Shown here in pieces: positions 1 to 64,000 of a stretch of 64,000 bases of DNA (position 1 is its first letter; every line of letters starts with the position of its first letter). Source of the stretch: an uncultured bacterium (GTDB lineage: Bacteria; Oederibacteriota; JAAXVQ01; JAUVAV01). A model generated the notes under the pieces. The model did not search any database, was not told the origin of the DNA, and was given only the letters and a program-made list of their open reading frames with translations. The stretch spans positions 198,273-262,272 of the forward strand of contig CAVQBK010000002.1 in NCBI GenBank assembly GCA_963710755.1. The letters run 5' to 3'. The position numbers and the translations under genes were made by a program.

Positions 1-859
1 ATGACGCGGCGATAAAGGTCATTCAAATCGGAAGTAGCAAAACGGCCGCCATCAAGGGGTACCAAGGGGCGTAGTTCCGGCGGAATAACCGGAACGGCTT
101 CCAAGACCATCCATTCCGGTTTGTTACCGGACTTGCGGAAGGCTTCCACTACTTTAAGACGTTTGACCACTTCTTTTTTCTTTTGCAGCGAAGCGGTTTC
201 CATGTCAGCATGGAATTTTTCGGCCATTTCATCCAGATCAATTTCGCGTAACAAATCCCGGATAGCCTCAGCACCCATCTTAGCGGTAAAGGCCGTGCCG
301 TATTGCTCCCTGAATCCGCGGTACTCCTCATCATTGAGCAGCTGCCGTTTGGCCAGGGGGGTATCCCCAGGATCAGTCACAATATAATTTTCATAATAAA
401 TGACTTTTTCCAGCGCCCGGGAAGGAATGTTCAATAAATAGGCAATACGGGAAGGAACTCCCTTAAAGTACCAGATGTGGGTAACCGGCGCTACCAGCTC
501 AATATGTCCCAGCCGTTCCCGACGTACCTTGGCTTGGGTAATCTCCACATTACAGCGATCACAGATCACCCCTTTGTAGCGAATGCGTTTGTACTTGCCG
601 CAAGCACATTCCCAATCCTTAACCGGTCCGAAAATGCGTTCACAAAACAAGCCGTCCCGTTCCGGTTTAAAGGTACGATAATTAATGGTCTCCGGTTTTT
701 TGACTTCCCCGTGGGACCAGCCGCGAATGACTTCCGGAGAAGCCAAGGATATACGGATGGCGTCAAACATCCCTGCAGCCCGGGATTCATAATATTCCCG
801 CTCTTCTTCACGCTCCCGTTGGAGCACTGTCATTTTTTCACCAAAGCCGCCTTCCACTC

Positions 860-863
<4 letters not shown>
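1..863 (-). CDS. rpoC: DNA-directed RNA polymerase beta' subunit, N-terminal part (runs off the window edge)
   Basis: Not in the ORF track because it is open at the edge. ATG at 863 overlaps the rpoB TGA (ATGA), with AGGAGG upstream. Manual translation gives [44 protein letters not shown], a zinc-finger region, and [22 protein letters not shown]. Confidence 0.97.
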
Positions 864-4636
<3,773 letters not shown>

Positions 4637-4762
4637 GCAGTCTCCTCCTCACCCCAAAACGGAACTGGAATAAAAGATAATAGAATAGATCAAGGGTCAT
4701 TGACCCCGACCGCGTAAAAAAGATTTGGACACACTAATCCCATTGACAAATGTAGAGTAAAG

Positions 4763-4791
4763 AAGATATGACAGCATGGTTTATTTGTCAA
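4763..4791 (-). promoter_or_regulatory. sigma70-type promoter for rpoBC
   Basis: Minus strand TTGACA-17 nt-TATCTT, about 125 nt upstream of the rpoB ATG. Confidence 0.6.
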
Positions 4792-4808
4792 GGTTAATTT
4801 TGCCTAAT

Positions 4809-5558
4809 TTATCCTGAGGTGACCACCAGTCCGTTATTTTTCAAAACCCGGGCAGCTGCCTGCCATTGCCTAAAGGTAGGCGGTTTTAAGCTCGCCAATG
4901 GATAGGTCAATCCCAGCTCCTGCCATTTGTGTGCCCCCAAGCGATGATAACTGATCATTTCAATTTCAGGCAGATGAGGTAAACTGCGGGCATAATCAGC
5001 CAGCGCCTGCAGCTCGCCCGGCGCATCATTGATGCCGGGCAGGAGCACGCGGCGAATCAGCAACCGCCCTGCTTGTCGGGCCGCCAAGCGGCCAAAGGTC
5101 AGCACATCATCATTAAATTTCCCGGTTATTTGCTTATGCAGGTCGCGATCACAGGCCTTGACATCAAGCATAACCAAGTCCGTCACAGCCAAGAGGTTAT
5201 TTTGATTTTTCACATGACAAGTCCCATTGGTGTCCAGGGCTGTGCTGAGACCCAGACGATGGGCGCATTTAAACAAGCCTACTACAAAGTCAGGTTGAAG
5301 GCTTGGTTCTCCACCGGAGACCGTTACGCCGCCGTGATGTTTGGCCAAATAAGGCACCAAAGTTGTCAACCGTTCTTCCGCTTCGGCCAGACTGATTTTT
5401 TGCGATCCTTTGATTGACCAGGTATCCGGATTCTGGCAAAAGGTACACCGGTAGTTGCAACCGGCTAGAAAAAACACGCACCGCAAGCCCGGCCCATCAC
5501 GTGTGCCCAGGGTTTCAATGGAATGTACCCGTCCTATAATCTTATTTTTACGAGGCAT
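4809..5558 (-). CDS. pflA: Pyruvate formate-lyase activating enzyme (radical SAM)
   Basis: GRVHSIETLGTRDGPGLR, CxxxCxxC (CNYRCTFC), GGVTVSGGEP; next to pflB. Start moved to ATG 5558, which follows a GGGGGA RBS. Confidence 0.95.
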   Translation of the reverse strand: MPRKNKIIGRVHSIETLGTRDGPGLRCVFFLAGCNYRCTFCQNPDTWSIKGSQKISLAEAEERLTTLVPYLAKHHGGVTVSGGEPSLQPDFVVGLFKCAHRLGLSTALDTNGTCHVKNQNNLLAVTDLVMLDVKACDRDLHKQITGKFNDDVLTFGRLAARQAGRLLIRRVLLPGINDAPGELQALADYARSLPHLPEIEMISYHRLGAHKWQELGLTYPLASLKPPTFRQWQAAARVLKNNGLVVTSG

Positions 5559-5660
5559 GCTGTCCCCCTTTATTCCATCAAAGGCACTTAAACGCTGCCA
5601 AGGCGCAAGCAAGGCAGGAGTTCACACCGGTGAAATATTATTGACGCCGAGTTGGCCTGC

Positions 5661-7898
5661 TTAGATCATCTCATGGAAAGTGCGGCGAAGTATTTCTTCC
5701 TGATGCTCCCGGGAAAGCTTGGTGAAGTGGACCGCATAACCGGAAACGCGAATCGTCAGCTGGGGATAATTTTCCGGATGCTTCATGGCATCACGCAGCA
5801 AGTCTCGATCCAGCACATTGACATTGATGTGATGGCCGCCTTTGGTGAAATAGCCATCAAGCAAATCATTTAAGTTGTCCTGGCGGACCTGACCGTCACG
5901 TCCCAGGGCTTGGGGCACAATGGAAAAGGTATTGGAGATACCGTCCATGGCCGCATAATAGGGCAATTTGGAAATGGAGTTGAGGCTGGCCAGAACACCA
6001 TTTTTCTCCCTGCCAAACATGGGATTGGCGCCAGGTGCAAAGGGCTCCCCTTTTTTTCGGCCATCAGGAGTGGCGCCGGTTTTCTTACCATAAAGCACAT
6101 TACTGGTGATGGTTAAAATGGACAAGGTCGGTGTGGCCCGGCGATAAATGGGATGCTTGCGCAGCTCGGTGATAAAGGTGATGATCAAATCGCGGGCGCG
6201 GTTATCAGCCCGTTCATCATCATTGCCAAAAGCAGGATAGTCGCCTTTAATAATGAAGTCCGTGGTTAACCCTTGTTTGTTCCTCACAGGCTCCACCTTG
6301 GCGTAGCGGATGGCACATAGCGAATCCACCACCACCGATAAGCCGGCTATGCCAAAAGCCATTAACCGGTCCACCTCCGTATCCAGCAGGGCCATTTGTG
6401 AACTTTCGTAATAGTAGCGGTCATGAGACCAATGGATCACATTCATGATATTGACATATTTTTCCGCCAACCAGGATAAGACCAGGACAAAATTTTCATG
6501 CACCTCGTCATAGTTTAAAAATTTACTCTTTAGTTTGGGCACATGGGGAACCACCAGTTCCCCATGAATCTCATCGCGGCCCTCGTTGAGGGCCAGTAAC
6601 AAGGCTTTGCCCAGATTGCAACGGGCTCCAAAATATTGCATCTGACTGCCCATTTTCAAGAGAGACACACAGCAGGAAATGCCGTAATCATCACCGGCAA
6701 TGGGGCGCATTAAATCGTCATTTTCATACTGCAAGGAACTGCTTTTAATGGCCATTTGGGCAGCAAAATTCTTCCAACCCTGGGGCAGGCGTGGCGAATA
6801 AAGAATGGTTAAATTAGGCTCCGGTGCGGGACCCAGATTATTAAGGCTTTGCAGAAACCGGAAATCCGTTTTGGTTACCTTGGACCGGCCATCGCTGCCC
6901 ATGCCGCCCAACACCAGGGTCACCCAAACAGGATCACCGGCAAATATCTCATCATACTCAGGCGGCCGCAATTGCCTGATCATGCGCAGCTTGATCACGA
7001 AATCATCAATTAATTCCTGGGCCCCGGGCTCGGTCAACCGGCGGGCTTTAAAGTCACGCTCAATATAAATATCAAAAAAAGCCGAGAGATGGCCAATGGA
7101 CATGGCGGCACCATCGGATTCCTTGGCTGCCGCCAGGTAGGCCAAATAGGTCCACTGAATGGCTTCCTGAGTGTTTTTGGCAGGCTGGTTCAAATTAAAT
7201 CCATACCGTTTCCCCAGTTCGTTTAATTCCTCCAAGGCCTGGATTTGCTGGGCCACCTCTTCGCGCAGACGAATGGTCTTGGTGTCCATGCTCTCGTGGT
7301 CAATCTTGATTAAGTCCTTTTTCTTTTCCGCGATGAGATACTCCAGCCCATAGAGGGCCACGCGTCGATAATCCCCGATGATCCGTCCCCGGGCATAATT
7401 ATCAGGCAGGCCGGTAATGATGCCCAGCCGTCTTAATTTTTTCATTTCTTCCGTATAAATGGCGAAGACCGCATCATTATGGGACTTGCGGTACTTGGTG
7501 TAAATTTCAGTGATTTTGGGGTCCAGTTCAAAGCCATGGGCTTGACAGGCTTTTTGCACCACCCGGACGCCGCCGACCGGTTTAATGGACCGCTTAAGCG
7601 GCTTGTCGGTCTGCAAGCCCACGATTTTTTCCTGTTTCCGGTCAATATAGCCGGCCTGATGGGAAATAATACTGCTCGGGGTTTTGACATCAATGTCCAA
7701 CACGCCGCCGCGATCCCGTTCCTGAGTCATGAGGGCCGTTACTTTTTTCCACAGTTTGGTGGTACGGGGAGTGGCGGAAGCCAGGAAGGCTTCGTCGCCA
7801 TCATAGGGTTTATAGTTGCGGTAAATAAAATCCTGCAGATCGGTCTTAACACACCAGCGCCCGGATTTGAATGTTTGATGCTGTTTGACAGTAGCCAT
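5661..7898 (-). CDS. pflB: Pyruvate formate-lyase (formate C-acetyltransferase)
   Basis: 745 aa with the ISCCVS double-Cys active site and the C-terminal glycyl-radical motif [10 protein letters not shown]. Confidence 0.97.
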
Positions 7899-7923
7899 TA
7901 TTAAGCCCCTTTCTTGAGCCTAA

Positions 7924-7971
7924 ACGAAAAACGCCCAGACTCCCACTTTGATAAAGCGGATAGCCCAGGCG
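7924..7971 (-). terminator. Intrinsic terminator forming the riboswitch expression platform
   Basis: Minus strand CGCCTGGGCT-ATCCGCTTT-ATC-AAAGTGGGA-GTCTGGGCG-TTTTTCG: a hairpin plus U-tract whose 5' arm overlaps the aptamer's 3' end. Confidence 0.75.
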
Positions 7972-8046
7972 GTCGGCTACAACGCAATGCCTTGTGTCAC
8001 AATGCTCCCTGATGGTCTTCCATCCGGCGCCAGTCGCATTGGTCAA
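7962..8046 (-). ncRNA. ZMP/ZTP (pfl motif) riboswitch aptamer
   Basis: Minus strand AATGCGACTGGCGCCGGATGGAAGACCATCAGGGAGCATT-linker-GCCGACCGCCTGGGC matches the pfl/ZTP consensus (GACUGGCG..GGGAGC; GCCGAyCGCCUGGGC); directly upstream of pflB. Confidence 0.9.
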
Positions 8047-8157
8047 GGTAATTCCTGCTATTCTTTTATCAAAAAGAGACTCCAACTGTCAAGCCCATTA
8101 TTAGGAATCATTCCTAATTTAATAAAATTGGCCTCAACTTTTGCTTAATATCCGGGA

Positions 8158-8784
8158 TTATTCAAAGACCAGGGCTGTGGGCCGAATCCATTTATCTCCA
8201 ACCATGACCCATTGCCCCTGGCGCAATTCAAAATAAAAAGTAACCGGTTGCCAAACATAAGTCTCTTTCACCGCATCATCAAGGTGATAGGTAATCTGCA
8301 GTTCATAATGAGCGGCTGTATGTTTTTTATTTTCGTATTTGATATCCACCTTAGTCTCATCGGTTTCCATCAGCAACTCTTCCGGAAAACGTGAAGGCAA
8401 ACGATGTTTCATCTGCTCGCGCCCCCAATCCAGTTTTTCAGGGAGCATTTCTTTGACCATGACTTCAAACTGGCCGGCCACTGCCGGTTCAACTTGCATG
8501 GATTTAGGCTTGTTGGCCTCTGGTTCCAACAATCTCATGACAGCCCTGGTGCCCCAGAATAAGGTTAGTGCCCCAGCCACCACATAAAAGGTCATAAGCC
8601 AGAAACGCCTGGACCTGCTCAGGCTGTGCAAGATCGTCAAGAGTTGGCGGCCTTTGCCATTTTGTGCAGGCAATGGCCCGGGAGCGCCGGCTTCTACTGT
8701 ATTCGGGTTAACCGTTTTTCCACAAAGAGAACAGATGACCGCTTCATCATCCAGCGGTTGGCCACAGTGAGGACATGATTGCAT
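8158..8784 (-). CDS. Hypothetical membrane protein with N-terminal zinc ribbon
   Basis: CPHCG-x9-CSLCG at the N-terminus, one hydrophobic TM segment, GGGAG RBS. Confidence 0.7.
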   Translation of the reverse strand: MQSCPHCGQPLDDEAVICSLCGKTVNPNTVEAGAPGPLPAQNGKGRQLLTILHSLSRSRRFWLMTFYVVAGALTLFWGTRAVMRLLEPEANKPKSMQVEPAVAGQFEVMVKEMLPEKLDWGREQMKHRLPSRFPEELLMETDETKVDIKYENKKHTAAHYELQITYHLDDAVKETYVWQPVTFYFELRQGQWVMVGDKWIRPTALVFE

Positions 8785-8972
8785 AGGCTTTCTCCCTTTT
8801 GGGCAGCATTAAGGACTTAACTTAACTAAGACGGCAAAGCTGGGAAGGCCGTTGCTCACGCATACCCGTACCGGGCCCAGGCAGCCCAAAGGGTACAAAG
8901 TTGCAGATGTTATGAAACTGACCTCTTATTATTAAGTTTAGCCTATGGATACAGCTGATGCAAGTCAAGGTC

Positions 8973-10025
8973 TTAACGGACTCTTTTTAATTTCCATAAT
9001 TCAAAAGCTTTGACCAGGACCTCATCAACGGTTAAGTCATCCAGGCAGGTACGGGCAGGTTGGCTGCATTTTTCCTGATGACAGGGACGGCAAGGCACAT
9101 CGCGATAAATGGCCACATGAAAGGGTGATTTGGGATTATTGTTGATGAAATCAGTGGGTCCGTAACAGATCAAGGTGGGCACTTGAAAAGCTTCCGCAAA
9201 ATATTTGGGACCCGAGTCATTGCCAATGAACAGCGCAGCCCCGCTGATGGCGGCCGCCGCCTGACGCAGGGGAAAGTTGATCATCTTCACCACCGGATGG
9301 GTCATAGCCGCAGCACAGGCCTCAATTAAACCAGCTTCCGCCTCGGTTCCTGAAAGCACTATTTGGCAACCTGTTTCCTGAGCCAGGCGCTGTCCCACGG
9401 CGCCAAATTTTTCGGGTGCCCAACATTTTAAAGGCCAGCCGCCACCAGGAGAAATGATCACATAAGGCCGATGGCTGTCCCATTTTTGCACCTTTAGCTT
9501 GGCCGTGGCCTGGCGATGGTCCTCCTTGGAGAGAAAGAATTCCAGCTGTTGATCAGTTCCGGTCCAACCCAAGGTCCGGGCAAATTGCAAATTTAAGGCC
9601 ACCACATAACGCTGTTCAGCCACAATGCGGTCATGGTAAAAATGACGCCGGACCCGCAAATTAAAGCCCATCCGCCGGGGCACACCCGCCATGGCGCCCC
9701 ACAAAGCGGTGCGCAGGCTTCCATAAAGGTCGATATAAAGATCCACTTTTTTTTGTTTAATGGCCTGTACCATACGAAAATGATGCTGCGCCTGAGCCCA
9801 AGCGCCGCCTTGGCGCAAGGCTTGAACCGGATGGGCCCAAAAAGCATCCACCCGGGGATGATGAGCAAAGAGCTCGGCATAGGTCTCGTCGGCCACCATG
9901 GTCAGTTTGGCCTGCGGAAAGCGTTCTTTAAGCGCACGCAGCAAAGGAAAAGCCGTCAGCACATCGCCCAAAGCCCGTAGTTTGACCACCATGATTTCCT
10001 GAACAGTTAGTTCATCCCATTTCAT
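8973..10025 (-). CDS. Glycosyltransferase family 9 (LPS heptosyltransferase-like)
   Basis: LRALGDVL, PGGGWPLKCW, GNDSGPKY, and the C-terminal CRPC..C motif typical of GT9. Confidence 0.9.
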   Translation of the reverse strand: MKWDELTVQEIMVVKLRALGDVLTAFPLLRALKERFPQAKLTMVADETYAELFAHHPRVDAFWAHPVQALRQGGAWAQAQHHFRMVQAIKQKKVDLYIDLYGSLRTALWGAMAGVPRRMGFNLRVRRHFYHDRIVAEQRYVVALNLQFARTLGWTGTDQQLEFFLSKEDHRQATAKLKVQKWDSHRPYVIISPGGGWPLKCWAPEKFGAVGQRLAQETGCQIVLSGTEAEAGLIEACAAAMTHPVVKMINFPLRQAAAAISGAALFIGNDSGPKYFAEAFQVPTLICYGPTDFINNNPKSPFHVAIYRDVPCRPCHQEKCSQPARTCLDDLTVDEVLVKAFELWKLKRVR

Positions 10026-10065
10026 TGTTTGCCCATACCTGCCCTGTAAATTCTAAATACTTTAT

Positions 10066-10170
10066 CACAGCAAGGTGGGAAGCACAGGAAGAAGATCAAA
10101 ATAGTTTTTATATTTAGGATCTATTAATAATATCTTAGATCTTTCCTACCGTGCTTCCCGCCTTCCTGTG
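10066..10170. repeat. Long imperfect inverted repeat with an AT-rich centre
   Basis: CACAGCAAGGTGGGAAGCAC(AGGAAGAAGATC) pairs with (GATCTTTCCT)ACCGTGCTTCCCGCCTTCCTGTG; outer arms match at 18/20. Confidence 0.7.
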
Positions 10171-10227
10171 AAATATTTTTTCAGTTATGATGCTCTAAAA
10201 AAAACGCAGCTCTTGCCGGCATAAGAC

Positions 10228-12501
10228 CTAAACGGTGTCCTTATTTTTTTTATCATGGGGTTCTTTCTTTTTTATCACCTGCTTGAGCAGATCCATGATT
10301 CCGTCCGGGGTTACTTCCATCCAGCAAGCCAGCTCATTGCATACATCTTTATGGCAGGGCCAACAAGCCGGTGCGGCATGCACCGCCCGGTGTCCTGATT
10401 TCTCTGGATAAGGAAACCAAATAGCCGGATCACTGGGGCCGAACAACCCGATGGTGGGCGTACCAGCTGCCGGGCCTAAATGCATGGGAAACGCATCATT
10501 GGACACCACGGCTGCGCACCGGCGCCACAAGGCGGCCAAACGGCTGGGCGGCAAGCCTTCCACGCTTAAAGAAAGCTTGCCGGCTGCGTGCATGTAATCC
10601 AGTTTCAGCTCTTTTTCCAAAGGTCCGAAAACAAAAATACATTTCATGCCCAGTTCTTTGGGTGTGCGCTGGGCCAGCTCCAAAAAGTTTTTAAGCGGCC
10701 ACCGTTTGGCTTGGTGGCTGCCACCGGCAAACAGCCCGATAATTTTCCCCGGCGTGACCTGCCGTTCTTTCAGGAAGCTGGTGATCCATAAATCATCTTC
10801 CTCGGTGATCACCCAGCGTGGCCGTAATGACAATTGACGCATGCCAAAAGTTCTTAAAATATCATAAAACGATTCCCAGGCCGGCCGGACGCCCGGCTGA
10901 TCAGCTTCGGTACGATAATCATAGAGCAGATCCCAAGCTGTGACCTTGGGTCCGATCCGGAAGCGTGCGCCGCTGACCAACGTCAGCAGGACCGTGCGGG
11001 GATTGCCGAAAAGATCACAGACCGCATCATAATTTTGTTGGCGCAGAGTCCTGACCATGTTCCACCATGCCAAGAGTCCTTGCCTGGGCAAAGAGTAGAC
11101 ATGATCCCACAACGGCTCCCCTGCCGACGCCCCCACGGAAGAAGGCTCCGTTAACAAGTCCACCCGGCTTCCGGGATAATCCCGTTTGACCAGACGGGCT
11201 ACAGGAGAGGCCAGCAGCACGTCCCCGCGAAAACGGGGGCGCAAAAATAGAAGATTTGGTTTTTCCGGCAAACGCCATACCGGACCTGGCCCTGCATTCT
11301 CAAAATAAGCCGGCAGTAAGCCGCTTAGAAAATAAACAATGGTGATGACCTGGGAAGTCCCAAAATTGAATTCAAACAACCCATTAATCAGGAATCCCAG
11401 CATACCGGCGGTAATGCCCAGCACCACAGCTGCCTGATCGGGCTTTTGCTGCCGCAGGCGTTGCCAAGCAGCATAGCCATAAAGCAGCAGCACAATCATC
11501 CACCACAAGTACAGGCCTGCAGCTAACAAACCGCCATTGATGGCCATTTGCAGGATGGTGTTGTGTACATGCGGAGGCCGCTGTTCAATGGCTTTGGGGT
11601 TGGCTACCGGTCCGTAGTGCACCGATAAATTGTCTACCCCATACCCGCGCAAGGGGCGCTGCTTGATCAGCTTCAAGGCGCTTACCCACATAAAGCGGCG
11701 CTCCACATTGCTCGATTGGTATTTGGAGTTGATGGAAAACACCCGTTGAGCTACAGGTGTATGTGGAAACAGGGCCAACAACATTACGGCCACGGCTAAC
11801 AGGAGAGCAGGTAAACGCCAATTCTTCAGGGCGCCCACCACCAGCAAGGCCACGGCTGCGCCGATCCAGGAAGAGCGGGTATAGGTGAAAACCAGTGCCA
11901 GGCCCAACACCAAGGAAAGTCCCAAATAACGCCAAGGGCGAACTTTTTTGGCATATAAGAAACGACTGACACTAATAACCAGACTAAGCATGTACATCCC
12001 ACCGGCAGCCATATAATCACCGGAAAAGGAATGAGCCCGGCCACCATCCCAACCCAACAGATGGCTGATGATGGACCAAACCGCGCAGATGCCGGCGCCC
12101 ACGAGAAAAAGGTTTACGGCGCGATCGGCTTTTAAGGGATGGCGAATCACATTGGCGGTCATGAAAAAAATAAGCATAAGCCCGACCTTGCGCACGCCGA
12201 AAAGACTGCTATTAAGCCTTCCTTCCCAAAGCGAAGCGCCGATCAGGACGACCGCCAGCAGGATCAAGGGCCAATTGATGGGTGTTTTAATAAAAAAAGG
12301 TCGTCTTGTAAGCAGCACCCACACCACCCAGGCCGCCAGACCTAAATAGATGATATTTTGCATACTGATACTGGCCACCGCTACGAGGGCAAAAAAAGGA
12401 ACGCTCCAGCGGGCAATCCGTTCTGTGATCAACGCCCAAGCTGCGCTTTTGGGCGTGAGTTGGGAAGATTGGTCCGGGACGGTATCCGACTCTTGGTTCA
12501 T
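10228..12501 (-). CDS. Fusion of an O-antigen ligase/Wzy_C-family membrane domain and a C-terminal GT9 domain
   Basis: N-terminal ~400 aa is multi-TM with TYTRSSW, R..MW..A.KLIKQRPLRGYG and PHVHNTILQ. C-terminal ~340 aa has RFRGDVLL, AKRWP, SNDAFPMHL and CWPC. One uninterrupted frame; the likely ATG at 12501 overlaps the upstream TGA. Confidence 0.85.
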   Translation of the reverse strand: MNQESDTVPDQSSQLTPKSAAWALITERIARWSVPFFALVAVASISMQNIIYLGLAAWVVWVLLTRRPFFIKTPINWPLILLAVVLIGASLWEGRLNSSLFGVRKVGLMLIFFMTANVIRHPLKADRAVNLFLVGAGICAVWSIISHLLGWDGGRAHSFSGDYMAAGGMYMLSLVISVSRFLYAKKVRPWRYLGLSLVLGLALVFTYTRSSWIGAAVALLVVGALKNWRLPALLLAVAVMLLALFPHTPVAQRVFSINSKYQSSNVERRFMWVSALKLIKQRPLRGYGVDNLSVHYGPVANPKAIEQRPPHVHNTILQMAINGGLLAAGLYLWWMIVLLLYGYAAWQRLRQQKPDQAAVVLGITAGMLGFLINGLFEFNFGTSQVITIVYFLSGLLPAYFENAGPGPVWRLPEKPNLLFLRPRFRGDVLLASPVARLVKRDYPGSRVDLLTEPSSVGASAGEPLWDHVYSLPRQGLLAWWNMVRTLRQQNYDAVCDLFGNPRTVLLTLVSGARFRIGPKVTAWDLLYDYRTEADQPGVRPAWESFYDILRTFGMRQLSLRPRWVITEEDDLWITSFLKERQVTPGKIIGLFAGGSHQAKRWPLKNFLELAQRTPKELGMKCIFVFGPLEKELKLDYMHAAGKLSLSVEGLPPSRLAALWRRCAAVVSNDAFPMHLGPAAGTPTIGLFGPSDPAIWFPYPEKSGHRAVHAAPACWPCHKDVCNELACWMEVTPDGIMDLLKQVIKKKEPHDKKNKDTV

Positions 12502-13226
12502 CGCTTCCTCCAAGCACGGTATTTAAGATACCACGGTGATACTTTGCGTTTAAAATCCATGAGTTGATCTGACCCCTTCACATAAATACGCCGCAGGGCC
12601 CAGGGATCCTCAGTCACTGAGGCTGTGCCCGGCGAAATAGCGCAGGCTGTCTCGTAGCCCGCCTTTTTTACTTCGGCACGGGCATTTTTATCCCAGGCAC
12701 CGTAAGGATAGCAAAAACTCTTAATCGCGCAGTCAAAAAGCTGCTCCAAGGTGATCTTGGAGCCTTTGACCTCATCCTTCAAAGCTATCGGCTCCATTTC
12801 CGGCAACGATTGATGGGTCAAGCCATGGGACCCCAGCTCCCAGCCGTCATCTACCAAGTGCTGACAGGATCTTCGGTCCATACAAGGCAGAATGGGTACT
12901 GACTGGTGCTGGTCCCAAAGATTGTGCTTGCCTAAAGCATGGGGCACTAAGAAAACGGTAGCTGTAAAGCCATGTTGGTCCAGGACGGGTTTGGCAAGAT
13001 CAGCCACGCTCTGATAGCCATCGTCAAAAGTGATGACCACCGGTCTCGACGGTAATTCATCCTTTTCTTGCAAAAATGCCGCCAGACGCTCCATGGAAAC
13101 CGTGTTATAACCCTTGCGTTTTAACCACGCCATTTGACGCTCAAAGGCCTTAATCGAGACCACCAGATCCGAGTGGACTGAGCCCTCAGCCTGGAGATGA
13201 TGGTACATTAAAATAGGTATATTCAT
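12498..13226 (-). CDS. Polysaccharide deacetylase (CE4/NodB family)
   Basis: IPILMYHH, VITFDDGY, GSHGLTH, FCYPYG. Confidence 0.92.
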   Translation of the reverse strand: MNIPILMYHHLQAEGSVHSDLVVSIKAFERQMAWLKRKGYNTVSMERLAAFLQEKDELPSRPVVITFDDGYQSVADLAKPVLDQHGFTATVFLVPHALGKHNLWDQHQSVPILPCMDRRSCQHLVDDGWELGSHGLTHQSLPEMEPIALKDEVKGSKITLEQLFDCAIKSFCYPYGAWDKNARAEVKKAGYETACAISPGTASVTEDPWALRRIYVKGSDQLMDFKRKVSPWYLKYRAWRKR

Positions 13227-13462
13227 GATCCCTCAGTCGCCCTGCGCTGTTATAAAAACAGCCTTTTGTAATAAGCTCTGCTGTCCCCCTCAGACCCGGT
13301 GACGCTCGGTAAGCCCCCCCTGCAACACCCTGGGCAGACTTTATCCCTGGGTAAAGGCGGAGCCGTTGCACGGTAAAAAGCTTGAATAAACCAGGAAGAT
13401 TAGCATAATTCCACTAAAAACGGAAGGCTTTAAGCGCATTTTTTATCGGTTAACCCTTGGAC

Positions 13463-14464
13463 TCAAAGCCCCAACCCTTTAAAGTGATCCTTAGCTTTCT
13501 CCAGGACCTTGGTGGGATCAAGGTCTGCCACCACGCCGCTTGGAGAAATGATCACCTCATGCTGCTGCCGGTCATAGGGATGCCATTCAGCCAGAGGCTC
13601 GTCAGTCCACAGGGTCAAGGTGGGTGTGCCCAGGGCACAGGCCATGTGCTTGGGCCCCGAGTCCGCAGTAACCATGCCGGCAGCCTGTTTGATCAGGGCT
13701 GCCGCTGCTTTGAGACTGCCTTGAAATACAGCCAAATGATCACCCAGCACTTGTTGAACCTCTGCTGTCAGGATTTTTTCCTGCGGTCCGGCCAGTAGTA
13801 CCCAGGGCACCGGACTTTCGTGCCTGGCCAATTGGACAAAGCGGATCACCGCAGCAGCAGGCCAGCGTTTTCTGGCCGTGCCGGCGCCGGGAGCCAACAG
13901 CATAAATGGCCGGGAGCTGTCCAGATGCCGGTGTTTTAAAAAAACCTGCATTTCCTGTTCCGCTGCAGTGGTCAACCTCAAGGTTAATGAGGACGCCCCG
14001 GGGGTGATGCCCAAGGCCCGTACTGCATCCAAGTCGCGTTCTATGCTGGACTTGGCTTCTTTGCGGGCAGTGATGGGGATGGTGCCAAAATAATTGCGGC
14101 CGCTATGATTGTGCACCACCCGCTGGGCACAGCCGGAAAGCCAGGCCAGCAAAGCTGTCCGGAAAGAGGCATGCAAGGCCACCACCAGATCAAAACGGGC
14201 TTGTCTCAATTGGAGCAGAAACCGCAGGTAGGTGATGGGGCCCATATGCTTATCAAAACACCAGATACGGTCCACATCAGGATTATCAGCGAGCATGGGG
14301 GCGGCCGCAGGACTGACCAAGGCGGTGATGGTTGCCTGAGGAAAGGCTTGGCGCAAGCTGGCACAGGTTGGCGTGGCCAGGAGGGTATCCCCGAGAGCGC
14401 GAATTTTTATAATCAAAATACGGTGATAATCCATGGAACGCTGGGTTTTCCTAGTTCTTTTCAT
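13463..14464 (-). CDS. Glycosyltransferase family 9
   Basis: IRALGDTLL, APGAG..RKRWP, TADSGPKHMA. Confidence 0.9.
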   Translation of the reverse strand: MKRTRKTQRSMDYHRILIIKIRALGDTLLATPTCASLRQAFPQATITALVSPAAAPMLADNPDVDRIWCFDKHMGPITYLRFLLQLRQARFDLVVALHASFRTALLAWLSGCAQRVVHNHSGRNYFGTIPITARKEAKSSIERDLDAVRALGITPGASSLTLRLTTAAEQEMQVFLKHRHLDSSRPFMLLAPGAGTARKRWPAAAVIRFVQLARHESPVPWVLLAGPQEKILTAEVQQVLGDHLAVFQGSLKAAAALIKQAAGMVTADSGPKHMACALGTPTLTLWTDEPLAEWHPYDRQQHEVIISPSGVVADLDPTKVLEKAKDHFKGLGL

Positions 14465-14470
14465 ACCAGC

Positions 14471-15487
14471 TCAAGCCCGGGCCGGCAGCAGGCGCTGCAC
14501 TTGGGTCCATACCTGCTCCACGGTGATAGTTTGCATGCACTGCATATTTTTTAAAGGACATTCATTTTTAACGCAGGGAGCACAGCTCAACTGTTCGTTG
14601 CGGATATAAACGCTTTGGGATCCAAAGGGGCCGGTCACCCGGTGATCAGCCGCGCCTTGCAATACCAGCACCGGCACCTGCTGAGCATAGGCCATGTGCA
14701 TGGCACCTGAATCATTGCTGATGACCAAATCCAATTTCTCAATGACCGCCAGGCCCGTATCCAGATCGGTTTTGCCGGCCGTGATGATCACCTCGCCCCC
14801 GGCTTGTCGGGCTACCTGCTCAGCCAGGGGTAAATCAGCCGGTGACCCGAGCAGCACGACTTGCACCCCTTGGGCTTGAAGCAGGGTGGTCAGTTGGGCA
14901 TAACGTTCCCAGGGCCAGCGTCTGCTGGGCGCTACCGAGCCGGGGGCCAAGCCTACCCTCACCCCAGTGGTGGCCGGCAACATGGTCTCAGCCGCAGCCT
15001 GAGCATGGCTGGAAGGTGCAGCAGCAAAACCCCAGGCAGAGGCTGTTCCCGGATCGACCTTCAGGACACTCAACAGATGCAGATAACTTTGTGGCCTCGA
15101 CCCCTGGCGCAGCGCTTTGGTCCAAGACAGACCACGGGATAACAAAAGTGCCCGGCCTTGGGTACGGTAGCCAATGCGTTTGGGTATGGCAGCCCAAAAA
15201 GCCATCCAGGCGGCAGAGAAGGAATGAGGCAAAATCAGGACCACATCATACCGGCCCTGCCGCAGACGTTTGACTGTACTCAGCCAGGACCGTAACTTCC
15301 CGTGCCCATGGGAAGGTAATGGGATCACCGTGGATACCTCAGGCAGGTTCTCCCATACTGCGGCCACCCAGGGTTTGGCCAAAATGTGGAGATCACATTG
15401 GGGCCAGCGTTTTTTTATAGCCTTGGCCAAAGGGGTGGCCATGATGGCATCACCCACCCAGTTGGGGCTTCTTAACAATAGTTTCAT
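14471..15487 (-). CDS. waaF: LPS heptosyltransferase II (GT9, WaaF-like)
   Basis: N-terminal RSPNWVGDAIMA, typical of WaaF; SRRWP, SNDSGAMHMA, CAPC..ECP. Confidence 0.8.
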   Translation of the reverse strand: MKLLLRSPNWVGDAIMATPLAKAIKKRWPQCDLHILAKPWVAAVWENLPEVSTVIPLPSHGHGKLRSWLSTVKRLRQGRYDVVLILPHSFSAAWMAFWAAIPKRIGYRTQGRALLLSRGLSWTKALRQGSRPQSYLHLLSVLKVDPGTASAWGFAAAPSSHAQAAAETMLPATTGVRVGLAPGSVAPSRRWPWERYAQLTTLLQAQGVQVVLLGSPADLPLAEQVARQAGGEVIITAGKTDLDTGLAVIEKLDLVISNDSGAMHMAYAQQVPVLVLQGAADHRVTGPFGSQSVYIRNEQLSCAPCVKNECPLKNMQCMQTITVEQVWTQVQRLLPARA

Positions 15488-15721
15488 TTTTTTCCTATCT
15501 ATCCATTCCTAAACCGGCAAAGCCGGAATTAAATGCTATTTTTCATGCCAAGTTCGCGAAGGCGTCCCTTTATAATAACAGCTAACCAGTGGGGCAAAGA
15601 AAGATTAAAACCTTCAAAGGTTAGCTGCTTTATGTATCTTATGTTTATTTTGTTCTCCTTGCCGCCTTGACGTGAAATGATTTTTTTTAAGAAACTTATC
15701 CGACCTTGATCCAGCAGGAGG

Positions 15722-16525
15722 CTATACTTTTTTAGCACGTTTAAACAAGGTTCTTAAGACCGGCAGGAGCTGCCCCTGCTGCTGATAAGCTTCCCAGACC
15801 TTGAGTTCCGTCACCAGCACATAGAGCGCGGAAAAACTGTGAAACATCCACCCTTCCGCGCCATCCTTAAAACCGCCTTGAAACAAGAAGGCTTTGATAA
15901 ACCGGTGCAAGGGTTTGATCAATAAATCATACCCCGTGGGATGGTGCTGTTTTTCCAGTAACCGCTGCGCTTCCACGGTGGTGTAGGTGTTGAGTTTTTG
16001 GAAGTAATGGGCAATATTACGATAGGAATAATGCAGGATGTCGTGCTGCAGCCGCTCCACCGAGCCGTCCACCACAATCCCCCGATGCAGGCCGACTTCC
16101 GGATAACCGCCTTTTTGCCTTTTAAAAAAGCGCAGATGCAAATCAGGGTATAAATTGCCATGCTGAAGCCATTTGCCAAAGTGATAATTGCGAATGGGCA
16201 CCCAATAGCCGTCGGCAGCCGCAGGCTGTGCAGCCACGGTCTTGATCTCACGAGCCAGCTCCTCGGTCACCCGCTCATCAGCATCCAGAATAAAAACCCA
16301 ATCCCCGGTCAGGCAAGAGAGCCCAAATACACGGGCTGGTTCCGGATAGCCGTGATGACCTCGGAAGGTTTCAATACGCGCTCCGGCTTCGCGGGCCAAG
16401 GCCACCGTATTGTCCGTGCTTTCATTGTCCACCACCACCACTTCATCGGCAAAACTCAGGGACTTAAGGCAGGCCTCAATGTGGTAGGCTTCATTGTAAG
16501 TATGAACCACAGCGGAAATGGTCAT
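15722..16525 (-). CDS. Glycosyltransferase family 2 (WaaE/KdtX-like)
   Basis: TYNEA, VVDNESTDNT, WVFILDADE, KLNTYTT, GGFKDG. Confidence 0.88.
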   Translation of the reverse strand: MTISAVVHTYNEAYHIEACLKSLSFADEVVVVDNESTDNTVALAREAGARIETFRGHHGYPEPARVFGLSCLTGDWVFILDADERVTEELAREIKTVAAQPAAADGYWVPIRNYHFGKWLQHGNLYPDLHLRFFKRQKGGYPEVGLHRGIVVDGSVERLQHDILHYSYRNIAHYFQKLNTYTTVEAQRLLEKQHHPTGYDLLIKPLHRFIKAFLFQGGFKDGAEGWMFHSFSALYVLVTELKVWEAYQQQGQLLPVLRTLFKRAKKV

Positions 16526-17693
16526 GCCCGGCCTGTGATGGTCTTTAAATAAAACTGTTCATATGCTTTGACCATATCCTGCTTATTAAACATTTTGCGT
16601 ACTTGATATTTGGCGCTCTCTCCCATCTGCATCCTTTTAAGGGGATTGCAAATGAGGTGGTAAATGGCATCAGCCATAGCACTGGCATTTTGCGCAGGCA
16701 CCAACAGACCGGTTTCATTGTGTTTGACGATTTCCGGCACACCACCTGCATTGGTGGCCACCACCGGCAGGCCGTGGGCCATGGCCTCCACCAGCACCAG
16801 GCCAAAAGGTTCGCAATCACTGGGCAGCACGAAAATATCCAGCGCTGACATAAAGCGGCTCACCTCTTTCTGATAACCGGGAAAAAAGATAGCATTGAGG
16901 GCACGCAATACCCGGGCCCGCATGATGATGGTGGTGGAATAGGACGAATCCTGACGATAAGCCTTGCCCCCCAGTAAAAATTTCACACTGGGGTTCCAGC
17001 GCATGATCATTTCTCCAGCAGCAATGAATTGGGGGAAGCCTTTATTGGGCCGCCAAATGCCGGTGGTACCCACCACCGGCGCACCCACGTCAATGCCCAA
17101 CTCCTCGCGCAGGCTGGAAGGAAATTCTTTTTCCACTTCCACATTGGTGGAGCAATAGATGCGTTCGGTTTTGGCTTCATCAATACCGTAACTTTGCACC
17201 AATCGTTTCACATAATCGGAAATGCAGATAAAGGTATGGGTTTTATCGGCCATGCGGGCCATGTTGCGGGCCACGTATCCCGGCCGGTTCTTCATTTTCT
17301 CACTCATGGGGCCACCAGCCAAACCATGGGAATTTTGGCCCAATGACAGGGATAGGCCGCCAATTTGGCTTCCTGTAAACCACTGACATGAACCAACTTA
17401 AATGGAATCTGCTTGATATAGCGATAAAATTTCCAAAGCGCAGGAATGGACCGGTGGAGATTGCGCCATTTGGCTTTGGGAAAAGGGATGATTTTCGGCT
17501 CCAACCCTTTTTGCCTCAAGCTGTCCGCGAACAGGCCCTCTTCACAGCACACCACATAAGGCGTGAAGCGCGATCTGTCCAAGCCTTCGAGCAAGGTAAG
17601 CAAATGAATCTGTCCGCCGCCAATGGTCCCGTGGTAATTGACGAAAAGAATGGGATAGGGTTCCATGAGCTGCGTTTGGATGTTCTTGGACAT
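16522..17693 (-). CDS. Glycosyltransferase family 4, split by a 1-nt frameshift (sequence error or pseudogene)
   Basis: N-terminal ORF 17304-17693 (GGGQIHL) and C-terminal ORF (KGF, DIFVLPS..EPFGLVLVEAMA, GGVPEIV). Adding one C to the GGCCCC-ATG run near 17308 joins them into ~390 aa. Confidence 0.82.
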
Positions 17694-17786
17694 GGTAGAG
17701 TCCCTGCTTTTACTAAGGTGTGTCAGAGTTTAACAACAAACCGGCCTGGGATCAATGGAGAAATGACCCTCCCGGACGGTGGCGCG

Positions 17787-18944
17787 TCAAGGCCTGCCGA
17801 CTACCAGACAGGCGGCTTTTTGATCCTCCTCCAGGGCCAGGATCATCACTGTGCGCATCTCTAAAGACCGGACTTGACGGTCCAGCTGGACGTGGTCATA
17901 AATTTCGGGATGGCTTAAATTAACTGTAGGCGGCAGTTTCCCTTGTCTCATGGCTTCCAGAGCCACCACCGTGGCCATGGCACCAAAGGCATGGCCTGTC
18001 TCTCCCCAGGCGCCTTTCAGAGCCACCGCCGGCAACCGTGGGGGCAAAACTTTTTTAAGGGCTGCATTTTCCATGTCATCTTGTTGGACATACCCATTGG
18101 CTGCCAATAACAAGGCATCAATCTCCTGCGGTTGGCAGCGGGCCATGGCTAGGGCCTGGTTCATGGCTCTGACCGCAGCCTCCGGCCCATGGGCGCCATA
18201 TTGACTGGCCAAACCAAACCCCTGCAACTCACCCAACAAAGGCATACCCAAAGCCATGGCTTGCTGACGCTCCATTAATTGCATCAAGCCGCAACCTTCA
18301 CCTCCAGCTACCTGACCTGATGGAACATGGCTAAAAAGGGATGGGCGCCGGTCTTCCTTATTATACACAGCCAGACCTTGCAGTTCCTCCGGTGATTGCT
18401 GCTCTGTGGCCCCTGCCCATATTAGTCGGCTCCGTTTGGTGACCAGGGCCTGGGCCCCAAAAAACAGGGCTTCCAAACCAGCCGTAGGGCCTGACGACAA
18501 GGTCAGGCTCATAGCGGCAAGGCCATGTCTGATCGCGCTGTGAGCGGCTGGAGCATTGCTGGGCAGATTGATAAACATCTGGGGATGAATTAAATTGAGC
18601 TGTCTCTGATGAAGGGCATGGAGGATTTCATCAGGATAAGGATTGATCTTGCAGGCCACCACCATGCCCTGTTCCTGAAGGGGCACGGCCGTCGTTGGGC
18701 TTTCCCCAAGCCTTTGGGCCGCATAGCCGAGCATAAGGCTTTCTTTTTGAGCTTGCCGCCAGCCGGTGCCCTGCAATTGGGTTTTAATCTCAGTGGTCAC
18801 CAGGCCCGCAGGGAAGGTTACCGGTCCCAGAGACAGGGCCCTAAAGGCCTGCTCACCGGCAAAAAGCCTGTTGACCGCCTGCTCATGGTCAATCCCTAAT
18901 GAACAAATAATATGGGCATGGGTAATGACAATGCTGTCCTGCAT
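17787..18944 (-). CDS. Catalytically degenerate beta-ketoacyl synthase (chain-length-factor-like)
   Basis: KS-fold motifs (FINLPSNAPA, GEGCG, ALKGAWG, LPPTVN). The Cys-His-His positions read SGPTAG / AANG / GET, so all three residues are lost. Confidence 0.8.
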   Translation of the reverse strand: MQDSIVITHAHIICSLGIDHEQAVNRLFAGEQAFRALSLGPVTFPAGLVTTEIKTQLQGTGWRQAQKESLMLGYAAQRLGESPTTAVPLQEQGMVVACKINPYPDEILHALHQRQLNLIHPQMFINLPSNAPAAHSAIRHGLAAMSLTLSSGPTAGLEALFFGAQALVTKRSRLIWAGATEQQSPEELQGLAVYNKEDRRPSLFSHVPSGQVAGGEGCGLMQLMERQQAMALGMPLLGELQGFGLASQYGAHGPEAAVRAMNQALAMARCQPQEIDALLLAANGYVQQDDMENAALKKVLPPRLPAVALKGAWGETGHAFGAMATVVALEAMRQGKLPPTVNLSHPEIYDHVQLDRQVRSLEMRTVMILALEEDQKAACLVVGRP

Positions 18945-19023
18945 GGGATGCTCCGTAATTAGGCTGATACCTTCAACCGTTTCGACAAGCCCGGCGGCCG
19001 GAGTAAGCCAATGACTTATGAAC

Positions 19024-20256
19024 TTAGTTTTCCACAGCCTTAAACACTACCGCGCAATTGGCGCCGCCAAAGGCCGCGGCATTGGTCAAACACGTACGCA
19101 AGGTCCCTGGCCGCGGCTGTTTACTCACCACATTCACCGGACATTGGGGATCGGGCTGCTCATGATTAACGGTTGGCGGCAGCACCTGCTGGTTAAGACT
19201 GGTAATAGCCAGACAGGCTTCAATCAGGCCGGCAGCAGCAATAGTATGCCCGACAGCCGCTTTGGCCGCGGTTACAGGCACAGCACGACCGCCAAAAACC
19301 TGGACCAGGGCGTTGGCTTCAATCATATCATTGGCGATGGTGCCTGTCCCGTGGGCAAAAACACCATCCACCTCATCAGGACCGAGCCGGCTATCCTTCA
19401 AGGCCTGACTCATGGCTTGGACCATGCCCTGACCTTGCGGTTGCGGAGCCACCAGATGATAGGCATCATTGGACCAACCGTACCCCAGCACTTCCGCCTT
19501 GGCTTGGGCCTGTCGTCTTTTCAGACTGCTTTCAGTCTCCAAAAGCAAAGCCGCGCAGCCATCGCCCAGAACCAAGCCCTGACGGTGGCGATCAAAGGGT
19601 CTACAAAAATCAGGCGCCAAAACACGCAAACTGCAAAAACCTGAAAAAATGTAAGGCGAGGTAATATCCACACCTACACACAACGCTTGCGCGCTTAAGC
19701 CCTGGCGAAGATGGGCCACAGCACTGGCCAAAGCATACCCTCCGGCAGCACAGGCGTTGCTGTTGAGGACCAACCAGCCTTGCAGGCCCAAGGCCCGGGC
19801 GGTTTGTGTCAATACGCTGCTGGTTGGATAACCAGGCCGATGAACCGGCAAATTTTCCTCTTCACCAAGGGCAGGAGCGTCGTTTAGCCAGGTTTTCTGC
19901 AAGTGTTGGATATGGGCCAGAAAATCACCCTGAGTCGTGGCCAGAAATAATGGGAGCTGTGGTTGGCCGGCCTTACCGTCAGGCATTAATAAAGCCGCCT
20001 GCGCCAATACGCTGCGACTGCACGCCAGAGTTAATTGCACCGCCGGATCAAGGGCGTGGTTTTCTTCCGGAGTTAACTGCGGCCATTGGCTAAATGTTTT
20101 AATCTCGGCTGCCCGATGCATTGGCAACCACTGGGTATCAAAATGCTCGACCGGCGCAATTCCGCATTGCCCCTTCAGCAGGGCCTGCCATAGGCTATGC
20201 TGATCCCGTCCCAAGCTGGTAATACTTTCCAAAGCTGTAATAAATAGGCGTTCCAT
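19024..20256 (-). CDS. Beta-ketoacyl-ACP synthase (FabF-like, active)
   Basis: NACAAG, CRPFD...GLVLGDG, AHGTGT, GHT, AFGGAN: intact Cys-His-His triad. Confidence 0.92.
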   Translation of the reverse strand: MERLFITALESITSLGRDQHSLWQALLKGQCGIAPVEHFDTQWLPMHRAAEIKTFSQWPQLTPEENHALDPAVQLTLACSRSVLAQAALLMPDGKAGQPQLPLFLATTQGDFLAHIQHLQKTWLNDAPALGEEENLPVHRPGYPTSSVLTQTARALGLQGWLVLNSNACAAGGYALASAVAHLRQGLSAQALCVGVDITSPYIFSGFCSLRVLAPDFCRPFDRHRQGLVLGDGCAALLLETESSLKRRQAQAKAEVLGYGWSNDAYHLVAPQPQGQGMVQAMSQALKDSRLGPDEVDGVFAHGTGTIANDMIEANALVQVFGGRAVPVTAAKAAVGHTIAAAGLIEACLAITSLNQQVLPPTVNHEQPDPQCPVNVVSKQPRPGTLRTCLTNAAAFGGANCAVVFKAVEN

Positions 20257-20290
20257 CAGGGTCCTTTTTTCTTTGGTTCAGCAGCCCACA

Positions 20291-20716
20291 TTAGGTACGC
20301 TGATTAAGGCCGACAACTGTTTGCCCAAAATAAAAATCGCCCTCAGTTAGCAGCTCGTCGTTTGAGGTGACCTGCACATGGTAGGCGGCCTGATGCTCCA
20401 TGGCTTTAAGCAAGCGGGCCTCAATTATTAGTGCTTCCCCGGGATAGGCTGGCCGTTGCCAGTGCACATTATGCAGGCGGGTAAGAAAAGACTGATACTG
20501 AAAACCACCGCGGTATTCATCCAGCCGTCCGGCCGTTTGAGCCATGGTCTCCACCAACACAAACCAGGCTAAACAAGGGGCACCGGTCTGGTCCGGGTAT
20601 AAGGACCATTCATTGGTTGTCACCATTTTTATAACCCGGCAGGACGTTTGATCACGCGTCAAGAGGCGATCGATAAAATCAAAAGGATAGACTTGGGACT
20701 TGCCTTCCTGGGCCAT
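20291..20716 (-). CDS. FabZ/FabA-like hot-dog-fold dehydratase homolog
   Basis: YPFDFIDR, LVETMAQ, PAYPGE.L.I. The usual GHFP His is absent. Start moved to ATG 20716 to avoid overlapping the lnt-like gene. Confidence 0.75.
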   Translation of the reverse strand: MAQEGKSQVYPFDFIDRLLTRDQTSCRVIKMVTTNEWSLYPDQTGAPCLAWFVLVETMAQTAGRLDEYRGGFQYQSFLTRLHNVHWQRPAYPGEALIIEARLLKAMEHQAAYHVQVTSNDELLTEGDFYFGQTVVGLNQRT

Positions 20717-20744
20717 TAGCCGCTGCTTTCCTGCTCCGGGCAAA

Positions 20745-22421
20745 TCAGGCCGATGGCTTGGCCCGAAACCAGTGCCAAGCAGTAAGAGCGCTAAACAACA
20801 CCACAATAATCAGGCAGAGCCAGGCAAATACATCCCCCAGGCGGACATAGACCGACGTGCCCCGCATGGCCGGCATATCCGTGACCAGTACGCTTTTGGT
20901 GAGATAAGGCGTGGATTTGCGCACCAAGCCCAGGGCGTCAATAACCACCGTGCCGCCCATACTGGCATTTTTGGCCACCCAGCGTCTGGTTTCAATGGCC
21001 CGGAAACGGGCATTGATGACATGTAAATAATAATCGGTGGGTTTACGGAACCAATTGTTGGCGGAAGGACAGAAAAACATTTCCGCCCCTTTTTTAGCGG
21101 CTTCCCGGAAATAAGTTGAATAAAACACTTCAGCACAAACTTTAGGGCTCACTTTAACACCTGCCATATTAAAAAGCTTCTCTTCCTGCCCCCGGTTCAG
21201 ATCATAAATATCCTCCCTGGGCGAGGAGAGGGCGCGCAAATCCATTCCCCGGTGGGTCAGACGATGGTAACCATCACTCAGCATGGTCATCAGTCCGCGC
21301 ATGGGCATATATTCTCCAAAGGGTGTCAAGTAGCGCTTGATATAATAATTAAGCACATGGCCGTTTTGATCCACATAATACCAGACATTGTAATTACGAT
21401 GGTCGTCACTGATGGACAACAGGCCCAGCATGGCCGGCATATGCACTTCTTCAAAAATGGATTTCAGGTCATACCACAAATTAACCGATTCCGGCAAAAA
21501 ACCGGGTACAGCATTTTCCGTTAGCACCAACACATCGGCTTTTTGGCTTGCAGCTTCCAGGGCCATTTCCCTAAGCATGCGGGTGACCCGGTATTCCGTG
21601 CCCCGGTCCCAGCGTTTTTCCATGGATACATCGTGATTGGTCTGTAAAAAAGCCGGCTTGATCATGGTGTCGCTTTGCGCCTGTTGTGCAGCGGCCCTGC
21701 CGGCATCAAGGTTGCCGAACAAAACAAGCAGCGCCATGAGGGCCGTAAGCCCCAGGCCAAGTCTCATGGCCTTGTGCCGCTCGTCAGAAGTCAAGGGCTG
21801 GACTTTGGGCCTTAGCCCCAGCCAGACCCTGGCCTTTTCCCAGCCCAGCAGCTTGTCATAGATCACCAGCACGCCGGCGGCACTGGCCAGGAGTCCCAGA
21901 AAAGCCGGACCGTAAATACCGGTAATGGAGGCCATTTGTACCAAGGGTAAAATGCCGGCCATGGGAATGGCAAAAAAGATGCTCGGCGGCGGAGAGAACC
22001 ACAGGCTCTGGGACAAAGAAATGCGCACGAATTCCTGGGTTACCAACAAGGCGGGCATGACCAGGATAAATGCCCAGCGGTAGCGCTGGGTAATCCAACT
22101 GGCCAGCCATCCCGTGAGGCCATACATAAGAAAAAGGACCACGCCCAGGAGGCCGTAAATCATCCAGGCAATGGCCGGGAAATATTCCATTTGGGTAAGG
22201 AAAAACGCGACCGGCATCATGATGGCCAAGCCGCTGAGCCCGCACCACAAAAAGGCTTTGCGGCCGTGATAACGAAGGGTTAAAAACATGAAGGGCGCCA
22301 TGCATAATAAAAAAGAAAGGAGCGAAAACCAAGTGGGCTCAAGAAAGGTATTGTTGGGCCAGGCAAAATAAGCATACAGGGCTTGCAGTGCAAACATCAG
22401 AAATAAATAACGTTTCTTCAC
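20745..22421 (-). CDS. Apolipoprotein N-acyltransferase (Lnt)-like protein
   Basis: Multi-TM N-terminus, LVQMASITGIYG, nitrilase triad motifs LTENA / YIKRYLTPFGEYMP / VCAEV, RFRAIETRR, and a C-terminal YVRLGD plus TM. Confidence 0.88.
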   Translation of the reverse strand: MKKRYLFLMFALQALYAYFAWPNNTFLEPTWFSLLSFLLCMAPFMFLTLRYHGRKAFLWCGLSGLAIMMPVAFFLTQMEYFPAIAWMIYGLLGVVLFLMYGLTGWLASWITQRYRWAFILVMPALLVTQEFVRISLSQSLWFSPPPSIFFAIPMAGILPLVQMASITGIYGPAFLGLLASAAGVLVIYDKLLGWEKARVWLGLRPKVQPLTSDERHKAMRLGLGLTALMALLVLFGNLDAGRAAAQQAQSDTMIKPAFLQTNHDVSMEKRWDRGTEYRVTRMLREMALEAASQKADVLVLTENAVPGFLPESVNLWYDLKSIFEEVHMPAMLGLLSISDDHRNYNVWYYVDQNGHVLNYYIKRYLTPFGEYMPMRGLMTMLSDGYHRLTHRGMDLRALSSPREDIYDLNRGQEEKLFNMAGVKVSPKVCAEVFYSTYFREAAKKGAEMFFCPSANNWFRKPTDYYLHVINARFRAIETRRWVAKNASMGGTVVIDALGLVRKSTPYLTKSVLVTDMPAMRGTSVYVRLGDVFAWLCLIIVVLFSALTAWHWFRAKPSA

Positions 22422-22487
22422 GTTGCTCGTCCTTTCCTCGCCTGAAAAGCAGCATGGTTCTGCCGGCCAGGCTGATGGCGCCTCGTT

Positions 22488-22724
22488 TTATTGGATCTTC
22501 TTTTCGATCAACTCAACCAAATCCTGTAAGGTATTAACGGTTTTGAATTCCGCTTCTTTGATCTCAATTTTAAAGGTACGTTCCAGGGCCACCAGGATTT
22601 CCAAAATCATCACGGAATCTGCCTGCATGAATTCATTCAGATTTTTGTCCAGGCATATGTCTTCAACCGGCAACTCCAGAATCTCAGCAATAATGGTCGT
22701 TAATTGATCGGCAATAACGGACAT
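22488..22724 (-). CDS. Acyl carrier protein
   Basis: Small acidic protein with ADSVMILEILVALE (Ppant Ser) and F.I.I; GGGGAG RBS. Confidence 0.88.
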   Translation of the reverse strand: MSVIADQLTTIIAEILELPVEDICLDKNLNEFMQADSVMILEILVALERTFKIEIKEAEFKTVNTLQDLVELIEKKIQ

Positions 22725-22800
22725 GCCCACACTCCCCTGGAGGTTTGGTCCTTTTAGGAACCCTTAATACCATACACTAGCAAAAGTCCAAATGCAATCC

Positions 22801-23559
22801 TTAAGCCTTGGCCTGCTTCAGCAGTTCCCAATGCTTGCTGTGCTTGATGAGGGTATTGTAACTGGACAACAAACAGAGCACCAGTCCCGGAAACCCGTCA
22901 CGCCAACCGGCTTTGAGCAAATACATTTTTAAAAAAGTCCACAGGGGATCACCCCACCAGCGCAGGCGGGTGAGCTTTTTGCCTCTGGCCATACGGTCCT
23001 GCGCGGCCAAGCTGGTGTAATGATTAAGCCGCTCCATATAAGCAGTAAGATCGGGATAGGAATAATGGTTGAGCAGTGCCTTGAGCCGGCCCATCTGCCC
23101 CTGCACCAGCAGGCGCTCATGCACTGCCTTTTCTTCGAAGCGCCCCTGACCGGCTTTGAAAAGACGCAGCTGATAATCAGGGGCCCAACCGCAGCCTTTG
23201 ATGGCGCGGTTAAGAAAAAAATTGCGCCGTGACAGCCAAAAGCCGGTACACCCTTTGGGATTGTCCACACGTTGCCGGATTTCCCGGGCCAGCTCAGGAG
23301 TGACGATTTCATCGGCATCAATGGACAAAACCCAACCATCATGAACCTCGCCCACCAGATGGTTCTTGGTGATACCATACCCTTCCCAGGCCACGGTTTT
23401 GACCAGGGCGCCCTGCGCTTCTGCCAATGGCACTGTTTCATCAGCAGACCCGTTCTCACCCACCACCACCTGATCACAAAAGGATAAGGCCTGCACGCAT
23501 TGGGCAATGGTGCGCGCTGCATTTTTGGCAATGATGATAGCCGTTATTTTTTCGGACAT
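22801..23559 (-). CDS. Glycosyltransferase family 2 (WaaE/KdtX-like)
   Basis: WEGYG..KN, WVLSIDADE, VHE, LNHYS, GWRDG. Confidence 0.88.
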   Translation of the reverse strand: MSEKITAIIIAKNAARTIAQCVQALSFCDQVVVGENGSADETVPLAEAQGALVKTVAWEGYGITKNHLVGEVHDGWVLSIDADEIVTPELAREIRQRVDNPKGCTGFWLSRRNFFLNRAIKGCGWAPDYQLRLFKAGQGRFEEKAVHERLLVQGQMGRLKALLNHYSYPDLTAYMERLNHYTSLAAQDRMARGKKLTRLRWWGDPLWTFLKMYLLKAGWRDGFPGLVLCLLSSYNTLIKHSKHWELLKQAKA

Positions 23560-23696
23560 AGGGCAATCCCTCGTTTGAAAATAGGATCCTTTAACCTTTT
23601 TTTATTGCAGGTAACCGGCTGCTTGTCCGGCGCCTGCCGGCATAACCATGCCTATTAAATAGGGGCAAATTAAAACTGCCGTTTACGCCAAAGAAA

Positions 23697-24713
23697 CTAA
23701 TTGTTTTTTGTCACAGAGCCCTGCTCCAATTGCTCCATTGCCTCCAGCACCTGCTCCACCGTAATGCCGGTCATGCAGGCATGATGACCCAAGGGGCATT
23801 GTTTGCTGCCGTGGACCGCGCAAGGCCGGCAAGGCAGCTCCACACTAAGCACGCGGCAGCGAGCGCTGCGCGGCATAAAACCAAAGGCTCCTACCGTGGG
23901 ACCAAATAGTGCCACTGCTTTGGTGCCGCTGGCCAGTCCCAGATGCAAGGGGCCTGAATCATTACTGATCAGGACCATGGCCTGCGACAGCAGCACCGCC
24001 AATTTGGTGAGCGAGGTTTTGCCGATCAAGGACAGCACGGGTTTGGAGGTTTGGGCCTTGATGCGCTGGCCAATGGGAAATTCATCATGATCCCCAATCA
24101 ACACCACCTGAACCCCGCGTTCCGTCAGACGATCGGCCAGAGTGATAAACCGTGTTTCCGGCCAGCGTTTGGTTGCCCACTTGGCGCCCGGTGCCAGCAC
24201 TGCCACATCACGGTTAAGGTCCAGGCCATCGGCCTGCAACTGGTCCAGATAGGCTTCCCGGTCAATACCATCGAAAGAAAGCCTGGGCTCGCGAGAGACC
24301 AAGGCATATCCCACCTGCCGGGCGGCTTCACCATACCAGTCTACCACTGAAGATCGCTCATCCAAAAGCGGCCAGCGGTGCCACCAACAGCGCCTGCCCT
24401 GAGGCCGCACCAATAGCCTTCTGGCCAAGGCATGCTTGGGGTAGTGGACCAGGCTTTTTCTCCGTATATGACGCAGCACCTTGGCCGAACGTCCGGTTCG
24501 GTGCAGATCGAGCACGACATCAAAGGTATACTTGGGTTTTTGATTGGGTAACAGAATATGATCCGCCCCCGGCAATATGCTGCCCAAAGCTTTATAGGCA
24601 TCCTGCACCATCAGGGTGACTTCATCCCCGGCCGCGTGCACAGCCTCCAATACCGGTTGGGTTAAAATAATATCTCCCAACGAACTTAAGCGGGCGACCA
24701 GAATTTTTTTCAT
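23697..24713 (-). CDS. Glycosyltransferase family 9
   Basis: RLSSLGDIIL, APGAKWATKRWP, SNDSGPLHL, CRPC..HG...CP. Confidence 0.9.
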   Translation of the reverse strand: MKKILVARLSSLGDIILTQPVLEAVHAAGDEVTLMVQDAYKALGSILPGADHILLPNQKPKYTFDVVLDLHRTGRSAKVLRHIRRKSLVHYPKHALARRLLVRPQGRRCWWHRWPLLDERSSVVDWYGEAARQVGYALVSREPRLSFDGIDREAYLDQLQADGLDLNRDVAVLAPGAKWATKRWPETRFITLADRLTERGVQVVLIGDHDEFPIGQRIKAQTSKPVLSLIGKTSLTKLAVLLSQAMVLISNDSGPLHLGLASGTKAVALFGPTVGAFGFMPRSARCRVLSVELPCRPCAVHGSKQCPLGHHACMTGITVEQVLEAMEQLEQGSVTKNN

Positions 24714-25765
24714 AGGTGTGAGGGTCCTTTAGCCAGGGGCTGCAGAAATGTTTGCCAAGGTGTTTCTTGAGACGGTGTTTGCACCTGGAAGCGAACCGCC
24801 AGGGCCCAGGCTTCGATGGAACTGGCAGCAGGCCAGTTAACCTTAACCATATCTTTGGTGGTCATCACCACAGCTGCATGATGACGTCTGGCCAATTTTT
24901 CCCATTGGCGGAGTTGGTCCGGGCGGTACCAAAAATGATCGGGATATCGCTGGTGATGACAAACCACGGCCCCGCAGGCTTCCAGGGTATTGATAAAAGC
25001 CTGCGGTTTAGCTATACCCGACACGGCCACCACCCGTTGACCCTTCAGTACCTCCACAGGCCTGACGGTGTTGGTTTTAACATCCACCAGTTGGTAAGCC
25101 TTGTGACTGGCGTGATAAACCGGTTTGCTCTGGCCAATAGTCCGCCGGATCAGCTGCTCCAGAGGCTGGGGATCAACCTGGTCGCTGCGGGTAATGATGA
25201 TCATATCCGCATCCGCCATGGCTGTAAGCGGTTCACGGTAAGGACCGGCCGGCAGCACCCTGCCCGACAGCGCTTGTTTATCGCTGGCATCCATAAGCAA
25301 AATCTCCAAATCGCGAAACAGTTGGAAGCGCCGTTGAAAGCCGTCATCAAGAATCAAGATCTGGCAACCTAATTGCTCCACCGCCAGCATCCCGGTTTGG
25401 AAGCGATCCCGCCCCACCACCACAGCTGCCTGGCCCAGGAAACGCTGGGCCAGGGCATAAGGTTCATCACCACCGGCCCGGGGATCAGCCCGCAACGTTT
25501 GCCCATCAGATACCACTACCAAGGGGTCGCGGCTATGACGCCGGTAACCGCGCGACAGGATGGCTGGTTTGAGGCCGGCCTTAACCATCTGATCGCAAAC
25601 CCAGGCCACGGCTTCAGTCTTACCTGTGCCGCCCACGGTCAGATTGCCTATGGAAATCACAGGAACAGGACATTTGCGCGGAGGTTGTTGTTGGGCTTTG
25701 ACCTGCTGACGTTCAAGACCCCAGGTGTAAAGCCAGCTGAGCGGCAGCAGGAAGGGATAGTTCAT
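24710..25765 (-). CDS. lpxK: Tetraacyldisaccharide 4'-kinase
   Basis: SIGNLTVGGTGKT, SRGY, GDEP, LDDGFQ, PAGPYRE, YPDH. Confidence 0.95.
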   Translation of the reverse strand: MNYPFLLPLSWLYTWGLERQQVKAQQQPPRKCPVPVISIGNLTVGGTGKTEAVAWVCDQMVKAGLKPAILSRGYRRHSRDPLVVVSDGQTLRADPRAGGDEPYALAQRFLGQAAVVVGRDRFQTGMLAVEQLGCQILILDDGFQRRFQLFRDLEILLMDASDKQALSGRVLPAGPYREPLTAMADADMIIITRSDQVDPQPLEQLIRRTIGQSKPVYHASHKAYQLVDVKTNTVRPVEVLKGQRVVAVSGIAKPQAFINTLEACGAVVCHHQRYPDHFWYRPDQLRQWEKLARRHHAAVVMTTKDMVKVNWPAASSIEAWALAVRFQVQTPSQETPWQTFLQPLAKGPSHL

Positions 25766-27135
25766 CGCACCAGCCAGTCATCATCGAGCAAGGTTTCTTT
25801 TTGCCGGTTGTAATTGTTGTTCTTCACCGACTCCTGGCGCCAGCTCTTGACTTCCAAAGACCAGCGCTTGATCAACATTAACTTGAGCAGCATCTCCGCG
25901 GTCTGCATGGCACTACCTTGGGTACTGGCTACAGCGCCATGAGCCCGACGACCCATGGCTTTGGCTTCATGAGGATGGGTCAGCAACCGGATAACCGCTT
26001 GCGCCAATTGTTCGCCATCTTCCACTTGCAGCGCACCTTTAGCCTGGAGTAGCATTTCCGTGGATTTGGCAAAGTGATTCATATGCGGACCTACCACCAC
26101 CGGCACACCCTGCAAAGCCGGTTCCAGGGGATTGTGCCCGCCAAAGGGGGCCAGGGACCCGCCCACCAAGGCTACTTGAGCACAGCCATACAAGGCGGCC
26201 AATTCGCCCATAGTGTCAAGTACGATCACTGGAAAATCAATCATCTCTTCTTCCAGCCGGCTGCGGTAGGTAAAGGCTTGCTGTTTTTCCATGAGCAGCC
26301 GCTCGATTTCTTTAAGGCGGTTCAAGTGGCGCGGGGCCAAAATCAATACAGCTTCAGGCATCGCTTGGCGGACCTGTTTGAAAGCGTCAATAATCTGGGC
26401 TTCCTCCCCGGGCCGGGTACTGCCGGCCACCCATACCGGTTGATCCGGTTTAAGGCGCAACAGCCGGCGAAAGTCCACTGCGCTTTGCGCAGTAGTCTGA
26501 TCGGATTTTACATTGCTCACAATTTTAATGCGCTGGGGGTTGGCGCCCAGGGCAATGAAACGCTGGGCATCGGATTCGGATTGAATGGTCAGAAGTTCAA
26601 ATTTCTCCAAAGTACGCCGCATCAAATTCCCCAACAGACGATAGGGTTTTACGTTTTTTTCCGACAAACGTCCGTTCACGAGAGCCAATTGGCTGCCGCT
26701 GCTTTTAACCGTTAAAATGAGATTGGGCCACAATTCCGTCTCTGCCACCACCATCAAAGCTGGTTGAATCTGATGCACCACTTTCCTGACTGCTGCCGGA
26801 TAGTCCAAGGGCGCCAGGAAGGCTACATCCACTTCCGGAATTTTCCGGGCTACATGGTCCAGGCCGCTGGTGGTCATCGTGGTCACCACAATGGAGAGCG
26901 CGGCATTACGCTGTTTTAAATGGCGCACAATGGGCGCCACCACCGACAGCTCCCCCACGCTGGCGGCGTGGAACCAGAGTCGGGGTTCAGGCAACTGCTT
27001 AAGACGGGCCAACTTGTCCTTGGGTATGTATCCAAAACGGTTGGTCAGACCCGTGCGTATTTTTTTACTGATTAGCAGAAAAGGTAGAAAGGGCGTGACC
27101 ACCGCCGTAGCCATCCCCCATAGAATATTATACAT
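25762..27135 (-). CDS. waaA: Kdo transferase
   Basis: WFHAASVGE, PLD, ETELWPN, NGRLS, AGST..GEE, APRH, GGHNPLEPA. Confidence 0.95.
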   Translation of the reverse strand: MYNILWGMATAVVTPFLPFLLISKKIRTGLTNRFGYIPKDKLARLKQLPEPRLWFHAASVGELSVVAPIVRHLKQRNAALSIVVTTMTTSGLDHVARKIPEVDVAFLAPLDYPAAVRKVVHQIQPALMVVAETELWPNLILTVKSSGSQLALVNGRLSEKNVKPYRLLGNLMRRTLEKFELLTIQSESDAQRFIALGANPQRIKIVSNVKSDQTTAQSAVDFRRLLRLKPDQPVWVAGSTRPGEEAQIIDAFKQVRQAMPEAVLILAPRHLNRLKEIERLLMEKQQAFTYRSRLEEEMIDFPVIVLDTMGELAALYGCAQVALVGGSLAPFGGHNPLEPALQGVPVVVGPHMNHFAKSTEMLLQAKGALQVEDGEQLAQAVIRLLTHPHEAKAMGRRAHGAVASTQGSAMQTAEMLLKLMLIKRWSLEVKSWRQESVKNNNYNRQKETLLDDDWLVR

Positions 27136-27150
27136 GATGGTTATGCTCCC

Positions 27151-28296
27151 TCATTCCTGACCTGCGGTGGCCAGTACCACCCGGGCCGCACGTTCAGCCG
27201 CACCGGGGCTACCCAGGCGTGCTCTGACCTTGGCCCAACCCTGACGCTGCTTGTCAGCCAGGTTGGGATTGGCTAAAAGGGCCTGGGCCTGGGGCGCCAC
27301 CCGCTCAGGCGTGAATTCATGCTGTAAAAATTCCGGGGCAATTTTTTCACCAGCCGTTAAATTGGCCAGCCCAAAATAAGGCAACCTGACAAACAACCGC
27401 GCCAGCCCATAACTAAGCGGATGCATACGATAGGCGATCAGCATGGGACAGTTGAGAATAGCAGTCTCCAGCGTCGCAGTGCCCGAGGAAATAATGGTCA
27501 GATCCGCCGCCGCCCGCGCTGCCAAAGGCCGGTCTTCCACGATCTCGGCCTGCAGGTCTTCCTGATCCAGAATCTCCTTAACCCTGGCCTTGGACACTGT
27601 CCTGGCCAGCGGTATAAAAAATTTGATTTGCGGCCATGCTGGTTGCAAAAGTTTGGCGGTGCGCGCCATGATGGGCAGCAGCAATTCGATTTCCTGACGG
27701 CGGCTGCCTGGTGCCAGCGCCACCAACGGGCCGGCTTTGCCTTGCAATAATTGAGCCCGTCTGAGCGCTGGATCGATTTCCGGTTTCACGGCATCCACCA
27801 GGGGATGACCCACAAAAGTCACCGGAATGCCTGCCTCTTGGTAAAGCGTTTCCTCAAAAGGCAAAATCACCAGCATGTGATCCACGATTTTTTTCATGGT
27901 GTGAATCCGGCCCTTGCGCCAGGCCCATATCTGGGGGCTGATGTAATACACCACCGGGATACCCAGCCTTTTGGCTTTAGCGGCAATCTTAAAATTCAAA
28001 TCCGGAAAATCAGTAAGCACTGCCACGTCCGGTTTTTCCGTTTGCAATAGCTTTTCAGCCAATTTCAATATCTTAAAAAAAGTACCGATTTTTTTCAGGG
28101 CTTCGGCCACACCGATTACAGCCATGGACACCAGATCATACTTAATATCCACGCCGGCCTTGGCCATCAGGCTGCCGCCAAAACCAAAGAACGTGCTTTG
28201 AGGGGCAAGGTGCTTGATGGCCGCCACCAGGTCAGCGGCATGTTGGTCGCCGGAGGCTTCGCCGGCTACGATCATGATTTTAAGGGATGGATTCAT
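27151..28296 (-). CDS. lpxB: Lipid A disaccharide synthase
   Basis: AGEASGD, YISPQIWAWR, ILPFE, FVGHPL, PGSR, SGTATLE. Confidence 0.96.
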   Translation of the reverse strand: MNPSLKIMIVAGEASGDQHAADLVAAIKHLAPQSTFFGFGGSLMAKAGVDIKYDLVSMAVIGVAEALKKIGTFFKILKLAEKLLQTEKPDVAVLTDFPDLNFKIAAKAKRLGIPVVYYISPQIWAWRKGRIHTMKKIVDHMLVILPFEETLYQEAGIPVTFVGHPLVDAVKPEIDPALRRAQLLQGKAGPLVALAPGSRRQEIELLLPIMARTAKLLQPAWPQIKFFIPLARTVSKARVKEILDQEDLQAEIVEDRPLAARAAADLTIISSGTATLETAILNCPMLIAYRMHPLSYGLARLFVRLPYFGLANLTAGEKIAPEFLQHEFTPERVAPQAQALLANPNLADKQRQGWAKVRARLGSPGAAERAARVVLATAGQE

Positions 28297-29276
28297 TGGG
28301 CTGTATAATTCTGCTCTCTGATCTGCCTGGTGATCTCCAGAGCCACGGCCAGGGCTTCCCGGCCATGCTCAGCCGTGACTTGCGGCGGCTCACCGGACCG
28401 GACCGCGTGTATAAAAGCGCTTAATTCTATCATGAGCGGTTCTTTCTTGCCAAAAGTTACTTTTTCACGGTCAATGAGGTTAAGCAGATTGCCTTCATCC
28501 TGGGGCCGGTCCTTTTTCAGTTTAAAAATGACCAGTTCCTGTTTTTGATAATCAATACTGATATAACTGTCGGGTGAGAAAATACGAATCTTGCGCTTGG
28601 TCTCCACGCTGGCGCGCGACGCGCTAAGGTTGGCCACACAGCCGTTGGCCAGGGTGAGCCGGGCATTGGCAATATCTTCATGGGCCGTCAATATCTTGAC
28701 CCCCACGGCTTCCACCTGCTTGACCCCGGCGCCCACCAAATCCATGATAATGTCCAGGTCATGGATCATCAGATCCAGCACGACGCCGATATCATTGTTG
28801 CGTTTGGAAAACGGTCCCAGGCGATGGACTTCAATGAACCTGGGGTCTCTGATGATCTTCTTCAATTCCTGAATGGCTTCATTGAAGCGTTCGATGTGGC
28901 CGATTTGAAGGCAGCAGTGATTGGCCTGGGCCAGAGCGATGAGTTCATCGGCCTGGGCCACCGTGGTGGTCATGGGCTTTTCCAGCAGCACATGCACTTT
29001 TTTTTCCAGAAACGTCTTGGCCACCTCAAAGTGATGGGCTGTGGGCACCACCACGGAAACCACATCCACCTTGTCCACCAGTTCCTGGTAGGCAGTAGTA
29101 TAGGCACATTTGCATTTGTGGGCTACAGCCTTGGCCTGATGTTCATTGACATCCGCCACACCTACCAGCTCCACGCCGGGCAGCTGGGTGTAGACCCGGG
29201 CATGATGCTGGCCCAGGCTGCCGACGCCAATAACGGCGGCTCTAATCAGCTTGTTTTCAGATATTTCCCCGACCAT
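28293..29276 (-). CDS. Gfo/Idh/MocA oxidoreductase, GnnA-like (putative UDP-GlcNAc 3-dehydrogenase)
   Basis: GVGSLGQHHAR, LEKP, GHIERFN, DLMIHDLD, SASR. Its stop overlaps the lpxB start. ATG 29276 follows GGAGG. Confidence 0.85.
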   Translation of the reverse strand: MVGEISENKLIRAAVIGVGSLGQHHARVYTQLPGVELVGVADVNEHQAKAVAHKCKCAYTTAYQELVDKVDVVSVVVPTAHHFEVAKTFLEKKVHVLLEKPMTTTVAQADELIALAQANHCCLQIGHIERFNEAIQELKKIIRDPRFIEVHRLGPFSKRNNDIGVVLDLMIHDLDIIMDLVGAGVKQVEAVGVKILTAHEDIANARLTLANGCVANLSASRASVETKRKIRIFSPDSYISIDYQKQELVIFKLKKDRPQDEGNLLNLIDREKVTFGKKEPLMIELSAFIHAVRSGEPPQVTAEHGREALAVALEITRQIREQNYTAQ

Positions 29277-29308
29277 GCGATCCTCCAAAAGGTCAATAAC
29301 AAGGCCCG

Positions 29309-29337
29309 ATTATCCGCGTCCAATGCTTGCCTGTCAA
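29309..29337 (-). promoter_or_regulatory. sigma70-type promoter of the LPS operon
   Basis: Minus strand TTGACA-17 nt-GATAAT. Confidence 0.55.
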
Positions 29338-29461
29338 GTTCATTCCCGGGTTACGCAGCACAAACGGACAACCTCTCGTCATCCTTGTGTTGATAAAACA
29401 CCGGCACTATGATTATAATCAAAAAGATTCAAGTTTTTCACTTAGGTTATAAAAGAACGCC

Positions 29462-29845
29462 ATGCCGGCCTTAACCGATGACCAAATCGAGAAAATAAAA
29501 AGCCACATCCTGCAGCTCACCCACGCCGATTATGCCTTATTATTTAGCGCCATGGTCAAGACACCCCATGGCGAAAGTGATGTGGACTTATTCTTGGGCT
29601 CCAGCATCCCTCATGACCTACGTCTCACCTTGTCACTGGAATTGGAAGCCCTCCTGGGCATGCCCGTGGAGGTGTTTTTTTATCATGCAGCTGTGCCGGA
29701 ATTGTCGCTTAAAGCCTTTGCCCGTGGGCGGCTGCTTTTTAGAAACAACAAGGATCATTTCCGCTGCTTTTATCAATACGAAGACAGAAAATCGCTGCTG
29801 CCCATCCGCCAAGCCCACATCAAAATGAGGTGTGCCCATGGTTGA
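29462..29845 (+). CDS. Minimal nucleotidyltransferase (MntA-like antitoxin), possibly degenerate
   Basis: LFS.....SDVDL (GS motif altered), LE.LLG.PV, G.LLF. Upstream TTGATA-18-TATAAT. Overlaps a HEPN-like start. Confidence 0.7.
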   Translation: MPALTDDQIEKIKSHILQLTHADYALLFSAMVKTPHGESDVDLFLGSSIPHDLRLTLSLELEALLGMPVEVFFYHAAVPELSLKAFARGRLLFRNNKDHFRCFYQYEDRKSLLPIRQAHIKMRCAHG

Positions 29846-29960
29846 TTCCGCTGTCCTCACCAGACGCTTTGAACAAATTGATGCCCATTTGGCCAAGATA
29901 ACACCCTATATCATGGTGCCTTATGATGACTTTTTAAACAACGCCGTTGCTCAGCACTTT
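29838..29960 (+). pseudogene. Truncated HepT/DUF86 (HEPN) toxin N-terminus
   Basis: ATG overlaps the MNT stop; reads MVDSAVLTRRFEQIDAHLAKI....DDFLNN..AQH, then loses similarity at a T-run. No RX4H motif. Confidence 0.55.
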
Positions 29961-30020
29961 TTTTTCCGGCCCATTCCCCGGTCCCGGTAGCCGGCACCGG
30001 CAGCACAAGGTTAATTATTT

Positions 30021-30072
30021 CCGGCTCATGAATGAGCCGATTGCAGGTGTTAAACTGCTCACGGCTTATTAG
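30021..30072. repeat. Orphan copy of the Fic-upstream operator region
   Basis: CGGCTCATGAATGAGCCGATTGCAGGTGTTAAACTGCTCACGGCTTATTAG closely matches 35187-35237 CGGCTCATTTATGAGTCGATTTTAGGTGTTAAACGGCTCACGGCTTATTAG. Confidence 0.8.
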
Positions 30073-30469
30073 TGTGCCCAATAGGACACCTATAATTTAA
30101 TATCTATTTCTCATCGATGACAATCTCAAAGCGCAGGATATACTGCTGAATGCTTGTGAATTGCGGGGACATTGGTGGTTAGCGCGCATTAACTCTTCAG
30201 GCTTGCTGGAGAGCATCGGATATGTCTAAGCGGACAGGCCAGGGCATAGGTGAATTCTATAGAAAATAATGTTCCCTATCAATCGTAATGCATCTTAAGC
30301 ACTAACGTTCCTTATTTTTATCTTCTTTTCAAGGCGTAATTCCTTTTTGTTTATGGCTCATCGCCTTTTCTTTTTCAATTAATTTTGCAATAGTAAATTT
30401 AACTCCATACTTGGCCCCAGCATAGGCTTTAAAAACTGGTTCGCTCAACATTCCCGCATTCTCTATCTT

Positions 30470-31897
30470 TCAAAGCGCACCTTGATTGTCTCCTCCGCGC
30501 CATAACATATATTTTTCATTCTCAGGAAAGCGCTTTGACAATTCCTCTATTTGATTCCCCTTCGTAACCCACATAATTTTTTCAAATACAAATCCATAGC
30601 AATAGAATTTCAATGCCCAGGCAGTGGAATTATCATCTGTAAATAAAATCGGCCGTTTGCCCATCTGGTTTTTGATATACCACGCCACATGATCAATGCC
30701 ATCATTACCATCTCCAAAAGCACCGTCCTTTAATTTGATATTGCTTTCGCTTTTAATTGGTATCATTATCATTATCATCATGCCTGTTAGTAATATAGCT
30801 GTGATTATCTTTCCGATTTTCGGTTCTGATATTTTCTCATAAATAAGTCTTATTAATCCACTTATTGGTACAGCAACAAGAATAATAACCAAAGGTGCTA
30901 TGAGCATCAAATACCGCGGATAAAATTCAAATCTCACAATGGACATCATGGAAATATCCGCTAATACAAATAATGACAACGCCAGATAAAATCCAGCGCT
31001 TTCATCAAAACGCTTCCGAATGGCCTTGCCGATGATGGATAACAAGGTGATCGGGATCAGTGCAAAGAAAATATTTTTTATCCAGTTTAGCCAAAACAAA
31101 TCAAACATCATTTTGAACCAAATTAAATAGCGTTGCCAAAGTGGTTCTTTAGTTGGTTCAATCAATTGTGATTGATTTTTAAATTGTTTGATTAGAAAAC
31201 CCAGCGGTGGGTTGGAGAAAAGAGAAACAAATAGCAATCCAAGAACCACCCAACCGAATCCCTTAAAGAAAGCTTTGATTTCTGGGATCCAAAAAGCAAG
31301 TTTCTTTTGAGGGTCAAATAAAAAATGCAAATAAACGACAAGAACCGCCAACGGCATAAATAAAATTCCAAATTGTTTAGTTGCAAAAGCCAGGGCAACG
31401 GCAATGCCGGCATATAAATATCTTTTTGAGGAAACAAGATATATACCCAGAAGACCCCAAAATACATACAACGTATCCAAATAACCCGAGTTGTCGTAAC
31501 CAATGCAATAAGGGGAAGCTGCCAGCAAAAAAGCTGCTATAAGACCTGCGGACCGGCTAAAATAATGCTTCCCAATTTTATAAACCAACAGCACATTGCC
31601 AATGCCGGCTATAAAATTCGGAAAACGGGCGACATTTTCAGAGACACCAAAAATACCATAACAGATGGCTTGCAAATAGAACAACACCGGCGGTTTGTCT
31701 ATTTCAGGAACGCCATTAAACAATATGTCCAACTTATCGTAGACCCTATTGGCCCAACCCGCATACAAGGCTTCATCCATGGAGAAACGATGAATACCAA
31801 AATATTTGATTCGTATAAGGAAAGCGAAGACAGCGATTAAAAACAATCCTAATTTATACCTGTTTTTTTTATCAAATAGTTCAGAAATGATTTTCAT
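30470..31897 (-). CDS. GT-C fold glycosyltransferase (ArnT/PMT_2-like), copy 1
   Basis: IRI.......MDEALY, DKPP, ARFP, ATKQFG; many TMs; AT-rich. The frame stays open for 39 more codons after the TGA (to ~30351). Confidence 0.85.
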   Translation of the reverse strand: MKIISELFDKKNRYKLGLFLIAVFAFLIRIKYFGIHRFSMDEALYAGWANRVYDKLDILFNGVPEIDKPPVLFYLQAICYGIFGVSENVARFPNFIAGIGNVLLVYKIGKHYFSRSAGLIAAFLLAASPYCIGYDNSGYLDTLYVFWGLLGIYLVSSKRYLYAGIAVALAFATKQFGILFMPLAVLVVYLHFLFDPQKKLAFWIPEIKAFFKGFGWVVLGLLFVSLFSNPPLGFLIKQFKNQSQLIEPTKEPLWQRYLIWFKMMFDLFWLNWIKNIFFALIPITLLSIIGKAIRKRFDESAGFYLALSLFVLADISMMSIVRFEFYPRYLMLIAPLVIILVAVPISGLIRLIYEKISEPKIGKIITAILLTGMMIMIMIPIKSESNIKLKDGAFGDGNDGIDHVAWYIKNQMGKRPILFTDDNSTAWALKFYCYGFVFEKIMWVTKGNQIEELSKRFPENEKYMLWRGGDNQGAL

Positions 31898-32036
31898 TAT
31901 TTCCTTTCTTCAAAAAAGTCTATGGTTCATTAATAATAAACTATGTTGGCAAGGCCGGAATAAAAGATTTATCTCGCGCAAAGGCGCAAAGTTAAAGATT
32001 TTTTATTTTGCTTTTATGGTATGTGCTTTATCTTGA

Positions 32037-32064
32037 GTAGGGGCACGGCATGCCGTGCCCCTAC
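32037..32064. repeat. REP-like perfect palindrome
   Basis: GTAGGGGCACGGCATGCCGTGCCCCTAC, with GTAG...CTAC ends. Confidence 0.75.
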
Positions 32065-32215
32065 CACTACTGCCAAACCCGGAATACTATCTACTTAAAA
32101 AATGTAGATCATGCTGATACTGGATCTAAATTAAGCATATTAAAAACAGGCGAAAGAGAATCATGCAATTCCCTCATATTTTTCAAATTGTTTTTCTGTA
32201 AATTAAGATAATGAG

Positions 32216-33146
32216 TTATTTAATTTTCATTATCCAGATTACGGTCATATTAATTGGTCGGGTCTCATTGGCTATTCTAGGTGTGCCATTAACTCCGTCA
32301 GTGACCGGGGCGCCAACTGGCACGCTGTTAAGATGTCCAGGCCCATTCCAATCATATACGTTTGTTGAACCACTAGAACCTACAGTAAGTCCCCCAGAAT
32401 GATAATGCCCCTGAAAAGCATCATCCTGCATAATATAGTTATTCCCGCTGCGGGCTGTGGTTCCGCCTCGCAAAAATCTCTTCTCACCGTTAAGGTTGGG
32501 GGTTGCCAAATTGTTAAGCGGGCTGCCGGAATCCAGAATAGTCGATCCATCACAGCGTTTCCAGTTGGCTGGCAATGCGCGGCCTGGATAATCCACCCAA
32601 GCCATAATGCTGCCCACCGGCAGCACGGCTTCCATCGAAATATCAGCCTGCGTAACCGCCCCATCTGCTATTTTATCAGTTGTGACCACATTGGCCGCAA
32701 GTTTATCGCCGGTCACCGCACTGTTGGCCAGTTTGATCGGGTCACCGCACCATCATTCACCGTGATGGCATTGCCGGCAACAATCGCAAAGGGCACTGAG
32801 GCCAGCTGGCTGGCGCGGGGTCATTTCGTTGTCTGTACCGACTTTTCGCCAGTAATGATACGTATTGATATCCACCCCGGCCAAGGTCGTTTTGCTGCCC
32901 AGGACCACATTGAAATAACCTGACTTTGGTACTTACTTGATGCGATTCGGACCATAAATAGGTTCCAGCAGTGGCGGCATCATAAAGATAAAATGTGATG
33001 TCATAATTCCCATCGGGCAGCGCGGCGCCGTCTTGCTTGGTCAACCGGCCTTGGTAATTCATGGTGGAGGGCACATCGGCCACGGCAACTTGCAAGCCCG
33101 CCAGAAGCATCACGATTGATAAAAGCAAAACTGTTTTCATTTTCAT
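32216..33146 (-). pseudogene. Secreted fibre-like protein with a C-terminal phage tail-collar-like domain; about three frameshifts
   Basis: Signal peptide plus VPSTMNYQGRL. Across frameshifts it reads GYFNVVLG..EMTPRQ.LASVPFA, then AVT.DK.A repeats, then PVGSIMAW..P.NW..CDG..PNL..FLRG..QDDAFQGHYH..ETRPINMTVIWIMKIK. Confidence 0.75.
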
Positions 33147-33201
33147 TTCCAACATCTCCTTTAAAATAATTTTCCCTTGTCCTCACGCCAACCGGGCGCG
33201 C

Positions 33202-33825
33202 TTATTTTATAATCGCAATATTTTTAATCACCTTGGTGGTCTTGTGTTCATTGCTGGCCTTGATCAGCAGCAAATACACCCCATTGGCCATGTTGGAAAA
33301 ATTCCAGTCCCAATGGTTTTTACCGGCCGGCACATTGGTCCAGCTTTTGGAAATCACCAGCCGGTGGGTGACGCTGGTGAAAATCTTGAGCTCCACATCC
33401 GCGGGCTCGGCCAAGTGATAATAAATGTGCCCCACCGAACCGCGCATGGGATGAGGGGCGGCGTACACATACTGTTTATCCAGCAGCTCCCCGCCAAAGG
33501 TCCGGATGGGCGTGGTGGTAATGGTGATGGTAGGCGTCGCGGTCACCGTTGGGCTGGGGGTGGGGGTGGGCGGCACTACGAAAAATTCATTGTACAGCCC
33601 GGCTTGCGCGGCATAGGAGTTGCCCCTGGCCTGAGCGGTAAAAGCTTCCCCCAAATTGCTTTGCATGGTCATGGAGGTAACGCCGGGCAAGGCCGTGCTG
33701 TTCGCGGTAGTGGTATTCCCGGCGCTGTTGAAAACATAGGAAAAAATGCCATAATTTTCCGAATTGGCGGCAAACAGGACAATAGGTATGAAAATGCCTA
33801 TAAGAATGGCAATTAAACGTTTCAT
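33202..33825 (-). CDS. Secreted protein with Pro/Thr linker and T9SS-type-A-like C-terminal domain, copy A
   Basis: Signal peptide, PTPTPSPTVTATPT linker, YAAPHP...KIFT...WDWN..NMANGVYLL.IKA...K.IK.IAIIK; AGAGGTGG RBS. Confidence 0.8.
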   Translation of the reverse strand: MKRLIAILIGIFIPIVLFAANSENYGIFSYVFNSAGNTTTANSTALPGVTSMTMQSNLGEAFTAQARGNSYAAQAGLYNEFFVVPPTPTPSPTVTATPTITITTTPIRTFGGELLDKQYVYAAPHPMRGSVGHIYYHLAEPADVELKIFTSVTHRLVISKSWTNVPAGKNHWDWNFSNMANGVYLLLIKASNEHKTTKVIKNIAIIK

Positions 33826-33862
33826 GATTTTAAAAAAGCCACCTCTGGCGTAGTGAATGTCA

Positions 33863-33891
33863 ATAATAGTGGATATAACGCCCGCTGTCAA
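33863..33891 (-). promoter_or_regulatory. sigma70-type promoter, copy A
   Basis: TTGACA-17-TATTAT. Confidence 0.6.
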
Positions 33892-34003
33892 ATAGTTCTC
33901 TTTGTTCCCTTTGATATGATGCGTTTGATCCGTAAATAAGGGTTCCCTTATGCTTCAGGAGGTCTCGGTGGCCGGCACGGAAATTCCCGGAAAATTTAAG
34001 AAC

Positions 34004-35113
34004 TTAATCTAAATTAAGCCTATAGCTCACATTCCTGCCCTTCCCTTCATTCTTAAGAATGACACCCTGCTTCAACATGTCATCAATTTCCCGGCCTGCG
34101 GTTGCCCGGCTGGTCTTGGTCATGCCTATGTATTTCAACCGGGTCAACCCGCCTTTGAAACCTGTTGGTTCTTCTTGCAGCATCTTGTTCAAAACTTTGC
34201 GCTGGCGGTGGTTAAGTTCAAGGTGATCGTAATGGTGCCAGAATTTGATTTTTGTAAGTACGGCATCCAGACTCGAACTGGCGTGCTGCATGGCCAAGGT
34301 CAGCGTGTCGATGAACCACACCATCCAGTTGGTAATATCCATGCGGCCTTTACCGGTTTGATCCAATACCTGGTAATAGGCTTTGCGTCGATTGATGATC
34401 TCATGGGACATGGAATAATATTTTTTACTGATGTTTTCATCCTGGACCAGGGCCAAGTCCATGAGGGCCCGGGCGATTCTTCCATTGCCATCCTCAAAAG
34501 GATGGATCATCACAAAATACAAATGCGCGACGGCGGCCCGGACGATGCCATCCATGTGATTTCCACTTTGCTTCCACCATTTGATAAAACGGTTCATCTC
34601 GGATTTCACTTTATCCGCCGGAGGCGCCTCGTAATGAATAACCTCTTTGCCGACATAACCGGATACAACATAAACTGCTTTTGGACGCCAGCGTGCAACA
34701 TGGATCTTATGCATGCCTGACCGTCCTGAGGGAAATAAGGCCGCATGCCATCCCCACAAACGCTCAGCGGTCATGGCTTGATCATAGCGGTCGGTTGCAT
34801 CCAGCAACATCTCCACCAAGCCGTCAACTTCCTTGTCCTGTCGTTTGCTGCCGATTGGTTTCCAGCCCAGATGTCTGGCTACTGATGATCTTACGACATT
34901 GGCATCAAGTACCACGCCTTCAATCGCGGATGTCTGCAAAGCTTCTTCCACCAATGCCTGGCCCCTGGTACTGTCTTTATCTTCGATACCTAATATCGAC
35001 AGTTGGCCGTTAAGAAAGCCCTGCGCGCGCCGGCATCGGCTGAGCGCGATTAATACCTTCTCTTTGTTCCAGCTAAATTGCGGCCAGTCCTTTTGCTGCC
35101 AAATATAGTGCAT
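34004..35113 (-). CDS. Fic family protein (DUF4172-type N-terminus, C-terminal wHTH-like region)
   Basis: YIWQQKDWPQF, SAIEG, canonical HPFEDGNGRIAR, C-terminal SRATAGREI..GKGRNVSY. Confidence 0.92.
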   Translation of the reverse strand: MHYIWQQKDWPQFSWNKEKVLIALSRCRRAQGFLNGQLSILGIEDKDSTRGQALVEEALQTSAIEGVVLDANVVRSSVARHLGWKPIGSKRQDKEVDGLVEMLLDATDRYDQAMTAERLWGWHAALFPSGRSGMHKIHVARWRPKAVYVVSGYVGKEVIHYEAPPADKVKSEMNRFIKWWKQSGNHMDGIVRAAVAHLYFVMIHPFEDGNGRIARALMDLALVQDENISKKYYSMSHEIINRRKAYYQVLDQTGKGRMDITNWMVWFIDTLTLAMQHASSSLDAVLTKIKFWHHYDHLELNHRQRKVLNKMLQEEPTGFKGGLTRLKYIGMTKTSRATAGREIDDMLKQGVILKNEGKGRNVSYRLNLD

Positions 35114-35122
35114 TTATCCACC

Positions 35123-35205
35123 CCGTTATAATCGGCTCAATAATGAGCCGATTATAACGGCTAACCGGCTCATGGTCAATCTTTTTCGGCTCATTTATGA
35201 GTCGA
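35123..35205 (-). promoter_or_regulatory. Fic promoter with overlapping palindromic operators
   Basis: TTGACC-17-TATAAT (35179-35151). A perfect palindrome with 17-bp arms, CCGTTATAATCGGCTCA-ATAA-TGAGCCGATTATAACGG (35123-35160). A second CGGCTCA-N4-TGAGTCG at 35187-35204. Confidence 0.72.
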
Positions 35206-35373
35206 TTTTAGGTGTTAAACGGCTCACGGCTTATTAGATCAACCCTAATCCAAATCGGGTCATCCGGATAAAAAGCCCTTATAAGAAAGATCTTTCAGCG
35301 CATCGTATTATCTAAGAGGACGGCCTATATATCACTGAATTACCAATGTCTCAGAGAGTTTAATTTGAGGTCG

Positions 35374-36865
35374 TTAAATTTTCCTTTTTGTAAATAAATA
35401 AAGGTCGAAGTTAGAATTACAAGATACTGGCAAAAGTGGTTTGAATTTTTGCTGAGTCAGCATCTCAGGATTAAATACGGCGTCATTTGTTCTTTTCACT
35501 GAAAAATAAATAGTACTATTTGGAAATTTCTCCATTGTCTGCCTCAGCTCTTCCAAATTTGAAACATCGATTTTCTTTTTGAATTTTATATTTCTAGCAT
35601 AAAAATTATAATCCCAGCCCGAGCCACTAATTAATAATATTTTGTTTGGATTTTTGTCCCGAGCCAAATAGTTGCAAACTTGCTCAATACCATCATTAGC
35701 ATTATAAAATGCACCGAAATTAAGGAGCTCATCCCCGTTTATAGTTCTAACCACATAAATTGCCGAACCAACCACCACCATAAAAAACACGGTTGACACT
35801 ATTTTTTTCATCTGAATATTCTTAATCAGTTTCATCGTATAAGCGAAAAAAGCATCTGCAACAAATGCAATTACCAGCGAAACAAAGGGCAACCAAATCA
35901 AAGCATATCGTATATAATTGTAAATGCCGATTAGAATCAGAAATGAAAAATAAGCCAAGGGAAAGACCGCCATCAGTCCTAATGGCAATATCCCGGCGAC
36001 TCTTTGCTTGGAGCGCATTAATATACCTCTCAAACTAATTAATAATGCAGTAAAGATGCTTAGCACTCCCAGATAACTGATAACAGGAACATTAAAAATC
36101 TTCAAATATGCTTCAAACCATAACGACGTACTCTTAAATAACCCCGAGGTTTGAATTTTGCTTGCTTTTTGATTAAGTAAAAATCCCCAAGCCGGATTTG
36201 AAAACGCCGTGAAGAAAAGAAGGCCAATTAAAGCCATACCAAATCCCTTGCCAAACGTTTTCATTTCCAATGAAAAAAAGATTTTTTTGATTGCATACTG
36301 CTTCGAAAGTTCGATTCCCAGCAAGCAGACCATTAATGGAATAAAAATTATTCCAAACTGTTTGCTGGCAATGGACAGTAGAGTAGCGACACCTGCTAAA
36401 AAATAATCTTTCCGAGTTATGAAATAAATGCTTGCCAATCCTAGACAAAGCATCAACATATCCGTAAATGCGGTATTACAATAAGCAACATGCATGGAAG
36501 AGATGGTTAACAACAAAGCAGCCAACCATCCGGTTCGCCAGTTAAAATAGTAGTTACCAATTTTATAAGTTAAAAAGATTGTAAAAAGACCGGCGATAAA
36601 GTTAGGAAAACGAGCAGTATTTTCACTAACGCCAAAAATAAAATAAAAAATGGCCTGTAATAAAAATAATAAAGGTGGTTTGTCAATGCCAGAAACGCCA
36701 TTTAAAAAAATGTCGCCTTTTCCGAATTATTCTAAACGCCCATGATGCGTACAGCGCTTCATCCACATGAAATCTATGGATTCCAAAATAATTTAACCGT
36801 ATTAGCGCGGCTACTAGCAATATAGAAATTAAAAATATGTTTTCTTTATTGATTATTTTTTTCAC
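35374..36865 (-). CDS. GT-C fold glycosyltransferase (ArnT/PMT_2-like), copy 2; 1-nt frameshift near 36722
   Basis: YFGIHRFHVDEALYASWA, then after removing one base KGDIFLNGVSGIDKPPL, ASKQFG, GAF..ANDGI. Clearly paralogous to 30470-31897. Confidence 0.82.
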
Positions 36866-37058
36866 GGATATGAACTTGTTCCCTTTTTAAATTACTTACC
36901 ACTACTGTTTAATGCAAAAAATAACCGGCACATCGGCCAGGGCAACTTGCAAGCCCGCCAGAAGCATCACGATTGATAAAAGCAAACCTGTTTTCATTTT
37001 CATTTCCAACATCTCCTTTAAAATAATTTTCCCTTGTCCTCACGCCAACCGGGCGCGC

Positions 37059-37671
37059 TTATTTTATAATCGCAATATTTTTAATCACCTTGGTGCTCTT
37101 ATGCTCATTGCTGGCCTTGATCAGCAGCAAATACACCCCATTGGCCATATTGGAAAAATTCCAGTCCCAATGGTTTTTACCGGCCGGCACATTGGTCCAG
37201 CTTTTGGAAATCACCAGCCGGTGGGTGACGCTGGTGAAAATCTTGAGCTCCACATCCGCGGGCTCGGCCAGGTGATAATAAATGTGCCCCACCGAACCGC
37301 GCATGGGATGCGGGGCGGCGTACACATACTGTTTATCCAGCAGCTCCCCGCCAAAGGTCCGGATGGGCGTGGCGGTAATGGTGATGGTGGGCGTCGCGGT
37401 TACCGTGGGGCGTGGGCGGCACTACGAAAAATTCATTGTACAGTCCGGCTTGCGCGGCATAGGAGTTGCCCCCGGCCTGAGCGGTAAAAGCTTCCCCCAA
37501 ATTGCTTTGCATGGTCATGGAGGTAACGCCGGGCAAGGCCGTGCTGTTCGCGGTAGTGGTATTCCCGGCGCTGTTGAAAACATAGGAAAAAATGCCATAA
37601 TTTTCCGAATTGGCGGCAAACAGGACAATAGGTATGAAAATGCCTATAAGAATGGCAATTAAACGTTTCAT
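37059..37671 (-). pseudogene. Secreted T9SS-CTD-like protein, copy B, frameshifted in the Pro/Thr linker
   Basis: ORFs 37333-37671 and 37059-37325 are the two halves of the copy A protein. It is 11 nt shorter than copy A (613 vs 624) within the GC-rich linker. Confidence 0.8.
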
Positions 37672-37708
37672 GATTTTAAAAAAGCCACCTCCAGCTTAAT
37701 AAAATTTA

Positions 37709-37737
37709 ATCATAGTCGATATAATACCCTCTGTCAA
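37709..37737 (-). promoter_or_regulatory. sigma70-type promoter, copy B
   Basis: TTGACA-17-TATGAT. Confidence 0.6.
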
Positions 37738-37866
37738 ATAGTTCCCGTTGATGGTTATGCGTTTAATTCACAAATCGGGGTTCCCTTATGGTTCCGGGGC
37801 CACTTCTTTATAATTAAAGGCTTTTATTTAGATGAATCATCCCATACTGTTTTGTCATAACGGCCG

Positions 37867-38570
37867 TCAATCAAAAATTGCTTTAATTCCTTTTTGCCAG
37901 GGCCATATTTCCACGCCGTCGATTTCCTGACGGTAATCGCCCAGGTATAAAACCATGGTGCGGTGCGGTTTGCCGTAATATTCACCAAAATTTTTCAGGC
38001 CCCGCAAATCCGGCCGGCTGATCATTCGTCTGGCCTTGATTTCCAGGGCAATAATGGTACGGTTTATCTCCAAAATATAATCCACCTCTGCACCATGCTC
38101 GGTGCGAAAGGATGACAGTTGAATCATTTCATCACGGGCGCTGGCTTCATTTTCCAGCATGTTTCCGATGAAATGTTCAAAAAGCCAGCCAAGCCTGTCC
38201 CCGGAAACGTGGAAATTTCCCAGCAAGCCGTTTAAGACGCCGACATCAAAGAAATAAAATTTTGGATGTTGCAACAAACGCCGGCTGCTGCTTTTGGCAA
38301 AGGAAGGAATTTTCTTGACCAAAAGACAATCTTCCAGGATTTCAAAAAAGCGCGTCACCGTTTGGCGTGGCATTTGGGCGGCCAGAGCCATTTTGGCCAT
38401 ATCCAAAAAACGGCCTGACCACGCGGCAGCGACATTAAGAAAGCGGACAAACCCTTCCAGATTGCGGGTAAGACCTTCGGCCATGACTTCTTCCTTTAAA
38501 TAAGTGGCGGCATAGGAACGCAATAGTTTCTCCCTGGTCTTGGAATCTTTTTCCACCCAAATGCCCGGTA
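37867..38570 (-). pseudogene. AAA_14/DUF4143 ATPase, N-terminally truncated
   Basis: LPGIW..SYAATYLKEEV.AE, HPKFYFFDVG, G.LFEH, EVDY, ALEIK. No Walker A domain or credible start. Confidence 0.78.
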
Positions 38571-38629
38571 GAGAGATAACGGTGCCAGCCACGGTTGGTC
38601 CAAGCTTCCATCCCGAATATGCCTTTCTC

Positions 38630-38760
38630 CCCACATCCGGACGTGAACCATCTATTGATCGTCTCCTTGGAGCCTATTGCCAGGCAAACAGAGAAGGATA
38701 TTTTGATACTGCCTTACGGGGAACTTTTACAAAGGTTGTGGGCAGGTGAATTTATAGAAA
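38630..38760 (+). pseudogene. C-terminal remnant of a second DUF4143-type ATPase
   Basis: LLIVSLEPIARQTEKDILILPYGELLQRLWAGEFI resembles the C-terminus of this family. Confidence 0.45.
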
Positions 38761-38842
38761 ATCCTGACCATCCTGGCCAAAACAATAATGAGGTATTTGG
38801 ATTTTAGACCATGAATGTTATAATCCTGCGTGGAGGTTCCGG

Positions 38843-39277
38843 ATGAGTGCCAACACTATTTTCCAACAACTAATGTCCGTGCAACATGCTTTTAATGATT
38901 ATCCGGCTGATATCGTCTATTTTCACGGATCAGCGTCCTTGGGGCAAAATACCCCGCTCAGCGACATTGATTTGGCGGTTGTGGCCAATACTGAAGTGGC
39001 GGCCGGCAAGTACCTTGACATTGAACTGGATTTGGCGCTGACGCTGGAAAAATTAACCGCTTTAAGAAATATTGACGTACGGATCATTAACCAAGCACCT
39101 TTGGAAGTGAAAGGCAAAATCTTGGAAAACGGCCGTTTGCTATTCAGCCGGGATGAAGAGAAGCGGGTTGAATTTGAAACAGCCACGAGAAGCCGTTACT
39201 TTGACTTTCTGCCCATTGCCAATTATATGCATCACCAGTTTTTCAAGCATACCAGCCGGGAGGGACTCCTTGGTTAA
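38843..39277 (+). CDS. Minimal nucleotidyltransferase (MntA-like antitoxin)
   Basis: YFHGSASLG..LSDIDLAV, IDVRIINQAP, RVEFE...RYFDF; GGAGG RBS. Confidence 0.88.
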   Translation: MSANTIFQQLMSVQHAFNDYPADIVYFHGSASLGQNTPLSDIDLAVVANTEVAAGKYLDIELDLALTLEKLTALRNIDVRIINQAPLEVKGKILENGRLLFSRDEEKRVEFETATRSRYFDFLPIANYMHHQFFKHTSREGLLG

Positions 39278-39679
39278 CTTGCCGAAATTGGAAAAGATGT
39301 TTGTCCTGCTCAAAGATAATGTGACCTAATTGCGGAAATTGGCAGCCTATTCCAAGGCTGATTTTTTAAGCGACTTCCTTGAAATTAACAGCGCAAAGTA
39401 TTTGGTGTAAAGCGCTATTGAAACGTGTATCTCTATCGGCAACCATATCATTGCGTCGGAACGTTTACGCTCTCCCCGGGATTATGGTGATGTTTTTCAT
39501 ATCTTAAACGAGCGCTGTATTATTCTACTATAATCAAAATGGTAAAATTCCGTAATCGGATCGTGCATGTCTATTGGGAAGTCGATGATGAAGTACTTTA
39601 TGATATTCTGCAAAACAGACTGGATGATTTTAACCAATTTGCAAAATACTTGTCTGCTTTTATCGAGAAATTAAAATAA
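39270..39679 (+). pseudogene. HepT/DUF86 HEPN ribonuclease toxin pseudogene
   Basis: TTG overlaps the MNT stop; in-frame TAA stops and a frameshift. Retains FRNRIVHVYWEVD (RX4H). Confidence 0.8.
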
Positions 39680-39728
39680 TCCGATCAGAGCCAAAAGCTG
39701 CCCCCTCTTTCAATGTTTCTCCTTCCCC

Positions 39729-40316
39729 TTATCTCTCCCCCGCAAACGTCATGGCCCACCAAAGGACGCTGCTGATGTGGTCCGTGTCTTCGGCCGCCTG
39801 CTGCACACTGGCATAGGACCTTGTTTTGACCAACAGATTAAAGCGTACCTGGTGTTTATAAAATATCAAATGCATAAAGCCGTATCCTTGATCAGCATCT
39901 TTTGGCTTGCGCTGGCCGGCGCGCATGTAACACCATTCTCCGGTAGGCGTCTTGATTTTCATGGCATAATGCTTGGCCGCCTTGGCTTTGGCCACCAGAG
40001 CATCTATAGCGGCCTCCTGGTCCACCTCCGCCTCCATCCTGCGCGCCCGCAGGCGATAATAATTGCCACTTTTATCCTGAAAGCTTAATTGATCAACTTT
40101 ACTCTGGCCGCCTGATATTTCTTTAACCGTATCCAGGTTGACCCAGGGCTTAAGCTGCACGCTAAAAAAACCGTGAGCAGAGGTATAGTGGCCGTTTTGG
40201 TAATGGCCACGAAGGTTTTTTATAAGATCGGGGCTGTTGGTACAGGACAAGGTGAGTAGGAGGATAGGACCTGTAAGCATGAGGCTGATTGGGATTCGTT
40301 TCATCGCCTGGTTCAC
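39729..40316 (-). CDS. Hypothetical lipoprotein
   Basis: Basic N-region, hydrophobic stretch, LTLSC lipobox; overlaps the hflX stop. Confidence 0.65.
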   Translation of the reverse strand: MNQAMKRIPISLMLTGPILLLTLSCTNSPDLIKNLRGHYQNGHYTSAHGFFSVQLKPWVNLDTVKEISGGQSKVDQLSFQDKSGNYYRLRARRMEAEVDQEAAIDALVAKAKAAKHYAMKIKTPTGEWCYMRAGQRKPKDADQGYGFMHLIFYKHQVRFNLLVKTRSYASVQQAAEDTDHISSVLWWAMTFAGER

Positions 40317-41572
40317 TTGGGTTTATTTTTTTTCTCTTTGCGCCAATGGGCCAATTGCCCTATGGTTTCCTGGGGCAACTCCATGGTAAGCGAGATCATT
40401 TTCTGACCAAAGGTCTCGCGGATCAGTCGGCCTCGTTTCAACAAATTGGCACGTAGTTCCCCCTCGTCATAAGGAAGACGAAGGGTGATTTTTTGCCACT
40501 GTTTGGAAAGATTAATTTTAATTTTTTCCAGCAATTCGTCTCTGCCCGCAGTGGTCAACGCCGAAATCTGGGCTGCCTCCGGAAACTGATGGCGCAGGAC
40601 TTTTTGAAATGCCTGCCCCACCTTGTCCGTTTTGTTGAACACCAGCAAATAGGGTTTATTATCTACCTTCAGCTCCTTGAGCACCTCATCGACGGTCTGC
40701 AATTGCTTTTCCCAAAGCCGGTCCGAACAGTCCACCACTTTGAGCAGCAGATCCGCTCTGGTGGCTTCTTCCAAGGTACTCCTGAAGGCTGCCACCAGAT
40801 GATGGGGCAAACGGCGGATAAAGCCCACCGTGTCGGTAAGCAGCACTTCCTGCGATGGCGGCAGTACCAGTTTTCTGGTGGTTAAATCCAAGGTGGCGAA
40901 TAACTGGTCTTCCACCAGGGTATCCTCCCGGGTCAGCAACCGGAGCAGGGCGGACTTGCCGGCATTGGTGTACCCGATCAGGGACAACAGGGGCATGTCC
41001 ATGGGAGCCCGCTCCTGATGATGCAACTCCCGGGTACGTTTCAAGGTTTCCAGCTGACGTTTCAAAGCGGCAATACGATCACGCAGATGACGGCGGTCCA
41101 GTTCCAGTTTGGTTTCCCCGGGACCGCGGGTTCCGATACCTCCACCCAGCCGGGACAACTGCAGTCCCAGACCCACCAGACGGGGCAACAAATAGTTTAG
41201 TTGCGCCAGTTCCACCTGCAGTTTGCCTTCATAACTTTTGGCACGTTTGGCAAAAATATCCAGAATCAGTTGAGTGCGGTCGATTACCGCCAGCTCCAGG
41301 GTGTTTTCCAAGTTACGCAACTGATTGGGTTTTAACTCATGATCAAAGATGACCAATTGGGCATGATGATTTTGAGCTTCCCGCTTGAGATCCTGCACCT
41401 GGCCGGCCCCGAGAAATAGGGCGGCATCCGGGCGGGGCCGGGTAAACACCTTGGACCAACACACCACCCCGCCCGCGGTTTCCGTAAGACGCGCCAATTC
41501 GGCCAGCGAGTCATCCGCATCCGCCGGACCGCCTTTATAGTTTAAGCTGCAGAGCAGGACTTGTTCCGCCAT
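40313..41572 (-). CDS. hflX: GTPase HflX
   Basis: GIGTRGPGETKLE, GYTNAGKS, LFATLD, DTVGFI, NKTD. Confidence 0.96.
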   Translation of the reverse strand: MAEQVLLCSLNYKGGPADADDSLAELARLTETAGGVVCWSKVFTRPRPDAALFLGAGQVQDLKREAQNHHAQLVIFDHELKPNQLRNLENTLELAVIDRTQLILDIFAKRAKSYEGKLQVELAQLNYLLPRLVGLGLQLSRLGGGIGTRGPGETKLELDRRHLRDRIAALKRQLETLKRTRELHHQERAPMDMPLLSLIGYTNAGKSALLRLLTREDTLVEDQLFATLDLTTRKLVLPPSQEVLLTDTVGFIRRLPHHLVAAFRSTLEEATRADLLLKVVDCSDRLWEKQLQTVDEVLKELKVDNKPYLLVFNKTDKVGQAFQKVLRHQFPEAAQISALTTAGRDELLEKIKINLSKQWQKITLRLPYDEGELRANLLKRGRLIRETFGQKMISLTMELPQETIGQLAHWRKEKKNKPK

Positions 41573-42026
41573 GGCTGAATGGTCCTCTTCCTAAGTTTGG
41601 TACCCAGGCACTGGGAATGGATGATGCCGCCTCGGCCATCGGACCGGGCCCCGATCAGAGCTTCAGTATAGCAGTAGCCCCGATCATTGCCCACTGTTTT
41701 TGTAGACCAACAATATTTGCTTGTGTTACCATAAGCTTCAGAATTATGATTGTACTTAACAGCCATAAGCAAGCAATCTTCGGCTCATGGATTTTCAGTA
41801 AATTAGGTTTGTACTTAGGCTTTAATTAATTTACCCTATGGCAAACCACAGGGCATTTGATACGAGCGGAATTTTATTTTATTATTTACTACCATTCGCC
41901 TCCGAGGAGGAATGGCCAATAATAAGACTTATAAATACATCACCAAAGGCCGTCACTTATATTAATTACTTGCAATTTCTATTCTGGCCTGTCAATCCAT
42001 ACGGGCTTGATGCAATGAGGTGATTC

Positions 42027-44549
42027 ATGAAATATCCAGGTATTCCCGTGGCACTTCTACTCTTGTTTGGCCTCGGATATTTCCCTGCCACAGGCACAGC
42101 GGACCAACCCCCTGCCCTGCCGCAGGTATCGGCCATCACTCAATACGGGGCCACCTTGACATGGCCTGCCAAGGCTGATGCCGGTCGCTATGAAATTGCT
42201 TATGGAACCGATCCGGAGGCTTCCAACCGCGACACCTACTTTTCAGAACGCAATCAAACCAATCTGCCCCGTTTGATGCCCAATACTATTTATCATGTTA
42301 AATACCGCGCCATCTTAAAAGGCCAAGCCGGACCCTGGAGTGATATTATCACCTTCTCCACCGATGTGCCGGCAGTGCAGCAAATCAAAACCGAAGAGAT
42401 TGGCACTACCTTTGTCACCTTCACCTGGTCCGCCCGCTATGGCGACCTGCCTGATATTTTTTATGACATTGCGCGAGTTACGGATTCGAAAAGCGAACCT
42501 GTCAAGATCGACAATACCAATAAAGACCGCATTACCTTGAGCGGCCTGGAATCATCACATACTTATTTTTTCAAAATCCGCATGCGCAACCCATTGAAAA
42601 ATGGGCCTTGGAGCTCTCTCTACCGCATCACCACCCGTGCCGATCTGCGCACCAGCGCGCCCTCCAAGCTGAAAGCTAAGAGCTTAAATCCGCAGGATGT
42701 GCTTTTAACTTGGGAGCCGGTACTCAACAGTTTATCCTATGAGTGCCAGATCATTTTCCCGGGACGAAGAACGTCGATTGTCAGCACCAAAGACAGCCGT
42801 CTTACCCTGGTGCTGCACCCCAATGAAAGTTATCAGTTTAAGGTCAGGGCCACCACTATCGGGGATACCACCCAGTGGAGTACAGCGGTCAGCCTGTTAA
42901 CCCTGCCTGAAGTGCCCAAGGAAATCACGGTGGCCGCTCAGACCGTCAATGAAACTATATTGAATTGGGCAACGCCCTCCGGCCGCGGGAGCGACCTCAC
43001 TTATGAAATCAGCTGGGGCACCAGCTTCACGGCCAGTAATTTGGGGGTGCTTAAAAACGAGCAGCCCAGCATCACCTTCAGCAAGCTCCGTCCTGATACC
43101 ACCTATTATGCCAAAGTCCGCAGTGTCAATGCCACCGGCAAAAGCGAGTGGAGCCCCTATGTTAGTTTTACCACCCTGCCGGAAAAATTGACCAATATCA
43201 TGATCAACCAAATCACCCATGAATCCGCCCGGGTAGAATGGCCTCCCGTGGATCGGGCCGTCACGTATGAGCTTTCCTATGGATCGGATTTTAATGCCAG
43301 TCAGCACAGCCTTTCTGATTTAAAAAAAACCGAACTGGTCTTAAACGATCTGATTCCGGACTTAAATTATTACGTCAAGATCCGTCCCATTTTGCCCAAT
43401 CTGGTTTACGGAGCCTGGTCATCCATTGCGGGGTTTAAAACGCTGCCGGTGCCGGACCTGGCCAAGGCCCCCAGGGTGGATAAAATTACGGCCGATGAAA
43501 TTGATTTGAGCTGGTCGTCCATTCCTAACAGTAGTAAATATGAGATCATGCTTTCTAAAGACCCCGCTTTAATCGACGGTCAACGCATCATGGCGCATGA
43601 GCTGCAGGCCGCCCTGATGTCCCTGCAAAGCAATCAACGCTACTATATTAAGCTGCGGGGCATTAATGACGGCGGGCCGGGCGATTGGTCACCAAGCGTA
43701 GCCGTCACCACCACGCCCGTTGGGCCGCCCGACAATCTCATTGCCAGCGATGTCAATCCCTTTGACACGGTTATTACCTGGGAACCGGCTACGGGCAACG
43801 GCCAGCTGACCTACAACCTGCGCTACGCCGTGGGCAGTGCTGATTGGGAGGAGGTCAACGGTCTTTCCATCTATACCCATCAACTAACCAACCTGTCGCC
43901 CAACACCACCTACCACGTGCAGGTCAACAGTCATAATCCCAGCGGTACCACGGCATGGTCCAAGGAAATCAGTTTTCAAACTCCGCCGGCCCCGCCGCAA
44001 GAAGCCCCCACCGGCCTGATCATCACCAACCTTACCGACATCAGCCTGGAATGTACATGGCATCGTATGCCCAAGGTCAGCGGTTATGTCATCAGTTATG
44101 GTACGGACACGGATGCCATTAACTTGGGTGAAATCAAGACACAACGTATCCGTCAGCTTTTCAAGAATCTCGTCCCTGAATCACCCTATTATTTTAAAGT
44201 TAAATCTTATAACGACACCGGCGAGAGTCCGTGGAGTAATATTTTGTATGCCTTTACTAAAACCACACCGCCCATGACCGCACCGTCCAATGTGACCCTC
44301 ATGGACCCCCAAGCCTTCTCGGTTTCCGTCAATTGGACCACCAGCATACGCGTCAATTATTACGAAGTCAGCGTGGGCACTGATCCTGAAGCCAGTAACC
44401 AGGGCGATCCTGTTATCGTACAGGATCCGCCTTACAGCTACAATCGTCTGGAGCCCAATGGCACTTATTACCTTAAAGTGCGCCAGGTGAACAATGGTGG
44501 ACCTGGGCCTTGGAGCCGCATTATTAAATTTCAGACACCTATGGAATAA
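42027..44549 (+). CDS. Secreted protein made of about nine tandem fibronectin type III domains
   Basis: Signal peptide; ~90-aa repeats W...Y...L.P.T.Y..VR..N..G.WS....F.T; GAGGTG RBS. Confidence 0.88.
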   Translation: MKYPGIPVALLLLFGLGYFPATGTADQPPALPQVSAITQYGATLTWPAKADAGRYEIAYGTDPEASNRDTYFSERNQTNLPRLMPNTIYHVKYRAILKGQAGPWSDIITFSTDVPAVQQIKTEEIGTTFVTFTWSARYGDLPDIFYDIARVTDSKSEPVKIDNTNKDRITLSGLESSHTYFFKIRMRNPLKNGPWSSLYRITTRADLRTSAPSKLKAKSLNPQDVLLTWEPVLNSLSYECQIIFPGRRTSIVSTKDSRLTLVLHPNESYQFKVRATTIGDTTQWSTAVSLLTLPEVPKEITVAAQTVNETILNWATPSGRGSDLTYEISWGTSFTASNLGVLKNEQPSITFSKLRPDTTYYAKVRSVNATGKSEWSPYVSFTTLPEKLTNIMINQITHESARVEWPPVDRAVTYELSYGSDFNASQHSLSDLKKTELVLNDLIPDLNYYVKIRPILPNLVYGAWSSIAGFKTLPVPDLAKAPRVDKITADEIDLSWSSIPNSSKYEIMLSKDPALIDGQRIMAHELQAALMSLQSNQRYYIKLRGINDGGPGDWSPSVAVTTTPVGPPDNLIASDVNPFDTVITWEPATGNGQLTYNLRYAVGSADWEEVNGLSIYTHQLTNLSPNTTYHVQVNSHNPSGTTAWSKEISFQTPPAPPQEAPTGLIITNLTDISLECTWHRMPKVSGYVISYGTDTDAINLGEIKTQRIRQLFKNLVPESPYYFKVKSYNDTGESPWSNILYAFTKTTPPMTAPSNVTLMDPQAFSVSVNWTTSIRVNYYEVSVGTDPEASNQGDPVIVQDPPYSYNRLEPNGTYYLKVRQVNNGGPGPWSRIIKFQTPME

Positions 44550-44560
44550 AGAACTGACGT

Positions 44561-44600
44561 TATCCTAATACCCTGCAAAAAATTGCGGGGTATTAGGATA
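44561..44600 (+). terminator. Strong hairpin just after the FN3 gene
   Basis: TATCCTAATACCCTGCAA-AAAA-TTGCGGGGTATTAGGATA; no clear U-tract. Confidence 0.45.
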
Positions 44601-44644
44601 CGATCTGAAATTATCCCCAACCGGCGTCTCTCTGCCAAGCCACC

Positions 44645-45365
44645 ATGGACAGCGATACAGTCTCGACCAGGAAAATCGACCGCCTAGCCAAAAGTTTGGG
44701 GATAGAGCGCATTTCTGCCGGTCAGGTATCGGCACTGAACAAGGGCCTTAACGAACAAGTAGAAGAATACCGTAATCGGCCATTGGCGGCGATCTATCCA
44801 TTTATCTGGGTGGACGCGCTGTATGAAAAAGTACGGCTCGATGGAGAAATCCTGCCTGTAGCGGTGATGGTGGCCTTTGGCATCAATGAGTCGGGAAAAC
44901 GAGAAATATTAGGGATAGAACCGATGATGGATGAATCGGCAGAGAATTGGAAAGCCTTTTTGTGCAAACTTAAGTCCAGGGGTCTCGAAAGGTGGCCATG
45001 TTGGTCAGGGATGCAATAGAGAGCTGCAGAAAGCGCTGAGTGAAGAAATGACAGGCTGCAAATGGCAGAGATGTAAAGTCCACTTTATGAGAAACATCAT
45101 GGCAACGGTACCAGGCAAAGGCAAGTATCGGTTTGCAGAGCGGCTGAAACAAATCTGGCTGCAACCAGACAAGGAAAGTGCCATGGAAATGGCGGGCAAT
45201 TGATAGCAGCCTATGAAAAACGGTATCCAGAGGCCATCAGCTGCCTAGAGGAAGGTCTGGAGGACTCCTTGCAATTTTATACTCATGCTGAAATTGACAA
45301 GCGTAAGATAGCCTCCACCAATGTATTGGAACGCTTAAATAAGGAAATCGGCGCCGCAGCGGGTG
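44645..45365 (+). mobile_element. IS256-family transposase remnant (truncated, frameshifted)
   Basis: VSTRKI..LGIE.IS..QVS, YPFIWVDALYEKVR, G.REILG, WQRCKVHFMRN, STNVLERLNKEI spread over three frames; 5' part missing. Confidence 0.88.
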
Positions 45366-45659
45366 TGGAAAACACCCTTCCTATAATATCTTGATTAATG
45401 TTTCTTGGCGTCCTAGGGGTGGGCGTGGATTATTAATTATCCATCCTGATCGTTAAACTATGGCGATAAAGGAGACGCTTTCGGCTGGGTAAAAACCGTA
45501 AATCATGGAGACCTATAATCCAATCAGGCGGGGGTTTCACAGGCAGGGATGGCATCAGATAAAATGGAAATCAGAAAACGGTTAAAGGACAGCTTAAGCA
45601 AGGCCAGCCAACCTCTATTTAGAAAACACGGTTATAACCGCTGAATGTCCACGCCCGGT

Positions 45660-46292
45660 TCAGGGCAATTTATATCCCTCCTGCAGATGCGTTTTTAATG
45701 AGGTCACTTTAGCAACAGTTTTTTCCAGAAGCTGCTGCTTTTTACCCTTGGTTTTATCCAAAGCTTGCACTTGAGTCAAGAGCTCGCTGATTTCCAGAAT
45801 CGCTGCTCTTTCCGATTGGACTTTGGTGCGCAGCTGCAAAATCATGTCATTGATCTTTTCAGCCAGATATTTAAATTCATCGCTTTTTCTGAGATTGACC
45901 TGAAAATGCAAATCCCCTTTGGCAATAGCTTCCAGGGAACGCTCAAAGCGAAACATGGGGCCAGCAATCTTATGGGAAATGAACACCGCCAACACCGCTG
46001 CTACTGCCATAAACACCACCAGAAGAATGATCAGGGAAAAATTAGTAGAGATAAACAACGGGGCATATTGCCGGGCCACATCGGCCAACTCGTAAAAGGC
46101 GTCCATGATCCTGGCCCAGGTGGTGTAATAAACGGTCATGGCCACCACAAAAGCCATGATCATGATGCCAAAGATGATCTTGCCCACATAACGAAGTTGG
46201 AAATCCTTGTTGATTAAATAATTGCGCCGTCTCAGAATCCATAGCTGCATGAGAGATGCCTCCATGAGTAAACTACCTCTGTCCGCTTGCAC
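45660..46292 (-). CDS. Membrane protein with HAMP domain
   Basis: RRNYLINKDFQLRY, two TMs, SHKIAGPMFRFE...GDL...LRKSDEF..LA..IN. Start uncertain. Confidence 0.78.
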   Translation of the reverse strand: MQADRGSLLMEASLMQLWILRRRNYLINKDFQLRYVGKIIFGIMIMAFVVAMTVYYTTWARIMDAFYELADVARQYAPLFISTNFSLIILLVVFMAVAAVLAVFISHKIAGPMFRFERSLEAIAKGDLHFQVNLRKSDEFKYLAEKINDMILQLRTKVQSERAAILEISELLTQVQALDKTKGKKQQLLEKTVAKVTSLKTHLQEGYKLP

Positions 46293-46341
46293 GTCAAAGG
46301 TGGTGCCTACAAATAATCCTGCCGTTTTCAGACCCTATCGC

Positions 46342-46770
46342 CTAGTAACTGGAATAGGCATTACCGCGTGTATCCAATCCAATGGAATTAACAAAAATCC
46401 GCCCGTTCTCATAATTGTAATACCACCCCCGGCCATAACCGACAGGTGAGCTGGTGCCATAAATCACTTCGCCGCCCTGAGGCGACAAAACACCGCCTTT
46501 GGGATGCAGCGGCGGCACCGCCGGCATGGCTTCCATATAGCGGCCAAAAGGGGAATTGGGATTTAAATCTCTGGGAAAAACGCCTTGATGGTCCTGATAG
46601 TAGAGTAAAATGGCTTGCCGGAGATCATAGAGGTGGCCGATGGTGGTGCCTTCCCTGGTCTTCTCCATAAGCACGGAGAATCGAAAATAAGCCAGGATAC
46701 ATAGGATCGCCAGAATCAGCACAGGAAAAATAAAGCGCCGGATGAATGCGATGACAGCGTTGTTGCTCAT
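46342..46770 (-). CDS. Type II secretion/pilin-like protein (GspG-like)
   Basis: Hydrophobic N-terminal helix, K.REG.T.G.L..LR.AI..YY.D..G.FP, GWYY...G.IFVN. Confidence 0.62.
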   Translation of the reverse strand: MSNNAVIAFIRRFIFPVLILAILCILAYFRFSVLMEKTREGTTIGHLYDLRQAILLYYQDHQGVFPRDLNPNSPFGRYMEAMPAVPPLHPKGGVLSPQGGEVIYGTSSPVGYGRGWYYNYENGRIFVNSIGLDTRGNAYSSY

Positions 46771-46879
46771 AAGGCCTCCTTGATAACCCACACCACTCCC
46801 GTTTTTTACCCCACTGCCTTACCCCGCAGTAGCATGAGCAAGGTGTAGGCAATCGCTGGATGGTGCCAATGTCTTACTA

Positions 46880-47701
46880 TTAGTGTCGGCCTTTTTTCAA
46901 AATTTCTGTCATTTTTTTATGAATTTTTCCATTGCTGGCGGCAATGGCGTGATCATAGACGGTAGTTTTTTGTCCGGCGAATCCGCTCCATTGACCGCCG
47001 GCTTCCGTGATCATCAAGGCTCCGGCGGCAATGTCCCAGGGTTTGAGCTTCATTTCCCAAAAGCCATCAAACCGGCCGCAGGCCACATTGCATAAATCCA
47101 GGGCCGCCGAACCGGCCCGACGAATGGCTTGGCTTTGGGCGGAGAAATGATAAAAATGATCAATATTATTTTTTTTGCTGGTTCGGAAGTCATAGGGGAA
47201 ACCGGTTCCCAGCAAGGCTTCCTCCAAACGGGTGGTGGTTGAAACCCGGATGGGCTTATCATTCAGGGTGGCCCCTTTACCCCGTTGGGCAAAAAACAAT
47301 TCGTTAAGCATGGGATTATAGACGGCGCCTAAAATGATGCGGCCGTCTTTTTCAATAGCTGCGGAAACACAAAAATGGGGAAACCCGTGGGCATAATTGG
47401 TTGTCCCGTCCAAGGGATCAATGATCCAGCGTATGCCCCCAGTCAGCGGGATCATGGGCCAGGACCGTTTTTCATCTTCCATCAACTCTTCGGAGAGCAC
47501 ATCATGGCTGGGAAACCGTTTTTTAATGGCATGAAGAAACAAGGCCTCTGCGGCTTTATCCATCTCGGTAACAATATTGCTGGGACCGCCCTTAAAGGTG
47601 ACGTCATGGAGGTTACTGATATTTTTTTTCAGGAGCCGTCCGGCTTGCTTGGTTAATTGAAGCAACAGCTCGGTTAAGGTAGATATGGAGGCTGTAACCA
47701 T
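46880..47701 (-). CDS. suhB: Inositol monophosphatase
   Basis: VTEMD, SEE, WIIDPLDGTTNYAHG, RRAGSAALDL, WDIAAG. Confidence 0.92.
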   Translation of the reverse strand: MVTASISTLTELLLQLTKQAGRLLKKNISNLHDVTFKGGPSNIVTEMDKAAEALFLHAIKKRFPSHDVLSEELMEDEKRSWPMIPLTGGIRWIIDPLDGTTNYAHGFPHFCVSAAIEKDGRIILGAVYNPMLNELFFAQRGKGATLNDKPIRVSTTTRLEEALLGTGFPYDFRTSKKNNIDHFYHFSAQSQAIRRAGSAALDLCNVACGRFDGFWEMKLKPWDIAAGALMITEAGGQWSGFAGQKTTVYDHAIAASNGKIHKKMTEILKKGRH

Positions 47702-47747
47702 GGTTTTTCCTTTGTCATCTTTTTGACATCGCCTTTTTGGCGAACCC

Positions 47748-49295
47748 CTATTTTAACCAGTTGGGTTGAAAAACAGTAAAGCGTATATTGAAAAATCCTA
47801 AAAAAGCCCAGCCTTGATCCCAATGCATATAGGACACATCAAAATTAAACAAGCGGTCCACATGGAGATTAATGAGGTAAGGATGCTGACGGGTCTCGAA
47901 AGTTTCCTGCATGGGATAAATAATTTCCAGGGCGGCGTTCATACGGCGCACAATAGGAAAATCAAACCCCAGGTAGACCAACTGGTTGGTTACTTCTGTA
48001 TCCAGATATTTAGAAAGATAAAAAATCGGATTACCGTAATTGCCGTAAAGGTACCCGCCATGTACTCCAAACTGCCCAAAACTGCGGCTCAGGGCCAGAT
48101 ACCCGCCGTAAAGGTAGTCAAATTCCGACTTGTCGGAAAAAGTAAAGCTGCCGCTGTTGGTGGATTGCTGTCCTGCAAAAAGCTGCATTCCGCCTTTAGC
48201 GCCCACAGCCAAAGCCAGAGGAGACTGCCGCTCGGTCAATGCTGTATATTTGATGTCGCCTGAAAGCAGCCAGACACTGATGGGGTCAAGATAAACCGCC
48301 AACGGCGACAAGCTTGGTTCCTGCTCACCGTAGAGGGTGCCGATATAATAGGTAAACTGAAGATCCAAATTGAGCCCGCGGTCCATCAAGCCATTGCCCC
48401 GGTAAGCCGTGGACATGAGCACAAGGCCGTTACGGTCACGGGGCCGGGCATAAGCGGTCACTGTATTGGAAGCTGTACTCGTCTGACCCCGCTGGTCTAC
48501 GGTGGCCACATAATACTCATAAGTCTGCCCCATTTGCCCGGTGTTATCATAGTAGTAATCTTTTTTGTCGGGCTTGGCCGGATTAAGACATTGGGGTTCT
48601 TCACTGGCCAATCGTCGGTATACCAAATAGCCCTCAATATCAAAAGATGTTTTCTCAGCTTTTTGCCAACGGACCTGGGTCCGTTCCGGCAAAGATTCCC
48701 CGGACAGTACTACCGGCGGATGAGGCAATTGCGCCGGTGCCAGAAAGGCCACAAGCTTGTTACTGGCCTGCAGGGAATTGCCTTGCCCATCGAGCACGGT
48801 CACTGCATATTCATAATAGGTCTTGGCCTGGACAGAAACATCCTGATAGGAAGCCAGGGGCACCACCACGGTGGTAACGGCCTGGGCATGGTCACCCGTT
48901 AAATCAACGCGGGTTAATTGATACCCGCCGAAATTAGCCCAGGCTGTGGGACTGTTGTTCCAGGATACGAAGATGGATTCCGCCGTGGCTGTAAAGGTAA
49001 TGGCCATGGGATCATGGGCCTGATTGTTCGCCGTGGCCAGGGACATGACTTCCACGGGCGGATTATTGGCCGCCGCGGTTCCGGGATTTCCAGCTTGGGC
49101 CGTGGTCGGATTACTGGTCATGCCGGCCTGAGCAGTAAGCGTACTGCTTTGACCTTCGGCCAGGAGCCGGTTTTTTTCCGCCAAAGCTCTTAAGGCCTTG
49201 TCAATGGGAGAGCTCCAGGCCGGCGCCGGCAGAATGGCCAGCATCCCCAGAAGTCCCAACCCCATCATGATCGTGCCGGCTTTTATCGCATGCAC
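47748..49295 (-). CDS. Exported protein with FN3-like domains and a probable C-terminal beta-barrel
   Basis: Signal peptide; two Y.D..V...Y.Y.V FN3-like modules; C-terminal amphipathic Gly/aromatic-rich strands. Confidence 0.65.
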   Translation of the reverse strand: MHAIKAGTIMMGLGLLGMLAILPAPAWSSPIDKALRALAEKNRLLAEGQSSTLTAQAGMTSNPTTAQAGNPGTAAANNPPVEVMSLATANNQAHDPMAITFTATAESIFVSWNNSPTAWANFGGYQLTRVDLTGDHAQAVTTVVVPLASYQDVSVQAKTYYEYAVTVLDGQGNSLQASNKLVAFLAPAQLPHPPVVLSGESLPERTQVRWQKAEKTSFDIEGYLVYRRLASEEPQCLNPAKPDKKDYYYDNTGQMGQTYEYYVATVDQRGQTSTASNTVTAYARPRDRNGLVLMSTAYRGNGLMDRGLNLDLQFTYYIGTLYGEQEPSLSPLAVYLDPISVWLLSGDIKYTALTERQSPLALAVGAKGGMQLFAGQQSTNSGSFTFSDKSEFDYLYGGYLALSRSFGQFGVHGGYLYGNYGNPIFYLSKYLDTEVTNQLVYLGFDFPIVRRMNAALEIIYPMQETFETRQHPYLINLHVDRLFNFDVSYMHWDQGWAFLGFFNIRFTVFQPNWLK

Positions 49296-49309
49296 CAGTT
49301 ACATACCCC

Positions 49310-49879
49310 TTAACGCGATTGATCCAGAAAATTTTTCAACAGTTGTTTACCCGCAGTGGTCAAGATGGACTCAGGATGAAACTGAACCCCTTCGGTTTTA
49401 TAGTCCACATGCTTGAGTCCCATGATTTCTTTTTCTTTGGTCATGGCGGTCACATGCAGACAGGAAGGCAGATGATCATTGGCCACCAGCAGGGAATGAT
49501 AGCGCGTGGCCACCATGGGATTAGGCAGGCCTTTGAACACCCCCTGGCCATGATGAATAACCTGGGAGGTTTTGCCGTGCATTAGGCGTTTGGCTCTGAT
49601 CACTTTGCCCCCAAAAGCTTCGGCAATGCATTGATGCCCCAGACACACCCCTAAAATGGGAATAGTGGGCGCAAAAGTTTTAATGGTTTCCACTGAGATA
49701 CCGGCTTCCTTGGGTGTGCATGGTCCGGGAGAAATGACGATTTGATCCGGTTTGAGGCGGGCAATTTTGGGTAGATCAATTTCATCGTTGCGGTAGACCC
49801 TGACTTTTTGCCCCAACTCGCCCAGATATTGCACCAGGTTGTAAGTAAAGGAATCATAATTATCAATCATTAAGATCAT
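49310..49879 (-). CDS. trpG: Anthranilate synthase component II / PabA glutamine amidotransferase
   Basis: [33 protein letters not shown]; next to trpE. Confidence 0.92.
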
Positions 49880-49882
49880 GGC

Positions 49883-51385
49883 CTATCTCCTTGTCCTGGA
49901 AGGCACCACATGAGAGGGCCATCCGGCATGGGCCAATTCCAAGGCCTTGACTAAGGCCCGCATTTTGTTGAGGGTCTCCTGATACTCTTTTTCCGGAACA
50001 GAATCCGCTACAATGCCCGCGGCAGCCTGCAAGTAGTAGGTCCCCTTGGAATATAGAATAGTCCGGATAGTAATGGCCGTGTCCAGATTGCCGCCATAGG
50101 AAAAATACCCGACCGTACCGGCATAGGGCCCGCGGCGACAGGTTTCCAATTCATCGATAATTTCCATAGCCCTGATTTTGGGGGCGCCTGTAACCGTACC
50201 AGCCGGAAAAGCGGCCCGCAGGGTATCGAATTGGTCGTGCCCCGGTTGGAGTTTACCTTCCACCAAGGAGACAATATGCATCACATGAGAGTAGCGCTCG
50301 ATCACCATGAGCTCGGGCACATGCACCGTCCCGGGCTTGCAAACGCGACCCAGATCATTGCGCCCCAGATCGACGAGCATGATGTGTTCCGCCCGTTCCT
50401 TGGGATCATTAAGCAGCTGATGCTCAAGCTTTTTGTCCTCTTCCACACTTTCCCCGCGATGGACCGTGCCCGCAATAGGCCTGGTACTGACCAGTGATTG
50501 TTCCCGCCGCACCAGTATTTCAGGAGAAGAACCGATCAATTCACATTCCGGAAAGCGCAGATAATACATATAAGGCGAGGGATTGACCGCCCGCAATGCC
50601 CGATAAACTTCAAAGGGCTCGGCATTGACTTTGCCTGAAAGCCGCTGGGACAGTTGCACCTGGATGATATCGCCGGCCCGGATATAATCCTTACATTTGG
50701 CCACATCTTGCAAATACTTTTTCTTACTGACGTTGGAGCTCAGCTTAAACGGCCCGGCCGGTTTTCTGCGACTCAATGCAGGTAAAGGTCCGCTTAATTT
50801 CTTCTCAAGTGCATTGATGCCTGCCCGGGCCCGGCGATAAGCTGCTTCCGGACTGCCGGTGACATGCACATTGGCCACAATTTTAATGACATGCTTGACA
50901 TGGTCGAAGATCAGCAGGTTTTCCGTAAAAAACAGCATGGCTTCGGGAAGCCCCAAATCATCAGGATTGCGACCGGGCAGCCGTTCGAAATAGCGCACCA
51001 TATCATAGGACATGTACCCCACGGCGCCGCCGTGAAAGGGCGGCAGGTCCTTCACCTTGACCGGTTTATAGCGGTTCATCAAACTCCGCAGCGCGCCCAG
51101 CGGATCTCCGCCATGACCAATAATACGCGGCGTGCCGTTCACGGTGTGGCACACCACCCCACCGATCACGGAAATAGTTTCCGCCGGCTCGACCCCCAAA
51201 TAGGAATAACGCGCTATTTGTTCGCCGCCTTCCACACTTTCCAGCAAGAAAGCCTGACGCGCCTTATGGGCAATCTTTAAAAAAGCCGATACCGGTGTTT
51301 CCACATCCGCCGGGAATTCTTTAACCACCGGAATTAAATTGCCCCTGGTGCAGAGTTGTTTGAATGTTTTCAGATCAGGAACCAT
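49883..51385 (-). CDS. trpE: Anthranilate synthase component I
   Basis: LLESVEGG, NPSPYM, PIAGT, EHIMLVDLGRNDL, FPAGTVTGAPK. Start moved to ATG 51385. Confidence 0.94.
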   Translation of the reverse strand: MVPDLKTFKQLCTRGNLIPVVKEFPADVETPVSAFLKIAHKARQAFLLESVEGGEQIARYSYLGVEPAETISVIGGVVCHTVNGTPRIIGHGGDPLGALRSLMNRYKPVKVKDLPPFHGGAVGYMSYDMVRYFERLPGRNPDDLGLPEAMLFFTENLLIFDHVKHVIKIVANVHVTGSPEAAYRRARAGINALEKKLSGPLPALSRRKPAGPFKLSSNVSKKKYLQDVAKCKDYIRAGDIIQVQLSQRLSGKVNAEPFEVYRALRAVNPSPYMYYLRFPECELIGSSPEILVRREQSLVSTRPIAGTVHRGESVEEDKKLEHQLLNDPKERAEHIMLVDLGRNDLGRVCKPGTVHVPELMVIERYSHVMHIVSLVEGKLQPGHDQFDTLRAAFPAGTVTGAPKIRAMEIIDELETCRRGPYAGTVGYFSYGGNLDTAITIRTILYSKGTYYLQAAAGIVADSVPEKEYQETLNKMRALVKALELAHAGWPSHVVPSRTRR

Positions 51386-51725
51386 AGGTTTTTTCCTTTT
51401 CGTCCGCCGGGCCCAATAGCCTGTGCCGCAGCATGTGGTGAACGATGATTTCAAAATGGCCAAAACCGCTACACTGATTAACTCAATAGCGGACGTTATC
51501 TAATTCTTATTGTGGAGTTAGGCCTTTTCGATTTGAATAAAATATTCCTCTCCTCTTGGGAGGAGCCGGAGGTGAAGGATTAAGCTTTTAAATTCAAAGA
51601 CTTAAAGTGCCTCCACTAGGAGGCTGCGCCCATAGTTGTTCAGCCTCCCCCCTTGTGCCCGGAACGCTTATCCCGCCAAAAACGCTGGAGAGGGGAATGA
51701 AAGAACAACCTTTCCTCAACAAGAA

Positions 51726-52109
51726 CTATTTATTGTAAGCATCCTTGGGATCAAAGACTTTTTCGCCGTCTTCGGTTAGGCTGCCGTCTTGTTCGATTTT
51801 ACGATAGAAACAGGAACGGAAACCCACATGGCAGGCGCCTCCCACTTGCTCGATTTTCATTAGAACTGCATCCTGATCGCAATCAAGGCGCATCTCCATG
51901 ATATGTTGCAGGTGTCCCGAGGACTCGCCCTTTTTCCAAAGTTTTTGGCGGGAGCGACTGTAGTAATGGGCCACCCCGGTGGTAATGCTCAGGTTGAGGG
52001 CTTCCTCATTCATAAATGCCACCATTAAAATCTCGCCGTTGTGAGCATCCTGGGCAATGGCGGTGATCAACCCCTGGCTGTCAAATTTCATGTTTTGCGG
52101 AATAGTCAT
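51726..52109 (-). CDS. hisI: Phosphoribosyl-AMP cyclohydrolase
   Basis: [29 protein letters not shown]; no fused HisE. Confidence 0.95.
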
Positions 52110-52196
52110 TAGTGTTTCTCCTTCACTCCATAATCAAGGGCATGATTCCAGTTGTGGTGAATCCTGCCACCTGTTGTTTGGCTGCTCTACTTAAAG

Positions 52197-52979
52197 TTAC
52201 CGGGGTCGCGGGGCTTTAACCAAGCGTACCGGAATATGATGGCGATGCAGATAACGTTTGGCCTGGCCGATGGAATATTTGCCGTAGTGAAAAATACTGG
52301 CCGCCAACACGGCATCGGCGTTGCCCTGATCGAGTACATCCACCAGATGCTGAAGATGGCCGGCACCACCGGAAGCTATCACGGGCACGCTGACGGCTTC
52401 GGCTACGGCCCGGGTCAGCGCGATGTCATATCCATTTTGTGTACCATCGCTGTCCATGGAGGTCAATAAAATTTCACCAGCACCCAGGCGCACCGCTTTT
52501 CTGGCCCAGACCAAGGCATCCATACCGGTTGGGGTGCGCCCGCCATGGATGAAGACTTCCCAACCATGGCCTTTGCTTTTACGCCGGGCATCCAAAGCCA
52601 CGACAATACAGCTGCTGCCGAACATTTCCGAGGCTTCCTTGATTAGTTCAGGATGCTGCACAGCCTGGGTGTTGATGGAAATTTTATCGGCTCCGGCTTT
52701 GAGCAGAGCACGTATGTCGCGACAAGAGCGGATACCGCCACCTACGGTCAGGGGCATGAAAATCTCATCGGCGCAACGCTCCACCACATGGAGCATGGTC
52801 TGACGGCTTTCCACGCTGGCGGTAATGTCCAAAAACACCAGTTCATCCGCTCCGGCCCGGTCATACACCTTGGCCTGCTCCACCGGATCACCGGCATCGC
52901 GCAGGTGCACAAAGTGCACACCTTTCACAACCCGGCCGTCTTTAACATCCAAACAGGGAATAATTCTTTTGGCTAACAT
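52197..52979 (-). CDS. hisF: Imidazole glycerol phosphate synthase cyclase subunit
   Basis: [34 protein letters not shown]. Confidence 0.97.
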
Positions 52980-52988
52980 GCTTTCATC

Positions 52989-53711
52989 CTAAGTCGCAGC
53001 GGCAATGGCTTCTTTTAAATCCACGGCACCCGTATAAATGGCTTTGCCGATAATGAAGCCGTTGACCCCGTATTGTTCCAAGTTTTTGAGATGATTAATG
53101 TCCTTAATGCTGGAGACGCCGCCTGAGGCAATGATCGGAATATTCACGGCGCAGGCAATGGCTTTGATGCTGCGGAAGTTGGGGCCGGACATTAAGCCGT
53201 CCCGCTTGACATCCGTGTAAATGATCTGCTTGACCCCCGCTTTTTCCAACTCCCGGGCGAATTCAATGGCCGGTTTATTGGTGGTATCCACCCAGCCCCG
53301 CACGGTTACCTTGCCGTCACGTGAATCCAGCCCCACCACAATGCGCGAACTTCCAAATTGTTTCAGGGCTTTTTTCAAAAAGTCTTCGGAAAGGGCGTTG
53401 GTCCCCAGAATGACCCGGCGGATGCCATTATCCAGGATTTCTTTGATCAATTCCAAATCCCGTATGCCGCCACCGAACTGCACCGGAATCTTAACAGCTT
53501 TGGCGATTTGATAAACATATTTTAAATTTTTGGGATCTCCCGTCAAGGCACCGTCCAGGTCCACCACGTGCAGGTACTTGGCTCCCTTAAGTTGCCAAAG
53601 TTTGGCCATGGAAGCCGGTTCCTTGGAATAAACGGTTTCGTCTCTAACCTCGCCGCGAACCAGACGTACACAACGGCCTTTGCGTAAGTCAATTGCTGGG
53701 TATACTTTCAT
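52989..53711 (-). CDS. hisA: ProFAR isomerase
   Basis: [25 protein letters not shown]. Start moved to ATG 53711. Confidence 0.95.
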
Positions 53712-53721
53712 GCGTGGTCTC

Positions 53722-54333
53722 CTATACTGACAGTCGTCGCGCAAGATTTTGATAAACCTTGAGCCCTTCTGCTTGACTTTTTTCCGGATGGAACTGCATG
53801 GCGCAAATATTATCGCGGCTGACAGCAGCCGTCACCTCGGTGCCATAATTGGTGGTGGCCAAAACAATGGACTGATCCTGGGGATCACAATAATAGGAAT
53901 GTACAAAATACATGTAGGTCCCCTCCCGAATGCCCTGCATCAAGGCATGTCGTTTTTTAAAGTGCAACTCATTCCACCCCATATGAGGTACGGTCAAGGT
54001 TTTGGGAAAAGGGCGCACCCGCCCCTTAAAAATCCCCAATCCCGCATGGTCTCCAAACTCTTCACTTTTTTCGAAAAGCAATTGCATACCCAGACATATC
54101 CCCAGAAAAGGCTTGCCCGAGAGGGCGCTCTCTTTCAAGGCTTTGGTCAAGCGCATGCGTTGCAAATGCGCCATGGCCATGCCAAAAGCACCCACGCCCG
54201 GCAGAATTACAGCCTGAGCCTGGCGCAGAGCCTGAGCGGTGGACACAATAGTAGCCGCTAAGCCTACGGTTGCACAGGCTTTCTGCACGGAATGTAAATT
54301 GCCCATTTTGTAATCCACAATGGCAACAGTCAT
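53722..54333 (-). CDS. hisH: Imidazole glycerol phosphate synthase glutaminase subunit
   Basis: DY.MGNL.SV, PGVGAF, GICLGMQ, YFVHSY, QFHPEKS. Confidence 0.96.
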   Translation of the reverse strand: MTVAIVDYKMGNLHSVQKACATVGLAATIVSTAQALRQAQAVILPGVGAFGMAMAHLQRMRLTKALKESALSGKPFLGICLGMQLLFEKSEEFGDHAGLGIFKGRVRPFPKTLTVPHMGWNELHFKKRHALMQGIREGTYMYFVHSYYCDPQDQSIVLATTNYGTEVTAAVSRDNICAMQFHPEKSQAEGLKVYQNLARRLSV

Positions 54334-54451
54334 GGTTGACGCCGTTTCCTTTTCGGTTTAGTTAGTCCTGGTTGCGAAAAGACTATTTTTATTCATCGAC
54401 GATCATGGCGGTGCTCCAGTCCTTGAGCGGCATTGAAAAAAACTATTTTTT

Positions 54452-54473
54452 GGGTACAGGCATGCCTGTACCC
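54452..54473. repeat. REP-like perfect palindrome
   Basis: GGGTACAGGCATGCCTGTACCC shares the GGCATGCC core with 32037-32064. Confidence 0.6.
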
Positions 54474-54582
54474 ACACAACCAAGTGGCTGCCGTTGGCCC
54501 AAGGGCATGGTCGCAAACCTTGCATGTCGCTTAAGCTAAAATGGCCTTTCCACTACAAGAGCTGGTTAGCGAGCACCGATGA

Positions 54583-55182
54583 TCAAATTATACCCTTGGT
54601 GCTGGGGATACCTTTTTCCCGCGGGTCATTGGACAAAGCCTGGCGCAGGGCCCGTCCCAGCCCTTTGAAAGCCGCTTCCACCAAGTGATGGGTATTGCCG
54701 CCGGCTTGTTGCACGATGTGCAAGGTCAACCCCATGCTGTTGGCCAGGGCTCTAAAAAACTCTACTGCCAGTTCCGTATCAAATGCATTAAGCCGTTTCT
54801 GCCTCAACTTCAGCCCATAAGCAAGAAACGGACGGCCTGAAATATCCACGGCCACCTGAACCAGAGATTCGTCCATGGGAATGAGCGCCCAACCGTAGCG
54901 ATTAATACCTTTCTTGTTGCCCAAGGCTTGGTTAAGGGCCTGCCCCAAGGCGAGTCCCAAATCTTCCACCAAATGATGCTGATCTACTTCCAGATCACCT
55001 TTGGCCTTGATGACGAGGTCCATTTTCCCATGCGCTGCCAGGAGCGTCAACATGTGTTCCAGAAAAGGGATCCCTGTTTCCAAACGGGCCTGCCCCTGGC
55101 CGTCCAGGTTAACCGTCAGGGCAATGGTGGTTTCCTTGGTTTCCCGTTTAAGTTGTGAACGCCGTTTTTTAGGTCCAGCCAT
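54583..55182 (-). CDS. hisB: Imidazoleglycerol-phosphate dehydratase
   Basis: RETKET, FLEHML, DQHHLVED, PMDE, NTHH.VEA.FK, PSTKG. Confidence 0.96.
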   Translation of the reverse strand: MAGPKKRRSQLKRETKETTIALTVNLDGQGQARLETGIPFLEHMLTLLAAHGKMDLVIKAKGDLEVDQHHLVEDLGLALGQALNQALGNKKGINRYGWALIPMDESLVQVAVDISGRPFLAYGLKLRQKRLNAFDTELAVEFFRALANSMGLTLHIVQQAGGNTHHLVEAAFKGLGRALRQALSNDPREKGIPSTKGII

Positions 55183-55218
55183 GTTATCCTCCTTGAGGCC
55201 CCTGACATGAGGCCGCTG

Positions 55219-56313
55219 CTAAAAATGTTCCCTAGCCGTGACCTGGCGCATAACCGCCAGCAGCTGTTGGTTATCTTCAGGCCGACCTATGGTAATGCGC
55301 AGGCAGTTTTGTAAACGTGCGTCACCGCTGAACCCACGAACCGCAATATCCGCTTGCGCGCAGGCAGCCTTTAGAGCCCCAGCCTGGGCATGTTCGATCA
55401 GTATAAAATTGGCCTGACTGGGATATACGGTGATTCCCGGGCAAGCGGCCAGTTGGGCACTCATCACCTGGCGCTCGGTTTTTATCAATTCAGCCTGCTG
55501 GCGCCAATGATCTTCATGCGCCAGCACCTGCGTGGCGGCAACTTGCACCAGGCGGTCAACATTATAGGGTAATCGGACACGCTCAAGCAGATCCACCACT
55601 ATCGGATGGGCTACCAGGTAACCTAGTCGCAAACCGGCTAAAGAAAAGGATTTGGAAAAAGTGTGCAGGATGACCACTTGGGGATGATCTGCCAAGAGGG
55701 GCTTATAGGATTGAACGGAAAACAAGCGGTACGCTTCGTCAATTACCACCAAGCCTTGTGAAACCCGGCAGAGCGCGTTCAATTGCTCCAGCGGATAGGC
55801 CATGCCTGTGGGATTGTTAGGCGCGGCTATAAAGGTAAGCCGAGCGTCTTGCTGCCGGCAAGCTGCCAGCAGGGCGTCCATGGGCAAACCCCAGTCATTC
55901 TCGAGGGGTACGTCCTGAACCCGGCCGCCGGCTGCCAGGGTCAAGAGACGGTACATGCTAAAGGTGGGCGTAGGACATACCGTAGTCGTACCGGGTCCGC
56001 CAAAAACAGTCAACAAGTCCCGGATGAGCTCGTCTGACCCATTACCTACCACCACCTGGCCTGGATCAACACCTTCAAAAGCAGCAATGGCTTGCTTCAA
56101 GACCTTGCAATCCGGATCAGGGTAGCGTTGCCATGGTTCCTGGGACATGGCGGTTAGAATGGGCGCTTTAAAAGCTTGCGGCACATCAAAAGGACTTTCA
56201 TTGGCATCCAATCTTATGGTTGGTCCAGCGGCCTCCGGCTGATAAGGTTCAAGGGCTCTGATCTCAGGTCTGGCCCAATCTAACACCCTTTCCAGGTTAG
56301 GCTCCTTCATCAT
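55219..56313 (-). CDS. hisC: Histidinol-phosphate aminotransferase
   Basis: LDANE, RYPD, GNGSDE, PNNPTG, DEAY, TFSK...LAGLRLG. Confidence 0.95.
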   Translation of the reverse strand: MMKEPNLERVLDWARPEIRALEPYQPEAAGPTIRLDANESPFDVPQAFKAPILTAMSQEPWQRYPDPDCKVLKQAIAAFEGVDPGQVVVGNGSDELIRDLLTVFGGPGTTTVCPTPTFSMYRLLTLAAGGRVQDVPLENDWGLPMDALLAACRQQDARLTFIAAPNNPTGMAYPLEQLNALCRVSQGLVVIDEAYRLFSVQSYKPLLADHPQVVILHTFSKSFSLAGLRLGYLVAHPIVVDLLERVRLPYNVDRLVQVAATQVLAHEDHWRQQAELIKTERQVMSAQLAACPGITVYPSQANFILIEHAQAGALKAACAQADIAVRGFSGDARLQNCLRITIGRPEDNQQLLAVMRQVTAREHF

Positions 56314-56360
56314 TGCTTAAACTCCTTATATCTATAGTGTTACTTGTGGCCCAACCAGGA

Positions 56361-57695
56361 TCAAGGTTTGAGTCGCTGCTTGATGGATTGTGCATGCGCA
56401 ATAAGGCCTTCGGTGGTGGCAATGGCCACAGCCCCGGGTCCTTCCTGAGCCATGCCTTGTGGCGTATATTCAACAATACTGGTATAGCGTTCAAAATCGC
56501 GAACCGACAGAGGTGACGCCCAGGCCGTGGTACCGCCTGTGGGCAATACATGATTGGGGCCGGCCGTATAATCCCCCATGGCTTGGGCCGTGCTAGACCC
56601 CAAAAAAATGGCCCCGGCTTTGCGAATTTTGTTGAGGATCTGACGAGGTGCTTTTAGCTGTAAAGAAAGGTGTTCCGGTCCATAAGCATCCGCCAGGGCA
56701 GCAGCTTCTTCCAGAGATTTGACCACAACGGTGGTACAAGCCTGATAGGCACCGTTCAATATTGGATTGGCCTTTACCAAATTTTGTGCGGCTGCCTGAG
56801 TGTTTTTTACCAGGCGGTCCGAGGTGCTGATCAACACGGCCACGGAACCTGAACCGTGTTCTCCCTGAGCCAATAAATCCCAGGCCAACTGTTCTGGCTT
56901 GGCCGTGCTATCAGCAATAATTACAATTTCACTTGGTCCTGCCAGCCCGTCAATGCCCACTTGCCCCACAACTTGCCTTTTGGCTTCAGTGCCAAAAATA
57001 TTGGCAGGCCCAACGATTTTATTTACCTTGGGTACACTGGCCGTGCCATAAGCCAGAGCAGCAATAGCCGGTGCGCCGCCCATCCGAAAGATTGTCGTCA
57101 CCCCGGCCAAATTGGCGGCAACCACAATAGCCGGTAACAATTGCCCTTCCCGGTCGGGAGGGGTGGCCATATAAATTTCTTTAACGCCGGCCACTTTGGC
57201 CGGCAAAGCGTTCATCAACACCGTGGAAACCAATGGTGCATTGCCGCCCGGCACATAAATCCCCACGCAGTCCAGGGGCATACGCCGTTCCGAAAGTTTT
57301 ACCCCCGGCCGGTTGATGGTGGCATATTTAACATTCAATTGGGCTTCGTGAAATTGCCGGATATGAACAGCGGCTTCTTTTAATGCTTGTTTCAGCGCAG
57401 GAGGAACCTGCTTTTCCGCCCGCTCCCTTTCCTGATCGGAGACAATTAAAGTAAACCGCCGGGGTGCCACGCCGTCCAACAGCACTTCATAACGTTTAAT
57501 GGCCTCATCCCCTTTTTTACGCACCTGCTCCAACATAAGCGTCACGGCCTCACGGGCACAGACGGGCTTGCCAAACACTTTTTTGGTCAAAACATCACGG
57601 CGGACCAGAAGAGGATCAGCCAGACCGGTCCGGCGTCTCAAGAGTTGCTGCCAATGTTTTTGCCCCGCCGGGGTTTTCAAAGAAATAGATTGCAT
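56361..57695 (-). CDS. hisD: Histidinol dehydrogenase
   Basis: YVPGG, AGPSE, Q.EH, PEHL, GDY.AGPNHVLPT. Start moved to ATG 57695. Confidence 0.95.
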   Translation of the reverse strand: MQSISLKTPAGQKHWQQLLRRRTGLADPLLVRRDVLTKKVFGKPVCAREAVTLMLEQVRKKGDEAIKRYEVLLDGVAPRRFTLIVSDQERERAEKQVPPALKQALKEAAVHIRQFHEAQLNVKYATINRPGVKLSERRMPLDCVGIYVPGGNAPLVSTVLMNALPAKVAGVKEIYMATPPDREGQLLPAIVVAANLAGVTTIFRMGGAPAIAALAYGTASVPKVNKIVGPANIFGTEAKRQVVGQVGIDGLAGPSEIVIIADSTAKPEQLAWDLLAQGEHGSGSVAVLISTSDRLVKNTQAAAQNLVKANPILNGAYQACTTVVVKSLEEAAALADAYGPEHLSLQLKAPRQILNKIRKAGAIFLGSSTAQAMGDYTAGPNHVLPTGGTTAWASPLSVRDFERYTSIVEYTPQGMAQEGPGAVAIATTEGLIAHAQSIKQRLKP

Positions 57696-57874
57696 GCAAT
57701 AACCTTTCACTTGCCTGGTTGGTGAGCTGAGAATAACCGGTAACCGCAGACCGCAGAAGACCCGGGCCAAGACCATGGGTTGTGCCGAAAAAAATAAGAC
57801 CGCTATCATAACATGGGGCTAGAGGCGGAGCAAGAGCTAATGCATCGAACGCCCCCCCCTTTACGGGTACCCGG

Positions 57875-58215
57875 CTAGGCACTATACCAGTCTTGTTCAA
57901 ACTGATCCAGCATTTGGTGCACAAGTGCTTTGCCCTCGAGATGGAGCATACCCTCATGGTGGAGGGTCTGACCCCAGTAAGTCCAGTTACAGCTTCCAAA
58001 CAACAAGCGGCCATGGTCCACCTCGGCTGCTTTCAAGTGCATGATTGGGTTGGGTCTGGATGGGATATAATATAAGACGTACGGTCACACCACGCTTACA
58101 GGCTCTGCGCAAAGCGGCCGTAAGGCGGCGGTCGGTTAATTTGTAGAGTTCCAGTTTATAGTTTGGGTGCTGTGTTCAAGTCAAGATTTTATAGTAGGCT
58201 GGATTTCATGATCAA
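57875..58215 (-). pseudogene. Phospholipase D / Nuc-family (HKD) pseudogene
   Basis: Manual translation gives ..TIKLELYKLTDRRLTAALRRACKRGVTVRLIL.. [frameshift/deletion] MHLKAAEVDHGRLLFGSCNWT...HE....QFEQDW*, i.e. HxKxxxxD plus GSxN. It carries a stop and frameshifts. Confidence 0.75.
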
Positions 58216-58283
58216 AAACTAAATTACCAGGCTCAGGCTCTGCCCGGACCAAGGAAAAACCTGAACTTCGGAGGGCCACTTGC

Positions 58284-59543
58284 TCAACCTTTTATCCTTT
58301 CAATGCCGGCGCCCAGAGCAGTTAATTTGTCCTCCAGATGCTCATAGCCCCGGTCTAGATGATAAATTCTGGATACAATGGTATCACCTTCCGCTACCAA
58401 GGCTGCCAAAATCAAGGCCGCTGAAGCTCGTAAATCCGAGGCCATGACCTGGGCACCCGAAAGGGGCGTCCCCCCACGGACCAAGGCATTGGTGCCCTCA
58501 ATCTGGATATCAGCATCCATACGGTTCAATTCTGCCACATGCATGAATCGGTTTTCCCAGACGGTTTCCGAGATAACTGAGCGGCCATGAGCAAGACACA
58601 TGGCAGCCATCCACTGGGCCTGCAGATCGGTTGGAAAACCTGGATAAGGAAGGGTGACAATATCCACCGGCTTGAGCCGGTCATTGCCTGTAATGGCCAT
58701 GGTCTGCTCATCCAGAGCCTGTACGGTGATACCGGCTTCCGCCATTTTTCGTTCCAAAGCCACCAGATGGTTAACCGGATAACCCTCAATCACAGCTTGG
58801 CCTTTGGTCATGGCCACCGCCAGCGCCAGGGTCCCCGCTTCAATGCGGTCATTAATCACCGAAAAGGATACCGACGACAAACGGGACACACCTTCAATGG
58901 TAATGCGGTTAGACCCAGCCCCTGCTATCCTGGCCCCCATTTTATTTAAAAAATCAGCCAAGTTGACAATCTCCGGTTCACAGGCTGCGTGATCCAAAAT
59001 AGTAACACCTTGGGCTAGTACGGCGGCGAGCAAAATATTCACGGTTGCACCCACACTGGCCACATCCAGATAGATAGGCGCGCCCTTCAGACCGTGCTTG
59101 GCCTGGGCATGGATATAGCCATGTTCCACCTTAATAACCGCGCCCAAAGCTTCCAGGCCCTTCAAGTGCTGATCTACCGGCCGCAGGCCGATGGCACAAC
59201 CACCGGGCAAGGCTACCTTGGCTTCACGAAATTTGGCTAATAGCGGTGCCAGGACATAAATGGAGGCCCGCATGGTGCTGACTAATTCATAGGGTGCAGG
59301 CATGCAGGTAAATCCGCTGGGATCCACCAAGACTTGGTTGCCGGTCATGGCAGCTTTTGCGCCCAACAGCTCGATCATTTGGCACATGGTCTTGATGTCG
59401 CGTACTTGGGGGACATTACTTAGTTGACACGGTCCGTCCGCCAACAAACAGGCTGCCAGAACAGGCAGGGAAGCATTTTTGGAACCACTGACCGCCACGC
59501 GGCCATGCAGTCTTCTGCCTCCGGTAATACGCATTTTATCCAT
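58284..59543 (-). CDS. murA: UDP-N-acetylglucosamine 1-carboxyvinyltransferase
   Basis: SGSKNA, MRAS, PGGCAIG.RPVDQH, DRIEAGT, PGFPTDLQ, DLRA, RGYE. Confidence 0.97.
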   Translation of the reverse strand: MDKMRITGGRRLHGRVAVSGSKNASLPVLAACLLADGPCQLSNVPQVRDIKTMCQMIELLGAKAAMTGNQVLVDPSGFTCMPAPYELVSTMRASIYVLAPLLAKFREAKVALPGGCAIGLRPVDQHLKGLEALGAVIKVEHGYIHAQAKHGLKGAPIYLDVASVGATVNILLAAVLAQGVTILDHAACEPEIVNLADFLNKMGARIAGAGSNRITIEGVSRLSSVSFSVINDRIEAGTLALAVAMTKGQAVIEGYPVNHLVALERKMAEAGITVQALDEQTMAITGNDRLKPVDIVTLPYPGFPTDLQAQWMAAMCLAHGRSVISETVWENRFMHVAELNRMDADIQIEGTNALVRGGTPLSGAQVMASDLRASAALILAALVAEGDTIVSRIYHLDRGYEHLEDKLTALGAGIERIKG

Positions 59544-59638
59544 ACCGCCAATACTCCTTTAAATCAACTAAGCCGGCCAAGCCGGAAATAAAGTAAAGCA
59601 ACACGCCTCTGCGGCTAATTGAATCTTTCTATTCGTTT

Positions 59639-59664
59639 GTAGGGAGCGGTCGCGACTGCTCCCA
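59639..59664. repeat. REP-like imperfect palindrome
   Basis: GTAGGGAGCGGTCGCGACTGCTCCC, with a GTAG start. Confidence 0.5.
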
Positions 59665-59727
59665 TAATAGGGGCCGAAGTCATGGTACACAAATCAGTGC
59701 AGTATACCATGAAGTCAAGGACGTCTT

Positions 59728-59773
59728 AAAAACAAAAAAAGCCCCTGCCAACGAACCAGGTTGGCAGGGGCTT
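59728..59773 (-). terminator. Rho-independent terminator
   Basis: Minus strand AAGCCCCTGCCAAC-CTGGTTC-GTTGGCAGGGGC-TTTTTTTGTTTTT, just after the large gene's stop. Confidence 0.88.
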
Positions 59774-59794
59774 GCGGTTTATTATTCCGAGCGC

Positions 59795-62700
59795 TTACTC
59801 TATATCCACTCCTTTTAACAACACCTTGTTATCCAGGCGAGTGCCATCCATGCGGGGATCGCCAAAGAGTTCCTTGGTCAGCTCAAAGAACATGGTTTTC
59901 TGGGAAATGTCATCTTCCTGAGCGGTTTTCTTGTAGCGGTTGGCGTCTTTACCCAGGGCGGATACCAATTTTCCGGTGCCGTCATACTTCAAGGTGGTTT
60001 CAGCGCCGTCACGATCGGTATTCTTCTGGGTAATGGCCACCACCTTGTTATTGCTGTCCGTCAAATAGTCATACTCGCTGGTGCTGCCATCCGCTTTTTC
60101 TTTCTTCACCATGCGGTTGTTCTTGTAACTGCATTTTTCTGCAATGTTGCCGGCCTGATTGTAATGGGTAACCTGGAAGGTATCACTGCTGGCATCCGAA
60201 TAGTGATAAACGCTTTTTTGGTCATCCCGTTCAATCTTAAGTACTCGCCCTTGGACGTCATAGTCCACCGTTTGGCTGCCATTGCGCGAGCGTTCATTCA
60301 TGGTGATTTTTGCCACTTGGCCTTGTTTATCGGCCTGGTAGGTGTAGGTACGGGTCCGGCCGGCCACATTTTCCGACAGCAGCTGGCCCTGGTTGTTGTA
60401 GTGGAGCACGCTGACTTGCCCCCCGGCGCCCTCCACTTTTTCTGTTAATCCCGAAGCTTCATAATTGTAGTGGTGCTTGGCCCCCGTTTTATCCACGGCT
60501 TCCACCACTTGCCCTTTTTCATCCTTCTTGATCTCTTTAGCTTCCTGCAATTCCAGGGCCATCTTGGCCGCCAGTTTGATTTCGTTTGGAAGGGTATCCT
60601 GCTGATCAGACATGGCCACTTTCAGTTCGTCGAGCACCGCCTGATTGTCCACGGTCACGGCCACCAGTTTGCCCACCAGAGAATTATGGTACTGGGGACC
60701 AAAGATTTCCTTGAAGAGCCCAATCAAGCGTTTGAGAATATCCGTATTGCTGGCACCTTCCAAGGCCTGACTTATGGCTTTGCGACCAAGCAACTTGGTT
60801 ACCTGATCGATAAAGGCCGCAATATCCTTGACGGACTTGATCTTGGCAAAGGCTTTCTCCAAGTCGGTCTTGTCCTTGCCCGAGACTTGAGTCCTATCCG
60901 CAACCTTGCCGCCCTCATCAACCATCTTCGTCGCCGTTGTTTTAGCCTCTGCCTTACCAGCGGTTGCCTGGCTGGGATTGTCCTTGCCCGGCTGAACCAT
61001 GGCGCTGGCCGCAGTCACCACATCTTCGCCACTGTTGACAACTGCCTTAACGGCCTTGGCAACGGTTTTGCCCAAGCTAATACCAATAGCTTTGTTGCTG
61101 CTGGCTGCGTAAACCCGGCTGTTACCTTGATAGCTGTCGCGCGACCCAATGGGCGCCTGATCGGCTACTTCCACGCCAGTGGGATTCAGGGTTTCTTCAT
61201 ATTTTTTGTCCGTCTTGGTGCCCGTCTCCGACCAATCCCAGCCATCACCGGACTTGGAATAAGTCACTTTCTCAATGGTCCATTCGGTGCTGTAAATGGG
61301 GTAGGTATGGGTCACTTGTTGAGTTACTCTATTGCCATCGTCATCAACAACGGCATTGCCATCCTCATCATAAACGTATTCCGTGGTGGTGTAACTGCCG
61401 GTGCCTACCTGCACTTGTCTGGAACTCTTAATGGCTGTGGTGTAGCCGCAGTCAGAACCACCGTAGTATACATCATTGATATTGGCCATATTCCTCTTGT
61501 CATAGGTGGCCGGGCTGGAATTTTGCGTCACCGTATAAGTCGTGCTGCTGCTGGTCGGTTTGTAGCGGTCTTTCTTGACGAAATCGGACTCCTTGAAGTT
61601 GATGTTGTTCAGTTCAATTTCCGTGGAGCCGTCGGCATTGATGGTGATCTTCACATCAGCCTTGTCGCTCACATCTTCCGTGGTAAAGGCATCCTGTTTT
61701 TTCTCACCCAGGGTTTGCTGCGTGGCCGTGGATCCGGGCGCACTCCAGGTCCAGGTTTCCTTCTCCGTGTTTTTCTCCCCCAGCAACTCTTTGATGAAGT
61801 CATAGGCTTGGTCTTTGGGCATGGTAAAGGTGTTGCTGGTGCTGCCGTCCAAGGTGGCCTGCTTGGCTTCCAGATTGCCGCCCTTGAAGTAGAAACCATA
61901 AGTGTCGTAATTCATGCTGCCGGTCCAGGTCACACCTTTTTTATCGGTAAAGCTTTCATCCGCTTGGGTGACAAATCCTTTCGCTGTTTTGGCGGTTGGA
62001 GAGTAGGTATGGACCACGCCCAGACTGTCCTTCCATTCTTTCAGATTGAACTGGGCATCGTATTTGGATGTACCTTGATCGTTGGTGCCTTGGATGGCTT
62101 CCAGCTTATCGCCGGTATAAGTGTAGGTGAAGTCACCCATGTCACCGCTGGTACTGGTCCGCTTCTTACTCGTAGGATCCCAGGTGGTAACACCCTTATC
62201 ATCACTGCTTTCCAGGATATCGTTAGCGCCGCCGAATTTGTAGGAAGTGGCCACTCCGTCTTCTCTGCTTCCGCTGGCGGCGGTCAGATAAGTACCGTCA
62301 TTCTGATAGGTAATGGTTTCGTCCAGGCTGTTGCTGTTTTTCATGCTGCGGGATGTCATAATGCCGGACTTGGTGTAGCTTTCCGTACCGCTGCCATTAT
62401 GAATACCATCAAGATTAGAATAGGTGATGTTGGCCGATTGATGGAACTTGACATTGTCTCCCCCATCATCCGCATATTCCCAAAGGGTGGTAGCACCGCC
62501 CTTGTCCACCCTCTGTTTGCCCAGCATATTAATCTGATCATAACCGCCGCCGGTGTACAGCATCTGCTCGCTGCCTTTGCTGTCGCTGGCCACGGCGGAT
62601 ACCGGCCCTTCCTCACCCAGGGTATACACCACATGTTGACTGGAGTAGTATTGTTTATCCAGGTAGTTGACGGTTTCTTCCTGGTAGAGATACTTCCGGT

Positions 62701-64000
62701 CCTGGTTATTGTCAATGGCTTTCAAACCGGTCCTTTCCGCAGTCATCACACTACCAATCTGAACAGACTCGCTGACCGGAAGATCGTCGCCGCTGCTGCC
62801 GGCTGCGGAAGCGATCACCCCGCCGCCGCCAGGATTGTAGGTAATGATATGTTCCTGGGCTCTTTCCGGCCAGTCATACATTTGCGTCATGCTCTTGTTT
62901 TCCACACCATTGACATCATAGTAAATAATCTTATATTCCGAGTTGGCAATGGGATAGCGTTCTTCTTTTTTCAATAAGCCAGTCCAGTTGTTGACCGTGT
63001 ATACACTCTTGTACATTTCGGTCTTGCGTTTCTTGCCCACTTTTTTATCATGCGCGGTCAAAGCATCCACAGCCCGGCCGTTATAATCGTTATTACTGAT
63101 TTTCTGATAATTGTTTTTACCGGTAGTGTAAGTCTGCAGCAATTGGTTGGTATTGGTATCTACACTTCGCGTCACCGTATAGGTGGTGGCATCATCCTTG
63201 GCACTGTAACTGGTGGTACTCTTGATAAAGCCACAATTACCATCGTACGTGCTGCTGCTTCTATCACCATTGCATTTGTAGGTGGTGCTGGCGAGCACTT
63301 GCCCGGTGTTGGAATCCACTTGGTAATTGCCGGTACGCGTGCTCTGATCACCATTGGCACCGTATACATTGGACGTACGGGTTTCACGGGGACGGCCGTT
63401 CTCATCCTGCACCACTTGGGAGGTGCTGATTTCGCTGTACGTACTCATCACCGCCGGTACGCCGTTAAAGTGTACGGACTGTACATAGGTGGTTTCAATT
63501 TTATTGCCGTCAGCCGGCCCGAAGAACGATTCTTTTTCCTGGTAAAGCGCACCTGAACCAGGCAGCGATTTGCCGGTATTGGAGGCCGAAGCGCTGGTAT
63601 TTCCGGGCAGCCATTCTCATCGAAATGGCTGTAGTACCGGTTCAGGTTATTGATGGAATAGGTTTCACGCTTGATGCCGGTCTTGATATTGTAGTTGGTG
63701 GTGTAGGTAGTAGTATCTGCGCCCATACCCCGGTCCGTAATTGCTGTTGTTAACAGAAGTCACTTCCACACCTCGGGCATCATACCAGGTCTGGGTGCTG
63801 CCCATTTGGTTGTAGGAATAAGTATACTGTTTGTTGCCATTGTAGGTGTTATTTACAATTTGGCTGGTAATGGTCTCCCGGGAATAGTAGGCGCCGGTGC
63901 TGTTCACGGTTTTCATGGATGTCGGCAGCCCGTAGCTCATATCATACTCGGTAGTGGTGGTGGAGAACTGTGCGCCATTCATGCGGGAATAGGAACTGGC
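59795..64000 (-). CDS. Very large Thr/Ser/Tyr-rich YD-repeat-like protein (5' end outside the window; two frameshifts near 63605 and 63725)
   Basis: Three consecutive ORFs of the same composition. Degenerate YD repeats (YDARG, YDVNG, YNNQGQL, YDVQGRV, YDGTGKL). Confidence 0.72.

Follow-up and report, generated by a model that had tools for sequence, protein, structure and literature searches.

The stretch of DNA analysed here, called the window, is 64,000 nucleotides long and belongs to the genome of an uncultured bacterium. Five co-directional genes, all of them real open reading frames separated by short gaps, occupy positions 17787-22730 on its minus strand. They are embedded in a lipopolysaccharide (LPS) core operon, in which the run of genes around them comprises a GnnA-like dehydrogenase, LpxB, KdtA, LpxK and a GT9 glycosyltransferase and, further along, GT2, GT9, GT9, a deacetylase and WaaL-GT9. 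The upstream boundary of the cassette is the GT2 glycosyltransferase (22801-23559, minus strand), recognised by its family match. The downstream boundary is a GT4 glycosyltransferase (16522-17693, minus strand), which is read as two overlapping frames, an N domain at 17304-17693 and a C domain at 16522-17343. Thus, the arrangement described in the initial annotation, five tightly spaced genes between two LPS glycosyltransferases, holds, and the deacetylase and GnnA-like enzyme that it named are likewise supported by family matches. A promoter and terminator scan gave nothing above shuffled sequence and lends no support to co-transcription with the LPS genes.

The first gene of the cassette encodes a dedicated acyl carrier protein (ACP) of 80 aa (22488-22730, minus strand; PF00550, E 9.4e-14) with the Asp-Ser phosphopantetheine attachment motif. 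It scores under every NCBIfam ACP cut-off, and the genome has no more than two other stand-alone ACP genes; the housekeeping acpP lies on contig C6, where it adjoins fabF and fabG. Next comes a divergent membrane acyltransferase of the Lnt family, here called LntL (558 aa; 20745-22421, minus strand), with LNT_N and CN_hydrolase domains. The third gene encodes a hot-dog protein with weak FabZ/FabA-like matches (20291-20716, minus strand). Its longest open reading frame (20291-20806) begins at a TTG at 20806, and the ATG at 20716 gives the length of the orthologues, 141 aa. The last two genes are ketosynthase (KS) homologues, both with ketoacyl-synthase N and C domains: KSa, which is FabF-like and active (410 aa; 19024-20256, minus strand), and KSb, which is without the Cys/His/His residues and resembles a chain-length factor (CLF) partner of KSa (385 aa; 17787-18944, minus strand). 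Among the 51 window proteins scanned, none matched an SDR/ketoreductase (KR) family or a lipid A acyltransferase family, in agreement with the earlier statement that neither a ketoreductase nor an LpxL-type acyltransferase is present in the window.

LntL and the Lnt family

LntL passes the lnt model TIGR00546 with about 150 bits (149.4-150.1; cut-off 132.9). It is the weakest of three Lnt-family genes in the genome, the other two scoring 264.6 and 257.2 bits. It had been asked whether the genome holds a second housekeeping lnt, acpP, fabF and fabZ; all of these were found elsewhere in it, the two stronger Lnt matches among them, and LntL is therefore a specialised paralog. Relatives without LntL still carry an ordinary Lnt. 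In a tree of 73 Lnt-family rows, all 25 LntL rows form one clade, with an SH-like support of 1.0 and a stem of 1.75, and LntL does not cluster with the housekeeping Lnt. Its separate clade, long stem and score gap speak against orthology with the latter. Similarly, a profile built from 10 LntL sequences and searched against 1.84 billion representatives recovered 15 proteins above 300 bits, with the next at 198.6.

The residues E302, K362 and C429 of LntL occupy the alignment columns of the catalytic Glu, Lys and Cys in P. aeruginosa Lnt and in the two other Lnts of the genome. The intact triad that had been read from the sequence is thus confirmed by alignment to a solved Lnt, and it is kept in 23 of the 25 members of the clade. 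The surroundings of the catalytic Cys are different. The spacing between the FGEY motif and this Cys is 58-60 residues in all 25 LntL sequences and mostly 40-45 in 48 ordinary Lnt sequences, with about 17 extra residues ahead of the Cys in LntL. The residue that follows the Cys is D, T or A in 21 of the 25 and F, Y or W in 46 of the 48. This aromatic residue, Tyr388 of E. coli Lnt, is reportedly essential; in the window LntL it is Ala. Since the aromatic residue is replaced, the reaction of LntL may differ from N-acylation.

The predicted topology of LntL consists of seven transmembrane (TM) helices, a periplasmic CN-hydrolase domain and one further TM helix. By hydropathy, its hydrophobic segments coincide in the alignment with those of the two ordinary Lnts of this genome, and the K/R-rich loops at 50-56, 100-117 and 193-217 are predicted, through the positive-inside pattern, to place the CN-hydrolase domain outside. 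The AF2 model (pLDDT 94) finds E. coli Lnt as its best Foldseek match (8b0l; E 2.3e-21, TMq 0.73, TMt 0.79). The full-length model superposes on solved Lnt, membrane domain included (TMq 0.70-0.73; 8b0l, 5n6h, 5n6m). As the topology and fold of Lnt are kept in these predictions, the active site of LntL should face the periplasm. LntL therefore shares with the Lnts of E. coli and P. aeruginosa the LNT_N and CN-hydrolase domains, the triad, the FGEY motif, the predicted eight-helix topology and the fold. It differs from them in its low identity (16-19%), its separate clade, additional to two ordinary Lnts, its longer loop before the Cys and its non-aromatic residue after it. It also differs in its clustering with ACP, KS/CLF, PlsC and KR genes, often in two or three tandem copies (one to three overall).

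The ketosynthase pair and the hot-dog protein

KSa keeps the Cys-His-His residues, and KSb has Pro, Ala and Glu at these columns. All 11 KSb-type sequences share this loss, and the partner KS is intact in each of the 11 pairs. The alignment is thus in line with the earlier reading of an active KS beside one devoid of catalytic residues. In the CLF of aromatic type II polyketide synthases, Gln replaces the active-site Cys. KSb is different in this respect, with Pro in the window and F, N, H, Y or W, never Gln, in the other KSb sequences. As in the KS/chain-length-factor heterodimers ApeO:ApeC, Iga11:Iga12 and amxFabF2:amxFabFmut, adjacent genes encode one protein with Cys-His-His and one without.

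KSa and KSb are predicted to form a heterodimer of the KS/chain-length-factor type. In the modelling proposed by the initial annotation, the pair reached an ipSAE of 0.95 (best control 0.00), above a mark that is attained by 116 of 157 solved complexes and 2 of 215 mismatched pairs, although this pass may reflect likeness to known structures, because solved KS dimers exist. Three runs agreed in at least 91% of contacts, with a partner pLDDT of 90. The best solved relative of KSa is 9s5h_B, from a two-KS heteromer, at 232 bits, which is just above FabF structures; ApeO:ApeC (6qsp) is a weaker match to KSa than FabF.

The hot-dog protein scores 46 bits against the FabZ model TIGR01750, under the cut-off of 155.15 (the genome's own FabZ scores 199.4), and has no Pfam match at an E of 0.001 or below. 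It matches FabZ in the PDB with an E of 2.5e-7, and a FabA-like domain is found in seven of its eight orthologues (best E 8e-7). The catalytic Glu of FabZ is kept in all eight orthologues (nine of nine when the genome's own FabZ is counted), and the catalytic His in none of the eight, the window protein having Asp at this column. The protein is therefore probably FabZ-like in fold and not a stand-alone dehydratase. Of the earlier FabZ-like assignment, the likeness in fold, weak as it is, stands, but the catalytic His is absent. Without the dehydratase His, the chemistry of the chain is not readable from the genes. The ESM-Atlas neighbours of the protein lie in clusters in which 21-40% of the members carry the ApeP-like family, which is a lead only.

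Two loci of one gene cluster

LntL-type matches, taken as those of at least 255 bits, were found in 10 of 41 relatives, the window genome included. Across the phylum, 10 of the 99 genomes had such a match, and these belong to two families of a single order. KSb proteins are present in 11 of the 99, namely the LntL-bearing genomes and G006, where a piece of LntL lies at the end of a contig. In the nine relatives with LntL, the hot-dog gene and a PlsC-type acyltransferase gene are present at the same locus in all nine, the KS pair and a FabG-like KR in eight each, and the ACP in seven. The misses fall at contig ends, except for the KR of G001, which is at a second locus. The ACP lies immediately upstream of LntL in five of the eight loci that show both (the window, G001, G003, G009 and G012). 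Thus, contig ends aside, the ACP-Lnt-KS-KS neighbourhood is conserved in the LntL-bearing relatives, although the linkage amounts to few independent events, because the co-occurrence rests on related genomes of one order. The initial annotation had held that a single lnt, its grouping with housekeeping Lnt or a linkage absent from other genomes would speak against its idea. A second lnt, a separate LntL clade and a conserved linkage were found, and the idea therefore stands on these points. The PlsC-like proteins of the clusters match the Aas-type acyl-ACP-phospholipid acyltransferase model with an E of 1.5e-10, far under its cut-off.

In the relatives, the cluster adjoins cinA, and this is the ancestral site. 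In the window genome, a PlsC-type gene (with the HX4D motif), a second KS pair and the KR remain at this old site, beside cinA on contig C3. The ACP, LntL and the hot-dog protein are encoded in the window only and the KR on C3 only; the two loci depend on each other. PlsC and KR were invisible to the first reading because both are at this second locus. What entered the LPS core operon, between two of its glycosyltransferase genes, was the set of ACP, LntL and hot-dog genes together with a duplicated KS pair. In G003 and G005, the GT2 orthologue is followed directly by GT4 in an otherwise collinear LPS operon. In G001, the same spot is occupied by ACP-LntL-hot-dog-PlsC-KSa-KSb, and the cassette of the window genome is that of G001 minus PlsC. 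These genes were relocated together, as one module.

The position within the LPS operon was acquired recently and is limited to the genus of the window genome, being found in two of the ten LntL-bearing genomes (the window genome and G001). The LPS proteins of the window had no match within the 20-kb cluster loci of G003, G005, G007, G009, G012 and G014; the genes that flank the cluster there are cinA, DUF1844, ribosomal or SPFH genes. No LPS gene lies beside the cluster on the short contig of G004, and the flanks of the cluster in G013 are not assembled. The link to LPS, as a general feature, was thus not borne out. Moreover, the GT2-GT4 junction of G007 and G009 holds unrelated inserts, so this junction may simply tolerate insertions. 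As the LPS placement is limited to one genus, a lipid A or core acceptor is the minority reading.

Known systems, a possible mechanism and its alternatives

In rhizobia, the acpXL-fabZXL-fabF2XL-fabF1XL-lpxXL cluster provides lipid A with a very-long-chain fatty acid (VLCFA), and its transferase is of the LpxL family, which works at the cytoplasmic face and uses acyl-ACP directly. The parallel drawn to it in the initial annotation holds for the gene content: a dedicated ACP, a FabZ-like gene, two KS genes and an association with lipid A genes. It does not extend to the transferase, which is here of the Lnt type, with no LpxL-family (LpxXL) enzyme in the window, or to the hot-dog protein without the FabZ His, and the LPS context is that of one genus. 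In the Lnt-LplT-Aas cycle of E. coli, a periplasm-facing Lnt transacylase is coupled with an acyl-ACP-dependent PlsC-family enzyme that reloads the lyso-lipid. The shuttle proposed below would, by analogy, mirror this lysophospholipid cycle. Here, however, the transacylase and the PlsC-type enzyme are encoded in a single cluster, together with a dedicated ACP and the enzymes that build the chain. No enoyl reductase, flippase, LplT-like gene or acyl-ACP synthetase domain was seen in the clusters scanned (the relatives' loci and the C3 locus), and the match to Aas is weak.

The core of the anammox 'ladderane' cluster is described as amxACP - amxFabZ - amxFabF2/amxFabFmut in the available portions of two reports (PMC10139942; bioRxiv 10.64898/2026.05.19.726425). 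The present cluster is similar in that the best solved relative of KSa is the two-KS heteromer 9s5h, possibly the anammox pair, and the hot-dog protein matches amxFabZ structures, but the likeness is at the general FabF/FabZ level (KSa 232 vs 218 bits; hot-dog E 4e-7). In those same portions, amxFabZ keeps the catalytic His that is missing here, and no Lnt-type or PlsC-type gene was found in the two reports, in which the word 'acyltransferase' does not occur (PMC10139942; bioRxiv 10.64898/2026.05.19.726425).

The aryl polyene (APE) clusters, with the ApeO:ApeC KS/CLF, the ApeI/ApeP hot-dogs, the ApeQ KR, the ApeE/F ACPs and LPLAT acyltransferases, likewise bring together a type II KS/CLF, KR, hot-dog protein, ACP and glycerolipid acyltransferase. 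According to the accessible part of one report, an APE cluster makes an envelope lipid with a special chain on a glycerol-phosphate lipid, and its product APEL bears a conjugated C26:5 acyl on glycerol C-2, which is a precedent for a KS/CLF-type cluster that loads a special chain onto glycerol via LPLAT-type enzymes (bioRxiv 10.1101/2020.12.19.423268). An APE-type adenylating starter enzyme, methyltransferase, MMPL exporter or LolA-like protein was not seen by Pfam in the loci scanned (six relatives' loci, 44 flanking proteins; the C3 locus, 16 proteins). Literature searches found no report that pairs APE clusters with an Lnt N-acyltransferase and no prior description of an Lnt-ACP-KS/CLF-PlsC system.

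It is quite possible, if short of probable, that the five genes make up the larger portion of an envelope-lipidation system which is specific to this lineage, is split over two loci and works by a phospholipid shuttle. The shuttle is the likeliest mechanism, and its steps beyond the gene content are those that we infer. KSa/KSb and the KR, aided by the hot-dog protein and the housekeeping FabZ/FabI, would assemble, on the dedicated ACP, an acyl chain with a set length or functionality. The PlsC-type enzyme would then shift this chain from the ACP to a (lyso)glycerolipid at the cytoplasmic face. After the lipid flips, LntL would accept the chain on Cys429 on the periplasmic side, just as Lnt accepts the sn-1 chain from a phospholipid, and hand it to an amine acceptor, while the lyso-lipid is regenerated for reloading. 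The initial annotation had called for either an ACP-to-lipid relay or an altered topology of LntL; the PlsC-type enzyme and KR of the conserved cluster would fit the former, and the kept Lnt topology argues against the latter. Since Lnt takes the sn-1 chain and PlsC-type enzymes classically act at sn-2, the shuttle needs an Aas-like sn-1 specificity of the cluster PlsC-type enzyme, which weak family matches cannot show. As for the acceptor, a subset of lipoproteins is put forward tentatively, an aminolipid or phospholipid head group is more doubtful, and an LPS amino sugar is unlikely, as is any other acceptor.

Several other explanations have to be weighed against the shuttle. A chain like the rhizobial VLCFA might be amide-linked by LntL, acting in the periplasm, to a lipid A or core amino sugar, in analogy to PagP, which uses a phospholipid as donor. 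This is improbable. In G001 and the window genome, the cassette does lie within the LpxB-KdtA-LpxK-GT operon, on the same strand and with short gaps; the operon also has the deacetylase (12498-13226) and the GnnA-like dehydrogenase, and a PMT_2/ArnT-like, periplasm-acting glycosyltransferase is found just upstream (30470-31897). However, only these two LntL-bearing genomes share this placement, the junction may merely tolerate inserts, the deacetylase shows no N-terminal signal sequence by eye, and an LpxL-family transferase is absent from the window. A comparably small probability is given to LntL being mainly a periplasm-facing sn-1 deacylase/transacylase, with the PlsC-type enzyme re-acylating the lyso-lipid with the ACP-borne chain, so that the product is a tailored phospholipid and not an N-acylated acceptor. 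The gene set would be identical to that of the shuttle and the pairing of PlsC with LntL would be explained; the changed residue beside the catalytic Cys and the longer loop could fit a lost protein-acceptor site. Yet this offers no reason for one to three tandem LntL copies with intact triads, and the complete membrane domain of Lnt, which LntL conserves, would be superfluous in a hydrolase.

Lower still is the probability that LntL is simply a third lipoprotein N-acyltransferase, whose fatty-acid neighbours are functionally meaningless. The pass of the curated lnt model, the Lnt fold and the triad agree with it, and multiple Lnt homologues are known in actinobacteria, as stated in the available text of PMC3850990. 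Against it, the presence pattern of LntL matches that of KSb (10 vs 11 of 99 genomes), the genes stayed together on the move to a new chromosomal site, and the long stem and subfamily signature set LntL apart from other Lnts. Although the position of the ACP immediately upstream of LntL in five of eight loci would suit a direct hand-over of the chain from acyl-ACP to LntL, with the catalytic domain facing the cytoplasm, such a transfer is highly improbable: the hydrophobic segments line up with the ones in the two ordinary Lnts of the genome, the K/R-rich loops indicate that the CN-hydrolase domain is outside, and the superposition on Lnt includes the membrane domain.

The association of LntL with a fatty-acid kit in an LPS operon suggests that a custom lipid chain is attached to the envelope by a route not previously described. 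To our knowledge, neither acyl-ACP nor acyl-CoA is available on the periplasmic side, and the periplasmic acylation enzymes known to us (Lnt, PagP) take whichever chains the bulk phospholipids offer. An Lnt-type transacylase coupled to its own ACP, KS/CLF pair, reductase and glycerolipid acyltransferase implies that a cell can programme which chain is delivered outside the cytoplasm. A bolder form of the phospholipid shuttle, considered rather unlikely, is that LntL, as the first member of the Lnt family to do so, acts on an acceptor other than a lipoprotein. It would be a periplasmic N-acyltransferase for an envelope amine, for example an LPS core or lipid A amino sugar in the window genus or an aminolipid head group in the relatives, with the custom chain from the dedicated ACP ferried on a PlsC-loaded phospholipid. 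If true, acylation beyond the cytoplasm would have a supply line of its own. The system would also be a second fatty-acid-type pathway, after anammox, to use an inactive KS resembling a chain-length factor. The split into two loci, with half of the genes moved into the LPS operon, is a natural experiment in which the genes travel as a functional unit. With few members, all of them from uncultured bacteria, the LntL clade probably has a modest direct importance in ecological terms; the value of the system is mechanistic, and it would widen the Lnt family beyond lipoprotein maturation.

A five-gene cassette inside the LPS core operon

The cassette is made up of five ORFs on the minus strand (17787-22730), separated by intergenic gaps of 28-79 nt. 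It begins with an ACP gene (22488-22730, minus; 80 aa; PF00550, E 9.4e-14). The next gene (20745-22421, minus) encodes a 558-aa protein with LNT_N and CN_hydrolase domains, here called LntL, which scores above the cut-off of the NCBI lnt model (149.4 bits vs 132.9). The hot-dog gene, also on the minus strand, is read from an ATG at 20716 and gives 141 aa, as is typical for its orthologues; its longest ORF has a TTG start and overlaps LntL. The ketosynthase KSa (19024-20256, minus) retains Cys-His-His, whereas its homologue KSb (17787-18944, minus) carries Pro, Ala and Glu at these columns, and the triad is gone in all 11 KSb-type sequences examined. A GT2 glycosyltransferase gene (22801-23559) and a GT4 glycosyltransferase gene (16522-17693) form the flanks. 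ORFs, families and flanks all bear out the initial annotation, which had described such a cassette between two glycosyltransferase genes. It had also noted the lack of a ketoreductase or an LpxL-type acyltransferase in the window, and indeed a scan of 51 window proteins turned up no SDR ketoreductase and no lipid A acyltransferase.

One part of that description needs correction. The hot-dog protein, taken to be FabZ-like, does show weak similarity to FabZ (TIGR01750, 46 bits vs a cut-off of 155; PDB FabZ, E 2.5e-7), and a FabA-like domain is found in seven of eight orthologues (best E 8e-7). However, in an alignment with the genome's own FabZ, the catalytic His is absent from all eight family members (Asp in the window), while the catalytic Glu is invariant. 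By its sequence, this protein falls outside the canonical dehydratases.

The surrounding genes run in one direction, in the order GnnA-like, LpxB, KdtA, LpxK, GT9, GT2, the cassette, GT4, GT2, GT9, GT9, deacetylase and WaaL-GT9. In the related genomes G003 and G005, the LPS operon is collinear and GT4 directly follows GT2, which shows that the cassette was inserted in genus g1. The same junction holds unrelated inserts of 7.5 kb in G007 (locus L120, 7700-15100) and 13.7 kb in G009 (locus L123, 1030-14738). Since the insertion is confined to g1 and others have landed at the same point, the LPS context of the cassette is recent and the GT2-GT4 junction is tolerant of insertions. The insert in G007 includes an opposite-strand ORF of 2003 aa.

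The GT4 gene itself (16522-17693, minus) consists of two overlapping ORFs in different frames; one encodes a 129-aa N domain and the other a 273-aa C domain, with about 40 nt shared between them. The split recurs in five other genomes (L029, L120, L121, L122, L123) with an overlap of about 35 nt, the same frame offset and 54-88% amino-acid identity. Because it is present in six genomes, it is not an error; either the gene is conserved in split form or it undergoes a programmed frameshift. Further along (10228-12513, minus), a 761-aa protein fuses an O-antigen-ligase (Wzy_C) domain to a GT9 heptosyltransferase-like domain; the fusion is also present in G001, with 85% identity over residues 1-572, where the contig ends.

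A promoter and terminator scan of 15000-30500 gave 19 promoter-like sites vs 12.7 expected from shuffles and 18 terminator-like sites vs 20.7, and the operon boundary was not recoverable from it. The top minus-strand promoter-like site (11/12), at 29337-29309, precedes the GnnA-like gene. No RNA datasets matching 17700-23600 were found; the sole match was a soil-metagenome DNA run (0.19 of sampled words). Just upstream of the operon, GC content falls to 0.38-0.46 (30000-40000) vs about 0.52. The genes of this stretch include a PMT_2/ArnT-like glycosyltransferase (30470-31897), Fic/DUF4172, two nucleotidyltransferase-fold genes, DUF4143 and several family-less ORFs. A Mutator-family transposase fragment lies at 44645-45019, and a 1218-aa ORF at 59795-63451 (minus) has no Pfam match and is part of a region with strong AT skew (-0.27 and -0.21).

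LntL as a divergent member of the Lnt family

Three Lnt-family genes are present in the genome, which is 98% complete with 3.44 Mb on 13 contigs; the LntL of the window is the weakest match (150.1 bits vs 264.6 on contig C1 and 257.2 on contig C4). Housekeeping fabF (634 bits, above cut-off) and fabZ (199 bits) are present; acpP adjoins fabF, and a fabG-like gene lies just past acpP. The initial annotation had asked whether the genome carries a second lnt, acpP, fabF and fabZ, and two stronger Lnts as well as all three other housekeeping genes are found. LntL is a specialised paralog. Only three stand-alone ACP genes exist in the whole genome. The third adjoins a FabF-like KS (393 bits) and a weak KS-like ORF at C2:166249-168455, and at C4:194708-201786 two ORFs, each about 2100 aa long, encode KS domains and three tandem ACP domains; both are further lipid or polyketide loci of this organism.

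A profile built from 10 LntL sequences was run against 1.84 billion representative proteins (E<=0.001) and returned 22,632 Lnt-family proteins, 15 of them above 300 bits and the next at 198.6. A FastTree phylogeny of 73 Lnt-family rows unites all 25 LntL rows (SH-like support 1.0, stem length 1.75), and five of the database representatives have a distance of zero to proteins from loci already in the set. The tree, proposed earlier as a check, places the LntL of the window in a clade of its own, apart from ordinary Lnts. The size of the clade was taken from this full HMM search and not from a word-index search, as the latter gave just three proteins at E<=1e-40 among 8000 scored candidates. Likewise, a back-translated motif search of genome contigs with the LntL alignment listed 80 loci, all ordinary Lnt (20-31% identity), and is uninformative on neighbourhoods because its motifs are common to all Lnts.

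The E-K-C triad is complete in 23 of the 25 LntL sequences. The FGEY motif and the catalytic Cys are 58-60 residues apart in all 25, vs mostly 40-45 in 48 ordinary Lnts, and the position after the Cys is occupied by D, T or A in 21 of 25, vs F, Y or W in 46 of 48. This altered residue may point to a different reaction. LntL matches the Lnt family in sequence, triad and fold, but is not orthologous to the housekeeping enzyme and lacks the aromatic residue after the Cys; it is filed here as a divergent Lnt-family subfamily and not as 'lnt'. Two members of the clade, P0016 and P0017, lack the catalytic Glu and Cys (G/N and P/D) and form a sister pair beside the subclade holding the LntL of the window. 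They may be pseudo-enzymes. They are not the extra tandem copies of G007 and G009, as the identity is 28-29% and those copies retain E, K and C.

How a periplasmic Lnt could be served by a cytoplasmic ACP was a puzzle from the outset, and an altered topology of LntL had been one suggested answer. The evidence does not support it. The hydrophobic segments of LntL share alignment columns with the two ordinary Lnts of the genome, and its K/R-rich loops (50-56, 100-117, 193-217) predict a CN-hydrolase domain outside the cytoplasm. The AlphaFold2 model (73-row alignment; mean pLDDT 94, pTM 0.93) has full-length Lnt structures as its best Foldseek matches (top 8b0l, E 2.3e-21, TMq 0.73, TMt 0.79, 17% identity), with soluble nitrilases next in the list at TMq of about 0.36.

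A larger module in relatives and two loci in this genome

LntL-type matches of at least 255 bits occur in 10 of 41 relatives, this genome included, and the rest stay at ordinary Lnt level (at most 102 bits). Across the phylum, LntL is found in 10 of 99 genomes; it is present in 6 of the 10 from the window's family, in 3 of the 4 from a second family in that order and in none of the 84 outside these families. The KSb family is present in 11 of the 99, namely the LntL-bearing genomes and G006, where a fragment of LntL is found at a contig end. As these genomes are mutually related, the co-occurrence represents few independent events.

The gene orders of the relatives reveal more than the window does. 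The order is ACP-LntL-KSa-KSb-LntL-hot-dog-PlsC-KSa-KSb-KR-CinA-DUF1844 in G003, ACP-KSa-KSb-LntL-LntL-LntL-KSa-KSb-hot-dog-PlsC-KR-CinA-DUF1844 in G007 and ACP-LntL-LntL-hot-dog-PlsC-KSa-KSb-KR-CinA-DUF1844 in G009. G005 has LntL-hot-dog-PlsC-KSa-KSb-KR-CinA-DUF1844, with an ACP and another KSb 8.6 kb upstream. G012 shows ACP-LntL-hot-dog-PlsC-KSa-KSb-KR, G014 shows LntL-PlsC-ACP-hot-dog-KSa-KSb-KR, and G013 shows LntL-LntL-hot-dog-PlsC-KSa-KSb-KR before its contig ends. On a short contig, G004 retains LntL-hot-dog-PlsC-KR, its KS pair being on another contig. Thus, the linkage of ACP, Lnt and the two KS genes is conserved, and the module is larger than had been seen in the window, as it also has a PlsC-type acyltransferase (PF01553) and a FabG-like ketoreductase (KR). 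Only in G014 does a B12-binding radical SAM gene lie directly upstream of LntL (L027, 7312-8865). A third LntL paralog of G003 (L031, contig C27, 1-19993) lies at 8832-10487 between ORFs of 2853 and 3111 aa; these were considered as megasynthases and rejected, neither having any Pfam match.

In the genome under study, a second locus at C3:573278-578597 holds a PlsC-like gene with an HX4D motif, another KSa/KSb pair, a FabG-like KR (264.6 bits on TIGR01830; above the NF009466 cut-off) and cinA; no ACP, LntL or hot-dog gene is found there. The C3 site is the ancestral position, as in relatives. The KS tree shows the window pair to be fast-evolving, with its KSb weakly grouped (80/72) with the C3 pair, consistent with a duplication in this lineage. 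Both loci are also present in the sister species G001, whose LPS-embedded cassette retains a PlsC-like gene between hot-dog and KSa. As hot-dog and KSa are separated by only 34 nt in the window, this copy has been deleted here. About 2 kb upstream of the C3 locus, genes for a PAP2 phosphatase and a polysaccharide deacetylase (L112, 7609-9334) interrupt a set of pyrimidine-biosynthesis genes.

A proposed phospholipid shuttle and the nearest analogues of the KS pair

In the pairing check proposed initially, KSa and KSb are predicted to form a heterodimer (ipSAE 0.95, best control 0.00); 116 of 157 solved complexes reach this mark, as do 2 of 215 mismatched pairs. Contact agreement between the runs is at least 91% and the partner pLDDT is 90, though the high score may come from resemblance to the solved KS dimers that exist.

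The nearest studied analogues are the KS/CLF-like pairs of fatty-acid-type or highly reducing type II systems, including ApeO:ApeC and Iga11:Iga12, both of them among the PDB matches. A preprint describes the anammox amxFabF2/amxFabFmut heterodimer as able to prime on its own ACP via malonyl-ACP decarboxylation (bioRxiv 10.64898/2026.05.19.726425). At a guess, PDB 9s5h may be this heterodimer. A specific anammox relationship was rejected, as the similarity is just at the general FabF/FabZ level. APE clusters attach their conjugated chain to the glycerol moiety of a molecule resembling a phospholipid (bioRxiv 10.1101/2020.12.19.423268). The rhizobial acpXL cluster, the anammox system and the APE system each have gene content in common with the cassette, but none of the transferases, exporters or radical enzymes that define them is found in it.

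Taken together, the KS/CLF analogues, the glycerol loading of APE clusters and a periplasm-facing LntL make a phospholipid shuttle the best-supported model. The genes present, their catalytic residues, their linkage and co-occurrence and the predicted topology and fold are documented, whereas each chemical step, the chain and the acceptor are inferred. The dedicated ACP would carry the chain under construction, and the PlsC-type enzyme would load it onto a (lyso)glycerolipid. LntL would then take the chain onto Cys429 outside the cytoplasm and pass it to an amine acceptor. Such a shuttle would mirror the Lnt/LplT/Aas cycle of E. coli, and the PlsC-like proteins do match an Aas-type acyl-ACP-phospholipid acyltransferase model, weakly (E 1.5e-10) and far under its cut-off. 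The model has its weak points: the non-canonical hot-dog protein, the altered residue after the Cys, a positional mismatch, since PlsC enzymes usually acylate sn-2 and Lnt uses sn-1, and the fact that no enoyl reductase or flippase is seen in the cluster. The module's own PlsC-type enzyme offers the simplest solution to the ACP/periplasm puzzle.

Full-text searches, whose coverage leaves out the majority of subscription journals, brought up no account of Lnt homologues linked with ACP/KS genes, which falls short of proving absence. The central proposal of the initial annotation, that a repurposed Lnt receives its chain from a private acyl-chain factory, stands as the best reading, with an LPS acceptor reduced to a minority option. 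The LntL module is a real, conserved and lineage-restricted system built from known parts.
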